DNA of 64,000 nucleotides from an uncultured virus (IMG/VR IMGVR_UViG_3300028241_002116) (IMGVR_UViG_3300028241_002116); one strand, 5' to 3'; counted from the first letter of the stretch, positions 1 through 64,000 are shown. Notes: generated by a model not told the origin, from the letters alone. Numbers and translations are program-made.

Positions 1-114
1 TGAGCTTTAGAATTTTCTTAAATAGATTTTAGGGGGTTTTCCCCAATTTTGGGGAAAAGGTCGCCAGCATATTTACTCAAAAATACCCTTTTTTTGAACT
101 TTCTACCCTTGTTT

Positions 115-700
115 TTATAGTAATTTGTAATTTTATCAGTTTTTCAGGGTTTTTTGTTATAAAATTACAAATTACCAAAAAGATAATTCAATAAATTCAA
201 ATAAATTCAAAATCAATTTTTGAAGTAAAAAACAGGAAATTTGTAATTTAATAAAATTGAAAAACCGACATATAAAAATAAATAACTATGAAAATTTGAA
301 AAAATCTTATATATAATATATATTTAATATATTTTAATATATATTATATATTATAATGTATAGTTTTATTCTCTTTTTGCCTTCTGTTATTAAATTACAA
401 ATTACCTGTTTTATAAATTCAATAATTCAAGGGGGTGTTTCTCTTTTTTCTGTCATTTTATTCTCTTTTCTTAATAATACCCTCTTGAATTTGAATTTAC
501 TATTTGGTAATTTGTAATTTATTAGTTAAGCCTGATTCAATCAGCACTTTTAGAAATTACCAAAAAATCAGTTTTGGAAATTTATTAAGTGGTAAAAACG
601 AGAAACTTCTGATTAAATCAGGCTTAACTCGATTTGAGTAAATTCAAATAGTAAATTCAAAGAAAATTCAAGGAAGAAAATCGGTAATTTGTAATTTTAT
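115..700. repeat. AT-rich non-coding region with iterated and inverted repeats (candidate replication origin)
   Basis: Many copies of GTAATTT/AAATTAC and AAATTCAA/TTGAATTT. Inverted pairs at 524-544/609-629 (21 bp, 1 mismatch) and 491-506/645-660 (16 bp, perfect). No ORF. Confidence 0.6.
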
Positions 701-702
701 AA

Positions 703-730
703 TTGACTTATTTTATCAATCTTGTATAAT
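703..730 (+). promoter_or_regulatory. sigma70-type promoter
   Basis: TTGACT-N16-TATAAT upstream of a GAGG RBS and ATG 753. Confidence 0.6.
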
Positions 731-752
731 CTGACACACAAGAGGTTAAGGA

Positions 753-1292
753 ATGTTTAATAAAAGCATAGAATTATATCTTGCTGGAGAAGAGCAAGGG
801 TGTAATATAATTTTTAAAAATAAATATTACTTTGCAATGTTCGCATTAAAAGATAGTGGTAAAGATACATCAGAAAATATTGAAAGTGAATCTGTTATAA
901 ACATTGATCTTGTTTCTGATTTCATCCAAAGTAGTTTTAAATCTTTTCATAAAAATAAAAAGAAACCACGATATATTACTGATGTCATTTATAATAATAA
1001 ATTATACAGTTTTATCGTTTTCTTCCAGGAGAAATTTAATACTATAGTAATGGATGAACAGAAAATTTATAAATCGGATAAATCTATAAAGATTCTGGAT
1101 TTTATAAAAGCATCAGGATTTAACGGACGGACTTTATCAGAAATAGTATTGCATGATAAATCAATTCCAAAAACTGACAGAAACAAGATGTTAAAAGATA
1201 TGGTTGACTCTGGATTATTGCTTGAAAATAAAATCGGAGAAAGTAAAAAGAAAATTACAATGTATTTCTGGAAAGAGTTTTTTAATGAATAA
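753..1292 (+). CDS. hypothetical protein, possible C-terminal winged helix
   Basis: 179-aa ORF with promoter and RBS. Confidence 0.55.
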   Translation: MFNKSIELYLAGEEQGCNIIFKNKYYFAMFALKDSGKDTSENIESESVINIDLVSDFIQSSFKSFHKNKKKPRYITDVIYNNKLYSFIVFFQEKFNTIVMDEQKIYKSDKSIKILDFIKASGFNGRTLSEIVLHDKSIPKTDRNKMLKDMVDSGLLLENKIGESKKKITMYFWKEFFNE

Positions 1293-1701
1293 CATAATCA
1301 ATATTACAATACCCGGTCAACCTATAGCAAAGCAGAGAAGCAGAAAAGGAAAATATGATAATTGGTATAATCCGCAATCCGACATAATGTTTCAAATTGA
1401 AAAAGAAATTAAAAAACAGTTACCGGAAAATTGGAAAATAATAAAATCAGATATTCCAGTTACAGTCAACATGTCTTGGTTTATTTCTCCGGCAAAAACT
1501 AAGGCTACAAAAAAATTTATTGATTTCATAAAGAACGAAGATATAATTCATGCACAGAAGCCAGATAGAGACAACCTTGATAAATTTTATCTGGATTGTA
1601 TGTCAGGTATAATATTCCATGATGACTGTCAATGCGGTGCTGGGGAACTTATTAAAATTTGGTCTGTAAATCCACGAACAGAGATAGAGGTTATATTTTG
1701 A
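1285..1701 (+). CDS. rusA: RusA-family Holliday junction resolvase
   Basis: ITIPGQPIAKQR N-terminus and KPDRDNLDKFYLDCMSGIIFHDD (KPDxDN...D...DD) motif; start moved to ATG 1285. Confidence 0.85.
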   Translation: MNNIINITIPGQPIAKQRSRKGKYDNWYNPQSDIMFQIEKEIKKQLPENWKIIKSDIPVTVNMSWFISPAKTKATKKFIDFIKNEDIIHAQKPDRDNLDKFYLDCMSGIIFHDDCQCGAGELIKIWSVNPRTEIEVIF

Positions 1702-2003
1702 AAGATAAAAATGTAAAGCGATCAAAGCAAAGTCTTAAAATTGAATTATATGAAAGAGTTATAATTCAACTTATGCAAATCATCACAGCTTCAGGTATTA
1801 AAATCCCTGGATACTTACTGCAAATTATTGAAACCTGTTTTCCTTCTCTTCCTGAAAACTTTTCAGAGACTACGGTTAAGGAAACCCGATGTGATTATTG
1901 CCGACATAAAAAGAAGTGCGTAACCGGAATGTACCGCTTTCAGTCAGGCGGTTGCGGTGACAGATTCAAGAAATCAATATTTTATTTCTGGAAGAAAGTG
2001 TAA
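1698..2003 (+). CDS. hypothetical protein with Cys cluster
   Basis: CDYC..C..C; overlaps both neighbours; TTG start inferred. Confidence 0.5.
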   Translation: MKDKNVKRSKQSLKIELYERVIIQLMQIITASGIKIPGYLLQIIETCFPSLPENFSETTVKETRCDYCRHKKKCVTGMYRFQSGGCGDRFKKSIFYFWKKV

Positions 2004-2638
2004 TGGGAAGAAAGAAAAAAGAGGATGCTCCTGTAATTAAAAAGAAAGCGAAGGAGAAGCCGAAGCCGGAAAAAAAAGAAGAGTGTGCTTTTGACAAACT
2101 CAAAATAGAACACCAAAACTTTGTGAAGGAATATGTTAGAAATTTTGCAGTTGGATACAAAGCTTACAAGTGTGTTTACCCGAATGTTAATGATGATACA
2201 GCAAGAGCCAACGCAAGCCGTCTGCTTGCAAATGCTAATGTAAAACAAGCCGTAGAAGATGAGTATAAACGGATATGGAAAGAGAAAGATTCAGAAATTG
2301 AGAAGTCAAAAACTTTTCAGATGATTCATACTCTTGGTAACTCTGATATAAGCGACATAGTAGACTTGCGTGATGGTACTCTGATTGTTAAGAGCCTTAA
2401 AGATATACCTCCAGAGGCAAGGCAGTGTATTCAGTCATTGGAATATATTAAAAAAGAGACACAACACGGCATAGACGAAAATATAAAGGTTAGATTGCAT
2501 CCTAAGCAACCAGCACTGGAATTAAGAGCTAAGATTCAGAAGATGATTGATCCGAAAGATAATGCACAGCAGTTAGAGATAACGATTAAGCCAGCGGAAC
2601 GACCGGATAAAAAGAAAGAGGAGAGTGAAGAGGACTAA
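2003..2638 (+). CDS. terS: terminase small subunit
   Basis: FVKEYV..AYKCVY..TARANASRLLANANV HTH typical of Terminase_2; lies upstream of terL. Confidence 0.85.
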   Translation: MGRKKKEDAPVIKKKAKEKPKPEKKEECAFDKLKIEHQNFVKEYVRNFAVGYKAYKCVYPNVNDDTARANASRLLANANVKQAVEDEYKRIWKEKDSEIEKSKTFQMIHTLGNSDISDIVDLRDGTLIVKSLKDIPPEARQCIQSLEYIKKETQHGIDENIKVRLHPKQPALELRAKIQKMIDPKDNAQQLEITIKPAERPDKKKEESEED

Positions 2639-2961
2639 TGTCTGACCTTGAAAAATACCTTGAAGCCTTTGAAGAGCTAATTGAAACCGACAAAGAGACT
2701 TGCGGATTCTGTAAGTGTAAACTCACGGAAGAAAACAGGTCAGCTTTTATGGTGTTATTCAAACATGAAGGTCAGCCGATATTAGTTCATCAATGTATTA
2801 TGTGCGGAGAAGTCATTGAGAGAATGGATGTTGCGAAAGAGAAAGGATATGAATTAACTGAAGAGCAAGCAAGGGAAGATATAATCAAAGAGGGTTGGAC
2901 TATTGAATGCCTGAAAGCAAGACAGGATATTTTTATAAAAGGAGAGAACGTATTACAATGA
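2638..2961 (+). CDS. zinc-finger hypothetical protein
   Basis: CGFC...CIMC. Confidence 0.55.
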   Translation: MSDLEKYLEAFEELIETDKETCGFCKCKLTEENRSAFMVLFKHEGQPILVHQCIMCGEVIERMDVAKEKGYELTEEQAREDIIKEGWTIECLKARQDIFIKGENVLQ

Positions 2962-3257
2962 AAAAGTTATTAGTGTTATGGTTTGTTTTTATTTTCTTAA
3001 TCGCTTGCGAATTACCGTGTAAAAAAAGCGGAGTGATTGAATTCAAAGGCGTTGATAAAATTGACATAGAGGCACTGTTTGATTCTCTGAAGATTAAGTC
3101 AGAGGACACAGACACGAAATATATTGAAATGTTCTGGGTTAAGATTAAAGGGATAAAAGGCAAAGTTTATATCAATCAATTCTGTTATGAGAATTATAAG
3201 ATTGACGATGAGATAAATTTTGAGGACTGCAAAGATATAAGGTTCGGGGAAGAGTAG
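2958..3257 (+). CDS. putative lipoprotein
   Basis: MKKLLVLWFVFIFLIA-C signal peptide and lipobox. Confidence 0.55.
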   Translation: MKKLLVLWFVFIFLIACELPCKKSGVIEFKGVDKIDIEALFDSLKIKSEDTDTKYIEMFWVKIKGIKGKVYINQFCYENYKIDDEINFEDCKDIRFGEE

Positions 3258-3268
3258 TTTTATAATTT

Positions 3269-4633
3269 ATGCAGATTGATTTCTCTAATTTTTATGATCT
3301 TTTATCTCCTGCTTTTTGGGATGCTTTTGAAAATAAAAGCAGAATTAAAATATATATGGGTGGAGCAGGATCAGGGAAAAGTTATACTGCTTTTCTTGAA
3401 ATGATTTATAATGTAGTTGTTGAATCATGCAATTATCTTGTAGTAAGACAAACTGCTAATAGTAATAGAACATCCACTTATGCTTTAACAAAAAGATTAA
3501 TTTCTGAATTAAAACTTTCTCCAATTTTTAAAGAAAACAAAACGGAAATGACTTTTACATGCACAATTAACGGTGCTATGATTTATTTCAGAGGGTTGGA
3601 GGATGTAGAGAGGCTTAAAAGTTTAAGTTATTCCGGTGCAAGTGGTATTCTCGAAAGAGTTATCTTTGAGGAAAGCTCAGAGGGATCTTTTGAATCTTTT
3701 TCTCAGATAAATATGAGGCTTAGAGGTAAATCAAAAAACTTTTTTCAAATAGTTTTATTGTTAAATCCTGTAAGTTCAACAAACTGGATAAAACAATTTT
3801 TTTATGATAGAGATGATTTCAAGGCGTACAAACACCACTCAACCTATAAAGATAATATTTTTCTTGATGATGAATATGTAAAAGCCCTTGAATCTTTTAG
3901 GGAAGTAGATATAAACTTTTTTAATATATACGCTCTTGGTCAATGGGGTGTAACAACTGGACTTGTTTTTAATCACTGGGAAGCTGGAGTTTTTCCTTTT
4001 GATAAAGATAATATTGATAGCTCTGAAATATTGGCAGGGTGTGACTGGGGATATAATCATCCGACCTGTTTAACACTTTCTTATATCAAAGATAATGTTT
4101 TATATACTTTTGATGAACTTGTGGCTTATGAGACAACTAATGCTGATTTTATAAAACTTGTTGAAGAGTTTAATTTTATTCCTAAAAATCAAAGAGTTGT
4201 TTATGATAATGAAGATCCAGTAAGAGGCGCAGAATTCTTAAACGCAGGGTATTCTTTTACTCCTGCAAAAAAAGGTAAAGGTTCTGTTCTCAGAACTATT
4301 GATTATATTAAAAGTTTTGATAAATGGATTATAGACAGAGATAAATGTCCACGCTTAATGCAAGAGCTTGAACAATACCACTGGAGGCTTGACAAAGACG
4401 GAAAGCCTATGGATGAACCCGTTGCTCTCGTTGATGACAGTATTGCTGCGGTAAGATATAGTATTGAACATTTAGCTATGTTGAAAGGCAAGCCAGGCGT
4501 ACTATCCGGCACACTAACCGATCAGAAAAAAGACCTGATACAGATTAAGAAAGCGGAAAGAAAAAAGAGAAAAGAAGTCATAGTCGCTCAGAGAAAGAAA
4601 AAGAGAGAATTGATCGAGGAAATAAAGAAGTAA
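3269..4633 (+). CDS. terL: terminase large subunit (PBSX-like)
   Basis: Walker A GGAGSGKS, Walker B VIFEE, LLNP motif, nuclease GCDWG and DDSIAAVRY. Confidence 0.95.
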   Translation: MQIDFSNFYDLLSPAFWDAFENKSRIKIYMGGAGSGKSYTAFLEMIYNVVVESCNYLVVRQTANSNRTSTYALTKRLISELKLSPIFKENKTEMTFTCTINGAMIYFRGLEDVERLKSLSYSGASGILERVIFEESSEGSFESFSQINMRLRGKSKNFFQIVLLLNPVSSTNWIKQFFYDRDDFKAYKHHSTYKDNIFLDDEYVKALESFREVDINFFNIYALGQWGVTTGLVFNHWEAGVFPFDKDNIDSSEILAGCDWGYNHPTCLTLSYIKDNVLYTFDELVAYETTNADFIKLVEEFNFIPKNQRVVYDNEDPVRGAEFLNAGYSFTPAKKGKGSVLRTIDYIKSFDKWIIDRDKCPRLMQELEQYHWRLDKDGKPMDEPVALVDDSIAAVRYSIEHLAMLKGKPGVLSGTLTDQKKDLIQIKKAERKKRKEVIVAQRKKKRELIEEIKK

Positions 4634-4661
4634 AAATTGCCGGTCTGTTTCAACCGATGCT

Positions 4662-5063
4662 TTATAATGGTTTTACTCCGTAAATATTTAAGCATTTTTG
4701 ACGTATTGAATTTATTTGTTCAAGACATGAAGATTTAAACACGGGCTTATTATTATACTTTTCCTGAAGACGTTCAATCTTGTCATAATCATCGGAAAAA
4801 GATTTAATCATATCAATACACTCCTGTTTTGTTTTGCAGAAAAAATCCCATCTCTCCTCACCTGTTTTTTGAAAATAATTTTCAGCAGATTTAAAACCGC
4901 AAATCTCGTCTTCGACGCAGAGAAAGAATCTTGCTTTGGAAGATGAAAGCATATTATGTGCTTCTTTTGTGACTTCACAAACATCAAATTTAACACCATT
5001 AACAAAATCGGTATGAATGGACGGTGCAACTGTGTTTGAAGGATAAGTTAATGTTGTTTTCAT
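4662..5063 (-). CDS. hypothetical early protein
   Basis: Own promoter (TTGACA at 5122-5117 on the minus strand) and GAGG RBS. Confidence 0.6.
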   Translation of the reverse strand: MKTTLTYPSNTVAPSIHTDFVNGVKFDVCEVTKEAHNMLSSSKARFFLCVEDEICGFKSAENYFQKTGEERWDFFCKTKQECIDMIKSFSDDYDKIERLQEKYNNKPVFKSSCLEQINSIRQKCLNIYGVKPL

Positions 5064-5238
5064 CCGTATTACCTCTCTTTCCTTTATGTTTTATATATAA
5101 TACTTCTCGACATTTCTGTCAACAAAAAAAGTAAAAAATATTCACTTTTTTTATTTTTATATTTTTTATCCAGCAAGTGAAAAAAATTGTTGACTTTAAG
5201 TTGCGTATGGTTTTTTATTTGTTTCAGGAGAGAAAAAG

Positions 5239-5691
5239 TTGATGGAAAAGTATAAAATTATCGAAGATGAATTTATTGATTTTTATGGTCGAAAACTTTA
5301 TAGAATTGTTCGTATTGTTGATAATGTAAAAGGTGGGTTTATCGAGTCGATAAAAAATCTATCACAAGACGGCAATGCGTGGGTTTACGGCAATGCGGAA
5401 GTTTACGGCAATGCGAAAGTTTCCGGCAATGCGAAAGTTTACGGCAATGCGAAAGTTTCCGGTGATGCAATAATAAAAAATATAAAAATTGAAAAAACTG
5501 TAGATTATATTATTTATGGGCCAATAGGTTCGAGAGACGCTTTTGTTACAATTTGCAAGGAACAGAATAAAATTTTAACAGGCTGTTTTTGTGGAGATAA
5601 AAAAGAATTTTTAGAAGCGGTTCAAAAAACTCATAGTGATAATAAACATGCTCAGGATTATATAAAACTGATTGATTTTATTTTTAATTAA
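5239..5691 (+). CDS. hexapeptide-repeat (GNAKVY) beta-helix phage protein
   Basis: KGGFIESIKNLSQDGNAWVYGNAEVYGNAKV and TGCFCG, a common phage family. Confidence 0.75.
   Translation: MMEKYKIIEDEFIDFYGRKLYRIVRIVDNVKGGFIESIKNLSQDGNAWVYGNAEVYGNAKVSGNAKVYGNAKVSGDAIIKNIKIEKTVDYIIYGPIGSRDAFVTICKEQNKILTGCFCGDKKEFLEAVQKTHSDNKHAQDYIKLIDFIFN
5371..5460 (+). repeat. five 18-bp tandem coding repeats
   Basis: Units close to GGCAATGCGAAAGTTT(A/C)C. Confidence 0.9.
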
Positions 5692-5716
5692 AAACTTAAC
5701 AAAAGGAGGTTTATTT

Positions 5717-5884
5717 TTGTCAAAAGCAACTCACAGACTCGGACAGGTTCAGGCGAAGATTAAGGCTTACACATCTGCACTTGCTGAATTTAAGGCTGAA
5801 GAGAAAAGCCTTAAAGATCAGATTAAAGCAGAGGAAAAAGCAGCAAAAGCAGGAATCAAGGGAAAAACACAGGTTAAGAAGTAG
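5717..5884 (+). CDS. small basic coiled-coil protein
   Basis: AGGAGG RBS before TTG 5717; Lys/Ala rich. Confidence 0.55.
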   Translation: MSKATHRLGQVQAKIKAYTSALAEFKAEEKSLKDQIKAEEKAAKAGIKGKTQVKK

Positions 5885-5967
5885 ATTCAAGTAATAAAAC
5901 AAGAGGGAATATCCTTTTAAACGCAGGATATTTTAAACGATACGGCTTAATAGTACGCCCTCATCAT

Positions 5968-6088
5968 GTCAGAGTGGCGGAATTGGTAGACGCACCATGT
6001 AAATTAACATTTGGCAGTGTTATGAGGGCAGAAGTCAGCCAAGATAGACTCTATGGTAGCCGTACAGGTTCAAGTCCTGTCTCTGACA
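5968..6088 (+). tRNA. tRNA-like gene with enlarged anticodon region (identity unassignable)
   Basis: Acceptor GTCAGAG/CTCTGAC, D arm GCG-GAATTGGTAGA-CGC, T arm ACAGG-TTCAAGT-CCTGT, anticodon stem CCATG/TATGG enclosing 52 nt. Confidence 0.7.
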
Positions 6089-6116
6089 AAATGTGCTATT
6101 CTATAGCAAATAAAAT

Positions 6117-6268
6117 CCCACCGCAACCGGATTAAGCGGAAAGGGCTTTGGAAAGCGATTCTGAAGGGTTGTCACGACCTTAACTATCGCAGTGTTGAAT
6201 CGGGTGAACGCCAGGGGCAAGCCGGTAGAGGAGGTTGAAGGAGATTAGCTATCAAATTCAACCTCCTC
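6117..6268 (+). ncRNA. putative structured non-coding RNA
   Basis: GC-rich intergenic stretch with stems CCGC/GCGG, GCGAT/ATCGC, GGTTG/CGACC and a perfect 12-bp stem 6228-6239/6257-6268. Confidence 0.45.
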
Positions 6269-6298
6269 GATTATAAATTTTGAAGAAGGAAAACAAAA

Positions 6299-6583
6299 AT
6301 GTCAGACCGAAAAATAAATCCGCTTTCAGAAGCTATAAGGTTGCTAAGAGTTTATTCCGATATATCTCAGGGTGATATGGCTGAGAAGCTTGGAATAAGA
6401 AACACTATGCTTTCAGAAATGGAACACGGACGCAGGACTATTACCGTCAATACTCTTCAGCAGTATTCCGATTTGTTTAATATAAAAATATCCACTATCC
6501 AGGCTTTTGCGGAAGAGATAAAGAGAAACAAAAACCTGAAGAAAGAGATATTTAATGAAATTATGAAAGTTGTGGTAGGGTGA
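6299..6583 (+). CDS. XRE-family HTH regulator
   Basis: ISQGDMAEKLGIRNTMLSEMEHGRR. Confidence 0.85.
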   Translation: MSDRKINPLSEAIRLLRVYSDISQGDMAEKLGIRNTMLSEMEHGRRTITVNTLQQYSDLFNIKISTIQAFAEEIKRNKNLKKEIFNEIMKVVVG

Positions 6584-6852
6584 AAATGATTCGTAATAAT
6601 TTTACTGTTCCTAACTTACCTCCAAAGCCTTCTGTTCCAGAAATAAAAGACAATATAAATCATCCCTCTCATTATACTTACGGCAAAATGGAAGTCATAG
6701 AGGTTATTGATGCGTTCGATTGTAATTTTGAGCAGGGGAACATAATTAAATATGTTTTGAGGTATAAGCATAAAAACGGTATTGAAGATCTTAAAAAGGC
6801 TCAATGGTATCTTGACCACTTAATACAAAAGGAAATAAAAAATGAAAGTTGA
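6580..6852 (+). CDS. DUF3310 family protein
   Basis: NHPSHYT..EVIEVI..GNIIKYVLRYKHKNGIEDLKKAQWYL. Confidence 0.9.
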   Translation: MKMIRNNFTVPNLPPKPSVPEIKDNINHPSHYTYGKMEVIEVIDAFDCNFEQGNIIKYVLRYKHKNGIEDLKKAQWYLDHLIQKEIKNES

Positions 6853-7426
6853 ATTACTCTCGATTACTCCAGACGCAGAAAAACTTATAGAAGAAGCAGG
6901 GAGAACATGTTATCAGTCAAAAATCGGAGATCCGACAATTATTCAGCGTTGGATTAAATCAGGACATCACTCAATGCTTGAACATGCCTCCGCTACATTC
7001 CGTGTCTCAGAGGTTTCCAGAGCATTAACTCACCAATTAGTCAGGCATAGAATTGGATTTTCATATTCTCAGCAATCACAACGGTATGTCAAAGAAGATG
7101 GTTTCGGTTTTGTTATACCGGATTCAATTAAAAATAATGAAGATGCTAATCCGTTTTTTGAAGAAATTATGGATATGCTTCAGATGGCTTACAATGATCT
7201 TGTGCAAATGGGTATTCCTAAAGAGGATGCACGTTTTGTACTTCCAAACGCCTGTTATACAGAAATAGTCGTAACCATGAATTTCAGAGCAGCGAGAAAC
7301 TTTTTTAATCTCAGGCTTGATAAGACTGCTCAGTGGGAAATCAGGCAGATGGCTAATTTAATGCTTGATATTCTGAAAAACCATGCTCCAAATTGTTTTT
7401 ATGATTTCGCAGGAGAAACTAAATGA
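6842..7426 (+). CDS. thyX: flavin-dependent thymidylate synthase
   Basis: HHSMLEH, HQLVRHR..SYSQQSQRYV, EDARFVLP, AQWEIR. Confidence 0.97.
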   Translation: MKVELLSITPDAEKLIEEAGRTCYQSKIGDPTIIQRWIKSGHHSMLEHASATFRVSEVSRALTHQLVRHRIGFSYSQQSQRYVKEDGFGFVIPDSIKNNEDANPFFEEIMDMLQMAYNDLVQMGIPKEDARFVLPNACYTEIVVTMNFRAARNFFNLRLDKTAQWEIRQMANLMLDILKNHAPNCFYDFAGETK

Positions 7427-7782
7427 GCAAAAAATATACTAAACTCGGTCGCTATACTGTTTTCTGGGATGAGATTTATTTTATAGCTTATGCTGGAGGT
7501 AAAAGAGAACTCCCTGAAAAAGATCAGAAAGAATATGACAGGATAGCTAAAGGCTCAATGCCTGATGTGCTGAAGACAGTGGAGATTAAAAAGCTCGGCA
7601 ATGAGAAAAATCCTAACCTGATTCCGATTAAAGGGATTGACTTATTGTCAATTATCAAAGAGGCTAATTATATGCCGTTCTTTGATAAGTTTTTTGACAT
7701 ATCTAAAACTCTTCAGGTGAACAATGCAATTATATATGAGTCAATGCGTCAGAAATCTTATGAAATTGCGATGGGGATCTAA
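7423..7782 (+). CDS. hypothetical protein
   Basis: Coupled ORF with RBS. Confidence 0.55.
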   Translation: MSKKYTKLGRYTVFWDEIYFIAYAGGKRELPEKDQKEYDRIAKGSMPDVLKTVEIKKLGNEKNPNLIPIKGIDLLSIIKEANYMPFFDKFFDISKTLQVNNAIIYESMRQKSYEIAMGI

Positions 7783-7785
7783 ACA

Positions 7786-8049
7786 TTGAAGAGACATAAG
7801 CCTGTAACAGCTTTTGAAGAGCATCCGGCAAGTGAGGAAAGCAGAGTTAAAAACATTGCGTTGATTGCAGAATTCGAGGAACAGTTTTGTCTGAATTGTC
7901 AGAAGCAGAACAGAGATTTAACTAATGTTCAAAACACTGCATTATTCGTAGCTGGATCAATTACAAGGCTGTTATGGCCTCCACGAACTCATTACGCAGA
8001 TTACATAAAAAGGGTAAGTCAAAATATGTATGTCCAGGTAAAGAAATGA
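7786..8049 (+). CDS. hypothetical protein
   Basis: ORF within the operon. Confidence 0.45.
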   Translation: MKRHKPVTAFEEHPASEESRVKNIALIAEFEEQFCLNCQKQNRDLTNVQNTALFVAGSITRLLWPPRTHYADYIKRVSQNMYVQVKK

Positions 8050-8366
8050 ATAATATAAAATACACTTTCTCTACGATTATAGATTATATTTATTGCCTTT
8101 TTCACAGGGAGAGAGAAAATCTTTGTTTTACTTGTGAGCAATATAAAAGTTATCCAGTCTGTGAATCTACGAAATGGCGATTTTATCCTAAACAGGATAT
8201 TGTTTTAAAATGCAACGGATATAAAAGACAAGAGAGTTTATGTCTCAGTTGCAGAGATAAATATTTACAGAGCTTAGGCAAGTGTTTTAATAAGTCTACA
8301 ACAACAATTCAGGGAGTAGGAATTGTTCATTGCAGTGGATATAAGAAAATAAATAAGGGAGCGTAA
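8046..8366 (+). CDS. Cys-rich hypothetical protein with an internal duplication
   Basis: Two LCxxC...C...CxGYK units. Confidence 0.55.
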   Translation: MNNIKYTFSTIIDYIYCLFHRERENLCFTCEQYKSYPVCESTKWRFYPKQDIVLKCNGYKRQESLCLSCRDKYLQSLGKCFNKSTTTIQGVGIVHCSGYKKINKGA

Positions 8367-8369
8367 TAA

Positions 8370-8555
8370 ATGGGTTTACTCGGATTTATAAAAGATGTTG
8401 TGTTATTGCCTGTCGATGTGGTTATGGATGTAACAATGATAACACCGTCAGCAAGAATAATGAATGATACAGACCACGAAACACCGTTCGGAACTTTTGA
8501 CAGGTTAAGCTCAATGGTTAAAAATCTTGATGATACAAAAGATAACAGGAGATAG
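8370..8555 (+). CDS. small hypothetical protein
   Basis: GGAG RBS, 61 aa. Confidence 0.55.
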   Translation: MGLLGFIKDVVLLPVDVVMDVTMITPSARIMNDTDHETPFGTFDRLSSMVKNLDDTKDNRR

Positions 8556-8556
8556 T

Positions 8557-8826
8557 ATGCCAAAAAAGATTAAAGAAATCAAAGGGGAGATGCTGGAAAT
8601 AAAAGAACAGGAGATATTTCCGGTTTGTGCTGAATGTAGATATGTTTTTACAAAGGTTGAGAAAGGTTTTTTTAAAAAAACTAAATACGCAGGATGTTCT
8701 GCACAAGCTTATAGATTTGTTGAAGAGGTCTATAACTCAGAAAACTGTAAAGGTATTTACAGGCAACAATTACAAATGCCTTTGATTGAGGTTAAATTTA
8801 ACGATAAAGGAGAATTGGAAGCATGA
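8557..8826 (+). CDS. Cys-containing hypothetical protein
   Basis: CAEC..C..C; AGGAG RBS. Confidence 0.5.
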   Translation: MPKKIKEIKGEMLEIKEQEIFPVCAECRYVFTKVEKGFFKKTKYAGCSAQAYRFVEEVYNSENCKGIYRQQLQMPLIEVKFNDKGELEA

Positions 8827-9176
8827 AATTTCAGGAAGCTTTTGATAAGGTCGCAGAAAATTATGACAAAATTAAATCTCAGAATCCGGGATTTGACGGT
8901 CAGATTACAATTGAAGGGCTTAAATCTGCAATATTCGCATGGAATGTGGTAGCTCTGGCATTAGCAGAAAAAGGGCTTGACGATTTTATTTATCTTGATA
9001 ATAACGATATAAAGTCTATTTCTCTCAAGGGGAAAGTTTCTAAAGATGAACCAATACCAGATTCACCTGAACCGGAAAATAAAAAAAGGAGAGGCAGAAG
9101 TCCTCAGTCAGAGACAGCTACAGATGAAACTGTAAATGTCAAAGAAAAACAAGAACAAGAATCTCCAACCGAATAA
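8823..9176 (+). CDS. hypothetical protein preceding portal
   Basis: ATGA overlap with the upstream gene. Confidence 0.55.
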   Translation: MKFQEAFDKVAENYDKIKSQNPGFDGQITIEGLKSAIFAWNVVALALAEKGLDDFIYLDNNDIKSISLKGKVSKDEPIPDSPEPENKKRRGRSPQSETATDETVNVKEKQEQESPTE

Positions 9177-10788
9177 CATACAGAAAGATCCATATATTGA
9201 CGCATTTAATGCCGGTCGTGCTGCCGTTAAAAATGCCGACCGTCAATTAATGCGTTCAGTTCCTAAAGGCGTACAATACAACTGGCTTCATAACGTACAA
9301 TATAACAATGTTGTATATCCTATTGATAAAATCCCTGATAGACTCCTCAGACTTATTGAACGCAGAAATCCTGTAGTCGGCTCAATTATTACCCTCAGAA
9401 TTCAGCAGGGTATTGAATACTCTCATGTTTCGCATGATAAAGACACTCCCGGTTGGGAGTTTGTTCTAATTGATGAAAAGAAAAGCATAACAAAAGAACA
9501 GGAGAAACAGAAACAGTATCTTGAAGATTTGTTGATGTACGGAAAAAGGGAAGATTATATTCCGTTCCAGTTAAGCGATGAACCGCCAACGTTCAGGGAC
9601 AGGATTACAATGTTTATGAGAGACAGGCTTTTGATTGATAAAGTCTGTTGGGAGATTGAGAGAAACAAAAAAGGTGAGACAGTCGCCTTGTGGACACTTG
9701 ATGGAGCTACTATTTATCCTGTATTGCCAGGGGGATATTACGGATCTGTTTCTCAGATTTCCTCCGGTGTTGTTGGCGGTTTTAACAAGCTTACCGACAG
9801 ACTTAAACAGGCAAGGATTGAGTCTATCCCTCCGATTGAAGAAATAGCATATATTCAGGAACTTCTTTACGGTATGACAGGTGGAGGTATAGCCGCAGCT
9901 TTCAGGAATACCGATCTGATTTATGATATTGCCGGAGACATGAACGATATAAGATATTATAAACAGGGTTTTTCAGTTGTTGAAAAAGCTAATACCGCAG
10001 TTACCGCATTTATAAACTCGATTACATATAATAGCAATGGGCTTGCAAGAGGGGCTATTCCTAAGATTGCTGTGGCAATGGGTAAAGAGGCTGGCTACAC
10101 TCAGGATCAGCTTGAAGATCTACAGGATGAATGGATGGCTAACTTTGAAGGGGTTGATGGTCAATGGAATATCCCTCTTCTTAATGGTGATGCAAAAGTT
10201 CTTAACCTCATGCCGAACAATAGAGACATGGAATATCAGAAATATATGGAGTTCTGCGGAGCTTTAATCTGTTCGGTAATGGGAGCAGATCCGGCAGAGG
10301 CAGGGCTTAGATTTAATCAGGCCCAAAATGTACTTTCTGAAAATCAGGACGCTAAACAACTATTCTCTAAAAACAGGGGATTAAATCAGCTATTAGGAGA
10401 CTTTTCGTTTATAGTTAATAAATGGCTTAGAATGTCGGGTTATCCCTTTGCGAAAGATTTTAAATTCAGGTTTAACGCTCTTACAACTGAAGATAAAGGA
10501 TTTGAGGCAGATCTCGTTAAAAAGAAAATTGAAACTTACATGGAAGTTAACGAGATAAGAAAAGAAATGGGTTTACCTCCTCTGGAAAATGGAAATATAA
10601 TTCTTAACAGCGTATATTTACAGGCTAAACAGGCTGCGGAGATGCAACAGCAGGGAGGGGGAGAAGATGGCTCAGGGTTTGAGGGTGAAGGTGACGATTC
10701 CGATTTTAGCGGATTTAGTGAAGATGATATTGACGGAGCAGTTGACGAAGCTCTTCAGGGTATGGAAAAAGCAATAAGATTGATATAA
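9136..10788 (+). CDS. portal protein (SPO1/Herelleviridae-like)
   Basis: RDRLLID.CWEIER, LDGATI, NRDMEYQKY, NEIRKEMGLPP; acidic tail ending MEKAIRLI. Confidence 0.9.
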   Translation: MSKKNKNKNLQPNNIQKDPYIDAFNAGRAAVKNADRQLMRSVPKGVQYNWLHNVQYNNVVYPIDKIPDRLLRLIERRNPVVGSIITLRIQQGIEYSHVSHDKDTPGWEFVLIDEKKSITKEQEKQKQYLEDLLMYGKREDYIPFQLSDEPPTFRDRITMFMRDRLLIDKVCWEIERNKKGETVALWTLDGATIYPVLPGGYYGSVSQISSGVVGGFNKLTDRLKQARIESIPPIEEIAYIQELLYGMTGGGIAAAFRNTDLIYDIAGDMNDIRYYKQGFSVVEKANTAVTAFINSITYNSNGLARGAIPKIAVAMGKEAGYTQDQLEDLQDEWMANFEGVDGQWNIPLLNGDAKVLNLMPNNRDMEYQKYMEFCGALICSVMGADPAEAGLRFNQAQNVLSENQDAKQLFSKNRGLNQLLGDFSFIVNKWLRMSGYPFAKDFKFRFNALTTEDKGFEADLVKKKIETYMEVNEIRKEMGLPPLENGNIILNSVYLQAKQAAEMQQQGGGEDGSGFEGEGDDSDFSGFSEDDIDGAVDEALQGMEKAIRLI

Positions 10789-10803
10789 AAGGGGTATATA
10801 ATT

Positions 10804-11910
10804 ATGACTATAAGCAGAAAAAATTTAAGATATTGTCAGGTAGTATATAATAGCAGATATTATGATGTTCTTATTGCTGTTACCGATCTCGATGAAGTTA
10901 ATGATATATTACAGGAATGGGCCTTAAATAAGTTCGGGGCTGGCGCAACTCTTGACCTTCCTTCTGCTCTTATTCAGAATAAAGATATTACAGATGTTTT
11001 AACAAGCGTTGTAATTGATAGCTACGCTTATCTTAAATCACCGTCAAGCGCATACATGGATATGCCACGTTACGCAGGGATCAGCGGTGCTTTTCCAACA
11101 TTACCGACTACACTTACAACAGGTAAATATGTGTGTCCTGAGACAGATGTTTTTCTGTATTCACTGACAGGGCAGGACGGTGTTTTTGGTGAGTACAGTG
11201 TTGCTGAACTTGAACTGACACCTTCAGTCGGAATAAATTTTCTCGGTATATCTTATACCTCCGGTGTTCCAGTATGGGCTTTTTATACATCAATGGCTTC
11301 AATTGATTTTTCAACTGTGATACCTGTAGCTGTAGTTCTTTATTTCGGATCAGCGGTTTATAATATCCCCTGGGGGCAGACAGGCTACGGTTTACCGGAA
11401 AAACTTTTAGAGGCAATGGACGTAAGAAAAGGTTTTGAAATTATCGGATCTTTTGATTTTGATACCGACTCAGTTTCAGGGCTTTATATTGAGCTTGGAG
11501 AAATTACAGTCAGCAAAGGCGTAGAGCAGATTGTATGTGATGCCATAGACACAGAAACAGCCGGAAACGATATGTATTTGTATTATAAAGATTCCTCAGC
11601 GGTATGGCAGACAACTAAAGTTACTCAGATAAACAATACTCAGTATCAGGGATCAGGGCTTGCCTCATTAAGTGCTGGTGAATTTGTTGTTAATCAGATT
11701 TACCGTGTTGTCGATTCCGGTAAACTTTTATTGTTCAATGTTCTTTCCGGTAAATTTTCAACTCTTCAGGATGCGATCAATTCAGGAGAAATTACAGATA
11801 TTCCTGATAATATAAAATATTCAGCGGTATGCGTAGGTAGAATTATAGTTGAGCAGGGATCGACTTCTCCATTGATCCAGAAAGTACGTAAAATAACTTT
11901 CGGGAGTTAG
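10804..11910 (+). CDS. putative virion structural protein
   Basis: 368 aa, beta-rich S/T/V composition, follows portal. Confidence 0.45.
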   Translation: MTISRKNLRYCQVVYNSRYYDVLIAVTDLDEVNDILQEWALNKFGAGATLDLPSALIQNKDITDVLTSVVIDSYAYLKSPSSAYMDMPRYAGISGAFPTLPTTLTTGKYVCPETDVFLYSLTGQDGVFGEYSVAELELTPSVGINFLGISYTSGVPVWAFYTSMASIDFSTVIPVAVVLYFGSAVYNIPWGQTGYGLPEKLLEAMDVRKGFEIIGSFDFDTDSVSGLYIELGEITVSKGVEQIVCDAIDTETAGNDMYLYYKDSSAVWQTTKVTQINNTQYQGSGLASLSAGEFVVNQIYRVVDSGKLLLFNVLSGKFSTLQDAINSGEITDIPDNIKYSAVCVGRIIVEQGSTSPLIQKVRKITFGS

Positions 11911-11980
11911 AAATTTTACTATTGAGATAAAATAATATTTAATAATATCATTACGTCAGGGGCGGCAGGAGAATGAACGG

Positions 11981-12223
11981 ATGCAGAAATTTCAAATTCC
12001 CAATGAGATTCTATTACAGGCTATTAGCTGGATTCTCGGTATTGCTTCTTTTTTGCTGGTCGGCAGCATCAGTCTTGTGGCTTATATATTTACAAAATTC
12101 CGTTCAGACAACGATTGCGAACACGAACGAATTGAAGAAACAATGTGTGAATATCGAAGAGAAATCAGACAGGATATAAAAGACGTTCATAGTCGCATAG
12201 ACTCACACTTAGAGGTTGAATAA
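11981..12223 (+). CDS. putative holin-like membrane protein
   Basis: One N-terminal TM segment plus a charged tail (IKDVHSRIDSH). Confidence 0.45.
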   Translation: MQKFQIPNEILLQAISWILGIASFLLVGSISLVAYIFTKFRSDNDCEHERIEETMCEYRREIRQDIKDVHSRIDSHLEVE

Positions 12224-12225
12224 CA

Positions 12226-12786
12226 ATGGATAAAACAAAAATAAATATTTTGAATTCAGTGACCAAGAGTTATTTCCAGTTCCAGCGACATTTTCCAGAT
12301 AGAAAATCTGCGTTGTTTGAAGATATAAAAGAAGTTCTAAATTGCACACAGGAAAAAGCTGAAAAATTGGCTTCAACTCATTGCAATATGGTGAGCTTCT
12401 GGTCTTGCAACTTTGCTTCAGGATTTACAAATATGCCCTATAAAACGTATTTCAGGACTATGCTTGATAAAAAGTTCTGTAATGATAAAGGCAGAATATT
12501 GATTGAAAAAGATGAAGTGTGCAAAGATGTGTTTGGTTTTAATTTTAAAATTGAATATATTGAAGATTTTGAAGATATACTAAATCCTAAACTCAGACTT
12601 GACAGTGATTGTTTTTATCAGATGAAAATGAAAGCTGATACATCTGGCAGTCATTTCATGTCAACATATATTGATGATGTTTTTTTCGGAACAGACACTT
12701 CTTATAGGGGAACGCCTTTTAAATTAACGAACAAAATAAATCAGAATAATTTTTTATGGCTATTGAAGATAAAAAAATCAGACTGA
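12226..12786 (+). CDS. putative papain-fold peptidase / endolysin candidate (DUF261-like)
   Basis: Cys (THCNM), His (GSHFM) and Asp (GTDTS) spaced as in C39/DUF261-like proteins; position next to holin-like gene. Confidence 0.4.
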   Translation: MDKTKINILNSVTKSYFQFQRHFPDRKSALFEDIKEVLNCTQEKAEKLASTHCNMVSFWSCNFASGFTNMPYKTYFRTMLDKKFCNDKGRILIEKDEVCKDVFGFNFKIEYIEDFEDILNPKLRLDSDCFYQMKMKADTSGSHFMSTYIDDVFFGTDTSYRGTPFKLTNKINQNNFLWLLKIKKSD

Positions 12787-12850
12787 TAATTTTTTTATTG
12801 TTGCTATATATAATTTGTATCTGTAAAATAATTTACGAGGTGATATTTTA

Positions 12851-13066
12851 ATGGTTGTTAAAAGAAAAAAGAAAGATAATGATAATTTGCCGGATAACAA
12901 GTTCGAGTTTGGAGCTTTCGTTATTAAACATTTTCTAAAAGTAATTGCTGTTATAATTGCTTTAGGAATTGCAGTTACAGGATTTAGTCTGAAATGTGGA
13001 GATAATGAAATAACAAAAGATCCTATTTACCAGAGAGTAGATTCTAAAAATCATAATAAGGAGTAA
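12851..13066 (+). CDS. small single-TM membrane protein
   Basis: Hydrophobic segment VIAVIIALGIAVTGF. Confidence 0.55.
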   Translation: MVVKRKKKDNDNLPDNKFEFGAFVIKHFLKVIAVIIALGIAVTGFSLKCGDNEITKDPIYQRVDSKNHNKE

Positions 13067-13076
13067 TGTTCAAAAA

Positions 13077-13799
13077 ATGAGAAAATTTATATATGTTTTT
13101 CTGATCTGTATATTTTCTGTCAATATTTATGCAGATTATGAGTCTCCAATGACTAAATATAAGGATAATTACTTCATTGCAGGGAATGAAGATGTTAAAT
13201 TTCAGGTAAGTGCAAAATATAATCTTATTTATCCCTTTGATATTGGTGTTTATTTCGCATATTCTCAAGTTTCTTTCTGGGATATATACGATAAATCTTC
13301 TCCTTTCCGTGACAGTAATTATAATCCTGAAGCGTTCTGGTTGTCTCCTGGATATGGTTTTCTGAAATATTTTAAATGCGGTTATGAACATAAGAGTAAC
13401 GGCAGAGACAGTGAAGATAGCAGAGGTTTTAACAGGGGATATGTCAAAATAGAACTTGCATACGGTGAACATTATCAAATTGGAATAGCTGGAACTGGAT
13501 ATTATTATACTCATGTTTCACGAAACAATAAAGACTATGACAATTATAACGGACTTTACGAAGTTGAACTATTTTATAAAACTTTAGATCCTGATAAAAA
13601 AGGTATGGAAAAAGAAAAGATTTATGTAAAAGGCGGATCGGGTAAAGACAAAGGATGGATAGAGGGTGGAATAATAACACGGATTTTCACTACAAGGCTA
13701 CAACCAAGAATATTTATTCAGGGGTTTCATGGTTACAGTGAATCCCTGTTGGACTACAATAAAAAGGAAACGCAGATAAGGGGAGGAGTGTTATTTTGA
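13077..13799 (+). CDS. pldA: outer membrane phospholipase A (OMPLA)
   Basis: Signal peptide; NYF, KFQVSAK, YFAYSQVSFW, SSPFRDSNYNPE, catalytic HKSNG, GYSESLLDYN; terminal Phe. Confidence 0.92.
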   Translation: MRKFIYVFLICIFSVNIYADYESPMTKYKDNYFIAGNEDVKFQVSAKYNLIYPFDIGVYFAYSQVSFWDIYDKSSPFRDSNYNPEAFWLSPGYGFLKYFKCGYEHKSNGRDSEDSRGFNRGYVKIELAYGEHYQIGIAGTGYYYTHVSRNNKDYDNYNGLYEVELFYKTLDPDKKGMEKEKIYVKGGSGKDKGWIEGGIITRIFTTRLQPRIFIQGFHGYSESLLDYNKKETQIRGGVLF

Positions 13800-13975
13800 A
13801 AGAGTTGAAAGTTCCAGTTCTTTGTTATTCGAGAGTCAGCGGATATTATAATCCCGTTTCAGCATTCAATAAAGGGAAACAAGAGGAATTTAAAGAGCGT
13901 CAGACAATGAAAGTTCCTGAAAATCTGACATACAGAGCAAGTACAAGAAAATTTTCGGAAAAGGTGACGGTATGA
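13796..13975 (+). CDS. standalone NrdD-type glycyl-radical domain (59 aa, not in ORF track)
   Basis: GGAGGAG RBS, TTG start; translates to MKELKVPVLCYSRVSGYYNPVSAFNKGKQEEFKERQ... Confidence 0.8.
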   Translation: MKELKVPVLCYSRVSGYYNPVSAFNKGKQEEFKERQTMKVPENLTYRASTRKFSEKVTV

Positions 13976-14310
13976 AATTAAAAATATTATGTGCAGTTGT
14001 TTTCTTATTATCAATAGCTGGAAATATATTTCTGCTTTCAGGGTGTAAGACTTTTGATATGCAGGACTATGTAATTGAAGGTCAGCCGGACGAGTGCAAT
14101 GATTACTATATAACAATCGGGGCTTATGCTCATAGCGAGAATAAAGATTTTGCGTTTCCTGCAACTTTGTATGAAGGATGTAAAACCGCAAGGTCTTCTA
14201 AGAAAGATAAAAAGATTGAGGCACTTTGTAAACGGATATATTTTCCTGATTCAAATGTCAGCAAGAAATCAGAAAATTATGTGGAATATCTGGAATGTTT
14301 AAAGGATTAA
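13972..14310 (+). CDS. lipoprotein
   Basis: Signal peptide ending LLSG-C; additional Cys residues in the mature part. Confidence 0.7.
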   Translation: MKLKILCAVVFLLSIAGNIFLLSGCKTFDMQDYVIEGQPDECNDYYITIGAYAHSENKDFAFPATLYEGCKTARSSKKDKKIEALCKRIYFPDSNVSKKSENYVEYLECLKD

Positions 14311-14311
14311 G

Positions 14312-15706
14312 ATGTCAGACAATAAAGAATTTGAACATGAAGTTAAGGATGAGAAATATCTTGAGGACTTGATCGAATATTTCTCCGCTTATGTCTCAGC
14401 CGTTATCAGTGAAATTTTTGTTGGTATCGGTGTTAATTTAGGACTATCAGAAAAAGAAGCTTATAAACTCGCCAAAACAGATCCGAATAAACTTGAAAAA
14501 GCTAATTTCTTTAATAACGTATTTGAAAAGTTTAAGAATATATTCAAGTACCGTATTCCGAAATTCAGGTTAAAAAAACAGGTCTTTAATAATGGAAAGC
14601 CGTTGTCTGAAGCTCAATGGAAAATTATCAATGAATCTATTTCAAAATACTGGAAAGAGAATACTCAGAAAATTACAGAGGATGCTACGGTCAAAGGTTT
14701 TATCCTGGGACGTAACACGTCAAAATATAGAAAAGCAAAAGTTGATAACACTGGAAAGAGTTTAGAAAAAATAATCAAACAGGAAGAAAAAGAAAACGGT
14801 AAAAAGTTTGGAGATCGATTTGAAGAGGCTTATAAGAACTACGACTTTAAAAACTCTGAAAAGAACGCAATGAATCGAGCCTTCTCCAATATTGCAATGT
14901 ACGTTTCAAACACTGAGGACGAAGTTAAACAGGCAATACGCAAGAATATAACAGAAGGCATAAACGATAATAAAACCGCCACAGAAATAGCGTCAGATTT
15001 ATACTGGAATGTCCAGAAAGAAACCGGAAATGAAACCGCTGAGAGTGTTCGCAAGAATTGGCACAGGATAGCTGCGACAGAGATGAACAGTGTTTTTGAG
15101 GCAGGAATCTTAGCACCATACGAGGCTGAGGCTATGGAGGGGCTGAAAAAAGGTAAAGGGGTTTATTTTGTCAGGGTTGGTGGATCGTGTGACTGGTGTC
15201 TGCCACGCCAGGGAACGCTTGTCAGGTTAGTTCCGTTATCTATTGTCGCAGATACAGGAGATGAAAGCCTGAAGTCAATGGGTATAGAAGATCCTTATAC
15301 TGATATTGCAATCTGGGTTGGTAAAAATAATATAGGTCGTAAAAAACCAGACTGGATGATTTGTTGTCCTGCTCACCCATATAATCGAGCAAGTTTTTCA
15401 CCTATTGATTTAGACACACAGGAATATGATCCGAAATTAAAAAGGGTTGTTGATAAAGTGCCTGAAAGTTTAAGGCGGTATGGAATAAAAAGAGATACGT
15501 CTTTTGCAACACCTGAATATAAAGAAAGTAAAAAACCGACAAAGATAGGAGAAAATCTTGTAAGATTTTATGATAGTACCTATGAGGCAGTTGACAAAGA
15601 AAATTATAATAAAAAATTAGAACAATGGAGAAAAGATCCCTCTCTTCCTATTCCAGTAAGTCGGAGCAGTACAGATTATAAACAAATTTTTGGTAATGCA
15701 AAATGA
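14312..15706 (+). CDS. minor head / head morphogenesis protein (Mu F / SPP1 gp7-like)
   Basis: WHRIAATEM, GSCDWC, CPAHPYNR. Confidence 0.75.
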   Translation: MSDNKEFEHEVKDEKYLEDLIEYFSAYVSAVISEIFVGIGVNLGLSEKEAYKLAKTDPNKLEKANFFNNVFEKFKNIFKYRIPKFRLKKQVFNNGKPLSEAQWKIINESISKYWKENTQKITEDATVKGFILGRNTSKYRKAKVDNTGKSLEKIIKQEEKENGKKFGDRFEEAYKNYDFKNSEKNAMNRAFSNIAMYVSNTEDEVKQAIRKNITEGINDNKTATEIASDLYWNVQKETGNETAESVRKNWHRIAATEMNSVFEAGILAPYEAEAMEGLKKGKGVYFVRVGGSCDWCLPRQGTLVRLVPLSIVADTGDESLKSMGIEDPYTDIAIWVGKNNIGRKKPDWMICCPAHPYNRASFSPIDLDTQEYDPKLKRVVDKVPESLRRYGIKRDTSFATPEYKESKKPTKIGENLVRFYDSTYEAVDKENYNKKLEQWRKDPSLPIPVSRSSTDYKQIFGNAK

Positions 15707-16482
15707 TTTTTAATATAGATCAAGATGCTATCATAGATGCGATGCTCTCTGCTTTAAATAATGCAAGAGTTGGTGAAGAATATATGCAACAAATAATAGA
15801 GCGTATTGATGATTCAATTCCTGGAGTTTTAGAATTATTGATAAATGATTCTACTGAATACTGGAAAGAAACAGCGATTGGTAAGGGCGGTGGTTGGGGT
15901 GAAATATATGCGAGTGCTATTAAAAATAAAAAATCAGAAAACGGTGGTGAAATATATATAGATGAAAGTGTAAAAGGTAAAAATAATAAACCTGCTAAAA
16001 TGTTTTCTGAAATGGTTGAAAAAGGTGTTACCTCATGGTCTATTCGTGATGCACTTCTCGCCAGCGAAAAAGCTAAAACTGGAAAAGATGGGATTAAATA
16101 TATTGTAGTTCCTTTTCCTGTCGCAACTCCACGAAAAGCCACACAGGGAAAACAATTGTCAAAGTTTGGTGGTAGGACTATGACAAATGAAATATATAAA
16201 ATAGTTAAAAGTGGTGGAAAAATATCTTCAGGAACAATGCTAACTACCTCTTCGGGAAAAGAAATTGATATTGGAGGTTTAACAAAATTTGAAACAAAAC
16301 AATTTCATTCTCAATATGGAATATTTCGTTGCGTAAGTTCAAAATCAATGGGTTGGCAATATCCTGATAAATCTCCAAGACCTGTTTTTCCTTCTGTTGT
16401 TGAATATGTGAATAAAAGAGTGGCAGAGATAATAAGTGATCTCTGCCAAGCTATTGTTAAAGAGTTTGATATGGGGGAATGA
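15703..16482 (+). CDS. putative neck / head-tail completion protein
   Basis: YIVVPF, GIFRCVSSKSMGWQYP resemble Herelleviridae-type neck proteins. Confidence 0.5.
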   Translation: MIFNIDQDAIIDAMLSALNNARVGEEYMQQIIERIDDSIPGVLELLINDSTEYWKETAIGKGGGWGEIYASAIKNKKSENGGEIYIDESVKGKNNKPAKMFSEMVEKGVTSWSIRDALLASEKAKTGKDGIKYIVVPFPVATPRKATQGKQLSKFGGRTMTNEIYKIVKSGGKISSGTMLTTSSGKEIDIGGLTKFETKQFHSQYGIFRCVSSKSMGWQYPDKSPRPVFPSVVEYVNKRVAEIISDLCQAIVKEFDMGE

Positions 16483-16487
16483 TTCTA

Positions 16488-16715
16488 TTAAAATATTTCT
16501 GTATATATATGAATAGAATATCCTGGAGAACCTGCCGTTATTACATATTTTCCATAACCTCTTTTTTCCACATCTTCTTTGATTGATATTTGAAAGCAAG
16601 AGAAATGATTTTTAATGTCTTTATCTATGATTTTTATAATTTCTGAGGTTGTGGGATAGAATTCATAATCGAACTCTGAATTTTTGACTTGCTGAATTAA
16701 CTCTTTCACTTCCAC
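16488..16715 (-). pseudogene. possible N-terminal remnant of a DNA methyltransferase
   Basis: DYEFYPTT motif with no SAM-binding motif downstream; 75 aa. Confidence 0.35.
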
Positions 16716-16921
16716 GCTCCTTTACACTCTTCATACAGGCTTTCAAGCCGTTCCGTTGTAGCTTCCCTGTTTAAAATCATTCTTACATAGGTCTTTGACT
16801 TGCCAAGCAGTATTGACAGATTTTCCTGAGATCCTGCTCTGTTGATAAAACGTCCGATCTCCGAAGCATAGAATATTCGGAGATCGTGTTTAACCTGTTT
16901 ATGGTTTTTGTCGGTGATCAT
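16706..16921 (-). CDS. Cro-like HTH protein
   Basis: GSQENLSILLGKSKTYVRMILN. Confidence 0.6.
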   Translation of the reverse strand: MITDKNHKQVKHDLRIFYASEIGRFINRAGSQENLSILLGKSKTYVRMILNREATTERLESLYEECKGAWK

Positions 16922-17073
16922 TTTAATATTCCCATCGCCACAGCTTCTTCAAAAGTTCTGGGCCAAGCAGGTTCTTTAACCGCTGATTTATAAGTACCTT
17001 TAGGATTTATATAGTGTCCTTTAATTCTGTTCTTGCGCTGTTTTTTACTTTCATGTTTCTTTTTTTTGCTCAC
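16918..17073 (-). CDS. small basic hypothetical protein (not in ORF track)
   Basis: GTG start, MSKKKKHESKKQRKNRIKGHYINPKG..., overlaps both neighbours. Confidence 0.5.
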   Translation of the reverse strand: MSKKKKHESKKQRKNRIKGHYINPKGTYKSAVKEPAWPRTFEEAVAMGILK

Positions 17074-17249
17074 GCTCTTGCTCCTTTTTTCTCATAGTAT
17101 TTGACTCGACCTTCAATGAATCTGTCAGCCTGTTTTTTCTCTCTTTTAAAGTTTCTGCAAAAAGCCATAGCTTCTGCATCTGAATAATGCGAGAATTCAG
17201 GGAAAGCCTTTCTAAATCTGTTAATTTGTTCCTGTTTAATTTGTGTCAT
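17070..17249 (-). CDS. small hypothetical protein (not in ORF track)
   Basis: AGGAG RBS; MTQIKQEQINRFRKAFPEF..., 59 aa. Confidence 0.6.
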   Translation of the reverse strand: MTQIKQEQINRFRKAFPEFSHYSDAEAMAFCRNFKREKKQADRFIEGRVKYYEKKGARA

Positions 17250-17457
17250 TGTAATACTCTCCTTTTTATATTTAATCTTTAAATGTTATTTTTATAAGTT
17301 GGAAAATCAAAACTAATAAAACAATAAAAATTATGATTAAAATAATTATGATTATAATATCACAGGGGTTATTCCAGTTAATGTTTTTTATTTTTTCACT
17401 GTGAAGAAATATCGGCATAGGTACTGGCATAGTTTTATTCTCCTTTTTATATTTGAA

Positions 17458-17640
17458 TTATGATTCTTTGTTTTCTTGAATAAATTCAAGTGCTTCTTTT
17501 TTAGAATTAAATATGTCATAATAATAATCATAATTTTTACGACATTCCGAAATTGGCATACAGTTTATTTTGACTTCAATAGGTTCGGACATTTCAACTT
17601 TTCCAGAATCATAAACTTTTGTTTCAACTGCATATTTCAT
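17458..17640 (-). CDS. small hypothetical early protein
   Basis: AGGAG RBS. Confidence 0.6.
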   Translation of the reverse strand: MKYAVETKVYDSGKVEMSEPIEVKINCMPISECRKNYDYYYDIFNSKKEALEFIQENKES

Positions 17641-17644
17641 AATC

Positions 17645-17890
17645 TTATTCTCCTTTTATTTTATTACAGTCTTCACAATCTTTGTGACAGGGAACACCGT
17701 CACATAAGGCGCAGAGGTTGGAATGTGATTTTATTATTCCATTTGAAATAGCTTTCCATCCTGTAAAATCAAAATCAGGATTATCCTTTTTAAAGATTTC
17801 GATAGCTTCTTTATTTGTATAAGCTTCTATATGTGCTATAATTCCATGAGGTCTTTTACATATTAAATATTCTCTTTTAATTTTTTCCAT
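17645..17890 (-). CDS. small hypothetical protein with C-terminal Cys cluster
   Basis: CALC..C..CEDC. Confidence 0.55.
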   Translation of the reverse strand: MEKIKREYLICKRPHGIIAHIEAYTNKEAIEIFKKDNPDFDFTGWKAISNGIIKSHSNLCALCDGVPCHKDCEDCNKIKGE

Positions 17891-17940
17891 TTTGGTTCTC
17901 TCTTTATTTTTTTTTGCCGGTATGTTTCAACCGGCTTATG

Positions 17941-18147
17941 TTATAATGTTACTTTTATATTTGCTGAAAATGGAAATAAACCGCCAACTAATCTATTATT
18001 ATTATATCCTATTTGGTCTATGCATTCTGCTTTGCTTTTTGAAACCTTTTTATAAACCATTATTAAATCATTATCAATATCTCTTGTGGCTTTGCTTATT
18101 ACTTTAAACTCTTGACCTATTTTTAAATTAGCAAAAAAATCTTTCAT
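17941..18147 (-). CDS. small hypothetical early protein
   Basis: GAGG RBS before ATG 18147. Confidence 0.5.
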   Translation of the reverse strand: MKDFFANLKIGQEFKVISKATRDIDNDLIMVYKKVSKSKAECIDQIGYNNNRLVGGLFPFSANIKVTL

Positions 18148-18235
18148 CTCAATTACCTCTCTTTTCTTTATGTTTTTACAATACAGCTCGGATAAAATAT
18201 CCGGCTGATTGTCTGTGTTAATTATATTGATGAGT

Positions 18236-18433
18236 TTATCTTGCTCTAATTCCCCTATCATAAAGTCTTGACCTCGTAGTTTCTTTTTCTCCGTCAACGC
18301 TTATTCTTCCGATAACCTCATAACCGTTATTGTTTAAATCTTTTTTAAATGCCGCTTTTGATTCGTACTCTGATTCTATTGTTATTATTTCTTTGCTTTG
18401 TTTGTCTCTTGCTACTGCTATCATTTTTTTCAT
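18236..18433 (-). CDS. small hypothetical early protein
   Basis: AGGAG RBS before MKKMIAV; TTGACA promoter at 18497-18492. Confidence 0.55.
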   Translation of the reverse strand: MKKMIAVARDKQSKEIITIESEYESKAAFKKDLNNNGYEVIGRISVDGEKETTRSRLYDRGIRAR

Positions 18434-18603
18434 CTCGTTTCTCCTTTTCTTTAATCTCTTATGATGTAAAATTAACACATCCGTTAATCCCTGTCAAGTC
18501 TTTTGCGAAAAAAATTCACTTTTTTTGATTTTTTTTAATAATTGACATTGATACGATTTTATGAATTATTGCATATATGCAATAATTAAAATGGAGACAA
18601 TAC

Positions 18604-21216
18604 ATGGAAAGAGAACAAATTATTGATATAATAAACCGCAAGATTGATTATTCAGACATGGAGAAAGCTAAAAAGATTCTATCACGGAATTATGATATTG
18701 AGATACACAAAGCTGATGCTGAAGATATTAAAATTACTCTGTCAAAAGGCAATCCGGTAGCTATAAGGAATCACCTTATAATCGGTTATGATAATCTTAA
18801 AAAAGCTTTTGAGGATTCAGACGGTGATTTTTTTCAGATTGAAAGACCTGTTGAAGCGGTTACTATAAAAGAAGAGATTGATAACCGTGAACCTTTTGCA
18901 ATTATCGGACGTAATGAATGGGATCAGACATTGCATGATTTCTTAAATATTATTGAGCCACTTAAAATCGGAGAAGTTTTTCTCCCTGGACATTCTGCAA
19001 TATTCAATTTTCTTAATCCAGATGAAGAGACTAAAAAGAAAAAAATTCAATCTGTACTCTCCGGTGTTCAGATAAATGTTTATGAATCGCTGAACTATGT
19101 CGATAACTGTCTGCATGAAATGGGACATCTGTTCTGGAGAACTTGCATGAAGTTTGACGAAAAAATGCAGTTTAAAGAGCTACACAAATATCTTAAACCT
19201 TCAGCGATATACGAATATGAGTGGGAGAGATCAGACGAACAGGAAGTTTTCTGCACCATATATAAATGGTATCTGAAATCTATTCTAATTAATAAATCGT
19301 TCTATAATATTCTTGAGTTTGAAGAACCACAGGGATTGAAACTATTACAGCAAGTCATGGAGCGTAAAGCAAAGGATCAGGTTATAAATGACATCTGGGA
19401 AATGTCAAAGCATGAAGTCATGGAATATTTCAATCCGAAATTTGACAAGACAAGCGGAAAGTATATCAGGAAACAGGGATTGGCAGAAAAGATAAAAGAC
19501 ATTGAATTACCTGGTTATATACTCAATCAGATTGAGTCAGTTCAGGAAGGTGTTCCGTATATTGCACTTGGTAAAGCAATAGTTCCGGTATGTGGCAATA
19601 TGATTGATTTTGAGAAAGCTAAATATATAAGCCGTAAGCCTGACGGTAAAGGCGGTTGGATTTATACTTATCCTAAAGACACAAAAGGCAGAGATAAAAA
19701 GATAGAGGAAAAGAAAGAAGGTGGGAAAGTTGATCAGACACAAACACCTGAATTTAAGAAATGGTTTGGAGATAGTAAGGTTGTTGATAGTGAAGGTAAG
19801 CCACTTATAGTTTATCATGGAACTAATTCAGATTTTAAAGAATTTGATATAAATAAAAGTGGTGAAAGTACGGATACTGGTATGTGGGGAAGAGGTTTTT
19901 ATTTTTCTGATAATTCGGAATATGCATCTCAATATGCAAAAAAAGAAAAAGGAAATGTGAAACCAGTATTTATTTCAATAAAAAATCCTTTTATAATAAA
20001 ATCAAAAGATGATATTCCTGATATAAAAATTCCCAATGAAACTATTGAAGATATGAAAAATGCAGATAAAAATTACTCTAAAATGTTCACGGAATATGTT
20101 AAAAACAAAGGACATGACGGTGTTATTGTAGATATGAGAGGTGAAAAAGAAATTATAGCTTTTTCCCCTAATCAGATTAAATCAGCAACAGGCAACAGAG
20201 GCACTTTTGATCCAAATTCTGCTGATATGACTAAAGCTATAAATCTTGATAAACCAACAATTTTCTTAGATATGGATGGAGTGGTTACATGGTTCTCTGA
20301 GGCGTACAAAACTGCTTTTGACCGTGACGTATTCAAGGATGATTCATTTACTGTAACGCAAATGTGCTTAACTCAGCCTCACTTTTTCAGGACTATTCCG
20401 GTCTTAGAAAGAGGCAAAGAACTATATGACAGGTTATCTAAAAAGTATAATGTTATATTCCTCACTACTCCGATGCCAGGCATGGAGTATTGTAAATCAG
20501 ATAAACTGGAATGGTTAAAGGAAAACATCTGCGAAAATCCAACTGTAATATTCTCAGATAATAAAGCTGATTACGCACACTCAGCGCATGATATATTAAT
20601 TGATGACATGAAACATAATCTGGAGGGATTTTCAGAAGCCGGAGGAACTGCGATTGATTTCACGAAACACACAAACGATGAGATAATGGATAAGATCGCA
20701 GACACGCTCAACCCTCAGAAAGAGATTAAGATAATCAAGGAACAGATTAAGAATATGCAGGTTAATACTTCTCCTACGGAAAAGCAGAAAGAATCAGGTA
20801 TTTACCAAAAGGGGAGATTTGTAATTAAAGGGATTCCGGTTGTTATAGAAAATCCGAAGGGATCTGTCAGGTGGGGAATCGGTGAAAACGGCAGGAAATG
20901 GGTTTCAAAGATGAAGTCTCATTACGGATACATCCAGCATAAAGGGGAGGCTATTGATGGAGATAAAGTTGATGTATTTATCGGAGATAATTTCAGTAAC
21001 AACAAAGTGTTCGTTGTCAACCAGGGAAAAAATAATATGTTTGATGAACATAAAGTTATGATCGGTTATCCTGATATTAACACAGCTAAAGAATCGTACC
21101 TTGCCTGTTATGAAAAGGGATGGGAGAAAAACATAATGTCTATTATACCGACAAACACTAAGAAGTTAAAAGATTGGCTGAAATCAGGGAACATGAATGA
21201 ACCGTATAGAGACTAA
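18604..21216 (+). CDS. polyvalent protein: zincin-like + ADP-ribosyltransferase (ART-PolyVal-like) + HAD 5'(3')-deoxyribonucleotidase + inorganic pyrophosphatase-like
   Basis: HEMGH; FKKWFGDSKVVDSEGKPLIVYHGT..GRGFYFS..GHDGVI..EIIAF.PNQIKS; FLDMDGV..LIDD; IENPKGS..YGYI..DGDKVDVF..FDEHKV. Confidence 0.85.
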   Translation: MEREQIIDIINRKIDYSDMEKAKKILSRNYDIEIHKADAEDIKITLSKGNPVAIRNHLIIGYDNLKKAFEDSDGDFFQIERPVEAVTIKEEIDNREPFAIIGRNEWDQTLHDFLNIIEPLKIGEVFLPGHSAIFNFLNPDEETKKKKIQSVLSGVQINVYESLNYVDNCLHEMGHLFWRTCMKFDEKMQFKELHKYLKPSAIYEYEWERSDEQEVFCTIYKWYLKSILINKSFYNILEFEEPQGLKLLQQVMERKAKDQVINDIWEMSKHEVMEYFNPKFDKTSGKYIRKQGLAEKIKDIELPGYILNQIESVQEGVPYIALGKAIVPVCGNMIDFEKAKYISRKPDGKGGWIYTYPKDTKGRDKKIEEKKEGGKVDQTQTPEFKKWFGDSKVVDSEGKPLIVYHGTNSDFKEFDINKSGESTDTGMWGRGFYFSDNSEYASQYAKKEKGNVKPVFISIKNPFIIKSKDDIPDIKIPNETIEDMKNADKNYSKMFTEYVKNKGHDGVIVDMRGEKEIIAFSPNQIKSATGNRGTFDPNSADMTKAINLDKPTIFLDMDGVVTWFSEAYKTAFDRDVFKDDSFTVTQMCLTQPHFFRTIPVLERGKELYDRLSKKYNVIFLTTPMPGMEYCKSDKLEWLKENICENPTVIFSDNKADYAHSAHDILIDDMKHNLEGFSEAGGTAIDFTKHTNDEIMDKIADTLNPQKEIKIIKEQIKNMQVNTSPTEKQKESGIYQKGRFVIKGIPVVIENPKGSVRWGIGENGRKWVSKMKSHYGYIQHKGEAIDGDKVDVFIGDNFSNNKVFVVNQGKNNMFDEHKVMIGYPDINTAKESYLACYEKGWEKNIMSIIPTNTKKLKDWLKSGNMNEPYRD

Positions 21217-21234
21217 GCGAAAGGAATTTAAAAC

Positions 21235-21624
21235 ATGATTATTACAATAAAAATTCGACCTTCATTTTCTATGGGATTAACTATATTTTTATCACCTTCT
21301 TTATCACGAAAAACTCTCTTTGAATTATCATATCAAGAAGGTTGTATGTATTTTGACGATTTACCTCCCACTCCTTCTACTATTAAAAAACTAACTAAAA
21401 AGGAATGGGAGGTTTTAACAGAAGATTTAAAAGGTGAAGTTGAAATTATACCTAAATTTGTTATGGGTCTTGATGGTTGTACATATACTATTAAAATTCA
21501 GAGTGGATTTAATCATTATAAATATACATTATGGTCACCTAATTTTGATACAAGAAAAAATCCATTATGTTCTTTTATAAATAAAGTATTAATGAAAATA
21601 GATAAAACAGAATATTTAATTTAA
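21235..21624 (+). CDS. hypothetical protein
   Basis: AT-rich ORF between the polyvalent genes; GLDG motif. Confidence 0.5.
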   Translation: MIITIKIRPSFSMGLTIFLSPSLSRKTLFELSYQEGCMYFDDLPPTPSTIKKLTKKEWEVLTEDLKGEVEIIPKFVMGLDGCTYTIKIQSGFNHYKYTLWSPNFDTRKNPLCSFINKVLMKIDKTEYLI

Positions 21625-21661
21625 AGAATGAATATAAATATTAAATTAAAGAGGCTTCTAA

Positions 21662-24600
21662 ATGAAAATAGACTTCTCAAGATACTCTCCACAGGAACTA
21701 AGGGATCAGACAGAAATCGAATTCCAGAAATGCGGTGACGCAAAGCAAGCGGTTTATAATGCTTTAGCGTTTCTTAATAATATGTATGGAGTAAGTGATA
21801 TGCAGAAAGCAACACAACTTGAAATCGGTACTAAAATTGAGTCAGAGCATAAGGACACTTTTAAATTTATAAAAGACTACAAAAAGAAACACGGCGAATA
21901 TCCCCCCGAAGAAATGGTTTATAAGCAGATTGCTAAAGACCATCTATCCGAATTTAAAGATTATTATACGAGGTTAATAGCTATGGAGAAACAGGCTGAA
22001 CAGGAAATGAGTAAGGCTAAATATATAAAAAAGATCCCTGACGGTAAGGGCGGTTGGAAATATTTTTATGCAGAGCCGAAAGATAAAAAAGAAAGAAATA
22101 TTGAAGAAAAGAAAGAGAGCAAAAGTAATATTTTAAGAGAAATGTTACCTTCTTATTATAATTATACTGAAAAAGATTTAAAAAGAATTACAGATTTGTT
22201 GCCCGATAATAATTTTTTTGCAACAAAAGAAGAAAGTTATAATGATAATAATTGGTCAGAAGAAAATACAACTGGTTATAAAGAATATGAAGTCAAAAAC
22301 GGAAAAATGTTTTTTGGTTTAGATGGAGTTCAGGAATTACAAAAAGATATACCATCTCCAGAATATCCATATTTTTTCAGAGCAACGAACAACACTAAAG
22401 AACCTGAACTTGGTGATTTTAAATCAACAAATTATGTAACTGGTCAAAAAGAAAAAGGAATGTCAGTGTCTCCCCATCCGAGATATGCTGTTTTTAATAA
22501 TCTTAAACATCTATATGCTGTAACTGGGGAAATTGCAGGATATGGAAGTGATGGAGAACCATTATTGACAAATGTAAAATTTTTAAAAAAATTAAATATA
22601 AAAGAGGCAGAAAAAGAACATACTATAAAAAAATTAGAATCTGGTATAAAATTTTTAAAAGACAAAGGTATGAATGATTCTGGAAAAATATTAAATGTTC
22701 TAATGAGATTAAAAGGTTATAATCTTGAATCTTCCGAATCTCTCCAGAAGGCTAAAAAAGACTTAACTAAACTCATTAAAAAAGTTATAATAAACTCGAA
22801 GGGTGTTCAGCAGACTGTTTATACTCTTCCAGAAGGTGCAAAGACTGAGTGGCTTAATAAGTTCATGCAGTTTTTTAATTTCAAAGATTCAAGGCAAGCG
22901 AACCAGAAACTTGAAGCTGATTACAAAGCTAATAATCTCGATAAAAAAGGTGTAACATGGCAGCAGTGGAAAGATCATGTTTCGGAATATTTTAATAACA
23001 AAGATAAGTGGGATCGCTTTTTTAATAAAAGCACAGAGCAGAAAAAAGAGACGGCAAAGAAAGAGGAACAGAAAGCTAAGAAGTCTAATAAAAAGCCTAA
23101 GACTGCGGTATATAAGCTGTCTCTTATGAAGTTTATTGCTGGCATGTATGGTAAAGCTCCAGAGAAGGTGAAAGAAGATATTAAAGAAAAAGAAAGAGAA
23201 AAAAGACGATTAGAAAATAAAGTATCAAAAGAAGAACTTAAAAATGTTTCTGAAAAATTAAAAAATCAGTTTGGAAAAGAAGAATTTCCTTCAAATGTTT
23301 CAGATTTATACAATCATCCAAATTTTCCATATATTACAACTCAATTGATTAACGAAGGATTTTTAACAGTGTCAAGAGAGGTTAATGGGAATCTGTTATA
23401 TAAAGTCTCTGAAAACAATTTCGAGACAATGCCTGAGAGTGAAGAGGATATTCTTAACAGGTTAAATATAAAAACTAATAAAGATGCCATATTATATGTT
23501 AAGAATAAATCAAAAGAATACGGAACACAAAGAGACTATCTTAAAACAGATGAATATAAAAAACTTTATCCTATATTTAAAAAATTATATGACAAAGAAC
23601 AGGAAGAGTTAAAAAGAAAAAAAATAGAGGAAAGAGAAAAAAATAAAGTTAAAATAGATTTAGAGCATTTAATTCAAGATCAACAGGAAACAAAAGATAA
23701 ACCAGTTGAACCGGAAACACCAGAACAAAAAACAGAAGATAAGAAATTTGCACAAAGAATAAACGATGCAAGACCGGATAACCGAAACTGGGTAGAAAGA
23801 GAAATTACAGGTGTTACAGAACAAGAAGCTGAAAAAGTTGATATTCCTAAAATTGAATTTAAACCGAAGTCAAATAATGTAACTATACCGATGTTTCAGG
23901 GTGGCAATCCGCAAGTTGTTCCTGTCTGGGATTATTCAGATGTTACTCCAAAAGATATTTATCTTGTTAAAGAAAAAAATATATTAACAGCGGATCGACC
24001 ATCTTATATTCCTGAAATTGATGAAACTTTTTTCGCTGAAAATAAATATTTTATTCCTACGGTAAAACTGGGAGAAAATAAATATTTTATTCAGACTCAT
24101 AAAAGAAGAACGGTGTATGAGGGAAGGGGTGCGGAAGTTCAGGGAAATAATTATTATGTAGTTGTAACAAGGGATGTCTTAGCTTCTATGCAGGATTATT
24201 ATTTAAAGAAAGCTAAGATATTAAAAAAACAGGAAGTTGAAAGCTATAAACAAAGAACTGGAAGAACACCACGATCAGGCACTCGCATATCAATGATCGC
24301 TGAGAATAAAATGACATATCCACAAATGAACTTTATTCAAAGTTTTGTCGGAGGCGGGCGATATGATAATCATGCCGCTTGGGTAATGTATAAACAAATT
24401 AGACAGGATCTAAAACAAAAAACTGAGGATATGGAAATACAATTAGAGGAGTATGAAAATACTCATGCAAAAGGCAGAGAAACTGCTTACGGAGATAAAG
24501 GATTAAAAGATAATTTGTTAAAAGATTACGGTGTTAAAGTTAAAAGACAAAACGGTGCTGAAATTACAAATGAAGAAATTGGAGAGATTAAATCTGCTCT

Positions 24601-25201
24601 TGATACAGTGTATTCAGTTTTTGGAGATAGAAAATCGATGGCTCAAAATTTCGGGCTAAAAATCTCCCATGCTGGAGATGTAAGAATGCACGCAAGAAAA
24701 GCTGTTGGATTATTTATACCACGAATGAAAGCAATTGGTGTAACTGCAAAATATGGAGACAAAGGAACAGGTTTTATTCTGGCGCATGAATGGGGACATT
24801 TTATGGATTATTATGTTGGAAATAAAAACGGCAGACATTATATGTCTGATGATCCAGAACATGCCGCCGGACAGATTGCAGAAACATTCAGAAGCAGTAT
24901 GGCGAAAAAACAGACTTCAAAATATCAGACAAGGACTTGTGAATGTTTTGCAAGAGCAATGGAGCAGTATTGGGCTATAAAAACCGATAACAAAGAATTG
25001 ATGGCTGAATGGGACATGGGGAATCATCCCACAGAGGATAAATTCAAAGAAAGAGTTATGCCTTTAATCGACAAATTTCTCACCGAAAACGAGGAGCTTT
25101 TGAAAGCGTTTCATAAAGAGTTTGACAATAACAAAAAGGTATTTATAAAGAAGAAAAATCCTCTGACTGGTAAATTTGAATACAGGAAGGTAAAAAAATA
25201 A
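21662..25201 (+). CDS. polyvalent protein: DUF5661-like + putative ART-like + LPD1/zincin-like metallopeptidase
   Basis: GTKIESEH..IAKDHLSEFKDYYTRL; FRAT..GMSVS..GSDGEPLL; AHEWGHFMD..ECFARAMEQY. Confidence 0.75.
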   Translation: MKIDFSRYSPQELRDQTEIEFQKCGDAKQAVYNALAFLNNMYGVSDMQKATQLEIGTKIESEHKDTFKFIKDYKKKHGEYPPEEMVYKQIAKDHLSEFKDYYTRLIAMEKQAEQEMSKAKYIKKIPDGKGGWKYFYAEPKDKKERNIEEKKESKSNILREMLPSYYNYTEKDLKRITDLLPDNNFFATKEESYNDNNWSEENTTGYKEYEVKNGKMFFGLDGVQELQKDIPSPEYPYFFRATNNTKEPELGDFKSTNYVTGQKEKGMSVSPHPRYAVFNNLKHLYAVTGEIAGYGSDGEPLLTNVKFLKKLNIKEAEKEHTIKKLESGIKFLKDKGMNDSGKILNVLMRLKGYNLESSESLQKAKKDLTKLIKKVIINSKGVQQTVYTLPEGAKTEWLNKFMQFFNFKDSRQANQKLEADYKANNLDKKGVTWQQWKDHVSEYFNNKDKWDRFFNKSTEQKKETAKKEEQKAKKSNKKPKTAVYKLSLMKFIAGMYGKAPEKVKEDIKEKEREKRRLENKVSKEELKNVSEKLKNQFGKEEFPSNVSDLYNHPNFPYITTQLINEGFLTVSREVNGNLLYKVSENNFETMPESEEDILNRLNIKTNKDAILYVKNKSKEYGTQRDYLKTDEYKKLYPIFKKLYDKEQEELKRKKIEEREKNKVKIDLEHLIQDQQETKDKPVEPETPEQKTEDKKFAQRINDARPDNRNWVEREITGVTEQEAEKVDIPKIEFKPKSNNVTIPMFQGGNPQVVPVWDYSDVTPKDIYLVKEKNILTADRPSYIPEIDETFFAENKYFIPTVKLGENKYFIQTHKRRTVYEGRGAEVQGNNYYVVVTRDVLASMQDYYLKKAKILKKQEVESYKQRTGRTPRSGTRISMIAENKMTYPQMNFIQSFVGGGRYDNHAAWVMYKQIRQDLKQKTEDMEIQLEEYENTHAKGRETAYGDKGLKDNLLKDYGVKVKRQNGAEITNEEIGEIKSALDTVYSVFGDRKSMAQNFGLKISHAGDVRMHARKAVGLFIPRMKAIGVTAKYGDKGTGFILAHEWGHFMDYYVGNKNGRHYMSDDPEHAAGQIAETFRSSMAKKQTSKYQTRTCECFARAMEQYWAIKTDNKELMAEWDMGNHPTEDKFKERVMPLIDKFLTENEELLKAFHKEFDNNKKVFIKKKNPLTGKFEYRKVKK

Positions 25202-28188
25202 TGGCTAAAACAAGAATAATGATTAAGCTGTCAAACGGAAAGTATATTGATATGTCAAAGGCTAAGACCATAAAGCCTGAAGATAAAGTGCATACAGTTA
25301 TGAGAGAATTTAAAGAAGGTAAGCTGAAATCAAGCTCAGGTCAATTGGTGACTTCAAGAGAACAGGCTTTAGCAATCGCAATGTCGGAAAGCGGATTATC
25401 TAAAAATATGATCCATGATATTGCTATTGAATATGACTCAATGGAAAAGGCAAGACCTACGAAATATATTAAGAGAGTGCCTAAGCCTTCAGGTAAAGGG
25501 TATTATTACTTTTATACAAGGGAGCAAGTTAAAGAGTTCCGGGAAAAAGGTATAGTGCCTAAAAAGGAGAAGGGAGGTAGTTTCTGGGATAAAGTTAAAT
25601 CCTTTTTCGGTAATAACGCTGATGAAAAGGTTAATAAACTGCATGAGATAGTATCAGGTGCAGGAATATCAGTAACAAAGGATTCACTCGCTGAACATTT
25701 AGCTGAATATTTGAGCAATAAAGAGAAGTGGGATGCAAAGTTTAGGGGAGAGAAAAAAGAAAAGGGTGAGACAAAGCCTAAGACTGAATCTGCAAAGTCT
25801 GAGAAAAAAGAAAGCGGTGCAAAAAAAGAAGGTAGTAAATGGAATACTAATCTTATGAAATTTTTCTCTAATCAGTACGGTATGATTGGAGCGTTGAAAA
25901 AAGAAGAGGTTAAGAAAACAGACGATATTGAAACAGCGAATTATAAAGATCCGAAATATAATAAAGAAGAAAAGACTTCTATAATCCTTTTTCAAGAATT
26001 TGGTAATTCTGGAGTAGGTTATACTTATGATTCTTCAATTGATAAAAGTATAGAAAATGAAAAATCTATTTTAAAAAGATTTGAAAATGAAAAATATAGA
26101 AAACCTGAAGTAGCTATAAAAAATGTTAAAGAATCTATAAAAAAATTAGAAGATATTAAGAAACAGGGATATAATCATATATCTGAATGGGTTGAAGATA
26201 AAATAAATAAAATTGATTCTCAAAAAGACAACTTTGAGACTATGCCGGAGGGAAATGATATAGAAAAAGGTATAGAGGATTATTATAAAAAAATTACAGA
26301 AGAATTTAGCAATGAAAAACCTGATTTAGATAAAATCAAGAAAGTTGCTAAAGAAAAAGCTAATAAAATAAATTCAATTATGAGTAAAGAAATTTCTTTA
26401 GATACGGGTGGAATAGTTAAATCAAATAAGAAGTTTACACTTGAAAAATATGATCCAAAAGAAGATAAAATGACTTTTAAAGATTCTTCTGGTAAAGTTT
26501 TTGAAACAACTTTTTCTAAATTTGAAAAAGAAAATCCTTCTGTTTTTAAGCCCTCCGCAACCGAAGCACTGAAAACTTTTACGATAGTAGATAATAATAA
26601 TCCTGAAAGAACCGTAAAAGTGCAGGCTAAAGATGAAAATGAAGCTAAAGATAAAGGTGCTTCAGAACTTAAAACTACAAACATAAGAACTTATGAGTCA
26701 AGTAATAAAGTCGAAGCCCTGAAAGAGGAGCTGGGGAAGAAGAAGGGAGAGAGTAAAGAGAGAGAAATAACCGTTTTTGGAAAACAACAAAAAGTTAAAA
26801 CTAAGCCGATAGAATTAAATTTGGGATATGATCATCCTTTTGAAATTGCTAAAAGAGAATTTGGAAGTGGTCGCTCAGATTGGATTATTCTTGAAGGTAA
26901 TACAGGTTTAAAAGTTGGAGATGGTAAAACTCAAAAAGAGGCTATTAGTAATGCTGAATCTATGATAAAAAAATATGCTAAATCTGAGTCTGAATTTAAG
27001 CAAATAGTGAATGAGAATAAACCTGAAAATATTGCTAAAAAAGAAGCCGAAAAAGAAGCCGAAAAACAAAAAGCAATAAAAGAAGAAGAAATAAAAACAA
27101 AAGAAAAAATTAACAAAGAGAAATCTTCTAATATCTATTCCCCTGATGCTAAAAAACTTTCTTATGGCCCTATAAATATGAAAAATATATCTGATGAAAA
27201 AGAGCGTATGGCTTTTGAAAAAATGAAAGTTTCAAATATGATTACTGACGGCAATAGAAATTTTAAACCATTATTTTCTTATAGCACAGAAGGTCAGGAA
27301 CAGGGTGTCTGGACAGATTCAAGAATGATGATTATAGATAAAAAGATTGCAGATGAAATTTATAACACAAATAAACAACGTGAATTTTTAAGAGAAAAAA
27401 AGAAAAATCCAAACAAGTCTGATGATGAAATTATATTTCAAATTACAGAAAAAGGAGAAGGTAATTTTCCAAATTATAAACAGGTAATACCACAAGAAGA
27501 TTATATTTCCAAACAAGATGCTAAATTTACTGGAAAGTTTAAAAAAGGTGATGGTAAAGACAGTGTAAATATTGCTGAATATTCTGACGGAGAAAATACT
27601 TATTATTTTCAACCCGATCTTGTTGCTACTATAAAAAATAAATTTCCTAATGCAAAAATGCACTTAAACACATCTGGATCAATGAGTCCGGCTGTATTTA
27701 AAGTCGGAAATGAAATAAAGGCTGTTTTAATGCCAATGCAAAGAAAAGATGACTCAGGCCTTGAGTCACTTGAAAAAGCCCTCTCCAATCTCAGACATGA
27801 GATAATGTTCAAGGCTCAGCCAACAAAATATATCAAAAAAATACCTAATCCAAACGGAAAAGGGTATATCTATTTCTATACTCAGGCACAGGTCAAGGAA
27901 TACGAGAAAACAGGAAAACTCCCCGATGATCAGAAGAAAAAGCCTGATGTGAAAGAATCCACAGGCAAAGGAAACATTGAGATATTAAAGGAAAGCATTA
28001 AAAAGGTAGCTTCAATATTTGCTGATGCTTTAAGTGCTAAAGACGCTGTTCAGCCCACAGGTCAGGCAGTAGAGCAGACCGGTGAAAATGTCGCTCAAAA
28101 GTCTAAAGAGAAAAAAAGACTTGAAAAACAAAGAGACATAAGAAAGACTACAAAAAAGAATACACCGGAGGAAAAACCGACTAAATAA
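25201..28188 (+). CDS. polyvalent protein: DUF6496-like + beta-clamp-like domain
   Basis: KVHTVMREFKEGKLKSSSG..QALAIAMSE; GNFPNYKQVIP..PAVFK..AVLMPM. Confidence 0.7.
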   Translation: MAKTRIMIKLSNGKYIDMSKAKTIKPEDKVHTVMREFKEGKLKSSSGQLVTSREQALAIAMSESGLSKNMIHDIAIEYDSMEKARPTKYIKRVPKPSGKGYYYFYTREQVKEFREKGIVPKKEKGGSFWDKVKSFFGNNADEKVNKLHEIVSGAGISVTKDSLAEHLAEYLSNKEKWDAKFRGEKKEKGETKPKTESAKSEKKESGAKKEGSKWNTNLMKFFSNQYGMIGALKKEEVKKTDDIETANYKDPKYNKEEKTSIILFQEFGNSGVGYTYDSSIDKSIENEKSILKRFENEKYRKPEVAIKNVKESIKKLEDIKKQGYNHISEWVEDKINKIDSQKDNFETMPEGNDIEKGIEDYYKKITEEFSNEKPDLDKIKKVAKEKANKINSIMSKEISLDTGGIVKSNKKFTLEKYDPKEDKMTFKDSSGKVFETTFSKFEKENPSVFKPSATEALKTFTIVDNNNPERTVKVQAKDENEAKDKGASELKTTNIRTYESSNKVEALKEELGKKKGESKEREITVFGKQQKVKTKPIELNLGYDHPFEIAKREFGSGRSDWIILEGNTGLKVGDGKTQKEAISNAESMIKKYAKSESEFKQIVNENKPENIAKKEAEKEAEKQKAIKEEEIKTKEKINKEKSSNIYSPDAKKLSYGPINMKNISDEKERMAFEKMKVSNMITDGNRNFKPLFSYSTEGQEQGVWTDSRMMIIDKKIADEIYNTNKQREFLREKKKNPNKSDDEIIFQITEKGEGNFPNYKQVIPQEDYISKQDAKFTGKFKKGDGKDSVNIAEYSDGENTYYFQPDLVATIKNKFPNAKMHLNTSGSMSPAVFKVGNEIKAVLMPMQRKDDSGLESLEKALSNLRHEIMFKAQPTKYIKKIPNPNGKGYIYFYTQAQVKEYEKTGKLPDDQKKKPDVKESTGKGNIEILKESIKKVASIFADALSAKDAVQPTGQAVEQTGENVAQKSKEKKRLEKQRDIRKTTKKNTPEEKPTK

Positions 28189-28371
28189 ATGGAAATACTA
28201 ATCGAAAACGGAATTAAGAGGAAATGCCCTTTCTGCAATTCCATATATGCCATTGATAACGGAAATGAGATCCTTTACCGTAATATTTCTCTGGTGTATC
28301 TCGATAAAGCTAAGAGCATTACTACTATCAAGTGCAAGCAATGTAAACAGATAGTGGAAATTAAAACTTGA
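28189..28371 (+). CDS. Com-like zinc-ribbon protein
   Basis: CPFC...IKCKQCK, directly upstream of the protease gene. Confidence 0.6.
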   Translation: MEILIENGIKRKCPFCNSIYAIDNGNEILYRNISLVYLDKAKSITTIKCKQCKQIVEIKT

Positions 28372-28465
28372 CAGATTGAACAATATACTTTAAATCTGTA
28401 TGAAAATATAAAACAATAATTCCGCAGTTAAAAGGAAAAATGTTTAGACCGATACGAGGGGATAA

Positions 28466-29335
28466 ATGTTTTTCCAGATTAACGGCTTATCCATCCAAAA
28501 CCTTCAAAAAGCAACTGATGACAAGCTGATTAAAGTCGATATTGTCGCTAACCATCTGACTGAAGATTCAGACGGTGAACTCATACTCAAAGAAGCCTTT
28601 TCCCCCGATGTTGTGAAAACTTTTCTCGATATAGGTCAAATCGACTATTGGCACGATTCTAAAAATCCTTCTCTTTCAAAAGAAGAACGCAATAAAGCAA
28701 TTATAGGCAAGCCTATAGCTTTTAGATGGGAGAATGGTAAACCTATAGTAACTGCACAACTCACAAAATCTCATCCGATAGTAAGAGATATGCTTCCTCA
28801 TCTTGAAGCTGATAATCCTGTATATGCAGCAAGTGTTGGTGGCAGTAAAATGGTCATGGTTGTCAAAGATGAAACAGGTGAGGAAAAGCGAATAATTCCT
28901 AAAATTAAATGGGATCATTTAGCTATAGCTCCCTGTAACTCAGTAATCAACCGTGAGCCTGGCGTAAATGTCAGACTACTTCAGAAAGCCAATGATATAA
29001 TCGCTGAATTTAACGACATGAATTCATTTAAACTAATGTCAGGTCAGGTTTTTTCTCAGGAGCAGGAACTCAGAAAAGCTCTTGAAGCTCCTGAATCTGT
29101 TTCTGATTTATCGGAGACTTCCGGTGGAGTTGTCACAAAGCAGTCAATAGAGAAAAAGCCTGTATCGTTAACTTTCTCTGAAGATGAAGCGATGAAGTTA
29201 ATGAAAGCAATGTTCATGGTTAAAGATGATAAAATTCCTCTGACTAAAGAGGGGTACTACGAACATTTTAAAGACGATGCAGAATTTGCCGACAAGTCAT
29301 ATCGGCTGTTCGATAAATTTTTTAAAAAAAAATAA
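28466..29335 (+). CDS. prohead protease
   Basis: EDSDGE, DYWH, ASVGG, HLAI..N; precedes scaffold and capsid. Confidence 0.8.
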   Translation: MFFQINGLSIQNLQKATDDKLIKVDIVANHLTEDSDGELILKEAFSPDVVKTFLDIGQIDYWHDSKNPSLSKEERNKAIIGKPIAFRWENGKPIVTAQLTKSHPIVRDMLPHLEADNPVYAASVGGSKMVMVVKDETGEEKRIIPKIKWDHLAIAPCNSVINREPGVNVRLLQKANDIIAEFNDMNSFKLMSGQVFSQEQELRKALEAPESVSDLSETSGGVVTKQSIEKKPVSLTFSEDEAMKLMKAMFMVKDDKIPLTKEGYYEHFKDDAEFADKSYRLFDKFFKKK

Positions 29336-29352
29336 CAAGGAGCAATTGTAAC

Positions 29353-30141
29353 ATGATCACAAAAGAAGAACTGTTACAGAAAGGAATTGATCCTGAAAAA
29401 GCTGATATGATTATAGCGGCTCTTGAAGGTCAAAAAGATGATTCCTCTCCCCTTGCGCTTCTAAAAGCTGAAATGAGTGGCGGTTCAGAAGAACTGCTTT
29501 TCAAGGCTAAAGGGGAGGGAAAAGGTGACGGAGACGGTGACGAAGATGATGACGAAGCCGACTACGATGAAGAGTATATGAAAAAGTACATGAAGAAGTA
29601 CATGAAAGCTAACAAGAAAGAGGCTTCCAGTGCTGCTAAAGAAGTCGGTCTGTTCGCTGAAAAGATGGAAAAAGCAATCAATGATATTCCGTTCGATGCT
29701 GAAGGGGCTGTTGTAGAAATGGCGGATCTTTCTGATTTTCTTGATTCTCAGGCACTCTTTAACGAGAAAATGGCAAAAGCTGTTGAAGCTATTGTTGATC
29801 GTATAGAGATAATCGCCAACCAGAACGTCGAAAATTATAGCCTCCTCCACAAGGCTGCGGCTGTTACTGCTGAAACTGCGGAAATAATCTCAGGCATGGG
29901 AAACACTCCACAGGGAAGAAAAGGCGTAGTAATTGCAGACATGGAAAAAGCTGTTAAAACTGCTCCAGCTATGGTTGACGCTAAAATCGTTTACGGTGTT
30001 CTTTCTAAGGCGGTTGCTTCAGGGGACATGGTGGCTGGTCAAATAGGTTCTAAATTTGAAAGTGCAGGGAAGAGATTCAATGCTCTTTCTCAGAAAGAAC
30101 AGGAATATGTAAATGAACTTATCAAAAAGGAGGCTAACTAA
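29353..30141 (+). CDS. capsid scaffolding protein
   Basis: Acidic, helical, many xKA motifs; between protease and capsid. Confidence 0.75.
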   Translation: MITKEELLQKGIDPEKADMIIAALEGQKDDSSPLALLKAEMSGGSEELLFKAKGEGKGDGDGDEDDDEADYDEEYMKKYMKKYMKANKKEASSAAKEVGLFAEKMEKAINDIPFDAEGAVVEMADLSDFLDSQALFNEKMAKAVEAIVDRIEIIANQNVENYSLLHKAAAVTAETAEIISGMGNTPQGRKGVVIADMEKAVKTAPAMVDAKIVYGVLSKAVASGDMVAGQIGSKFESAGKRFNALSQKEQEYVNELIKKEAN

Positions 30142-30143
30142 TA

Positions 30144-31649
30144 ATGGACGAACTATATATGTTGGCAAATTCTGAAATCGGAACAGAATCCGGTTCACAG
30201 TTACAGGAGCTTGCTAAAGCTCTTTCTGCACCTGAAAGTAGCAATGATTTGTATAATACTCCAGGTGGTAGTCTCACAATGCAGAGTCTTGAAATGATGC
30301 TTGCCACTCTGACTCTTCAGGCAACAGATTTCACACTCTGGCAGGATATTAACAAAATGAAAGCCTATTCAACTGTTGAGGAGTACAATCAACAGATCGG
30401 GATTGGTATTTCTCATGGTGGATTTTACGATCAGTTTGAAAATCCTTCATTCCAGGATGCAGACTTCCAGAAACAAATTGCAATCGTCAAGTATATGCGT
30501 GAGGGCTGGAAAGTCGGTGATGTTCAGGAAGCTACAAGGACTACAATTGATGTAAGGACACGTCAGCAACAAGCCGCAATGCTCAGGCTTCTCAGAAACC
30601 TTGATCGTGCGCTTTATACTGGTAACTCTGCATGGATTCCTGAGTCAATCGATGGTCTGTCAAAGACAATCGCTGATTCATCTTCTGATCAGATATTCGA
30701 CATGAGGGGAGCTAACCTTTCAATGTCAACTTTTAACCTTATCGGTCAGCTTATAACAGAGGGTAACGGTAACGCTGAAAATGCGAATATATATACCTCT
30801 CCGGCTGGTGTGCAGAATCTTTCTAAGATTCTTAACGATGGGTCAACAACTGACAACTTCAGGAAAATCGTTAAATCCGGTGACGGTTCTGTTTCTATCG
30901 GTGGCAGAATAACAGAGATTATGACCAATTTCGGCCCTATGAAACCGAGGATGGATAAGATTCTTGGTATAGAGTTTGAAGGTAAAGGAGTTCCTAAGTA
31001 TTATAACAATAATACAAAAACATGGGTTGAGGGTGCAACTTCCGATAAAGCTCCATCTGCTCCTACAATTGCTCTTACTGTAAACGCTGCGACTGTTTCC
31101 GGTTCAAGGTTTGCAACTGGTATTGTCAGACCTTCCGGTGTGGCGTACTCTTACAGGGTTGTGGCGAGGAATAAATATGGTCTGTCTGTTGCTTGTGCTT
31201 CTGTAACTGCTGGAAGTAACGTAGCCGCTGGCGGTTCTATAAGTATAGCTATTACACCTAATCCGGCAGACTCTGGGGCTAAAACTCCTACATGTTTTGA
31301 GATTTACTCTGAAAAAGTCGCTGGCTCTGGTGAGTTCAGGTATATGGATACAAAAGCAGCCGATTCTACTAATCCGCTTGCTGCTGTTACTTATGAGGAT
31401 AAAAACCTCTATATTCCTGGAACTGCACGGATGTATGTAGTTGACCAGACTACTCAGGGTGAAAGCAGAGTTCTTTCTTACGCACAGCTTCTCCCTGTTC
31501 ATAATACAGATCTTGCGAAAATCGGGCCTTACTCTCAGGGTCTTATAAGCCTGTACGGAACTATGAAGTATTACAAACCGAACGTGCTTATCGAGATCAG
31601 AAACATAGGCGTTGATCAGGTAAATACTAATCTGTTTAATCTGGTATAA
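30144..31649 (+). CDS. major capsid protein (SPO1/Herelleviridae-like)
   Basis: QSLE..L, AYSTVEEY, IDGL, FDMRG, LAKI..LYG; leader ending LAKA. Confidence 0.9.
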   Translation: MDELYMLANSEIGTESGSQLQELAKALSAPESSNDLYNTPGGSLTMQSLEMMLATLTLQATDFTLWQDINKMKAYSTVEEYNQQIGIGISHGGFYDQFENPSFQDADFQKQIAIVKYMREGWKVGDVQEATRTTIDVRTRQQQAAMLRLLRNLDRALYTGNSAWIPESIDGLSKTIADSSSDQIFDMRGANLSMSTFNLIGQLITEGNGNAENANIYTSPAGVQNLSKILNDGSTTDNFRKIVKSGDGSVSIGGRITEIMTNFGPMKPRMDKILGIEFEGKGVPKYYNNNTKTWVEGATSDKAPSAPTIALTVNAATVSGSRFATGIVRPSGVAYSYRVVARNKYGLSVACASVTAGSNVAAGGSISIAITPNPADSGAKTPTCFEIYSEKVAGSGEFRYMDTKAADSTNPLAAVTYEDKNLYIPGTARMYVVDQTTQGESRVLSYAQLLPVHNTDLAKIGPYSQGLISLYGTMKYYKPNVLIEIRNIGVDQVNTNLFNLV

Positions 31650-31661
31650 GGGTGAATAGAA

Positions 31662-31982
31662 ATGGCATTCAATATTTATAAACCTAAACACGACCGACCG
31701 CTTGCTACTATACAGCAAGCGGATATGGTCAACAATCAGAGAATATTATCTGGAACTGATCCTGAATATCTGACAGATAACGGAGTGTTTTTTCTTGATA
31801 CTCTTGTCATTGAGTCAGGTAAAAACGTTACTATAAAAGATGGTAACGATGAAACAATAGTTACAGGATTGACAACAGGGTTTTCCAGTTCAAAAAATCA
31901 TATCCGCTGTGATAACGGCATAAAATTTACAGGGGATGTGCTGATGGCTAAAGGTTATATAATAGAGAATGTGTTTTTATGA
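31662..31982 (+). CDS. putative virion protein
   Basis: Follows the major capsid gene. Confidence 0.5.
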   Translation: MAFNIYKPKHDRPLATIQQADMVNNQRILSGTDPEYLTDNGVFFLDTLVIESGKNVTIKDGNDETIVTGLTTGFSSSKNHIRCDNGIKFTGDVLMAKGYIIENVFL

Positions 31983-32236
31983 TGTTATCAGTAAATGACA
32001 GATTGCAGTTTCAATATCTTCTCCCTGTTCAGGGAAATTTCAAAACACTTGAAATGGTGGAGAAGATATTAGCAAAATTGCGAATTGAAAAAACAGATGA
32101 AGAAGATAAAGAGTTTGTGTTTTCCAGAGATGAAATTGAATTATTAAAGCAGTCAATTGCGATACTGGATCAGGCGAATAAACTTAATCTTCAGAGTCTA
32201 CCAACTATAAGAAAAATTATGGAGGAAATCCAATGA
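31979..32236 (+). CDS. hypothetical protein
   Basis: Coupled ORF. Confidence 0.5.
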   Translation: MMLSVNDRLQFQYLLPVQGNFKTLEMVEKILAKLRIEKTDEEDKEFVFSRDEIELLKQSIAILDQANKLNLQSLPTIRKIMEEIQ

Positions 32237-32643
32237 GTAATTATAAAGGCGATTTCGATGTCTCTCAGGGACAGCCGAGTCTTTCCGCTTTGCAGTACCT
32301 TCAGGATCAGCTTCCTGCTGATGTGATTTCTACTCTTCCGAGAGTATGCAAAACCACTGTTTCAGGTAGCGCAGGAGTTGAAGCAGACATACCAATGGGT
32401 GCTGAAATAATCGGTGTTACAGTAATATGCAAGAAAACCAACGGTTCAGGTACTATGACTGTTAAAACTGGTGCTGGTACTCCGGTATCAATATCCGATG
32501 CGATAGCCTGTGAAACTGATAAAGCTGTTGATTACGCAGCGTCAATTGATGACGCTTACAGTATTGTCGGTGCAGACGGTGTTAAGATTTTCGGTAACGG
32601 TGCAGCCGATTACGGTGATGTTTACATTACTTACCTGAAATAA
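32233..32643 (+). CDS. putative capsid decoration protein
   Basis: Small beta-rich G/T/A protein ending VYITY. Confidence 0.5.
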   Translation: MSNYKGDFDVSQGQPSLSALQYLQDQLPADVISTLPRVCKTTVSGSAGVEADIPMGAEIIGVTVICKKTNGSGTMTVKTGAGTPVSISDAIACETDKAVDYAASIDDAYSIVGADGVKIFGNGAADYGDVYITYLK

Positions 32644-32652
32644 GGAAAAGTT

Positions 32653-33585
32653 ATGTCTGATTGTACTTTAACCGGATTTGCGTTTAATAATCCAGATGAA
32701 ACAAATGATTACCATGCCCCCAAATGGGGGCTTTTGGTATCTCCTCACGAATTAAGGTATGATGAATTGTTTGGAAACCCTCTGATAGCTGAAGCTGATT
32801 CATTCGCTTTTACGGATGAACAATTGTTAGACTATGTAAGATTAGCAATAGCAGAAGTTGAAAGATTTCTTAACATTGATATATTGCCGAGACTTATAAG
32901 ATACAATGACAGAATTGACGGAAACGGTGATGAAGTTCCGAGATCTGATATTGATGATGTTGCATATTTAACAACATTAAAAACAGAAAAACAGAGAAAC
33001 GATTTATATAGAAGAGAGCCTGGTTATCCATATCGGGTAATCTCCGCAAAACATGAAGCAAGGATTAAACTAAGACGCAGACCTGTAAGAGAAGTTCTAA
33101 CTGCTAATTTTGCAGATCCCTACACAGGAAATACAGTTGTTAATTTAATGCCTTATAGAATAGTCAAAAAAGACTTAACCGGAGTATGCTATTTCAGACC
33201 GAACAGATTAACAGGCGGAAGTTACGGTTGGGATATAATCTGGCAGACGTATTTTATAGCTCCTTATTCAAGGGATATGCAAGACATATTTATGATTGAT
33301 TATACAACCGGATATGAAAAAGCCTCTCATGTTCCAGATGATTTGCGATGGCTTATAAAAAAATTATCCGCAATTAATCTTATGGCGACTTACGGTGACG
33401 GTAAATTTGCAGCCGTAGCAAGCAGAAGCGTAAGCCTTAACTCAGTTTCAGAATCGATCAGCACTACAATGTCAGCGACTTCAGCGGCTTTCGGTGCGAG
33501 AATATTACAATACCAAAAAGAGATTAAAGAGTGGTTAGCAGTCAATAAACAAAAATACAGTAGAACAAGTATAGGAGTTTTATGA
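32653..33585 (+). CDS. head-tail adaptor
   Basis: AIAEVERFL, IDYTTG..VPDDL, SVSLNSVSES..SAAFGARI. Confidence 0.7.
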   Translation: MSDCTLTGFAFNNPDETNDYHAPKWGLLVSPHELRYDELFGNPLIAEADSFAFTDEQLLDYVRLAIAEVERFLNIDILPRLIRYNDRIDGNGDEVPRSDIDDVAYLTTLKTEKQRNDLYRREPGYPYRVISAKHEARIKLRRRPVREVLTANFADPYTGNTVVNLMPYRIVKKDLTGVCYFRPNRLTGGSYGWDIIWQTYFIAPYSRDMQDIFMIDYTTGYEKASHVPDDLRWLIKKLSAINLMATYGDGKFAAVASRSVSLNSVSESISTTMSATSAAFGARILQYQKEIKEWLAVNKQKYSRTSIGVL

Positions 33586-33968
33586 TAACACATAATTTTA
33601 AAAACGGTGAAACAGATATAAGGGTTGAATCTGCTGAATCGTTAGAAGATGCAAAAAAAAACGGTTTTCCAGAAGGAATATATAGCCGTTTTTTTTATAA
33701 CAATAAACCTATAACCAATTATCAGGCAATGATAAGACTCATAGTTGAAGAGACTCAGAGAAGCGGTAAAAGATTTATTCCTCCGACTCATGCAGAACTT
33801 AAAAAGATGCAGAGAGAAGCTCTTCAGCGACAAAATGAAGAAATGAAAAAACAGTATGAGAAATTGAAAGCTGAATATAAGACAATGGGTGCGCCTGAAG
33901 TTGTATTGAAACAGATTGATGAGGCAATAGACAAGATAGATATTGCAGGGGTTAGAGTAGTTGAATGA
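33582..33968 (+). CDS. hypothetical protein
   Basis: Coupled ORF. Confidence 0.55.
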   Translation: MITHNFKNGETDIRVESAESLEDAKKNGFPEGIYSRFFYNNKPITNYQAMIRLIVEETQRSGKRFIPPTHAELKKMQREALQRQNEEMKKQYEKLKAEYKTMGAPEVVLKQIDEAIDKIDIAGVRVVE

Positions 33969-34504
33969 GAATGAAGTCATATATAAAGTTAGGTAATAAC
34001 TTATATATTCCTTTAGAGAAAGCCAAAGATTTAACTAAGTTAATAAAGAAGAGAATAGTTGATAAAAATGGTCATGTAAAAACTGTTTATGTGAAAGCTG
34101 ATGACAACCTTAATATTAAAAGATCTGTTGAGATAGATAAAAGAAAATGGTTTTTGTTGGAGAAGAAAAGCCATCTAACTATGCAATGATGTCAATTATG
34201 AAAAACTTTGGAGAATTTTTTATTTATGAACGAACTGGAAAGTGAAAATATATGTAAAGTTTTTTTCCCTAATGGAATGAGTATTGACGCAATAAATATG
34301 CGTGATGCTGAAGCATGGCATAAAAAAAATAAATTTAGTTTTTATGATAAAACTAAATTATTATCTATAATATTACAAAAATATGATATTAAACAAGAAG
34401 AAATAGTTAAAAGATTAAAAAAATGTTTACCTAATGGTAAAAATAAATTTTTATCATATTCAGATTCAGAATATGAAACTTTAAAAAAAGAGTTTAATAT
34501 ATAA
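33965..34504 (+). pseudogene. probably disrupted member of the KA-motif internal-protein family
   Basis: LEKAKDLTKLIKK..GHVKTVY matches a module in the 21662 protein; two same-frame ORFs separated by TGA codons. Confidence 0.4.
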
Positions 34505-35674
34505 ATGGGTAAAAACACAAACACCGGAGCAGATGCTTCTTTAACCGTTTACGGCAATCCTGAGAGTTTTCGCAGAGTTATAAAAAATCATGGTCAGATT
34601 GCGAAAATCAAACAGGTATTGGTATGCCCCTGTGTCAGCGGTAATAGCGGAAGTGCTGATTATCTCTGCGAGTTATGCAACGGTAAAGGATTCATTTATA
34701 CTTATCAGAGGAGATTTCTTGTAGCTGATGAAGTTGTGAGATCTTGCGGAAAAAATATATTTCCTTTCTGGAATCCGGTAATGGATGTAGTTGGTGTGCA
34801 AAACCTTGTTTCTGATGTCCAGGGAGGTATCACCAATTTAACGATTGAATCTTTTGACGATACAACTATTTTTGTTGCAGAAGATACTCCGAATTTTCAG
34901 CAAAAAAAAGCTACATATTATTTCGATGGATGGACATATATTGCAGAAGATAAATTAACTGTAGACGCTGAAAATGGTATAATGTATGCTCCATCTGCCA
35001 TATATGACGCAAAATATCAATCAAGCAATCCTTTGAAAGCATACGCTGATATTGCAGAAGTTGTAAAAGTCTGGAATTCTGAGACGGGAGAAGAGATTGT
35101 TAATTTTGAATTTTATGGAAATACGATAACAACTAAAGAGCCGATTGAAAGCGGTAAAATGTACGCTGAATATTATCTGAGTGATCTAACACAGGTAATT
35201 CCGGCTGATCTTGCTACGCAGAATAATAACGAAGTATGGACACACGAATTGACTTCCGGTAGCGTGAGAATGGCTTTTTATCCGTTCTGGGATTTAACAA
35301 GGGGAGACATTGTAACCCTTGCCGGATCTGTATTGTATAAGAATGAACAATTTCCGTATTTAGGTCAGGAGTTAAGTGAGTTATGGGAAATGGAAGTTTT
35401 TGACCTGAATAATGTCATAATTGACAGCAACGGTAAAAAATATTATCTGAATACTGATTATATACTTCAGGGAAAACATATTAAATGGATCGGTAATACT
35501 CCTAAAAAAAATGCGATTGTTTCTGTCAGGTACGGATACAAGCCGTCGTTCATAGTTTTTGAAGATAATCCGCAGAATAACAACCTTGAAAATAAGATTT
35601 ATCCGAAAATTGTATTTGCTAAGGCATGGTCAAAGATAGACAGGGAAGAAGTGGCGAGGTTATCGGGTATATGA
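34505..35674 (+). CDS. neck / head-closure protein
   Basis: CPC..CELCNGKG as in Herelleviridae-type neck proteins; position. Confidence 0.6.
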   Translation: MGKNTNTGADASLTVYGNPESFRRVIKNHGQIAKIKQVLVCPCVSGNSGSADYLCELCNGKGFIYTYQRRFLVADEVVRSCGKNIFPFWNPVMDVVGVQNLVSDVQGGITNLTIESFDDTTIFVAEDTPNFQQKKATYYFDGWTYIAEDKLTVDAENGIMYAPSAIYDAKYQSSNPLKAYADIAEVVKVWNSETGEEIVNFEFYGNTITTKEPIESGKMYAEYYLSDLTQVIPADLATQNNNEVWTHELTSGSVRMAFYPFWDLTRGDIVTLAGSVLYKNEQFPYLGQELSELWEMEVFDLNNVIIDSNGKKYYLNTDYILQGKHIKWIGNTPKKNAIVSVRYGYKPSFIVFEDNPQNNNLENKIYPKIVFAKAWSKIDREEVARLSGI

Positions 35675-36450
35675 AAATAATAGCCAAATACAGCGATTAC
35701 GCTCTGCAATCAATAGAGTTCTTTATCTCTCAGATTAAAGACGATATTGAACTCAGGGATATAAAAGGTCTGACTAATAACAAGATACAGAAAATTAATG
35801 TTACGAAAGAACATCCCCTTGTGCAGTTTGTAGCAGCTCAGATAAATCCAAATGTTAATCTTGAAAATTTGAGATCAAATATTATCCCTGCGATTTCTGT
35901 AACTCCTGGAAATATGGGTGAAGAGGGTAGAGGTTTTGCACTTTCTCCACAGACTTTTATAATTGATGATGACTGGATTACTGAATTGAGGGAATTATCT
36001 AATTCAACCATGAGAGACATTCAATCTCAGGGACTTATAACAAAGGATCAAATTACTGCTATTATCTCGCAGTATAACCGTAATCAGGGTATAATGCGAG
36101 TTGTTAAAAAAAGTTGGGGTTGGAATGAAGAGATAAATATTTCCTGTTGGTCTGATTCACCTGATATTGATATATTAACCAGTACACTTGTTGATTCAAT
36201 TCTTGCGGAAATTACAACCGGATTTATGGGTGATGAATCTCCGGTAAAGAATATGAAATATAGAGCAACCAGAGGGCTTACTAATTTCAATTTCGGTCGT
36301 GTTTTGTATGGAACAGAATATAACTTGACATTTTTTAATACTTATCATAATTATACGGTATATCAGGAAGATCATGTCACAGGACACGATCTCAATGGAA
36401 CTTTTAAAACTCCTGGGAGCGATGAAGAATGGCAAATGCCAACAGAATGA
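35671..36450 (+). CDS. putative tail terminator
   Basis: PAISV..EE motif; precedes the sheath gene. Confidence 0.5.
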   Translation: MKIIAKYSDYALQSIEFFISQIKDDIELRDIKGLTNNKIQKINVTKEHPLVQFVAAQINPNVNLENLRSNIIPAISVTPGNMGEEGRGFALSPQTFIIDDDWITELRELSNSTMRDIQSQGLITKDQITAIISQYNRNQGIMRVVKKSWGWNEEINISCWSDSPDIDILTSTLVDSILAEITTGFMGDESPVKNMKYRATRGLTNFNFGRVLYGTEYNLTFFNTYHNYTVYQEDHVTGHDLNGTFKTPGSDEEWQMPTE

Positions 36451-36608
36451 CACTTGATAGTTATCTTTCCAATCATTCAAATAAACGCAGAATTGATAAA
36501 GTAATAAAACAGTGGTTTATCTCCGGTAACGGCCCACAAAATGTTGAAAAAACTAAAAAGGAATGGGATGAAGTTATTACTAAATTTTATTCAAGTAAAG
36601 GAGAATAA
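36447..36608 (+). CDS. small protein preceding sheath (not in ORF track)
   Basis: MTLDSYLSNH...EWDEVITKFY, 53 aa, ATGA overlap. Confidence 0.6.
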   Translation: MTLDSYLSNHSNKRRIDKVIKQWFISGNGPQNVEKTKKEWDEVITKFYSSKGE

Positions 36609-36610
36609 AC

Positions 36611-38398
36611 ATGGCTGCATATTACGATTTTGCCGGACAGCGAATAATAAAGCCTGGAGCATATACAAAAAGATATTTCCCTGCTGAACAGGGACTTGGT
36701 AATCTTGCAGGACGTGTTCTTGTTCTGGGAGAGGCTTCAAAAGGGGGTATCCCCTTTGACGCTTTTGAAGATGTTGAAGATGTAATAAACACCACAAACG
36801 GTCAGGCTCAGGCTCTTAATATTTTTGGCGGTGGAGATATTTACTACGGTGCTGAATTTTTTCTAACACCGACAAAAGATGAAAGATTTAATACTCCATC
36901 ACAAGCTGATTGTATTGTCGTAAACCAAATGACTCAGGCTTCGGGGACACTTCAAGCCTCTGCCGTTGATATTATCGATGTAAAATATAACAAGTTCGGA
37001 ACAGACGGAAATCAGGCGGCTATTAAAATAAGCGCAGGATCTACAACTGGAAAATTACTGCAACTGCTTTATAAAGGTACTGAAGTTCTTAATCAGGATA
37101 ACACTATTCTGAATCTGATGTCTATTCAGTATGTTGGCTCAGGATCAGCAGCTACACTGACGATTACAGATACTAAACTTACAACCTCTGTTACAGGCGC
37201 AAGCGGTGAAGATCTCGATATTACTCTTGCTGATTATGACGATTTAGGAAGTCTGATAAATTACATAAACAGTCTTTCCGCTTATAGCTGTTCGCTTACT
37301 GGTAAAAGCGATGAAAAAACAACTGTCTTTGATGCAGTTACAGCACAGGATATAAAAACTTCTGCATATTCAGCGGTCGGTATAGTCGAAGCACTTATAA
37401 GAGCCATTACCGGATCTGAAACTTTTACAGCTACGCTTACAACAGGTGCGGATCGTACAGTACCGGATAACATGAGTGTTTATACTTTCCTTACAGGTGG
37501 AACAGTCAGCGCAGCTACAACACAGAACTGGACAGACGTTCTTGAAAAACTTGAAAAATATGATGTAAACTGTCTTGTCATAATGTCCGGTTCAGTTACA
37601 ATTCAAAACCTTGTCAATACTCATGTGGCTAAAATGAACGGCATGACTGTCAAGAAATACAGACAGGCAATATTCGGAGCAGGGTCTTCACAAAATACAA
37701 AAGCTCTGAAGATTGCACAGATGAAATCTCAGAATTCAGCATATATTGAATACTGTGTGTCTCCATTTAAGAGATACGATTATGTAAATAAAGAAGTTCC
37801 TACAACTGATTTTGAGCCTTATTATCTTGCACCAATGATCGCAGGACTCAGATACGCTAACAATATCGGTATGGACGTTGTTTTTAAAGCACTGAATGTA
37901 ATTTCAACTCCTGAAATTTCAGAAGAGGACCAGAATGATTACGCTGAAGCTGGAGCAACACTTATTCAAAAAGTCAATAATGTACTTGATGGAACTCAGA
38001 ATTTTCAAATTGTAATTAACAACACAACATATCAGGGAACACAAGTTACACGAACCAATCCAGCGAATGTTTATTTAACAAATGTTTTTACAAAATTCGT
38101 TGAAGAATATCAGATTGAGCAAATTCGTGCGCTTGACTCAGTCGCAAATTCTGTTATTATGGCAACAATTCAAAACAAAATGGTAACGTATCTTTTTCCT
38201 GTGCTTATACGAGATACATATAAATGGATAACGGATTATGTCGATCCAGATACCGGAGCAAAACAGGCGGCTTTTTCAAACATAGTATTCAGGCAAAAAG
38301 GGGAAAGATGGTACACGGAGGGAATATTTACGACTTCTGTAAATCCGAGATTTGCTTTCAACTTCTTTACCTTTATAACACCAGGACAATTTGTATAA
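36611..38398 (+). CDS. tail sheath protein
   Basis: IKPGAY, LGEASKG, LTGG; 595 aa; position. Confidence 0.9.
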   Translation: MAAYYDFAGQRIIKPGAYTKRYFPAEQGLGNLAGRVLVLGEASKGGIPFDAFEDVEDVINTTNGQAQALNIFGGGDIYYGAEFFLTPTKDERFNTPSQADCIVVNQMTQASGTLQASAVDIIDVKYNKFGTDGNQAAIKISAGSTTGKLLQLLYKGTEVLNQDNTILNLMSIQYVGSGSAATLTITDTKLTTSVTGASGEDLDITLADYDDLGSLINYINSLSAYSCSLTGKSDEKTTVFDAVTAQDIKTSAYSAVGIVEALIRAITGSETFTATLTTGADRTVPDNMSVYTFLTGGTVSAATTQNWTDVLEKLEKYDVNCLVIMSGSVTIQNLVNTHVAKMNGMTVKKYRQAIFGAGSSQNTKALKIAQMKSQNSAYIEYCVSPFKRYDYVNKEVPTTDFEPYYLAPMIAGLRYANNIGMDVVFKALNVISTPEISEEDQNDYAEAGATLIQKVNNVLDGTQNFQIVINNTTYQGTQVTRTNPANVYLTNVFTKFVEEYQIEQIRALDSVANSVIMATIQNKMVTYLFPVLIRDTYKWITDYVDPDTGAKQAAFSNIVFRQKGERWYTEGIFTTSVNPRFAFNFFTFITPGQFV

Positions 38399-38412
38399 GG
38401 AGGATATGAGAA

Positions 38413-38871
38413 ATGGCATTTAGATCAGGCGGTGAACCACAAGGGCCAGTCGGAAGCGGTATAGATTGTTTCCTTATGCAAGATAATACAATTCTTGGTT
38501 ACAGCACAGAAATGAACGTCAATGAAGATTATATGCTTGATGGCGTTCAGTCTCTTGGTTATTACGGTTACAGAGATTTGCTTTCACTTGGATATAACTG
38601 TGATTTTGACTTAGGGACGTTCCTTCTCAGGGGATCAGATATTGCAGGATCAGTTTCAATGCCAGGGTGGCAACCGGACGGAAATAATAATATAAACAGC
38701 GCAGGGCTTTACACTTTTACTGCTCTTGATGTTCATACCCTTACAGTTCTGTTTACAATTCTGGGAGCTAAATACGGTGGCGGTAATCTTACGTTAGCAG
38801 TCGGGTCGCTTATGAGACGCCAGACGAGGTGGCGTGCGAGAATGTTGATTCCTGGTCTCGCAACAAGTTAA
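38413..38871 (+). CDS. tail tube protein
   Basis: 152 aa directly after the sheath gene. Confidence 0.75.
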   Translation: MAFRSGGEPQGPVGSGIDCFLMQDNTILGYSTEMNVNEDYMLDGVQSLGYYGYRDLLSLGYNCDFDLGTFLLRGSDIAGSVSMPGWQPDGNNNINSAGLYTFTALDVHTLTVLFTILGAKYGGGNLTLAVGSLMRRQTRWRARMLIPGLATS

Positions 38872-38905
38872 ATAAAACATAATAAATCAAACAGGAGAAT
38901 TAAAT

Positions 38906-39268
38906 TTGAACCTATTAGATCTTGAAGATGAAAAATTTAAAACAATAACAGTTAAGGGACAGGTTTTTAAAATCAGGGCAATGTTTCCGAAAGATAAGCG
39001 GATCATTGCTCAGAAAAGGATGCAATTACAAAACGGTCAGCCTGTAACATCACTGACAGACAGTGATTTTTATTTCTTTGAAAATATTGCGATTAACGAT
39101 ATATGTATTGAGTCAATGCCGAAAGGTTTTGACTCAAATTTATCTTGTGAGAATTGGCAGGATGAGGAGTTGATTCATCTTGTAGCTTCGGAGATAAGAA
39201 AGCATACCTCTTACATAGAAGAGGAGTTAAAAAAAAATAGACCTACTGATGGAATCGAAAAAGGATGA
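38906..39268 (+). CDS. tail assembly chaperone (G-like)
   Basis: Between tube and tape measure; A9 run near its 3' end. Confidence 0.7.
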   Translation: MNLLDLEDEKFKTITVKGQVFKIRAMFPKDKRIIAQKRMQLQNGQPVTSLTDSDFYFFENIAINDICIESMPKGFDSNLSCENWQDEELIHLVASEIRKHTSYIEEELKKNRPTDGIEKG

Positions 39269-39695
39269 TTACTTCATAGATGGTTTTTTAATCAGGCATT
39301 TCAATATATTCCCTGCTAATTTTGATAAGGAAAATCTATTTGAAGAACAGAAGATTTTCCTTATTTATTTAATGGGTATAATACCAGACTTTGACTCATG
39401 GAGACTGAATGTAGATTATAAGATCAGACTCGATGAAATCAAGAAAATGAAGTCCGTCAAAATAGATGATACAATTCTTGACATGGCAAGATTGCAGGAA
39501 AAGGATTTAAAACAAGTCGAAAGAGAAGAGTTGTTAAAGGAAAAGAAAAAGAAAATTAAAGAACTTAATAAAAAGTTCGGTATTGATGAAGATGAAATTG
39601 TGATAGAAAAAACAGTTGAAACAAAAGAGGATATACATGACAATAATCCGGCAAGGTTATGGGAGATCCTTCAAGGCAAAGGACTGGTGAAATAG
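39249..39695 (+). CDS. tail assembly chaperone (T-like), possibly reached by frameshift
   Basis: Overlaps the upstream gene in the +1 frame, open from the A9 run. Confidence 0.6.
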   Translation: MESKKDDYFIDGFLIRHFNIFPANFDKENLFEEQKIFLIYLMGIIPDFDSWRLNVDYKIRLDEIKKMKSVKIDDTILDMARLQEKDLKQVEREELLKEKKKKIKELNKKFGIDEDEIVIEKTVETKEDIHDNNPARLWEILQGKGLVK

Positions 39696-41315
39696 ATGGA
39701 ATATAACATAAATTTCAAATATAAAAGCGGTGGAGGGACTGCATCTTCTGGAATGGGTGCGGTTACAAGTGCAAGACAAAGGGCTATTCAGGCAAGTCAA
39801 AGATCAGCACAAGTTGGCACTGTTAAACCGGATGAAAATTCAAGAAAGCTTGTTGATTCAAATATAAAACTTACAACTTCAATTCTTAAACTCAATCAAT
39901 CAGTTACTATGCTTACCGCAGTTATGAAAAACCGTCCTGTTGGTGGAGGCGGTGGAGGAACTGCGCCAGTTTTAGGAGGTAACTCCGGTAATTCAGGATT
40001 AGGGAGTGTGGGAGCTGCTCTTGGTTTTGTCGGTGTTCCGGTAGCGTTAGCCGGATTTGCAGTACAGAAAATAAATCAAATTGGAAATGCTTATATCGAA
40101 AAAGTTTCTCAGCAAAAAGGAACAGTCGGTATTGGAGGTTTCAGAACTGAAAGAGTTGGAGCTTATTTAGGCCCTGAAGTTTCACAGGCTTATAAAGCAC
40201 ATAGAATGGCAACCGGAAAATTCAAAGGAGATATTGATCCGCTTGCCTTGAAGATGGGGACTATTTATGGATTAAGTGCTGAGGAAGTCGGTAGACAATC
40301 CGGTCAGATGGCGAGGTTCGGTCAATCTTATGGAGGTATTGCAGGAATAGGGGCATCCGCAGGGATAGAAACTGAGCTTCCGAGATTTACACAGGCTATT
40401 GCTTCAGAATTGGAAGAGGCTGTTAAAAAAGGGATAAACGCTTCTGATATGACAAGCGATATAGGTGAAGAGGTCGCAAAATTAACAGCAAATACCAGAA
40501 CTCAAAGCGTAGAAATGGCTTTAAATATAATAGGGAAAACAAAGTCAACAAAAGAAAGTGCTGCAAAAGGTCAGATAAGTGGTATGGAATCACTTATGAC
40601 ATGGAAAGCCGGAGAGTCAAAATTGATGGAACAGCTTCAAGGGAAAGAAAGAAATAATTTAATTTCAAAACTTGAAGAACAAGGATTATTAGAAAAAGGA
40701 GAAGCTGATAAATTAAGAACAGGTGATGTTTCTAAAGGTGGGGCTATAAACTCTCAATATATAAGACAAGTCATAGGGCAAGGGGGGTATTCCTCTCTTG
40801 TCAGAGATACTATTTCCGGTATGAGTGGTGGAGAATCTGCAAGACGTTCCATGTTGGAAGTTCAAAAAGTCTGGGGTACAGGAACAAAAGCTTTCAGGCA
40901 GTGGAACGCAATGTATCCATCAATGGGTGGAGACTTAGAGCAAAATGAAGTTTTAGCAATGTGGAAAACAGCGCAAGATCCCCGAAAATTTGATAAAGTT
41001 GTCGGTGGAGAAAAAATAAAAAAACAATTTGCAGCGGTTGAAGAAACAGCACCGATGCTTGGTGTTCAAAAAGCTCAAATGATGGATGATTTATTATATA
41101 AGTATGGCAATAGTTTTGCCACAGCAAGTTTAAAGATGGAAAAAGAACTTATCAGGATGGCTGATGCCTTAGCAAAAACAGCTATTCCGGCAATTGAAAA
41201 AGCTTTTGGCGGTAAATTAGGACAGGCTTCAAAAGCAGAAAAAGAAGCAGCGAGAAAGACAATGAAAGAAACTCCATCATGGACTTGGGGTGATGATAAT
41301 TCTCTTGGATTGTAA
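39696..41315 (+). CDS. tape measure protein (short)
   Basis: G/A-rich helical protein, 539 aa, after the chaperones. Confidence 0.75.
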   Translation: MEYNINFKYKSGGGTASSGMGAVTSARQRAIQASQRSAQVGTVKPDENSRKLVDSNIKLTTSILKLNQSVTMLTAVMKNRPVGGGGGGTAPVLGGNSGNSGLGSVGAALGFVGVPVALAGFAVQKINQIGNAYIEKVSQQKGTVGIGGFRTERVGAYLGPEVSQAYKAHRMATGKFKGDIDPLALKMGTIYGLSAEEVGRQSGQMARFGQSYGGIAGIGASAGIETELPRFTQAIASELEEAVKKGINASDMTSDIGEEVAKLTANTRTQSVEMALNIIGKTKSTKESAAKGQISGMESLMTWKAGESKLMEQLQGKERNNLISKLEEQGLLEKGEADKLRTGDVSKGGAINSQYIRQVIGQGGYSSLVRDTISGMSGGESARRSMLEVQKVWGTGTKAFRQWNAMYPSMGGDLEQNEVLAMWKTAQDPRKFDKVVGGEKIKKQFAAVEETAPMLGVQKAQMMDDLLYKYGNSFATASLKMEKELIRMADALAKTAIPAIEKAFGGKLGQASKAEKEAARKTMKETPSWTWGDDNSLGL

Positions 41316-41333
41316 TTAAAGGAAAAAATATAT

Positions 41334-43103
41334 ATGGCTACTCAGAACATAGTATCATATTCAAAAGACATGATTAACAATCCTGGGAATATCAGGAAAA
41401 TAGTTTTTAACGCTGGAATTGAATCTTCTCTTGAATATGCTGAACCACAGAGAAACAAAGCACCTAAAATACAGCTTTTATTTTCTCCTTTTGGACTTCC
41501 TTTTATACCGCTTGAAATAGTGGGATCTGATGTCGGTAAAATAATTTCAAACTTTAGCTGGACTAAAGACAGAACGAATCCTGGAGGGATATGTAATATA
41601 ACGATTACTCCAGACTCTAAACTGATTCAGGACATGGTTAATCTTTTAAATAAATTTTCTGGAAATTTATATTCAAGGCTATGGGGTGAATTAGGCGTAG
41701 ACTTGGAAGATTTATTTAAGCCGATGACACTTTGTCAGTTATGGATTGACGGTTATCATGTAATGACCGGAACAGTTACATCTTGTCAAAGAGGCGCAAG
41801 TGTAGAAAATGATTCTAAAAATGTTTCATATAATATAATTATAAATGAATTAGGTTGTATTTATGATTCAAACGTTGTCAGCCTTGATACAATAATTTTT
41901 GATGGTATGCAGACAAATATCGTAGATGTTGACAAGGCAGCTTTTGAACTTGTTTCCAATATCAAAGCCGTACCTCTTGATGTCGGTATATCTGCATTAT
42001 GTACTGCTTTTTTGGCAACACTTTTTACAGGTGGTATGTCAGCCAGTGACGGATTACCCGTATCATTAAGAATGTTTGCGACAAAAAATCCATTAGGAGC
42101 TTTATCTAATCTTTCTTATGCTCAAAATATGATAGTTGATACAGCAATGTTTGAACTTGCAGGGGGGCAATCTTTTTGGGGATTTCTTAAAAACTTCATA
42201 CCTAATCCCTGGATGGAATTGTTTACAGAGTCAGGTGGAAGAACAATGGTTGTTGATACTTTAGGTGTTCCATCTATTCTTTTCCCCGGATTTAATTATG
42301 TTGTGGCTCGTTCTGTTCCATATTCCAATCCTTTAATCGGTATTGTAAATCCCTTTCATTTATCAAGCACTTTACCGTATGACTTAAATGCTTTAAGTTT
42401 AATGCTTGGTGGAGATTTTATCATTATTACAGATGAAGATATTGAAGATAAAACTTTAGGTTTTGATTCAAGTAATCAAAGCACTGTTTTTCATACACGA
42501 TATTCCGCAAATGGTGGAATGATGCCGATGGATAACGATGATAAACCGATTCATTCCGTTGGGCCTCTTAATCCTCTTGCAAGTGGGGGAGTTAAAACTT
42601 TTGGAAATAGGGATATGTTTCAGTCAATCAACTGTACTCATTTATTTAATCTGGGAACAGCTATGAATTATGTGGAACGTATCGCAAAAAATAAACTTGG
42701 ATTTCCGTTGACCGTAATGTCAAAACCTGCGTTGTCTAATTTGCTTACGGTATGGTTTAGAAATCAGTCAAGGTTTAGAGAAGGTGAGGTTACAACAAGA
42801 TATATACCTTATGCAAGACCTGGAATGTATTGCTTATATCTTCCTTCTTTATCCGGTAAAAAACCTGAGAATTTAAGAGATATAGGAATTTATTATATTG
42901 ATAGCTTAACTCATTCTTATTCTTTGAGTAATAAAGATGTTGTTTTTAATACAAAGCTTAATTTGATAAGAGGCGTTCCGTTGCCGACAACGATAGCTCA
43001 ATCTGCATTACTGCTTTTTGATTATGAAATTTTACCTCCTGAAAGTGGTGTGTCCGGTGATGGTGAATATAGGATTTTATCAGCATTAAGAAGGACTATA
43101 TAA
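41334..43103 (+). CDS. baseplate hub protein
   Basis: NPWMELF, ARPGM..YYIDSLTHSY..LIRG. Confidence 0.65.
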   Translation: MATQNIVSYSKDMINNPGNIRKIVFNAGIESSLEYAEPQRNKAPKIQLLFSPFGLPFIPLEIVGSDVGKIISNFSWTKDRTNPGGICNITITPDSKLIQDMVNLLNKFSGNLYSRLWGELGVDLEDLFKPMTLCQLWIDGYHVMTGTVTSCQRGASVENDSKNVSYNIIINELGCIYDSNVVSLDTIIFDGMQTNIVDVDKAAFELVSNIKAVPLDVGISALCTAFLATLFTGGMSASDGLPVSLRMFATKNPLGALSNLSYAQNMIVDTAMFELAGGQSFWGFLKNFIPNPWMELFTESGGRTMVVDTLGVPSILFPGFNYVVARSVPYSNPLIGIVNPFHLSSTLPYDLNALSLMLGGDFIIITDEDIEDKTLGFDSSNQSTVFHTRYSANGGMMPMDNDDKPIHSVGPLNPLASGGVKTFGNRDMFQSINCTHLFNLGTAMNYVERIAKNKLGFPLTVMSKPALSNLLTVWFRNQSRFREGEVTTRYIPYARPGMYCLYLPSLSGKKPENLRDIGIYYIDSLTHSYSLSNKDVVFNTKLNLIRGVPLPTTIAQSALLLFDYEILPPESGVSGDGEYRILSALRRTI

Positions 43104-43104
43104 A

Positions 43105-43992
43105 ATGAACAGGCAGAGAAAACTTAGCAAGGTTAACGGTAAAGATACTCATGTCAGAAGTCAGGAGAGAGATTTATTTCAGAGACAATCAGTAAAAACT
43201 TTTGAAATAAAAACAGGGGAAGTGTTTTTAAATCAGATAGAACCTGTATTTAAACAAAATGCTGTATCAATAAATCTGTCTAAAGGAGGCAGAATAGAAG
43301 GAGTTCCGTTGCCGGGAGCTTTTATTGATCCGATTACAGGCAATTTGCATGGATCTTATGAAGGCCCGATCCCCGGTCAGATGATTTCTGTTGGTTTTGT
43401 CGATGGAAATTCAGCTTCTCCTATTATATTAAATAGATACCCATATCAGGGAAAAGGAAATACGCTTTTTGAAGGTAGTTTTATTACGCCAATGTTTCTT
43501 GCCGGATATGATGCAACAGATGTTCTTTTAGGACATTTTACCGGATCTAAAATAGGATTATATACAGGTTTAAACGTTCTTGGAGGGCATCTTCCTGGAA
43601 GTATAGGAATCGAGGCTTTTACTGAATGTAATATTACAGCTAATACTACAATATTGGTTAATGCTCTTGTTTCTGCTGAGGTTAAATCTGCTTTAACAAC
43701 TATTAAAGGATTAACTAAAGCTGAAATAACAGCACCATTAACAAGCGTAAAAGGTAATACAAAGGTTGAAGTCTCTGCTCCTCTGATTACTATTGATGGA
43801 ACAGCAACTGTTGAAATCAATGGGAATACAAAAAGTTTTGTCACACACACGGAGCTTGACACGGCTTTACAATTATATGTAACTGCTGTAAATACTTTAT
43901 TTGCATCAAAGCTTGATGGAAGTGGAAGCCCCGGAACTGCTGTATTAAATATAACCGCTGCTAAAACAATAAAGACTCTTACAGGTGGTTAA
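43105..43992 (+). CDS. baseplate spike (gpV/gp5-like)
   Basis: PIPGQMISVGFVDG OB-fold motif followed by beta-helix repeats. Confidence 0.7.
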   Translation: MNRQRKLSKVNGKDTHVRSQERDLFQRQSVKTFEIKTGEVFLNQIEPVFKQNAVSINLSKGGRIEGVPLPGAFIDPITGNLHGSYEGPIPGQMISVGFVDGNSASPIILNRYPYQGKGNTLFEGSFITPMFLAGYDATDVLLGHFTGSKIGLYTGLNVLGGHLPGSIGIEAFTECNITANTTILVNALVSAEVKSALTTIKGLTKAEITAPLTSVKGNTKVEVSAPLITIDGTATVEINGNTKSFVTHTELDTALQLYVTAVNTLFASKLDGSGSPGTAVLNITAAKTIKTLTGG

Positions 43993-45005
43993 AGAAAATT
44001 CTTATGTTCTTCTTTCAGCATATCTTCAATATTTTTGTTAATCGCTGAACCTCTGCAATTATAAAAACATACTTTAGGATCAAAACCTTTGTTTTTGACT
44101 CTACTTAAAAAGTCACTACGACCTTCAAAATAATTTGAGTCTGATATATTACATATTTTATAGTTTTCATTCCCGATTACATGACAACAGGTATAAACAT
44201 CACCATGAACATCAATTGTATATATAAAATCTGATGCGTGGCATTTAGAGAATTGAAATTTTTTGAAATAGATACTATTCCATTTATTTGAAACAATTAC
44301 TTTCGGTTTATTACTGAATATAAGCTGAGTGTTTAACAATTCCATATTAAATTTCTCATAAGGATTTTCATTTATCAGTGATTCAATTGGTCTGACTTGA
44401 ATATAATCAATATCAGGCAATAGGTTTAACAGCATAATTACATGAGATTCAAGATTCATATAATTATTCTCATTGACTACGATTTGCAGACCTATTGTAG
44501 TTTTTGAATTTATTTTATTTTTCTTATCGGTTAGTTTTTTTATATTACAGATTACTTTTTCAAAAGATTCTGTCCCTCTGATTTTCTTATAAGTTTCTTT
44601 GTCTCCTGCATCTATTGAGATTCTAACCCATGTGAAGCGGTTTAAATACCAGTCAATCAGTGTATCAGACATTATAATTCCGTTGGTTATCATGCCTAAG
44701 TCTATATTTTCCGGTATTGAATCGAAAGCATGAAACAAGTTTTTATTAAGAGTTGATTCCCCTCCCCCTGAGAAATAAGCTCCTTTAATGCCTGTATTTT
44801 TCAGGAAAGAATTCAGATGATTTATGTTATCAAGACTCATATCCTGATTGTCATGGTTGTTTTTCTGACCGCAATAAAAACAGTTATTATTACACCTGTT
44901 TGAAAGGTGAATCTCTGCTGTTATTGGTGCTGATTGTCCATGTCTTAAAAAACTGTCAAATCTTTCAGGATGATAAAAAACTTTGTCAGGCTTGATATAT
45001 TTCAA
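43989..45005 (-). CDS. radical SAM / SPASM-twitch enzyme
   Basis: CNNNCFYC, FSGGGE, TNG, GDVYTCC. Confidence 0.92.
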   Translation of the reverse strand: MKYIKPDKVFYHPERFDSFLRHGQSAPITAEIHLSNRCNNNCFYCGQKNNHDNQDMSLDNINHLNSFLKNTGIKGAYFSGGGESTLNKNLFHAFDSIPENIDLGMITNGIIMSDTLIDWYLNRFTWVRISIDAGDKETYKKIRGTESFEKVICNIKKLTDKKNKINSKTTIGLQIVVNENNYMNLESHVIMLLNLLPDIDYIQVRPIESLINENPYEKFNMELLNTQLIFSNKPKVIVSNKWNSIYFKKFQFSKCHASDFIYTIDVHGDVYTCCHVIGNENYKICNISDSNYFEGRSDFLSRVKNKGFDPKVCFYNCRGSAINKNIEDMLKEEHKNFL

Positions 45006-46081
45006 AACAGTTCACCTCTGATTATTTTATCGAAGTCTTCAAGTGCATTTTTAACCGTTACATCCATGTCGTTATATTTATAAGTTCCGAGTCTGCCAGC
45101 AAACAGAATATTTTTTTCTTCCTGAGCAAGCTCAAAATATTTCATATATTTAATTAGATTTTCTCCATTTTCAACCGGATAATAAGGATTATCATTGTCT
45201 ATACAAGGATATTCAACAGCGGTTACAGTATAATTTTTGTCAAAACCTTCATTAAATGGATTGAAGTGTTTGAACTCTGTAACTCTGGTATGAGGGTATT
45301 TTTTTTCAGGAAAGTGCATAACGCTGATCCCCTGAAAGTCTTTCATCCTGTGTTCATGCAGACAGAATTTAAGAGATCTCCAGTCTAATATGCCATATTT
45401 ATAATCGAAATATCGATCAATCGGGCCTGTGTATATAACCTTATTAACGCTGTGTCCTGTAAAAAAATCTGTATTTAATTCAACATCAATTCCCTCAAGC
45501 ATTTTTATAAACAAAGCATTATATCCGTTATGAGGCACTCCCTGGTAATAATCGTTGAAATAAGAATCGTTAAAATCTGAACGAACAGGGATTCTTTTTA
45601 TAATTGATGCAGGTAATAATTTTGGATCACAATGCCATTGTTTTTCTGTATATCCTTTGATAAACATTTCATAAAGTGTTTCACCTATTTCATTGATACA
45701 CCATTCCTCTAAGCTGCAATCAGGCTCTATATACTTTGATTTTACAGATAAAGAATCTTTTCCGAAAACTTCCATTATCGTTTTAAGATTTATCGGAAAA
45801 GAATAAAGCCTGTCTCCATGTCTTGACAATACCTTATGCGTAAACTGCCTAAACTCTCCAAACTGAGTAATATAATTCCAGATATGTTTATCGCTGGTAT
45901 GAAAAACATGAGGGCCATATAAGTGAACATCAATTCCGTTCATATCAACGGAGGCACAATTACCGCCAATTCTGTCACGTTTATCAATTACCAGAACTTT
46001 ATATCCGACACTGTGTAATCTCTCTGCAATTGTGCAACCGTATAGCCCTGCACCTACGACAAGGAAATCGTAATTTTTCAA
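45002..46081 (-). CDS. glf: UDP-galactopyranose mutase
   Basis: GAGLYG, HLYGPHVFHT, GYTEKQW, RIPVR, TEFKHF, PYYP, GRLGTYKY. Confidence 0.95.
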   Translation of the reverse strand: MKNYDFLVVGAGLYGCTIAERLHSVGYKVLVIDKRDRIGGNCASVDMNGIDVHLYGPHVFHTSDKHIWNYITQFGEFRQFTHKVLSRHGDRLYSFPINLKTIMEVFGKDSLSVKSKYIEPDCSLEEWCINEIGETLYEMFIKGYTEKQWHCDPKLLPASIIKRIPVRSDFNDSYFNDYYQGVPHNGYNALFIKMLEGIDVELNTDFFTGHSVNKVIYTGPIDRYFDYKYGILDWRSLKFCLHEHRMKDFQGISVMHFPEKKYPHTRVTEFKHFNPFNEGFDKNYTVTAVEYPCIDNDNPYYPVENGENLIKYMKYFELAQEEKNILFAGRLGTYKYNDMDVTVKNALEDFDKIIRGELF

Positions 46082-46871
46082 AACAATTTCTCCTTTTGAC
46101 TTTGAACTGCTTCATTTATTCGTTTTTCGGCTATATTAAAATATGTTTCTTCTTTTTCTATTCCGATAAAGTTACGATTTGTATTTACACAAGCGACTCC
46201 GGTACTACCTGAACCCATAGTGTTATCAAGTACAGTTTCATTTTCAAGGGTGTATGTTTTTATTAGGTATTCTAAAAGGGCAACGGGTTTTTCTGTTGGA
46301 TGACTTCTATTTGTTCGCAAATTTCCTATTCCGTACTCCTGAATTGATACCGGATAATATTGATCGTTTTCAGTTTCAAGACAAAATCCTTTTCCGCCGT
46401 TTATTTCCGATGTTTTTAGTTTCATTTTTTTTCTAAATTTGCCTTTTGTTTTTATCGGATAATATATTTTAGAATTAAATATTGATACAATTTCGTGTAT
46501 TTTTAACGGCTGTTGTTTTGCTAAAATTCCATTTCCGGCAAGTTTTTTATTCCATATCCAATCATATCTATAATTCTTAATATTGCTCATTCTCAACGCA
46601 CTTGAAAACGGCTCACTACCGAAAAGTGCAATACACCCTCTATCTTTTATAATTCTATTATATTCTTTCCACAACGGATCGAATGGAATTACAACATCCC
46701 ATTTGCAAGCAGTTGTTCCATTATTCAGCCATAGGGCAGATCACACAAAATCATATCTATTGACTTTGATTCTATGTACTTCATAGCTTCTAAACAATCA
46801 GCATTTATTAAGCTATTCAGTTGAATTTGCCCTATGGTTTTTACCTCCTCTATGTTATTAAAAATAATCAT
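46078..46871 (-). pseudogene. N4/N6 DNA methyltransferase interrupted at DLPYG (pseudogene or recoded gene)
   Basis: ATG 46871 reads ...DMILCDLPYG then TGA 46727-46725; GTTACKWD... resumes in another frame at 46719 and includes HPTEKP and DNTMGSGSTG. Confidence 0.85.
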
Positions 46872-47446
46872 ATATCCTCCCTTTTATTTTGTTCAGCTTC
46901 TTTAATTCTTTTCTTCGCTATGTCAAAATATGTCTCTTCTTTTTCAATTCCTATAAAGTTACGTTTTGTATTTATACAGGCAATTCCTGTTGAGCCTGAA
47001 CCCATAAAGGGATCACAAATTACACCCTCTATTTTTGCGTAGTTTATAATAGACTCTAAGACAGCCAAAGGCTTTTGACTTTTATGATTGAAAAATTTTT
47101 CCTTTGCAAAATTCGCCGATACTGTACTATTTATACGATGCCCTCTAAAAACCTTTTGTTTTTTATATCCATTTCTTTCATAAATAAAATCATATTGATT
47201 TGCCGCCCCTGTAATTTTATCCCATACATGTATTGCTGTATAATCCAATGGGAATTTACTCTTTGCACTCCAAAAAATAAATTGTCTACAAGTAAATTTA
47301 TCAAGTATATCTATTATCCCATCAAAGTAATAAAATTCTTTTGTATAATAATCAGGGTAAGGTATATCACATAAAATCATATCAATACTTTTATCCGGTA
47401 TTGTCGGCATTATTTCTAAACAGTCACCGTGATATAATTCAATCAT
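46868..47446 (-). CDS. N4/N6 DNA methyltransferase
   Basis: GDCLE, DIPY, HKSQKP, DPFMGSGSTG. Confidence 0.88.
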   Translation of the reverse strand: MIELYHGDCLEIMPTIPDKSIDMILCDIPYPDYYTKEFYYFDGIIDILDKFTCRQFIFWSAKSKFPLDYTAIHVWDKITGAANQYDFIYERNGYKKQKVFRGHRINSTVSANFAKEKFFNHKSQKPLAVLESIINYAKIEGVICDPFMGSGSTGIACINTKRNFIGIEKEETYFDIAKKRIKEAEQNKREDI

Positions 47447-48281
47447 TTCTAAACAGATCCTCCGGTATAGGATCAAAAACATATTCCATTTTATTGTTAT
47501 CTTTCAGGCTCTTATCATTATTACATATTTGCCTTTGACCGTTTATGGTTATAAGTCTGTCAGGCCATATCTTCTTTAAAAAGTCAGGATCTTTTTCAAG
47601 GTCTTTATCCATGTAAAAAAATCCATATTTATTAATCCAGTTTTTACGCTGAAGTTTTGTCTTGCTGTCATACTGTTCAAAATTACGTTCTGGAAAATGT
47701 GCAAAGAAAGCAATTTCAGGATTGATTTTTATGATATTATCGCAACCCTCTATATTATGAAAACCTGTGATAAAGGACATTTTATCATTGAATTTACCAC
47801 AAGTCTTGATCCATCCTGCATCCGTTACATCCATGTAATCTTTGCATCGATATTTCATATTGATAAAAGCATCTGTGTAAATGTCTTTATCTGCTCTATA
47901 ATCAATCCATTTGAAATGTAAAACAATTTCAGTTTTGTTATACTCTGATAAAAATTCCTGAATAGTCTTATGTCTCTTTAAAATCAATAGCTCGTCTGCA
48001 TCGCTTCCTATTATCCAGTCACAACCATCTTCAAGTGCTGAATCTGATAATTTTTTACAGTCTTTTTCATGGTGATGTTCTGGTTTGGAATTGATAAAGA
48101 GATTGATATTCAATTCTGAGAATTTATCTCTGAAGGATTCACATATTGACATTAGTGTAAAATCGGGCATGTGGAGCATTACATAAAAATTGCTTATACC
48201 GATATTTTTATAATATATCAATTGATCGCCAATTACATCGTTATCTTGCGGATTAACTACGGTTATAAGTGCTGGCTTCAT
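47439..48281 (-). CDS. GT2-like glycosyltransferase
   Basis: WIIGSDADE (DxD), GFH, AHF..R. Confidence 0.8.
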   Translation of the reverse strand: MKPALITVVNPQDNDVIGDQLIYYKNIGISNFYVMLHMPDFTLMSICESFRDKFSELNINLFINSKPEHHHEKDCKKLSDSALEDGCDWIIGSDADELLILKRHKTIQEFLSEYNKTEIVLHFKWIDYRADKDIYTDAFINMKYRCKDYMDVTDAGWIKTCGKFNDKMSFITGFHNIEGCDNIIKINPEIAFFAHFPERNFEQYDSKTKLQRKNWINKYGFFYMDKDLEKDPDFLKKIWPDRLITINGQRQICNNDKSLKDNNKMEYVFDPIPEDLFRND

Positions 48282-48865
48282 TTATTCACTCTACAAACTA
48301 TTGTATGTCCGTTTCCGCATTTATCATCTGTTTCCTGATAATCAATAATATTCCAGCCTAAATTATAATTTTCATTACAATAGTCTATTAGATTAATCAT
48401 AGTTTCTAATGTGAAAATCCATATATGACATTTTTCGTCTGTTAAAGGCTGCGGATGATCATATTGATTAATAAAATCTTCAATCTCTGAAACAGGTCTA
48501 TTTACATCGTTTGGATCTGCGTCACGTTTCGGGAATATCATAAAAATAATTCCATTATTTTTTAGAACTCTATTCCATTCCATAAATGCTTTAATCGGAT
48601 TCGGAACGTGTTCTATTACATGAGACGATAAAATATAATCCAGTGTATTATCTTCAAGTGGAATATTTTCAGCATCACCGTACATATCAGGCTCAATATA
48701 TTTTCCACACATGGAAATCTCTGATTGTCTCCAGAATTCAAACTTTTCTTTGTTGGCAAGAAAAAGACAATTTTCAAGCCCGAAGGGATTATGCGCTGCT
48801 GCTCCAATTTCTAAACCTTTACCTTTACAGTATTTATGAGCAAGTTTACTTTCGGGGAAAAACAT
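48278..48865 (-). CDS. class I SAM-dependent methyltransferase (type 11)
   Basis: GLEIGA, DYILSSHVIEH, EWNRVLKNNG. Confidence 0.88.
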   Translation of the reverse strand: MFFPESKLAHKYCKGKGLEIGAAAHNPFGLENCLFLANKEKFEFWRQSEISMCGKYIEPDMYGDAENIPLEDNTLDYILSSHVIEHVPNPIKAFMEWNRVLKNNGIIFMIFPKRDADPNDVNRPVSEIEDFINQYDHPQPLTDEKCHIWIFTLETMINLIDYCNENYNLGWNIIDYQETDDKCGNGHTIVCRVNK

Positions 48866-49845
48866 TAAATATACTCCTCTATTATCTGTATTCTTTTTTG
48901 ATTTATACATGATAATCTCAGATTATCATGTATATACTGAAATCCTTTTTCGTAATTCTCCTGCCTGAATGTTTTGCTTTTTATAACTTTTTCAAGTATA
49001 TACTTAAATCCATCGTCATCTTTATAATTCAATATTCCATCTCTTTGAAATTCCGGTAAATCAGGAGCTATACAGCAAGCACCTGCGAAAGTCCCTTCAA
49101 TAAATGCAATATTGCTTTTGGAATGATTAAAGGGATTATCTACAAGCGGAATAATCTGAATTGATGGTGTAATTTGAGATAAAAACGTATTATATTTAAT
49201 AATTTCCAATTCACTGACTGTCATACAGTTTTTCATTTCATCTGTAACATACCAGGGATCACAACCTATGAAAATCCATTCCCATTCAGGATTGTTATAT
49301 GCAACTGAATGAATTCCGGTTTTGACAGATAACAGGTCTTTTCTGTGAGTGTTTGAGCCTCTCCAAACAATTCTTTGCGCTGTATTATTTCTTCTTTCAA
49401 GTTTATAATTGTAATCATTGAAAGCATTTTCAATGACTATAATATCAGGATTTATGCCTTTGTAGTAATCTTTGATATAATCAGTTGAAACAGTGACAAT
49501 ATCAGCGTTTTTTATAGCATATTCAAGGTTAGAGATTATGTGTTTTTGCGTGAAATATGAAAACCCCGGATTATCTTCCGGTATCTCAGGGAGCAGATCG
49601 TCAAGGTCTATCCAGACTTTAACACCGTAGTTTTTGGCAAGGTTAAGAGTTTCTATATAATTATTTTCAACCGGACGCATGAGGAAAAGAATATCACAGT
49701 CATTAAGAGCAGTCCATGAAATTTGATCAATGTATTCAACCTGAATATTGTTATTGAGTTTATGAAGTTTTTGAAAAGGCCCGATTCCACGATAGAAAGA
49801 GCAAGCACCTTTAGGGGCTACATCACAGATTTTTATCTTTATCAC
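48865..49845 (-). CDS. GT-B (GT4-like) glycosyltransferase
   Basis: FYR..P, IDLDD, ADIVTVST, WRGSNTH, PLVDNPFNHSKSNIAFIE. Confidence 0.85.
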   Translation of the reverse strand: MIKIKICDVAPKGACSFYRGIGPFQKLHKLNNNIQVEYIDQISWTALNDCDILFLMRPVENNYIETLNLAKNYGVKVWIDLDDLLPEIPEDNPGFSYFTQKHIISNLEYAIKNADIVTVSTDYIKDYYKGINPDIIVIENAFNDYNYKLERRNNTAQRIVWRGSNTHRKDLLSVKTGIHSVAYNNPEWEWIFIGCDPWYVTDEMKNCMTVSELEIIKYNTFLSQITPSIQIIPLVDNPFNHSKSNIAFIEGTFAGACCIAPDLPEFQRDGILNYKDDDGFKYILEKVIKSKTFRQENYEKGFQYIHDNLRLSCINQKRIQIIEEYI

Positions 49846-49889
49846 GATTTTTCTCCTTGTGTTGAGTATTAAAACACGACATAAATCAT

Positions 49890-49945
49890 TATGTCAACTT
49901 TTTTTAAGTCTTGACAGAAATTATATTTATTGTCAATATAAGCTA
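49890..49945. promoter_or_regulatory. divergent promoter region for the glyco-operon and baseplate operon
   Basis: TGTCAA (minus-strand -35) at 49892 and TTGACA at 49911. Confidence 0.5.
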
Positions 49946-49988
49946 TAAGCCGCTAAAAGGCAGATTCGATAGAGGAGACAAATAATTC

Positions 49989-51773
49989 GTGAATCTGCCT
50001 GTACTAATTCAGCAATTAACAGGAACTTTTACTCTTACAGGCTTGTATTCTTTTGAATTTGTTGATAAAAAAAGAAATACAATCACTGAAATATTTTTCA
50101 TGATCCCTCCGAAAAAAAAAGACGTAACTGAGATTACAAGATCTACAACTAATCCGACACTTTCAAGCAATTATAATACTGATGCAGGAAACGGAACTAA
50201 AACTATAAATCTCCAGGGAGAGCTATATTTTCCTTATGTTGGAGATCCAAAAAATCCGGTAGCCAGAGACTCTTCGCAAGCTGAAAATCCGATAGACGGA
50301 ATGACAGAGTTTTTCAAATTGCGTTGGATGCTGATCCGGTATAGAGATTACACCATGACTAAAAATGGCAAAGTTGATATTCCGGTATCAATTTTGAATT
50401 CCAGTCCTGAAATTACAGCACTCTATAAAAAAGTTTCCAAACTTGTTAAGAATAAAATGGGTGCTTTATATGATGAGATTCAGCTAATATTCCATGATTA
50501 TGACATGGATGATCATTATTATTGCAGGGTTGACACTTTTACATCTTCTCAATCTGATTCAAAATATATCGCTGTTGAATACACTATAAATCTTGAATGT
50601 TATGAGAAAGATAATCGTCAAACTGCTCAGACAGTGGAGATTAAAAAAAGCCTTAATGAGTCAGTCGATGTCGGAAATACTCAGTTACAGGGAACAAATT
50701 TTGCATCTGATTTCTCTACTATCCAGGTTCAAATAAGTTATAACACTGACTTTTATAGATATACTCTTGAAGTTCAAACTCTGCTTGATGAAATCAATAC
50801 TGAAAACACAAATATTCAATCCGGTGTTTCAACTCCGCAGGATAATTTACCGAGATTGCTTACAACACTAATAAATGCAATCGATATGGTTAAAAAATCT
50901 GCGTTATCAATATTTTTTACATCTGAACAATTAGCATTATATGAAACCAACGATTTAACAATTGATGAAGTTTTGGATATTGAGTTAATTTCTTTTTATA
51001 ACAGTCTGCTTAAAATCAGGATTTATGCTGAAGGATTGCTTGGTATAATTACATCAACTGTTAAAAAAGATGAAATAAGATATTACGCTAATGCAGATGA
51101 TTACACTCTGACAACCGAACAATTTGATGAAGACGGTTCAAATAAGGTTTTAAATGAGTCTACCTTCCAATATTACACTGTTCAAGAGGGAGATACAGCA
51201 AGAATTATAGCACTCAGAGAATTAAAAGATCCAGAGAAATATATCTCAATTCTTAAAATAAACTCAATCACTGAATCCGATTTCATAGACGGAAATCTAA
51301 TAGGTCAGAAAATTGTAATCCCTGTGGATGTTTCTTCATTATCTCGCTCTGAAGATAACCTTGTTTATGAAGCTAATGATTCAGATATAAACTCTTATCT
51401 GCATGGTGGAGATATTGCTTTAGATGTAAATGGAAATATTCAGGTATCTGCAACCGGAGACATATTAAGTCAAACAGGTATTCAGGTAACTTATGATTCA
51501 CTCATAAACAGGTTAAGCGGAACAAAGGGTACACTGAATGTATTTACTCCGAACTGGGGCTTAATTCCTATCGGTGATGGAAACGCCCCACTAATGGTCA
51601 GGATTGACAGATATTTAACTGATTTAGTAACTCAGATTCAATCAGATCCGAGAGTTGAAAGCGTCAGGCTTGAGACTAAAAGCATAAAATTATATGGTGA
51701 AGCTTTAACGGTAAAAGGAACAATAAATTTTATCGGAAGTGATGAGACAAGAGAGGTAGCGGTAAATGGCTGA
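49989..51773 (+). CDS. baseplate protein with LysM and C-terminal gp25-like sheath-initiator domain
   Basis: YYTVQEGDT..IA..IN LysM; QSDPRVESV. Confidence 0.7.
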   Translation: MNLPVLIQQLTGTFTLTGLYSFEFVDKKRNTITEIFFMIPPKKKDVTEITRSTTNPTLSSNYNTDAGNGTKTINLQGELYFPYVGDPKNPVARDSSQAENPIDGMTEFFKLRWMLIRYRDYTMTKNGKVDIPVSILNSSPEITALYKKVSKLVKNKMGALYDEIQLIFHDYDMDDHYYCRVDTFTSSQSDSKYIAVEYTINLECYEKDNRQTAQTVEIKKSLNESVDVGNTQLQGTNFASDFSTIQVQISYNTDFYRYTLEVQTLLDEINTENTNIQSGVSTPQDNLPRLLTTLINAIDMVKKSALSIFFTSEQLALYETNDLTIDEVLDIELISFYNSLLKIRIYAEGLLGIITSTVKKDEIRYYANADDYTLTTEQFDEDGSNKVLNESTFQYYTVQEGDTARIIALRELKDPEKYISILKINSITESDFIDGNLIGQKIVIPVDVSSLSRSEDNLVYEANDSDINSYLHGGDIALDVNGNIQVSATGDILSQTGIQVTYDSLINRLSGTKGTLNVFTPNWGLIPIGDGNAPLMVRIDRYLTDLVTQIQSDPRVESVRLETKSIKLYGEALTVKGTINFIGSDETREVAVNG

Positions 51774-53175
51774 TATAATTAAAGTATATACAGCGGATCA
51801 ATTATATAATATGGCTCGTGATCTCATACTTTCTAAAAGTGTGGGGATTACTGATTTTAATGACGGTGGAAAAACAAAAGCACTTATTCAGATGATCTCT
51901 GATATTGTTTCAACTGTATCAATGGATTTCAAGGAAGGTTTATATAAATCAATACCAATTGCACTTTATGAAGGTTTCGGTTTTTCTAAAAAAGCCGCTA
52001 CTTCTGCAACAGGATTTATCAGACCTTACAGAAAACCTGCAATGGTTATTTCTTATTCCGGCTCTGCAACATCTGTGTTGCTTACTATAACATCAGGAAC
52101 TATCGCAGCGGTATGCACTGGCGCACCTTCTGACGCTTTTACTTATGCGTTTAGTTCGTATCCGAAAACAAGTGATATAGCATCAGAAATTGACGGATTG
52201 ACAAATTGGTCTTGTAGTATAATAAAAGATGTAAATTGCGATACTCTTTATCAATATTCCGGTGAAGAGATTTTAGGCAAAACAAATTACCTTAATGCTT
52301 CAGGCATGGATATTATGCTTGCGTCAGATATTGCAATCCCTGTGTCTGAGGGTTATTCAGTTTCTATTGATTCCATGCAGATAATAACTACAGCGGCAAG
52401 CACAATCCCTGCCGGAGTTAGTGGTGTAGCGATTGCATCACAAAACACAACAACCGGATTATCCGGCAATATTGCCGTTAATGCTATAGATACTGAAAAC
52501 GGTAAGGGTTATATAAATTCTGTGGTAAGTGGAATTGAACATGTTATAAACGATTCTGCTTTTTCCGGTGGAGCTTCTGCCGAAACAGATGAGGAAAGAG
52601 CTATAAGATTTTCAAACACGGTTAACGCTCTTAACGCTGGAACAAAAAACGGAATACTTGTAGCAATTGAAGCAATTGACGGAGTTAAATCCGCTGGAAT
52701 GAGAACATCATATCCCTTCCGTGGATCAAATACAATAATTGTAGATGACGGCTCTGGAAGTATTGGTTCAACACTACTTGCGGAAATCGAAAAAGTAATA
52801 TATGGTGATCCAAATGATTTAATTAATTATCCAGGGAAAGGAACTGAAGGGATTGGTTATATAATTGTAGCTCCTGATATTGTTGATGTAAGTGTAGGGA
52901 TATCTGCGACAAGGCTTCCAAATGTTAATGTTGATCTACTTGAGATTAAAAACGATATTCAAACCGCTGTCGAACAATATATAAATACTCTGCAATTAGG
53001 AGAAGATGTTCTTCTTTCAGAGATTGTCAGGGTTGGAAAAAATTCAAATGCTGCGGTATATGACTTAATAGTTACAAGTCCCTCAAGTAATATTGCGATT
53101 ACAGATTCCCAATTTGCAAGAACCGGTTCAGGTACTGGTGGAACGGTAACCATAATTGTCACGGTGGCGACATAA
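51766..53175 (+). CDS. baseplate J-like wedge protein
   Basis: TDFNDGG, FSGGASAETDEE..RF, VDDGSG, YINTLQLGED. Confidence 0.88.
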   Translation: MADIIKVYTADQLYNMARDLILSKSVGITDFNDGGKTKALIQMISDIVSTVSMDFKEGLYKSIPIALYEGFGFSKKAATSATGFIRPYRKPAMVISYSGSATSVLLTITSGTIAAVCTGAPSDAFTYAFSSYPKTSDIASEIDGLTNWSCSIIKDVNCDTLYQYSGEEILGKTNYLNASGMDIMLASDIAIPVSEGYSVSIDSMQIITTAASTIPAGVSGVAIASQNTTTGLSGNIAVNAIDTENGKGYINSVVSGIEHVINDSAFSGGASAETDEERAIRFSNTVNALNAGTKNGILVAIEAIDGVKSAGMRTSYPFRGSNTIIVDDGSGSIGSTLLAEIEKVIYGDPNDLINYPGKGTEGIGYIIVAPDIVDVSVGISATRLPNVNVDLLEIKNDIQTAVEQYINTLQLGEDVLLSEIVRVGKNSNAAVYDLIVTSPSSNIAITDSQFARTGSGTGGTVTIIVTVAT

Positions 53176-53176
53176 T

Positions 53177-53821
53177 ATGTCTGAAAAAATTACGATAAGA
53201 GTAAATGACAGTCTGTCTAAAATATTTAAGACAGATGATCCTATATATAAAGCGGTGATTTGTGATAAAGATGGTGTTCCTGAAACATCTATAGTTAAGC
53301 CGACTGATTTTAATTTAGGCGCAATCACTAACAATATTGAATATCTCAGAAGATTGGGAATTGATTTACTTAAACAGATTTTCATTGATCAGGCTTCAGG
53401 AGAGTTTTTAAAATATACTCTTCAGACATTTTTTGCGAGTTTAAGACTTGAAAGTGAAACTGAAGCGGATTGGATTCAAAGAACAATATCTCTTATTTTT
53501 CAACCACGAATTTCAAGAGCTTCTTTAATTTTTGCGCTCAGACCTTATTCAAGCCAAGAGCCTCAAATTATTGCTGGCGGTGGAGATTCAATGTTTGCAG
53601 ATGTGAGTTTTGCAGATATTGGAACTAAATATACTACAACGTATGAGGGATCGCCTTTTTATGTTTTTCCGGCATTAGCTCAAAGTGACGAAAGTTCTTA
53701 CTATTCAATTGTCGTAATATTATATGATACACCTTCTAATCAGATTTATACTGTTTCAGATATTATCAATCAATATATAGCCGCAGGAATTTATTTTACG
53801 ATAGAAATACGATATACATGA
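53177..53821 (+). CDS. baseplate wedge protein (gpI-like)
   Basis: ASGEFL, ETEADW..R, AAGI; follows the J-like gene. Confidence 0.65.
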   Translation: MSEKITIRVNDSLSKIFKTDDPIYKAVICDKDGVPETSIVKPTDFNLGAITNNIEYLRRLGIDLLKQIFIDQASGEFLKYTLQTFFASLRLESETEADWIQRTISLIFQPRISRASLIFALRPYSSQEPQIIAGGGDSMFADVSFADIGTKYTTTYEGSPFYVFPALAQSDESSYYSIVVILYDTPSNQIYTVSDIINQYIAAGIYFTIEIRYT

Positions 53822-53832
53822 GGTAAAAAATA

Positions 53833-55584
53833 ATGTCAAGAGACATGAGAATCGTAAATATGTCACCAGGTCAATTAGCAGAATATGACAAGGTATTCAA
53901 AAGACAAGGTGAGATAGCATATAGAGACATAGGTGTTTTATCAAAGATTGCACTGTTTAACTCCGGTAAAGCTCTTATAACTGAAGGGCTAAGAGTTGTG
54001 TCCGGTGGAGGCATGGTTGTAACGATCCCTACGGGATCAATTTTGCAGAGAATTACATCAGGAGACATTCTGCCTTGTATTTCAACTGCTAACCAATCAA
54101 TAACCTTAGACGCTGCGTCCGGTTCACCACGAACTGATATAATTGAATGTCAGGTGAAATCAGTTACAGATAAAGATGATACAACAAAAGCAGTATTAGA
54201 TCCGACAACTGGCGTAATTTCTCTTGAAAATATAAAAAGAGATTTAAAATATTATTTAGCAACACAGAAAAAAACAGGGAGTACGGATGCAACAGCAGCA
54301 ACAGCCGGAGTTCTATCGGGTACGGTGGGGATTGCCGGAACTATAGACTTATCAGCTAATTATCTGCTTAATATTGCAGACGGAGAAGATGGATCTTTTC
54401 AGGAAATAGACCTTAGAGGCTCAACACCTGAAGCGACAACAAGATCAGAAATTATAAATGCAATAAACACAGCAATCGGAAGAACTATAGCATCAACCGG
54501 AGCAGGAGACACAATAACTCTAACTGGATATGGCACAGGAGAAACTTCATATTTTGAAATTAAGCCTCCGGTATCAAACTCAGACGCAGATGCTTTACAA
54601 ACTGTTTTCGGGGTTTCTGGAGCAGGAGTTTATAATTATATATATAAAGGCGTAAATGATTGGATCAAGCTCTGTGAAATAGATATTGGTGCATCAACCA
54701 CTGTTATCACAGGTTCGATGATAAGAAATATCGATCAAAAAGCAACATGGGCGAGTGACAGTGATCAGATTAAAACAAGAAGTCTTTTATATAGTACCGA
54801 AACAGAGTTATTGCCAGGAGAAGATTTAAGATTTTTAGCTACTTATAAGGCTATATCTCCAACATTCCCCTGGTTCTGCATGTCATTACCGGATCAGACA
54901 TTATCTGTGACAAATTATCCTCAATCATTTATTGATGTATTGAGAGCGAAGAAAGTCACCTATGATGAACTGAATACAAATGTTTCTTCCTTCTCCGGTA
55001 CATGGAGCGGTTCAGAATTTACACTTGATGATACGGTAGCTAATAATGCAATGTTGGCAGAATTAGCAGAGGAGTGGCTTTTTGCTGGCTCACCAACTAC
55101 AGGATGGCGAATACTTGTTTCAGGCGGTTCAGAATATAACATTACAAACATAGTCACAAGCACACGCAAAATAACCGTATCGGGTTCACCATCCGGCACA
55201 AGTATAGAAATTTATCTCAATAGAATTTTAGGGAGTACAACATCTGCAAAACATTTTTCATGGGCTGGATTAGGTTTATATATGACAGGACAGAATAAGA
55301 TAACAGGGCTAAGAAGAAGAGATAAATTTCAGGGTTGGCAATTGGGAGCAACGCATACCGCAACAACTTATTATTCGCGGATTGAAGCAGTTGACGTAAC
55401 TCAGCCGTCCAACGTATCGGCTACATATGCAGACATACGGAATGGTTCAGGACTACAAGGAGATGCCGCAATGTACACTGCTAAATCCGACGGCACAAAC
55501 GGCGACCCCCGTACCGGCCCAAAAACAGAAATGGAATCAGGAACACTATTAGTATATATGTACACAGGAGGATATACAGCATGA
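53833..55584 (+). CDS. tail fibre protein
   Basis: PRTDII N-terminal anchor; collar-like RRDKFQG..DGTNGDPRTG. Confidence 0.75.
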   Translation: MSRDMRIVNMSPGQLAEYDKVFKRQGEIAYRDIGVLSKIALFNSGKALITEGLRVVSGGGMVVTIPTGSILQRITSGDILPCISTANQSITLDAASGSPRTDIIECQVKSVTDKDDTTKAVLDPTTGVISLENIKRDLKYYLATQKKTGSTDATAATAGVLSGTVGIAGTIDLSANYLLNIADGEDGSFQEIDLRGSTPEATTRSEIINAINTAIGRTIASTGAGDTITLTGYGTGETSYFEIKPPVSNSDADALQTVFGVSGAGVYNYIYKGVNDWIKLCEIDIGASTTVITGSMIRNIDQKATWASDSDQIKTRSLLYSTETELLPGEDLRFLATYKAISPTFPWFCMSLPDQTLSVTNYPQSFIDVLRAKKVTYDELNTNVSSFSGTWSGSEFTLDDTVANNAMLAELAEEWLFAGSPTTGWRILVSGGSEYNITNIVTSTRKITVSGSPSGTSIEIYLNRILGSTTSAKHFSWAGLGLYMTGQNKITGLRRRDKFQGWQLGATHTATTYYSRIEAVDVTQPSNVSATYADIRNGSGLQGDAAMYTAKSDGTNGDPRTGPKTEMESGTLLVYMYTGGYTA

Positions 55585-55943
55585 CAATATATTTGAAGAA
55601 GCCGGATGGAACAATAGAGCAATATAAAGACGAGCTGATGCAAGCTCTGAGACTTGATACAGAGACACAAGGGGAATCTTTCGGCACTATCTATACCGCT
55701 GATTCATTGCCTGATGAAGATAAACTTGCGTTAGGTTTAATTACTCAGAAAGATATTGATGATAAAATAAAACAAAACAGAATAGCAGAAATTAAATCTG
55801 AATTGTCATATATTGATTATCAGACTATCCGGCCTTTACGGGCAAAAATGGCAGGAACAGCTACGACTATTGACGAGAATAAACTTTCTGAATTAGAGGC
55901 TGAAGCTGTTAAATTGAGAACCGAATTGAAGAATTTGGAATAA
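55581..55943 (+). CDS. putative tail fibre chaperone
   Basis: IKSELSYID..IRPLRA..LRTEL coiled coil after the fibre gene. Confidence 0.6.
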   Translation: MTIYLKKPDGTIEQYKDELMQALRLDTETQGESFGTIYTADSLPDEDKLALGLITQKDIDDKIKQNRIAEIKSELSYIDYQTIRPLRAKMAGTATTIDENKLSELEAEAVKLRTELKNLE

Positions 55944-55994
55944 CACGCAGGATACGCCTCTCGCAGAAGCGAAACATTGCTCTGTTTTATAAAC

Positions 55995-56024
55995 AAAGCC
56001 CCTCAATATTTAGAGGGGCTTTTT
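55995..56024 (+). terminator. rho-independent terminator, probably bidirectional
   Basis: AAAGCCCCTC-loop-GAGGGGCTTTTT between convergent genes. Confidence 0.85.
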
Positions 56025-56072
56025 AATATCAAAGGGAAAGTTCCATCTCCCAGCATAAAACATCACTTCCTT

Positions 56073-57470
56073 TCACCACATTTCTCCTGTTGTCAGATTT
56101 AACGGAGCATTATTATTTATTCGGTGGAAATAAGTATTACCGTTACTCCATACAACAAATATTCCTCTGCCGTAATTGGTAGAATTATAGGTAAAAGAAT
56201 CAATCAGGCGATAATTTACAATCCACGCTTCAACGAAACCGGATCTTGTAAATTCTGAAACAGTCATTCCGTCAGGATCTTTTATAATAATTCTCTGATC
56301 ATTTACTGTTACCCCCTCAACACCGGAATAATTATCAAGAACTGTATAGTATCTATAACCTGCACTGTCTGTAATATCTATTAAATCATCAAAATCTTTT
56401 ACAGGTTTATCAGGAAGAGAACCTATTGTTGTCAGAACTCCTCCTGTTTGTGAATATAGATATGTCGTATCTTCAGGAACGGTTACAGAAAAATACAAAG
56501 TATTTCCAATTGAGAAAAATTCATTTATTGTGGCATTATAAGTATTCGTAGCACCGAGATATTTCTCTGTATATTGAATATTTACAGATTTATATTCTCC
56601 CGAAACAAAACCCATAAGCCCCGAAGCTGTTTTAATGTAAAAATCGGCATTAACCACAGGTTGAACGGTTATTACCTTCACTGTATCATCATCTATGTTG
56701 AGATAATTCAACACTTCAGTTTTTATACTCGCAATATTCGGGCAATTGCCATATAGAGCAACCATATTAGTCTGCACAGCGGAAACATCAACGAGAGAAA
56801 AACTGTCATATAACGAAGATAAATCAATTACTCCATCTGCCATATCAGCGGTCAAAGCGGTTAGTATGTCGCTTACTTGACTTACTGTTCTGTTTTTACA
56901 TATCGCAGACGATAGAAATAGCAATCGGGCATTCGTACTAATATTGGTATTTAACGGATTTTCAGGTGTCCAGTTCAGATTATTATATAACTCTGTTGCA
57001 GCTTGAGTATTTGCTTCTGAGAAACTTTTCCCTGAATTCATAAGTGCAATTACTCTTTGCTTTATGATATGAGTGACAATATTTATATTGCCTCCCTCTT
57101 CAGAACTATCCACAAGACCTGATAATATAATCCTTGTATTCTCTACAGTTCCGGTATTTTCATTTATAAAAAAACCGTCTGCTCTTACATCAAGAATTCC
57201 CTGTAATTCTGTCGAAGATAGAGTATAACCTCCAAGATCGTTCAAAGTCTCAGTTGTATAAACCTTGCCTGAATATCCACCTGAAACAGACCATTCAGAA
57301 GCAGTTATCGTTGCTCCTTTCTGCAAAGCCCCTTTTTCAACTTTGCCTGAAAAGGTTTTTATTCCTGGTGAATTCGGAACAGATACCGGATCGTCTCCTC
57401 CACCTCCAGATTCACATGCAAATAGTATCATTGAAAAGAGAATAACGATAGCTATGTAAAAACGTTTCAT
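56073..57470 (-). CDS. surface lipoprotein (moron-like)
   Basis: Signal peptide ending LFA-C, GGGG linker, SGKVEKG motif; own promoter (TTGACT at 57529). Confidence 0.75.
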   Translation of the reverse strand: MKRFYIAIVILFSMILFACESGGGGDDPVSVPNSPGIKTFSGKVEKGALQKGATITASEWSVSGGYSGKVYTTETLNDLGGYTLSSTELQGILDVRADGFFINENTGTVENTRIILSGLVDSSEEGGNINIVTHIIKQRVIALMNSGKSFSEANTQAATELYNNLNWTPENPLNTNISTNARLLFLSSAICKNRTVSQVSDILTALTADMADGVIDLSSLYDSFSLVDVSAVQTNMVALYGNCPNIASIKTEVLNYLNIDDDTVKVITVQPVVNADFYIKTASGLMGFVSGEYKSVNIQYTEKYLGATNTYNATINEFFSIGNTLYFSVTVPEDTTYLYSQTGGVLTTIGSLPDKPVKDFDDLIDITDSAGYRYYTVLDNYSGVEGVTVNDQRIIIKDPDGMTVSEFTRSGFVEAWIVNYRLIDSFTYNSTNYGRGIFVVWSNGNTYFHRINNNAPLNLTTGEMW

Positions 57471-57557
57471 AATATTCCTCCTTTGTTATTATTTTTTATA
57501 ACAATAATACCGCACTATATAAAAGTCAAGCGTTTTAGTGAATATTTTTTACTTTTT

Positions 57558-57803
57558 TTATTCCAGAGCTTTTACACATTTATTCCTTATTACTGAAATT
57601 GTGTGTAAAATAGCATCTTCGGGGCTTTCGTCTTTTTCGTCAAATTCATTAGCTTCGAGATAACCACAGGGAAAAGACTCTGCCAGTTCCTTAATTTCTT
57701 TAATCGTATTCAGTAATTCATCAATGTATATTTCGATGTCATCAGCGTTTTGTTGCATCAAATTATCTATGACATGTTCTGCTCTTTCTTTTGCTGTTGG
57801 CAT
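57558..57803 (-). CDS. hypothetical protein
   Basis: ORF with RBS. Confidence 0.5.
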   Translation of the reverse strand: MPTAKERAEHVIDNLMQQNADDIEIYIDELLNTIKEIKELAESFPCGYLEANEFDEKDESPEDAILHTISVIRNKCVKALE

Positions 57804-57824
57804 TTAGATTTATTTTTCTCCTTT

Positions 57825-58076
57825 TTATTTTATCTCAGCCTTTTCAATCCAGTATTTTAAAAGCTTTTCAGCTTCTATTTTCCCTGAGTCATTATCTTTA
57901 ACTCTGAAAAATTCTTTTAATCCGGGGAGCATACATCTTAAAACATAATCACCTTGTTCACTTCTTGTCGATCCCCATTCAATTCTAAAAACTAACCATT
58001 TACCGATATAGCCGATAAAAGAAGATGGCCCGATTTCAGGATTATATTCTTTCCATGTTATCATTGTATTATCCAA
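57825..58076 (-). CDS. hypothetical protein
   Basis: ORF in the minus-strand run. Confidence 0.5.
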   Translation of the reverse strand: MDNTMITWKEYNPEIGPSSFIGYIGKWLVFRIEWGSTRSEQGDYVLRCMLPGLKEFFRVKDNDSGKIEAEKLLKYWIEKAEIK

Positions 58077-58279
58077 CTCACTTTATTATTATTATGAAAA
58101 TTAAGAAGTCTTTTCTTATATCTATTATCAGATTCAATTGGAATAAAAAACAATATTCTTTTTCTTTTTAAACCATAAAGATTTCCAATATTATCTAACA
58201 TTTTTCCTTTAGCTGGTTTAAATTGTTTAAAAGTTTTAACGAGTTCAGACAGATTATCATTATTCATAGCTTTATCCAT
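58061..58279 (-). CDS. hypothetical protein
   Basis: LDNIGNLYGLKR..ESDNRYKKRL resembles a baseplate wedge fragment. Confidence 0.45.
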   Translation of the reverse strand: MDKAMNNDNLSELVKTFKQFKPAKGKMLDNIGNLYGLKRKRILFFIPIESDNRYKKRLLNFHNNNKVSWIIQ

Positions 58280-58457
58280 TTATTAAAACTTCAATAGCTT
58301 CTTCTTCATTTTCAGTAACAATTAAATATTGATAATTATGTTTATGATAACCTCTTTGAATAACGTAATACGAGTTACTACTTTTGGAATAAAATAATTT
58401 TTTATTATCATAATTTACCGTAGCTTCATGTTTTTTAATAAATTCCGTAATATTCAT
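58272..58457 (-). CDS. hypothetical protein
   Basis: AGGAG RBS. Confidence 0.5.
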   Translation of the reverse strand: MNITEFIKKHEATVNYDNKKLFYSKSSNSYYVIQRGYHKHNYQYLIVTENEEEAIEVLING

Positions 58458-58631
58458 AAACTCTTCTCCTTTTATTTAACATCACTTAACAGCACTTTTG
58501 TGATTGAGTGTTTTTTCAAAAGGTCTATACAAGCCCCTCAGACTGCATATAATCAACTATACAAGGCTTCAAAAATCAATAATTCAGAGCGGTACGATCT
58601 AATTTTTGAAACCTTTTATAGTGAATCTACG

Positions 58632-59003
58632 CTATTGTTTTTCTTCCAGATGTTTTTTATATTCATTAGTTATCAATATTTCAGCAAAAATAAAAAATAC
58701 AAAAAATCCGGTTGTAACCTTGTAATTGAAACAGATCAAAAGACATAGCGTTATAAAATCTATTCCGTAAATATAAAACTCATACCATGACTTTGATTTA
58801 TATGTTTTTTTATCGTATGCCTTGAAAAGTTCGGCTTTTACTTCATCATTGAAAATTGAAAAACCAATAATCATTCCCAAAGATGATAACACTATCATTA
58901 TCAAGGCAACCGACCATGATTTATCAGGGAACAAATACGATATTAAAAATATTCCTAATAAGATAAAAACATCAAATAATACTGTTTTTATAAAATGCTT
59001 CAT
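58632..59003 (-). CDS. membrane protein (3-4 TM)
   Basis: Several hydrophobic segments; AGGAGG RBS. Confidence 0.65.
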   Translation of the reverse strand: MKHFIKTVLFDVFILLGIFLISYLFPDKSWSVALIMIVLSSLGMIIGFSIFNDEVKAELFKAYDKKTYKSKSWYEFYIYGIDFITLCLLICFNYKVTTGFFVFFIFAEILITNEYKKHLEEKQ

Positions 59004-59074
59004 TTATCCTCCTGCTTCAATTTTATCTCTCACAGCGGAAAGCCTTTTACGGCTTCCACTGTGGGAATAAGTTT

Positions 59075-59566
59075 TTACTTCTGCCAGGGCTGAGCTTTCT
59101 TAGCTCCCTGTGTCTGTGGTGCTGTTTGCTGTTGTGTCTGAACAAAACCGCTTGTAGCTGGTGCAGATGTTTGACCGCTTACCGGAATGTGTTTTTTGAT
59201 TCTGTTTTGTTTTCCGTATGTCGGATCTTCTTTGACTGATACATCAATAATCAGAGGTATGCCGTGAAGCTGTGCAGAGTCCTGAACGTGCTGAACACCG
59301 ACAGCGAGACAGATAGAATTCAATGCCCTTTGTGCAATTTGTGCAGCCTGAGCGTTTTCGTTCTGAAGGTTAAGATTTTCAAAAATCTTTCTCCCTTTGA
59401 ATTCTCCATCTATTATCTGGTATGTCAGCTTTAGAATCATACCTGTTCCCTGTTTGTTCGGTGTGTAATCTGAAGTTTCAATTATTGTTGTGTACTCTCC
59501 AGCCGGAACTATTTCAAAACTTTCTTCAGGCTGGTTGGGATCTGCTGTGTAACCGAGTTGTGCCAT
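59075..59566 (-). CDS. DUF669 single-stranded DNA-binding protein
   Basis: VPAGEY, GRKIFENLNL, C-terminal PW; adjacent to the Sak4-like gene. Confidence 0.8.
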   Translation of the reverse strand: MAQLGYTADPNQPEESFEIVPAGEYTTIIETSDYTPNKQGTGMILKLTYQIIDGEFKGRKIFENLNLQNENAQAAQIAQRALNSICLAVGVQHVQDSAQLHGIPLIIDVSVKEDPTYGKQNRIKKHIPVSGQTSAPATSGFVQTQQQTAPQTQGAKKAQPWQK

Positions 59567-59569
59567 TAT

Positions 59570-60385
59570 TTACTTGTCTCCTTTTTTAGTTTTAGTGGGT
59601 GTTGCTGGTGTTTCTTCATAAGGCCCTGTTAATATCCATTCCATGATCTCAGGACAGGCATTAAGATCAACCGTTACATCCGGCAATCCAAAACTGTTTC
59701 CAGAAATCATCGCTGCGGATTCACCGGACAGGTGAAGTATGCGGTTATTGGTTGTGACTGCTTTTCCTTTTGTGTTAAGGTTATTACCGGATTTTGAAAC
59801 GAAAATTTCCTTGTTATAGAAAGCGATTACGTCAGCCCATTCCTCAATAACTGCAAGGCTGGACTTGTCGATTTTCATAACCCATTTATCGTACTCATCT
59901 GAATCCGGTGGATTAACTTTTACAGTCTGTGCATGACTGATAAGAATTACATCAATACCACTTTCACGGAGAACATCGCAATTATACAGAAAATCTTTCC
60001 ATGCTCTGACTGCATGATATTTCAAACCTTTGCTGAAAGCTGTTTCCTTGTTGTGATCGTCAGTGATTGACTTCCATCCGTTTTTTTCACAGAGGTAATT
60101 CCAGATTAGCGGTTCAAGCCAGTCAATTGAATCTACAATTACTCTTTTGTATGAGTGATTTTCATTAAGCAGAAAATTGAAAACTTCCTGTAGGTGCGAA
60201 TAATGAGTAACAACCGGAGTTTTATCACAATTAATATGCGCAACCCTGTCTTCGGTCGGTATCATCAGTGCATTTTTTGTAGCCCCTGCAAGGGTAGACT
60301 TGCCGAGCTTAGGAGGGCCATAGAGAACAACTTTTCTTGCTTTTCTCTGCGCTCCTTTCTGAATATCTTTAATATTGAAACCCAT
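59570..60385 (-). CDS. Sak4-like AAA_24 recombination ATPase
   Basis: YGPPKLGKST, VDSIDWLE, LISH, EWADVI. Confidence 0.88.
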   Translation of the reverse strand: MGFNIKDIQKGAQRKARKVVLYGPPKLGKSTLAGATKNALMIPTEDRVAHINCDKTPVVTHYSHLQEVFNFLLNENHSYKRVIVDSIDWLEPLIWNYLCEKNGWKSITDDHNKETAFSKGLKYHAVRAWKDFLYNCDVLRESGIDVILISHAQTVKVNPPDSDEYDKWVMKIDKSSLAVIEEWADVIAFYNKEIFVSKSGNNLNTKGKAVTTNNRILHLSGESAAMISGNSFGLPDVTVDLNACPEIMEWILTGPYEETPATPTKTKKGDK

Positions 60386-60398
60386 TAAAACCTCCTTT

Positions 60399-60779
60399 TT
60401 AAATTTTTTCAACTGATACAGTTGTTTTATTTTGTTTCTCTGTTACGCAATCTGAAACCTTCAGATAAATTTCCCTGTTGTTTTCTTTTAACCAGTCAAA
60501 TCCTTCGGAATCCAAATCGAATTTTATTTTTTCAGGTCTGAGTTCTTCCGGTATCTCCGGTCTGATTGCAACATACTTTTCCTGATCGAGTTTCTGTGAA
60601 AAGTTTTTCTTAATAGTAACTTTGTATTTCTCTTCATTAAATGTCTTGCTTTTACCGTCAAAGTCACCATACAATTTTTCCAGTTCAGCTTCAATCTCCA
60701 CTCTTCTGGCTTTTGCCTTATCTTCTGTTTTAGACACTTTCAGATGTTCAGCGAGAAGGGCTTCTTTTTTATCCTCCAA
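60399..60779 (-). CDS. recombination-module hypothetical protein
   Basis: AGGAGG RBS before TTG 60779; the ORF-track start at 60881 is probably wrong. Confidence 0.6.
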   Translation of the reverse strand: MEDKKEALLAEHLKVSKTEDKAKARRVEIEAELEKLYGDFDGKSKTFNEEKYKVTIKKNFSQKLDQEKYVAIRPEIPEELRPEKIKFDLDSEGFDWLKENNREIYLKVSDCVTEKQNKTTVSVEKI

Positions 60780-60948
60780 TCTTTCCTCCTTTTTTCTTAA
60801 ATTCTTTAAAGCCGAGAGATACGATTTCCCTGTAGCCTTCCTGAAAATTTCGGATTCTTTTATCAAAAATAAAATCGTCAATTTCTTTTTTCAGTACAGG
60901 TTCAACATAAATTGCCAGTTGTACTTTTTTATCATCAAGCTCTGACAC
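60769..60948 (-). CDS. ribbon-helix-helix-like regulator (not in ORF track)
   Basis: AGGAGG RBS, GTG start; MSELDDKKVQLAIYVEPVLKKEIDDFIFDKRIRNFQEGYREIVSLG... Confidence 0.6.
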   Translation of the reverse strand: MSELDDKKVQLAIYVEPVLKKEIDDFIFDKRIRNFQEGYREIVSLGFKEFKKKGGKIGG

Positions 60949-61092
60949 TATTAACCTCCTTGATAATTTCTGTTTTTATTTAATATTATTGTGACAACAA
61001 TATGTCAATACATTTTTTTGTAAAATAATAAAATATTTTCTTGACAGGTTTTTTATAAAGGTGTAGAGAATGAAAAAACAAAGGAGAGGATA

Positions 61093-62274
61093 ATGGCAAA
61101 ACTGGAATATAATGTATATGAAGATCCGACTCTGAAAGCAATGGATGAGGCTTTAGAGCTAAAACAAAAACTTGAAAAGCCACGCAATTATCTTGGTGCA
61201 TCAGAGATCGGAAATGAATGTGAACGGTATCTATTTTATTCTTTCAGAAATGCAAAAGCAAGAGTAATTTCGGCAAAAGGGATTAAGGCTATAGAGGACG
61301 GTTTTGATCAGGAAGCTAAAACAATTGAACGATTGCGGATGCTTCCATTTATCGAACTACATACAACGGACGGAACTTTCGACAAAGACGGCAACCCGAA
61401 TCAAATTGGTTTTGATGATATGCTCTTAGGACACGTGAGGGGACATGTTGACGGCATGGTAAAAGGATTATTGCAAGCCCCTTCCACATGGCATATATTT
61501 GAGCATAAGAGTGTAAACGAAAAAAAGTTTAACGAACTTAAAAAGTTAATAGAAGAAAAAGGAGAAAAAGAAGCTCTTTACCATTGGGACATTATCTATT
61601 ATGGTCAATCACAAATATATATGCACAGGTTTGAGATGACACGACATTACCTTGTGTGTTCAACACCTGGAGGTCGGGATCATATATCTGTCAGGACTGA
61701 GTATAAACGTGCATACGCTGAAATGCTGATTGAGAAAGCTAAAAATATAATATTTGATAACTGGAATATTCCGGCTCGAATATCTGATAAAAGGGAGTAT
61801 TACAAGTGTCAGTGGTGTCAATACCAATCAATCTGTCACGATGGAGAAGTGCCGGACATAAACTGCAAAACTTGTAGATACAGGGATTGTATCGATGAAG
61901 GTAAATCAAAATGTTTGTTGAATGATACAATAATAGAAGAGACTCTGCTTAATGTCGGTTGTGTCTCTCACATCTATAATCCGGCTCTTATGCCTGAATG
62001 TAAACTTGTTGAACATCAAGAGGATGGATGTATCTATCATATACCGGAAAAGAATTTTTATTTTGCAAATACTAATCTCACAGGCTTTCCAGATGTTAAA
62101 GGTCAGATTGACGCAATATTCACAAGCAAAGAGCTAAAAGAAAAAATTAAGAATATCAATAACTTAGGTGTAGCTACTGCAAAAATTCAGAAGGCTTTTA
62201 TTGGTGAGATGTCTCCGAAGGCTAAGCCCTGGGACAGCCTGAGCAATGATCATTCAAAGCTGAGGGATATATAA
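61093..62274 (+). CDS. PD-(D/E)xK Cas4-like exonuclease
   Basis: YLGASEIGNEC, GHVDG, FEHKS, QSQIY, CQWC..C. Confidence 0.85.
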   Translation: MAKLEYNVYEDPTLKAMDEALELKQKLEKPRNYLGASEIGNECERYLFYSFRNAKARVISAKGIKAIEDGFDQEAKTIERLRMLPFIELHTTDGTFDKDGNPNQIGFDDMLLGHVRGHVDGMVKGLLQAPSTWHIFEHKSVNEKKFNELKKLIEEKGEKEALYHWDIIYYGQSQIYMHRFEMTRHYLVCSTPGGRDHISVRTEYKRAYAEMLIEKAKNIIFDNWNIPARISDKREYYKCQWCQYQSICHDGEVPDINCKTCRYRDCIDEGKSKCLLNDTIIEETLLNVGCVSHIYNPALMPECKLVEHQEDGCIYHIPEKNFYFANTNLTGFPDVKGQIDAIFTSKELKEKIKNINNLGVATAKIQKAFIGEMSPKAKPWDSLSNDHSKLRDI

Positions 62275-62667
62275 ATGGAAGAGATTAAATTCAGAGTTTA
62301 TGATAAAAAGGAAAAATGTTTTCATTATTTTACACTGACAAATATTTTACAGTATAAAAATGAATTTGAAAAGCATATAATCAATGGTGATAAATTTGAT
62401 TTATTCGTTGGACTAAAAGACAAAAACGGAAAAGAGATTTATGAAAGGGATAAAATAAAAGTTCTGGAAGTATATAATAATAAAGAAAAAGAATATATAA
62501 CCGATATAATTTTTGAAGAGTCAGCATTTTTATGTAAATCTGGTTCTTCTTATTATGATACTTTTATAAACTCATGGCATAATCCAGACAAAAGATACCC
62601 ATTGATTGAATTTGAAATAATTGGAAATCCATACGAAAATCCAGAGTTAATAAAAGAGGTCAAATGA
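62275..62667 (+). CDS. YopX family protein
   Basis: IKFRVYD, GLKDKNGKEIYE.D, EIIGNPYENPEL. Confidence 0.92.
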   Translation: MEEIKFRVYDKKEKCFHYFTLTNILQYKNEFEKHIINGDKFDLFVGLKDKNGKEIYERDKIKVLEVYNNKEKEYITDIIFEESAFLCKSGSSYYDTFINSWHNPDKRYPLIEFEIIGNPYENPELIKEVK

Positions 62668-62909
62668 TACTATCAATAGATATTAAAAGCTGTAGCGATA
62701 AACCGGAAGGGATTGAAACTTTCAGGGATAAACATAAAAATCCGAAACAGACAAATTTCATAGTCTGGGATAAAGACGGTATTCCACGTTTTGCAGTCTT
62801 TGAAGATGGACATTTTAAATATACCGGAAATAAAAGGGTGATAACAAACGCTGATAAATATATCAGAGTACCTACAGGCGAAGAGGTTGAAAGTATTTGT
62901 AATGGTTGA
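62664..62909 (+). CDS. hypothetical protein
   Basis: Coupled ORF. Confidence 0.5.
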   Translation: MILSIDIKSCSDKPEGIETFRDKHKNPKQTNFIVWDKDGIPRFAVFEDGHFKYTGNKRVITNADKYIRVPTGEEVESICNG

Positions 62910-63096
62910 CGGTAACAGAAAATTGACTGTAGAATTTAAAATGAATACTGATAATGGATACTGTTATACTCCATGTCCTTATGGAAAAAAATGTTTCGTA
63001 TATAGTGTAACCTGTCAGGATTGCGAACATTTTTTCGGGCTTATACCTGATACGAATATAATAAAATGCACAGGAGCGAGAATTGAAGAAATATAA
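62887..63096 (+). CDS. Cys-rich hypothetical protein
   Basis: CPY..CQDC..C. Confidence 0.45.
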   Translation: MKVFVMVDGNRKLTVEFKMNTDNGYCYTPCPYGKKCFVYSVTCQDCEHFFGLIPDTNIIKCTGARIEEI

Positions 63097-63622
63097 CATT
63101 ATATATGCAGATCCTCCCTGGTCGTACAAGGATAAATGTCATTCAGGAAAAAGGGGAGCGTCTTACAAATATCCAACACAAGGTATAGACTGGATTAAAA
63201 ATTTACCTGTGCAAAATATTTGTGCAGATGATTGTTTTCTTTTTCTATGGGTAACTATGCCCCTGCTTCAGGAAGGATTAGACACAATAAAAGCGTGGGG
63301 ATTCCAATATAAAACTTGTGCCTTTACATGGGTTAAGAAAAACAAAAATAAAGATTCATGGTTTTGGGGTATGGGAAATTTCACACGGTCTAACGCTGAA
63401 CTATGCTTGCTCGGAGTTAAAGGAAAACCTAAAAGAGTGAGTGCTTATGTTCATTCCGTAGTCGATACTCCAATTGAAGGACATTCCGTTAAGCCTGCAA
63501 CAGTTAGAGACAGAATCGTTGAACTCTGTGGAGATTTACCACGAATAGAATTATTTGCAAGAAATTACCCTGCTTATTGGGACGCATGGGGAAATGATGT
63601 AATAAGCGATATTGAATTATGA
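63083..63622 (+). CDS. MT-A70-family adenine methyltransferase
   Basis: IYADPPW, LFLWVT, AWGF, HSVKP, RIELFAR. Confidence 0.93.
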   Translation: MKKYNIIYADPPWSYKDKCHSGKRGASYKYPTQGIDWIKNLPVQNICADDCFLFLWVTMPLLQEGLDTIKAWGFQYKTCAFTWVKKNKNKDSWFWGMGNFTRSNAELCLLGVKGKPKRVSAYVHSVVDTPIEGHSVKPATVRDRIVELCGDLPRIELFARNYPAYWDAWGNDVISDIEL

Positions 63623-63888
63623 ACCAAAAAGATATAATTGATATTGTCGCTGAAAAAACCGGATACCCGAAATATTATGTCAGAGATATTGTAACTAAAA
63701 CTTTTGATGTAATATTGGAGGAGATGTTTATTCATCCGGTAACTATCAGAGGTTTTGGTAAGTTTTTTACTAAAGAGCGTAAAGGTAGATATGTTATTCA
63801 TCCTGAGACTGGAGAAAAAATAATATATCCTTCCAAGCTTAAACCTACATTAACATTAAGCAGAAGTTTACCTGACGAAGAATCTTAA
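63619..63888 (+). CDS. HU/IHF-like DNA-binding protein
   Basis: IRGFGKF..RKGR..HPETGE. Confidence 0.9.
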   Translation: MNQKDIIDIVAEKTGYPKYYVRDIVTKTFDVILEEMFIHPVTIRGFGKFFTKERKGRYVIHPETGEKIIYPSKLKPTLTLSRSLPDEES

Positions 63889-64000
63889 AGGAGATAAAAA
63901 TGAAATGCAGTACAATAAAAAATAAACATAATAAATATGCTGTTACTTTCTGCGATACGCCTGAATCTATAATAATTTATGCCTATGACATTGATCAGGC

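Follow-up and report, generated by a model that had tools for sequence, protein, structure and literature searches.

A predicted prohead-protease motif recurs at module junctions of three giant proteins encoded in the head module of an uncultivated myophage

One four-residue motif, [LM]-x-K-A, recurs in the capsid protein, scaffold and protease of an uncultivated myophage (genome about 80 kb) and in three giant proteins (A, B and C) encoded upstream of the protease, where our analysis supports it, at the level of sequence, as a marker of module junctions and a border of mobile cassettes. The analyzed DNA, a stretch of 64,000 nucleotides called here the window, is the head module of this phage, and its capsid protein is SPO1-like (cf. 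Table 1). By analogy with T4, which cuts its ADP-ribosyltransferase Alt and internal proteins, we consider it probable that the giants are polyvalent proteins carried inside the head as cargo and that the prohead protease cuts them.

ORFs were called by a simple longest-ORF rule, and motif counts were compared with 1000 shuffles per protein, each protein being shuffled on its own residues. The three giants contained 14 copies against 2.53 expected (z 7.4), and the protease, scaffold and major capsid protein (MCP) together 12 against 1.29 (z 9.5). The portal with three minor head ORFs had 2 against 1.11, and the other 79 ORFs of the window (14,519 aa) showed no excess (10 against 8.79); the enrichment of head over other proteins beyond Lys/Ala composition, which an earlier note on this DNA had proposed to test, was borne out. 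Seven control patterns ([IV]xKA, [LMF]xRA, xEA, xKG, xKS, xKK and xKE) were not enriched, and five of the same composition (reversed, ungapped, wider gap, swapped) stayed flat: they occurred 1-3 times in the giants (14 for the motif itself) and 1-5 times in the head proteins (12 for the motif). When all 8000 a-x-b-c patterns were scanned, L.KA (15 against 1.66) and M.KA (10 against 0.92) ranked highest among those with more than 3 occurrences. Codons at the motif sites vary synonymously (Lys: AAA 20, AAG 8; Ala: four codons), and the constraint therefore acts on the protein.

Judged from sequence, cargo and head sites follow one rule. Among 143 head and 109 cargo sites, P1 Lys and P1' Ala are fixed and P3 is Leu or Met, while P2 varies freely, Gln being the most enriched residue there in either group, and P5 is acidic or polar in both. 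The broader form [LMF]xK[AS] given in the earlier note has to be narrowed: Phe at P3 is not enriched (1% of the head and 4% of the cargo sites), nor is Ser at P1' in the window's lineage. In a single related lineage (L040), K↓S/T (arrow, predicted cut) is enriched in head ORFs (7 against 2.6) and in upstream ORFs (18 against 10.3, P 0.02), which makes a weak covariation test. About 2.5 of the giants' 14 sites are expected by chance, and two or three sites look like chance: residue 848 of giant B (B848; sites are numbered by their first residue) and protease 245, with A65 doubtful.

The same pattern was found in 12 related phages, whose counts are not independent since they share ancestry: 42 sites against 3.7 expected in the protease ORFs (n = 12), 78 against 5.8 in the scaffold-position ORFs (n = 12), 12 against 3.4 in the MCPs (n = 12; one each, at residues 23-34) and 95 against 23.3 in upstream ORFs of at least 600 aa (n = 23). 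Downstream neck/tail ORFs (n = 131) were depleted, with 4 sites against 13.9.

Table 1. Features of the window. Nucleotide positions are counted from its first letter; residue ranges are those predicted for each protein.
Feature	Position	Strand	Remarks
Portal protein	9136..10788	+	550 aa; Pfam Phage_portal E 6e-18, phrog_12
Portal motif codons	10762-10773		MEKA at 543 of 550
MuF-like minor head protein	14312..15706	+	464 aa; phrog_2468 head morphogenesis, E 8e-4
MuF-like protein motif	14492-14503		LEK↓A, residues 61-64
Giant A, polyvalent protein	18604..21216	+	870 aa; Pfam InPase 7e-43, ART-PolyVal 3e-34, NT5C 7e-8
Giant A	residues 1-338		N-terminal domain, HEMGH at 171
Giant A	residues 339-544		hairpin tag and ART-PolyVal cassette
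Giant A	residues 545-870		NT5C/HAD nucleotidase and InPase
Giant A, MTK↓A site	20227..20238	+	ART cassette/nucleotidase junction; low-confidence linker 530-548
Giant B	21662..25201	+	1179 aa; Pfam DUF5661 3e-6, phrog_22901 5e-83
Giant B	residues 1-49		predicted propeptide
Giant B	residues 50-118		DUF5661
Giant B	residues 119-363		hairpin tag and segment of no assigned family
Giant B	residues 364-1148		second type of hairpin, followed by a phrog_22901 region (HEWGH 1042)
Giant B	residues 1149-1179		31-residue tail
Giant C	25201..28188	+	995 aa; Pfam DUF6496 7e-7
Giant C	residues 1-20		leader
Giant C	residues 21-83		DUF6496
Giant C	residues 84-859		hairpin tag, long region of no assigned family, weak beta-clamp-like end
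Giant C	residues 860-871		12-residue spacer
Giant C	residues 872-995		conserved basic C-terminal module
Zinc-ribbon ORF	28189..28371	+	60 aa, CPFC...CKQC; between giant C and protease; contains LDKA
TTGACA box	28368..28373	+	5' of protease gene; present in 7/9 aligned relatives
Prohead protease (predicted)	28466..29335	+	289 aa; catalytic core about residues 16-174
Scaffold protein	29353..30141	+	262 aa; between protease and MCP; seven [LM]xK↓A sites
Major capsid protein	30144..31649	+	501 aa; phrog_752 E 1e-68
MCP site LAK25↓A26	30210-30221	+	LAKA from residue 23; predicted 25-residue propeptide
ORF in neck/tail region	33965..34189	+	74 aa; cargo-type leader, LEK↓A at residue 17, second hairpin type

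Profile comparisons and a structural model identify ORF 28466-29335 as a divergent prohead serine protease of the HK97/S78 type, with His63 and Ser123 as catalytic residues. It has no direct Pfam match, and the identification was made because His63 and Ser123 are invariant among 31 homologues, because its 82-sequence family profile aligned by hhalign with the SP-10 procapsid protease (Pfam S78; probability 99.5, E 6e-23), and because the best PDB match of its AF2 model was the T4 gp21 fold (5jbl; E 5.5e-5, TM 0.59 by target). The profile also matched ORF9 of phage ISP (E 1e-14). The sites LQKA 13, LQKA 172 and LRKA 202 are conserved and fall within or next to low-confidence stretches of the model; LMKA 245 is not conserved in the 31 sequences and falls in a confident helix. 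The C-terminal part of the protease is paralogous to the N-terminus of the MCP.

The reading of [LM]-x-K↓A as the prohead-protease site, which the earlier note had proposed, is supported in silico, because a homologue has its mature N-terminus at the position aligned with the MCP site and because the motif is kept in the scaffold, protease and MCP of the 12 relatives and in Herelleviridae. The MCP matched SPO1 Gp6.1 (PDB 9vel; E 8e-29), with LAKA aligned with LNK↓A. The MCP of a staphylococcal Herelleviridae phage is present in the PDB as 463 aa (5lii) and 439 aa (9row), and the short form begins at S25, right after VVK24, so that exactly the first 24 residues are missing; K25↓A26 of the window's MCP aligns with this VVK24↓S25. 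Homology makes this a genuine maturation site of the MCP. The scaffold, rich in Ala, Lys and Glu, carries LLKA 36, LFKA 49, MEKA 105, MAKA 140, LHKA 165, MEKA 197 and LSKA 217, and cutting at all seven would leave pieces of 13-56 residues. The portal ends in MEK↓AIRLI, and [ML]xK↓A followed by a tail of 4-6 residues is kept in 7/7 portals examined, while the MuF-like site is present in the window's protein and in 4 of the 5 other orthologues listed, always between residues 56 and 67. Every site that the earlier note had named in the capsid protein, protease, scaffold, portal, MuF-like protein and giants was found where it was placed; MEKA 19, LKKA 65 and LGKA 322 of giant A and LKKA 848 of giant B had been missed.

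Giant A alone has enzyme domains that could be identified firmly, namely ART-PolyVal, NT5C/HAD and InPase, and it also has a conserved HExxH. This upholds the ART and nucleotidase modules named earlier but narrows the claim of about 3000 aa of enzymes, as giants B and C are without firmly identified ones. Foldseek matched the AF2 model of giant A (mean pLDDT 83; segments 343-376 and 530-548 below 50) to the folds of deoxyribonucleotidase (E 1e-6) and of tankyrase/PARP (E 1e-3). Its sites are MEKA 19, LKKA 65, LGKA 322, FEKA 336 and MTKA 542, with P1 Lys at residues 21, 67, 324, 338 and 544, and among 56 giant A sequences the strict motif is kept at 542 in 45, at 322 in 37, at 19 in 30, at 65 in 11 and at 336 in 10. 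Of the five, 336 and 542 alone are at flexible linkers; sites 19, 65 and 322 are inside the confidently folded N-terminal domain (residues 1-340, pLDDT 82-96) and, if the model is right, may be inaccessible to cutting. A542 exemplifies a junction site best: K544 is nearly invariant in the 56 homologues, P2 varies among E, Q, T and K, and the HAD motif DMDG starts 11 residues later.

Giant B carries MQKA 47, MSKA 116, LQKA 361, LKKA 848 and LLKA 1146, kept in 5/7, 2/4, 4/4, 0/5 and 6/6 of the aligned relatives, respectively, and a single HExxH-type region. The DUF5661-like domain noted earlier was recovered, but searches gave no support to an "ART-like" segment. In giant C, where DUF6496 was likewise recovered, the sites MSKA 18, MEKA 81, LEKA 857 and MFKA 869 are kept in 2/4, 8/10, 2/2 and 6/7 of the aligned relatives, and the tandem sites with the basic module align in 9/13. 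Its "clamp-like" domain is weakly supported by a match of residues 783-848 to phrog_947, a processivity factor (E 7e-4), and by a match to TIGR00663 (E 0.023). The frame and cysteine codons of the adjoining zinc-ribbon ORF are kept across a nine-sequence DNA alignment, and the TTGACA box may, from its sequence, be the -35 element of the unit formed by protease, scaffold and MCP. A leader family of about 20 residues ending in the motif comprises 11 ORFs; the 74-aa ORF at 33965..34189, a candidate small cargo protein, is the top match of the leader HMM but also one of its training members. Giants of the relatives also carry LPD1, RadC and DUF5661 domains.

The placement of sites at domain junctions, as the earlier note had it, holds for 22 giants as a set, although not for giant A sites 19, 65 and 322. 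Pfam domain interiors contain 1 of 101 sites (13.3 expected, binomial P 1e-5), and for 23 of them a domain end is no more than 12 residues away (8.3 expected), a number reached in 0/5000 permutations. In comparisons of the window's giants with relatives, 20 of 57 homology blocks begin at a site in both sequences; randomly positioned sites gave 0.59 such blocks on average and never more than 4. At one common slot, 10 of the 56 aligned giant A sequences (the window's and 55 homologues) have an inserted cassette, and all ten have the motif at both flanks and none within, with differing domains and two interchangeable hairpin tags. It is possible, if rather unlikely, that the motif in the giants is left uncut or is cut at N-terminal leaders only, as a relic from the joining of stand-alone cargo genes (leader, site, tag, domain) into larger ones or as a docking signal for scaffold or protease, and that the giants work intact like the N4 virion RNA polymerase, described in PMC5512222 as packaged unprocessed. 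Leader-like hairpins before some internal sites (giant A 325-338; residues 111-123 of ORF 5518 in relative L017) suggest gene fusion, and three of the five giant A sites lie within a folded domain. Relics should decay, yet it is P2 and the codons that drift, not K and A, the strict motif is retained at A542, B1146 and C81, sites avoid domain interiors, and no inserted cassette has lost either of its flanking sites.

The junctions might instead be cut by zincin-like (MPTase) domains that giants A and B carry themselves, in the head or after injection, with the prohead protease limited to the capsid, scaffold and itself. HEMGH 171 is nearly invariant in the 56 giant A homologues, HEWGH 1042 is present in giant B, the cassette slot directly follows the HExxH domain, and MPTase domains are argued in PMC5512222, which cites P1 DdrB, to process polyvalent proteins. 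We nevertheless regard self-processing as improbable: the same signal, with the same P5/P3/P2 preferences, is present in the MCP, scaffold and protease and is also used in Herelleviridae head modules without such a zincin; sites also occur in giant C and in several small ORFs with leaders, none of which has an HExxH; and a second protease of identical short specificity would be unparsimonious. An origin of the recurrence as a side effect of composition, or of sequence rich in Lys, Ala and Leu that forms helices, has next to no chance of being right, even with giants rich in Lys and such a scaffold, being contradicted by the shuffles, the 8000-pattern scan, the flat related and shifted controls, the 79 other ORFs and the relatives' counts.

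Packaged, protease-cut cargo has partial precedents. According to PMC9026906, T4 gp21 cuts at L/I-x-E in capsid, scaffold, internal proteins and Alt, and N-terminal targeting propeptides of 10-19 residues are removed at such sites. The window resembles this system as described there in (i) one short signal common to capsid protein, scaffold, protease and cargo, (ii) an ADP-ribosyltransferase among the cargo and (iii) short N-terminal leaders ending at the cleavage site, with a scaffold cut in many pieces. It differs in having an SPO1-like capsid, a protease of the HK97/S78 rather than the gp21/S77 lineage, Lys rather than Glu at P1, and multi-module polyproteins of 870-1179 aa with internal sites, whereas T4 cargo consists of single small proteins. 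In phiKZ and SPN3US (gp175/gp245), too, many head proteins, ejected ones included, are cut at a short motif, with several copies possible per substrate (PMC10052503, PMC9026906); in these accounts, however, the proteases are gp21 homologues cutting after Glu, and the reported cuts mostly remove N-terminal propeptides rather than separate unrelated enzyme domains. Giant A shares with the polyvalent proteins that Iyer et al. (2017, PMC5512222) described from phages and conjugative elements the signature ART-PolyVal, InPase and zincin-type HExxH, a gene position amid virion genes and a predicted delivery with the DNA. The processing proposed in that account is by their own zincin, whereas the window's junctions bear the capsid/scaffold signal of the prohead protease; in the set of papers searched, the two that mention both "polyvalent protein" and "prohead protease" draw no connection between them. 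Herelleviridae (SPO1, Kayvirus) share a homologous capsid protein with its maturation site at the aligned position, scaffold and protease with multiple h-x-K↓S/A copies (7 in each of the ISP and SP-10 scaffolds against about 1.2 expected; 4 and 6 in the proteases) and a protease C-terminus that mimics the capsid N-terminus. However, identity is just about 21-29%, their genomes are of 130-170 kb against about 80 kb, P1' is almost always Ala in the window's lineage, and no giant polyvalent genes adjoin the protease in the ISP and SP-10 head modules inspected.

Packaging, actual cleavage and injection of the giants are steps that we infer, packaging because of gene position, family labels (phrog_4660 minor head protein, phrog_20705 virion structural protein and the InPase protein of a Cellulophaga phage, annotated as virion structural) and the shared motif. 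In the proposed scheme, the protease would cut after the Lys of [L/M]-x-K↓A, remove the 25-residue propeptide of the capsid protein, break the scaffold down at seven sites, trim itself at three conserved ones and probably clip the MuF-like protein and the tail of the portal. Built of cassettes, the giants would be polyvalent proteins (site, short beta-hairpin-like tag, domain, site), co-assembled in the procapsid, where the same protease would release their modules: a zincin-like domain, an ADP-ribosyltransferase and a nucleotidase-pyrophosphatase from giant A, and small DUF5661 and DUF6496 pieces, large uncharacterised pieces and the basic C-terminal module from giants B and C. These would remain in the head and then enter the host along with the DNA. 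That the signal apparently cut by the protease also separates the enzyme modules of the giants suggests that such proteins are packed into the capsid and cut into pieces for delivery to the host.

The plus strand of the window carries a tailed-phage structural module (about 9 to 44 kb; see the table), in which three large open reading frames, here called giants A, B, and C, lie just upstream of the prohead protease gene. The closest record of the same phage was an 80,451-base virus contig, estimated to be 94% complete, and comparison at the DNA level gave no match to any named phage. The major capsid protein (MCP) was 21-29% identical to the capsid proteins of Bacteroides phage DAC19 and of Herelleviridae, and every one of the 603 records retrieved with it shared <60% identity; the nearest named relative was that of DAC19 (29%), a phage whose proteins are all annotated as hypothetical.

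Features of the structural module, in window coordinates
Feature	Coordinates	Strand	Basis
Portal	9136-10788	+	Pfam Phage_portal
Phospholipase A1 homologue	13077-13799	+	Pfam PLA1, E 2e-36
MuF-like minor head protein	14312-15706	+	phrog_2468
Giant A, 870 aa	18604-21216	+	Pfam domains, model
Giant B, 1179 aa	21662-25201	+	DUF5661, phrog_22901
Giant C, 995 aa	25201-28188	+	DUF6496
Prohead protease, 289 aa	28466-29335	+	profile homology, fold
Scaffold, 262 aa, acidic, Ala/Lys-rich	29353-30141	+	position
Major capsid protein	30144-31649	+	phrog_752, E 1e-68
Neck, sheath, tail genes	downstream of capsid gene	+	

The earlier note had proposed that the giants are virion-packaged polyproteins cut by the prohead protease at [LMF]-x-K-A. 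Every site that it listed is present in the window proteins, and four further ones were found in giants A and B. The expected enrichment beyond Lys/Ala composition was borne out as well: compared with 1000 shuffles per protein, [LMF]xKA occurred 14 times in the three giants (2.53 expected, z 7.4) and 12 times in protease, scaffold, and MCP taken jointly (1.29 expected, z 9.5), the corresponding numbers being 2 (1.11 expected) for the portal with three minor head ORFs and 10 (8.79 expected) for the other 79 window ORFs. Seven neighbouring patterns showed no enrichment in the same shuffle test, and five control patterns with the same residue content (reversed, ungapped, wider gap, or swapped) were seen only 1-3 times in the giants and 1-5 times in the head proteins. 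When 8000 a-x-b-c patterns were scanned, L.KA (15 vs. 1.66) and M.KA (10 vs. 0.92) ranked at the top among those seen more than three times, and the rest of the window contained nothing comparable. Lys and Ala are encoded by varying synonymous codons in these sites, so the signal is not a DNA motif. A profile of 143 head and 109 cargo sites from the window and its relatives narrowed the pattern to [L/M]-x-K↓A (the arrow marks the predicted cut): P3 was Leu or Met, while Phe, which the note had allowed there, was at or under background, and Ser, which it had suggested for P1', was not enriched in this lineage, nor was Thr. P2 was free, with Gln most enriched in both sets, and P5 was acidic or polar in head and cargo sites alike. 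The profile points to one cleavage signal common to shell, scaffold, and cargo proteins.

Pfam searches at E up to 10 gave no family, including Peptidase_S78 (PF04586), for the window protease or two of its close relatives; the proteases of SP-10 and ISP do match Peptidase_S78 (6e-9 and 7e-6, respectively), and Peptidase_S78_2 was matched by just one of 82 distant family members. The protease belongs to an environmental family of 157 proteins at E ≤ 0.001, and in an alignment of 31 sequences (the window protein plus 30 among the 120 matches listed) H63 and S123 were invariant. A profile search of 1.84 billion representatives returned 110 matches, of which 82 were aligned to give a deeper profile; the equivalent H61 and S121 were invariant in these 82 distant homologues at a mean column identity of 12%. 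In hhalign comparisons, this deeper profile matched the SP-10 procapsid protease (Pfam S78) with a probability of 99.5 (E 6e-23, 220 columns), the catalytic His and Ser of the two being aligned, and ISP ORF9 with a probability of 98.4 (E 1e-14), as compared with a probability of merely 47 (E 2e-4) for a shallow profile. A query with a single distant protease added one extra lineage. The AlphaFold2 model of the protease had a mean pLDDT of 68 (75-91 in the core), and a Foldseek search against the PDB at E < 0.001 yielded three matches, all to T4 gp21 (5jbl; E 5.5e-5, TM 0.59 by target), with herpesvirus proteases coming next, weakly. Taken together, profile homology, the conserved His/Ser pair, and the predicted assemblin-like fold identify the ORF as a probable HK97/S78-type prohead serine protease.

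Cleavage after Lys is suggested by the capsid proteins. In the window MCP, LAK25↓A26 was aligned with LNK↓A of SPO1 Gp6.1 (PDB 9vel, E 8e-29). A staphylococcal phage capsid protein has been deposited in two lengths, 463 residues (5lii) and 439 residues (9row), and the alignment offsets indicate that the latter chain lacks exactly the first 24 residues of the former, which in phage ISP end in VVK24, followed by S25. We take the 439-residue chain as the mature capsid protein, and the mature N-terminus of this homologue suggests that the window protease cuts after Lys. A literature search on Lys-specific cleavage in SPO1-like phages, with the original phi812 and A511 papers outside its reach, found no paper naming the site, so that what supports the claim are the alignments and the lengths of the deposited PDB chains. 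In addition, the scaffolds of ISP and SP-10 contain seven h-x-K↓S/A copies each (about 1.2 expected), and their proteases contain four and six copies, respectively (1.05 and 0.71 expected).

The window protease itself carries candidate self-cleavage sites. Those at residues 13, 172, and 202 were kept across the 31 sequences and lie in or beside segments modelled with pLDDT below 50; the site at residue 245 was not conserved among them and falls within a confident helix of the model. Around 90% of the 82 distant homologues have [FLVIM]-x-K↓[A/S/T] at the junction corresponding to site 202, F-x-K↓S being a common form. Residues 178-274 of the protease are paralogous to MCP residues 6-111, including the cleavage site and the ALxAPxS...GG...QS segment (33% identity between the C-terminal part of the protease and the N-terminus of the MCP, E 1e-7 against relatives), and the same paralogy is present in the C-terminal part of the SP-10 and ISP proteases. 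This MCP-like C-terminus may be how the protease gets built into the procapsid. A resemblance of cargo leaders to the protease N-terminus, seen by eye, was not supported when an HMM of 11 leaders was run against 375 ORFs: it missed the proteases (best E 3.2).

Giant A combines Pfam ART-PolyVal (residues 395-535), NT5C/HAD (from about 545), and InPase (726-860) with a nearly invariant HExxH at residue 171. Its AlphaFold model had a mean pLDDT of 83, and Foldseek supported deoxyribonucleotidase and PARP-like folds. The presence of all four elements in one predicted polypeptide fits the architecture of polyvalent proteins. The assignment is weaker for giants B and C, in which DUF5661 (50-110 in B) or DUF6496 (27-64 in C) is accompanied by a phrog_22901 region with HEWGH at residue 1042 of giant B, by clamp-like leads in giant C, and by regions with no assigned family; an LPD1 match in these two giants reached just E 0.04. 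The segment of giant B that had been called ART-like (119-363) matched nothing in Pfam, PHROG, or NCBIfam, and its Atlas scores of ≤ 0.84 pointed to no family. Of the clamp-like domain ascribed to giant C, what stands is a set of three weak leads at about 640-850 (TIGR00663 at E 0.023, phrog_947 at E 7e-4, and Atlas rows). Residues of about 640-859 (27118-27780) contain FPNYKQVIP and a C-terminal end resembling DnaN, within a presumed virion protein, and form a possible beta-clamp-like domain. In residues 872-995 of giant C (27814-28185), a hairpin tag is combined with a conserved stretch of helix-like character and a tail that is very basic. The last ~137 residues were 63-74% identical in three relatives, and this C-terminal module was always the last one before the protease, behind a tandem pair of sites with a spacing of about 11 residues; the module could act as an internal head protein associated with DNA. 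A search for stand-alone versions among proteins of 74-238 aa gave one uninformative match on a 1.8-kb contig. Pfam searches with the hairpin tags and small modules (E up to 1) found no family.

The distribution of sites was then compared in 12 related loci, whose proteases were 36-75% identical to that of the window; these relatives share ancestry, and the counts are not independent samples. Upstream ORFs of at least 600 aa (n = 23) contained 95 sites (23.3 expected), shorter upstream ORFs (n = 60) contained 14 (8.4 expected), and neck and tail ORFs (n = 131) contained 4 (13.9 expected). The latter depletion may be due to selection against cleavage sites that arise by chance; in the window itself, the downstream ORFs showed no depletion with the broader [LMFIV]xKA (7 vs. 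4.9). The claim that sites sit at domain junctions held among 22 giants with at least one Pfam match, three giants without a match and the SNF2 helicase of locus L029 (a single site, outside its domains) being omitted: one of 101 sites was interior to a predicted domain vs. 13.3 expected (P 1e-5), and 23 of 101 lay within 12 residues of a Pfam domain end vs. 8.3 expected. In BLAST homology blocks between the window giants and those of relatives, 20 of 57 internal starts fell at a site in both partners (random mean 0.59) and 8 of 53 ends fell at a site (random mean 0.43). Sites A542, A322, B47, B361, B1146, C81, C857, and C869 (giant letter and first motif residue) were strongly conserved; A65 and B848 were weakly or not conserved.

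The ART-type slot of giant A illustrates this modularity. Among 56 sequences (the window plus 55 among the 120 homologues listed, out of 178 at E ≤ 1e-5), 46 lack the ART cassette, and 10 have one in the same slot, in each case with the motif on both sides; these cassettes contain differing domains and either of two hairpin tags. All 20 occurrences of the tag K[YF][IVY]x[KR]xP..G[GK]..YxY were located at most 12 residues behind a site. Eleven ORFs, including giant C and 33965-34189, begin with leaders of 17-28 residues ending in the motif, and giants A and B have N-termini other than this leader family. ORF 33965-34189 (74 aa), situated among neck and tail genes, has a cargo-type leader, the motif at residue 17, and a hairpin of the second type, and thus resembles a small cargo gene located away from the cargo cluster. 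In the more distant locus L040, the head proteins use K↓S/T, which is also enriched upstream (P 0.02), a weak covariation test from a single lineage. In one L040 ORF upstream of the head genes (4485-7607), an S-adenosylmethionine lyase domain is joined to an SNF2/ResIII helicase, which gives a DarB-like anti-restriction architecture.

Other features of the window may be mentioned here. The phospholipase A1 homologue, of the outer-membrane type and without a motif site, is encoded within the head module, an unusual situation in phages that gives a hint of a Gram-negative host. Small minus-strand ORFs at 16488-18297, with reversed GC skew, break up the plus-strand head module between a MuF-associated ORF and giant A. 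Directly 3' of giant C, an apparent intergenic gap holds a conserved zinc-ribbon ORF of 60 aa (CPFC...CKQC; 28189-28371), and a conserved TTGACA box (28368-28373) lies just 5' of the protease gene. A promoter/terminator scan of 16000-32500 was uninformative (81 promoter-like sites vs. 60 in shuffles), and Rfam and tRNA scans found none.

These findings are most simply explained by a T4-like cargo system in which the protease is of the S78 type: the giants would enter the procapsid during its assembly, and the prohead protease would cut them at [L/M]-x-K↓A into separate modules. Genomic context and family labels suggest that they may be packaged in the virion and delivered with the DNA, as proposed for polyvalent proteins; packaging, cleavage, and injection are inferences. 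The best-supported products are those of giant A, i.e. 1-338, 339-544 (ART), and 545-870 (nucleotidase and pyrophosphatase), and sites 336 and 542 adjoin the only long low-confidence linkers of its model; use of sites 19, 65, and 322 is doubtful because they lie inside the folded N-terminal domain of that model. PMC5512222, from which the polyvalent-protein framework comes, proposes that such proteins are processed through self-cleavage by their zincin domain. For the giants this is unlikely, as the evidence presented here favours the head protease.

Maturation of packaged proteins by a head protease at a short motif is textbook knowledge for T4 and phiKZ-like phages. For T4, PMC9026906 describes an L/I-x-E signal, targeting propeptides, and Alt. 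As in T4-type cargo, one signal is common here to shell, scaffold, and cargo, and the T4 targeting leader removed at the signal has a candidate counterpart in the 17-28-residue leaders. However, T4 gp21 is an S77 protease that cuts after Glu, whereas the protease here is S78-like and Lys occupies P1; hence, the system would work like T4 cargo without being a member of it. What appears to be new is the extension of head-protease cargo maturation to S78-lineage enzymes using a Lys↓Ala code and to polyvalent proteins built as site-bounded cassettes, as well as the hairpin tags at the new N-termini. The only two papers naming both polyvalent protein and prohead protease that were found in a literature search draw no link between them.

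We also considered, as a tentative idea that we think somewhat more likely to fail than to hold, that a plug-in cargo system of this kind operates across a broad clade of phages whose proteases are of the S78 type. Any gene would become a capsid-delivered effector by gaining a cassette frame (site, short beta-hairpin tag, domain, next site), the tag being KYIxRxPxxGGWxYxY or KDLxKLxxKxIxxKxGxxxTVWV. Cassettes would be strung into polyproteins, making the prohead protease a true polyprotein protease like those of RNA viruses, and the tag, always at the new N-terminus, would be a retention or ejection signal. If so, mature virion cargo could be read straight from metagenomic sequence.

The T4 targeting sequence has already been used to load foreign proteins into phage heads, and the cassette frame suggests another way of doing so. 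For the S78-run cargo system itself, the mature forms of the capsid protein, scaffold, and protease, and those of some 3000 cargo residues, can be predicted from [L/M]-x-K↓A across a widespread family of uncultivated phages, which has 157 protease homologues; a related signal, h-x-K↓A/S/T, reaches into a broader clade of proteases that includes Herelleviridae. Polyvalent proteins would have a different processing mechanism, the head protease rather than zincin self-cleavage, and effector sets would evolve via swapping of cassettes that carry their own cleavage sites.
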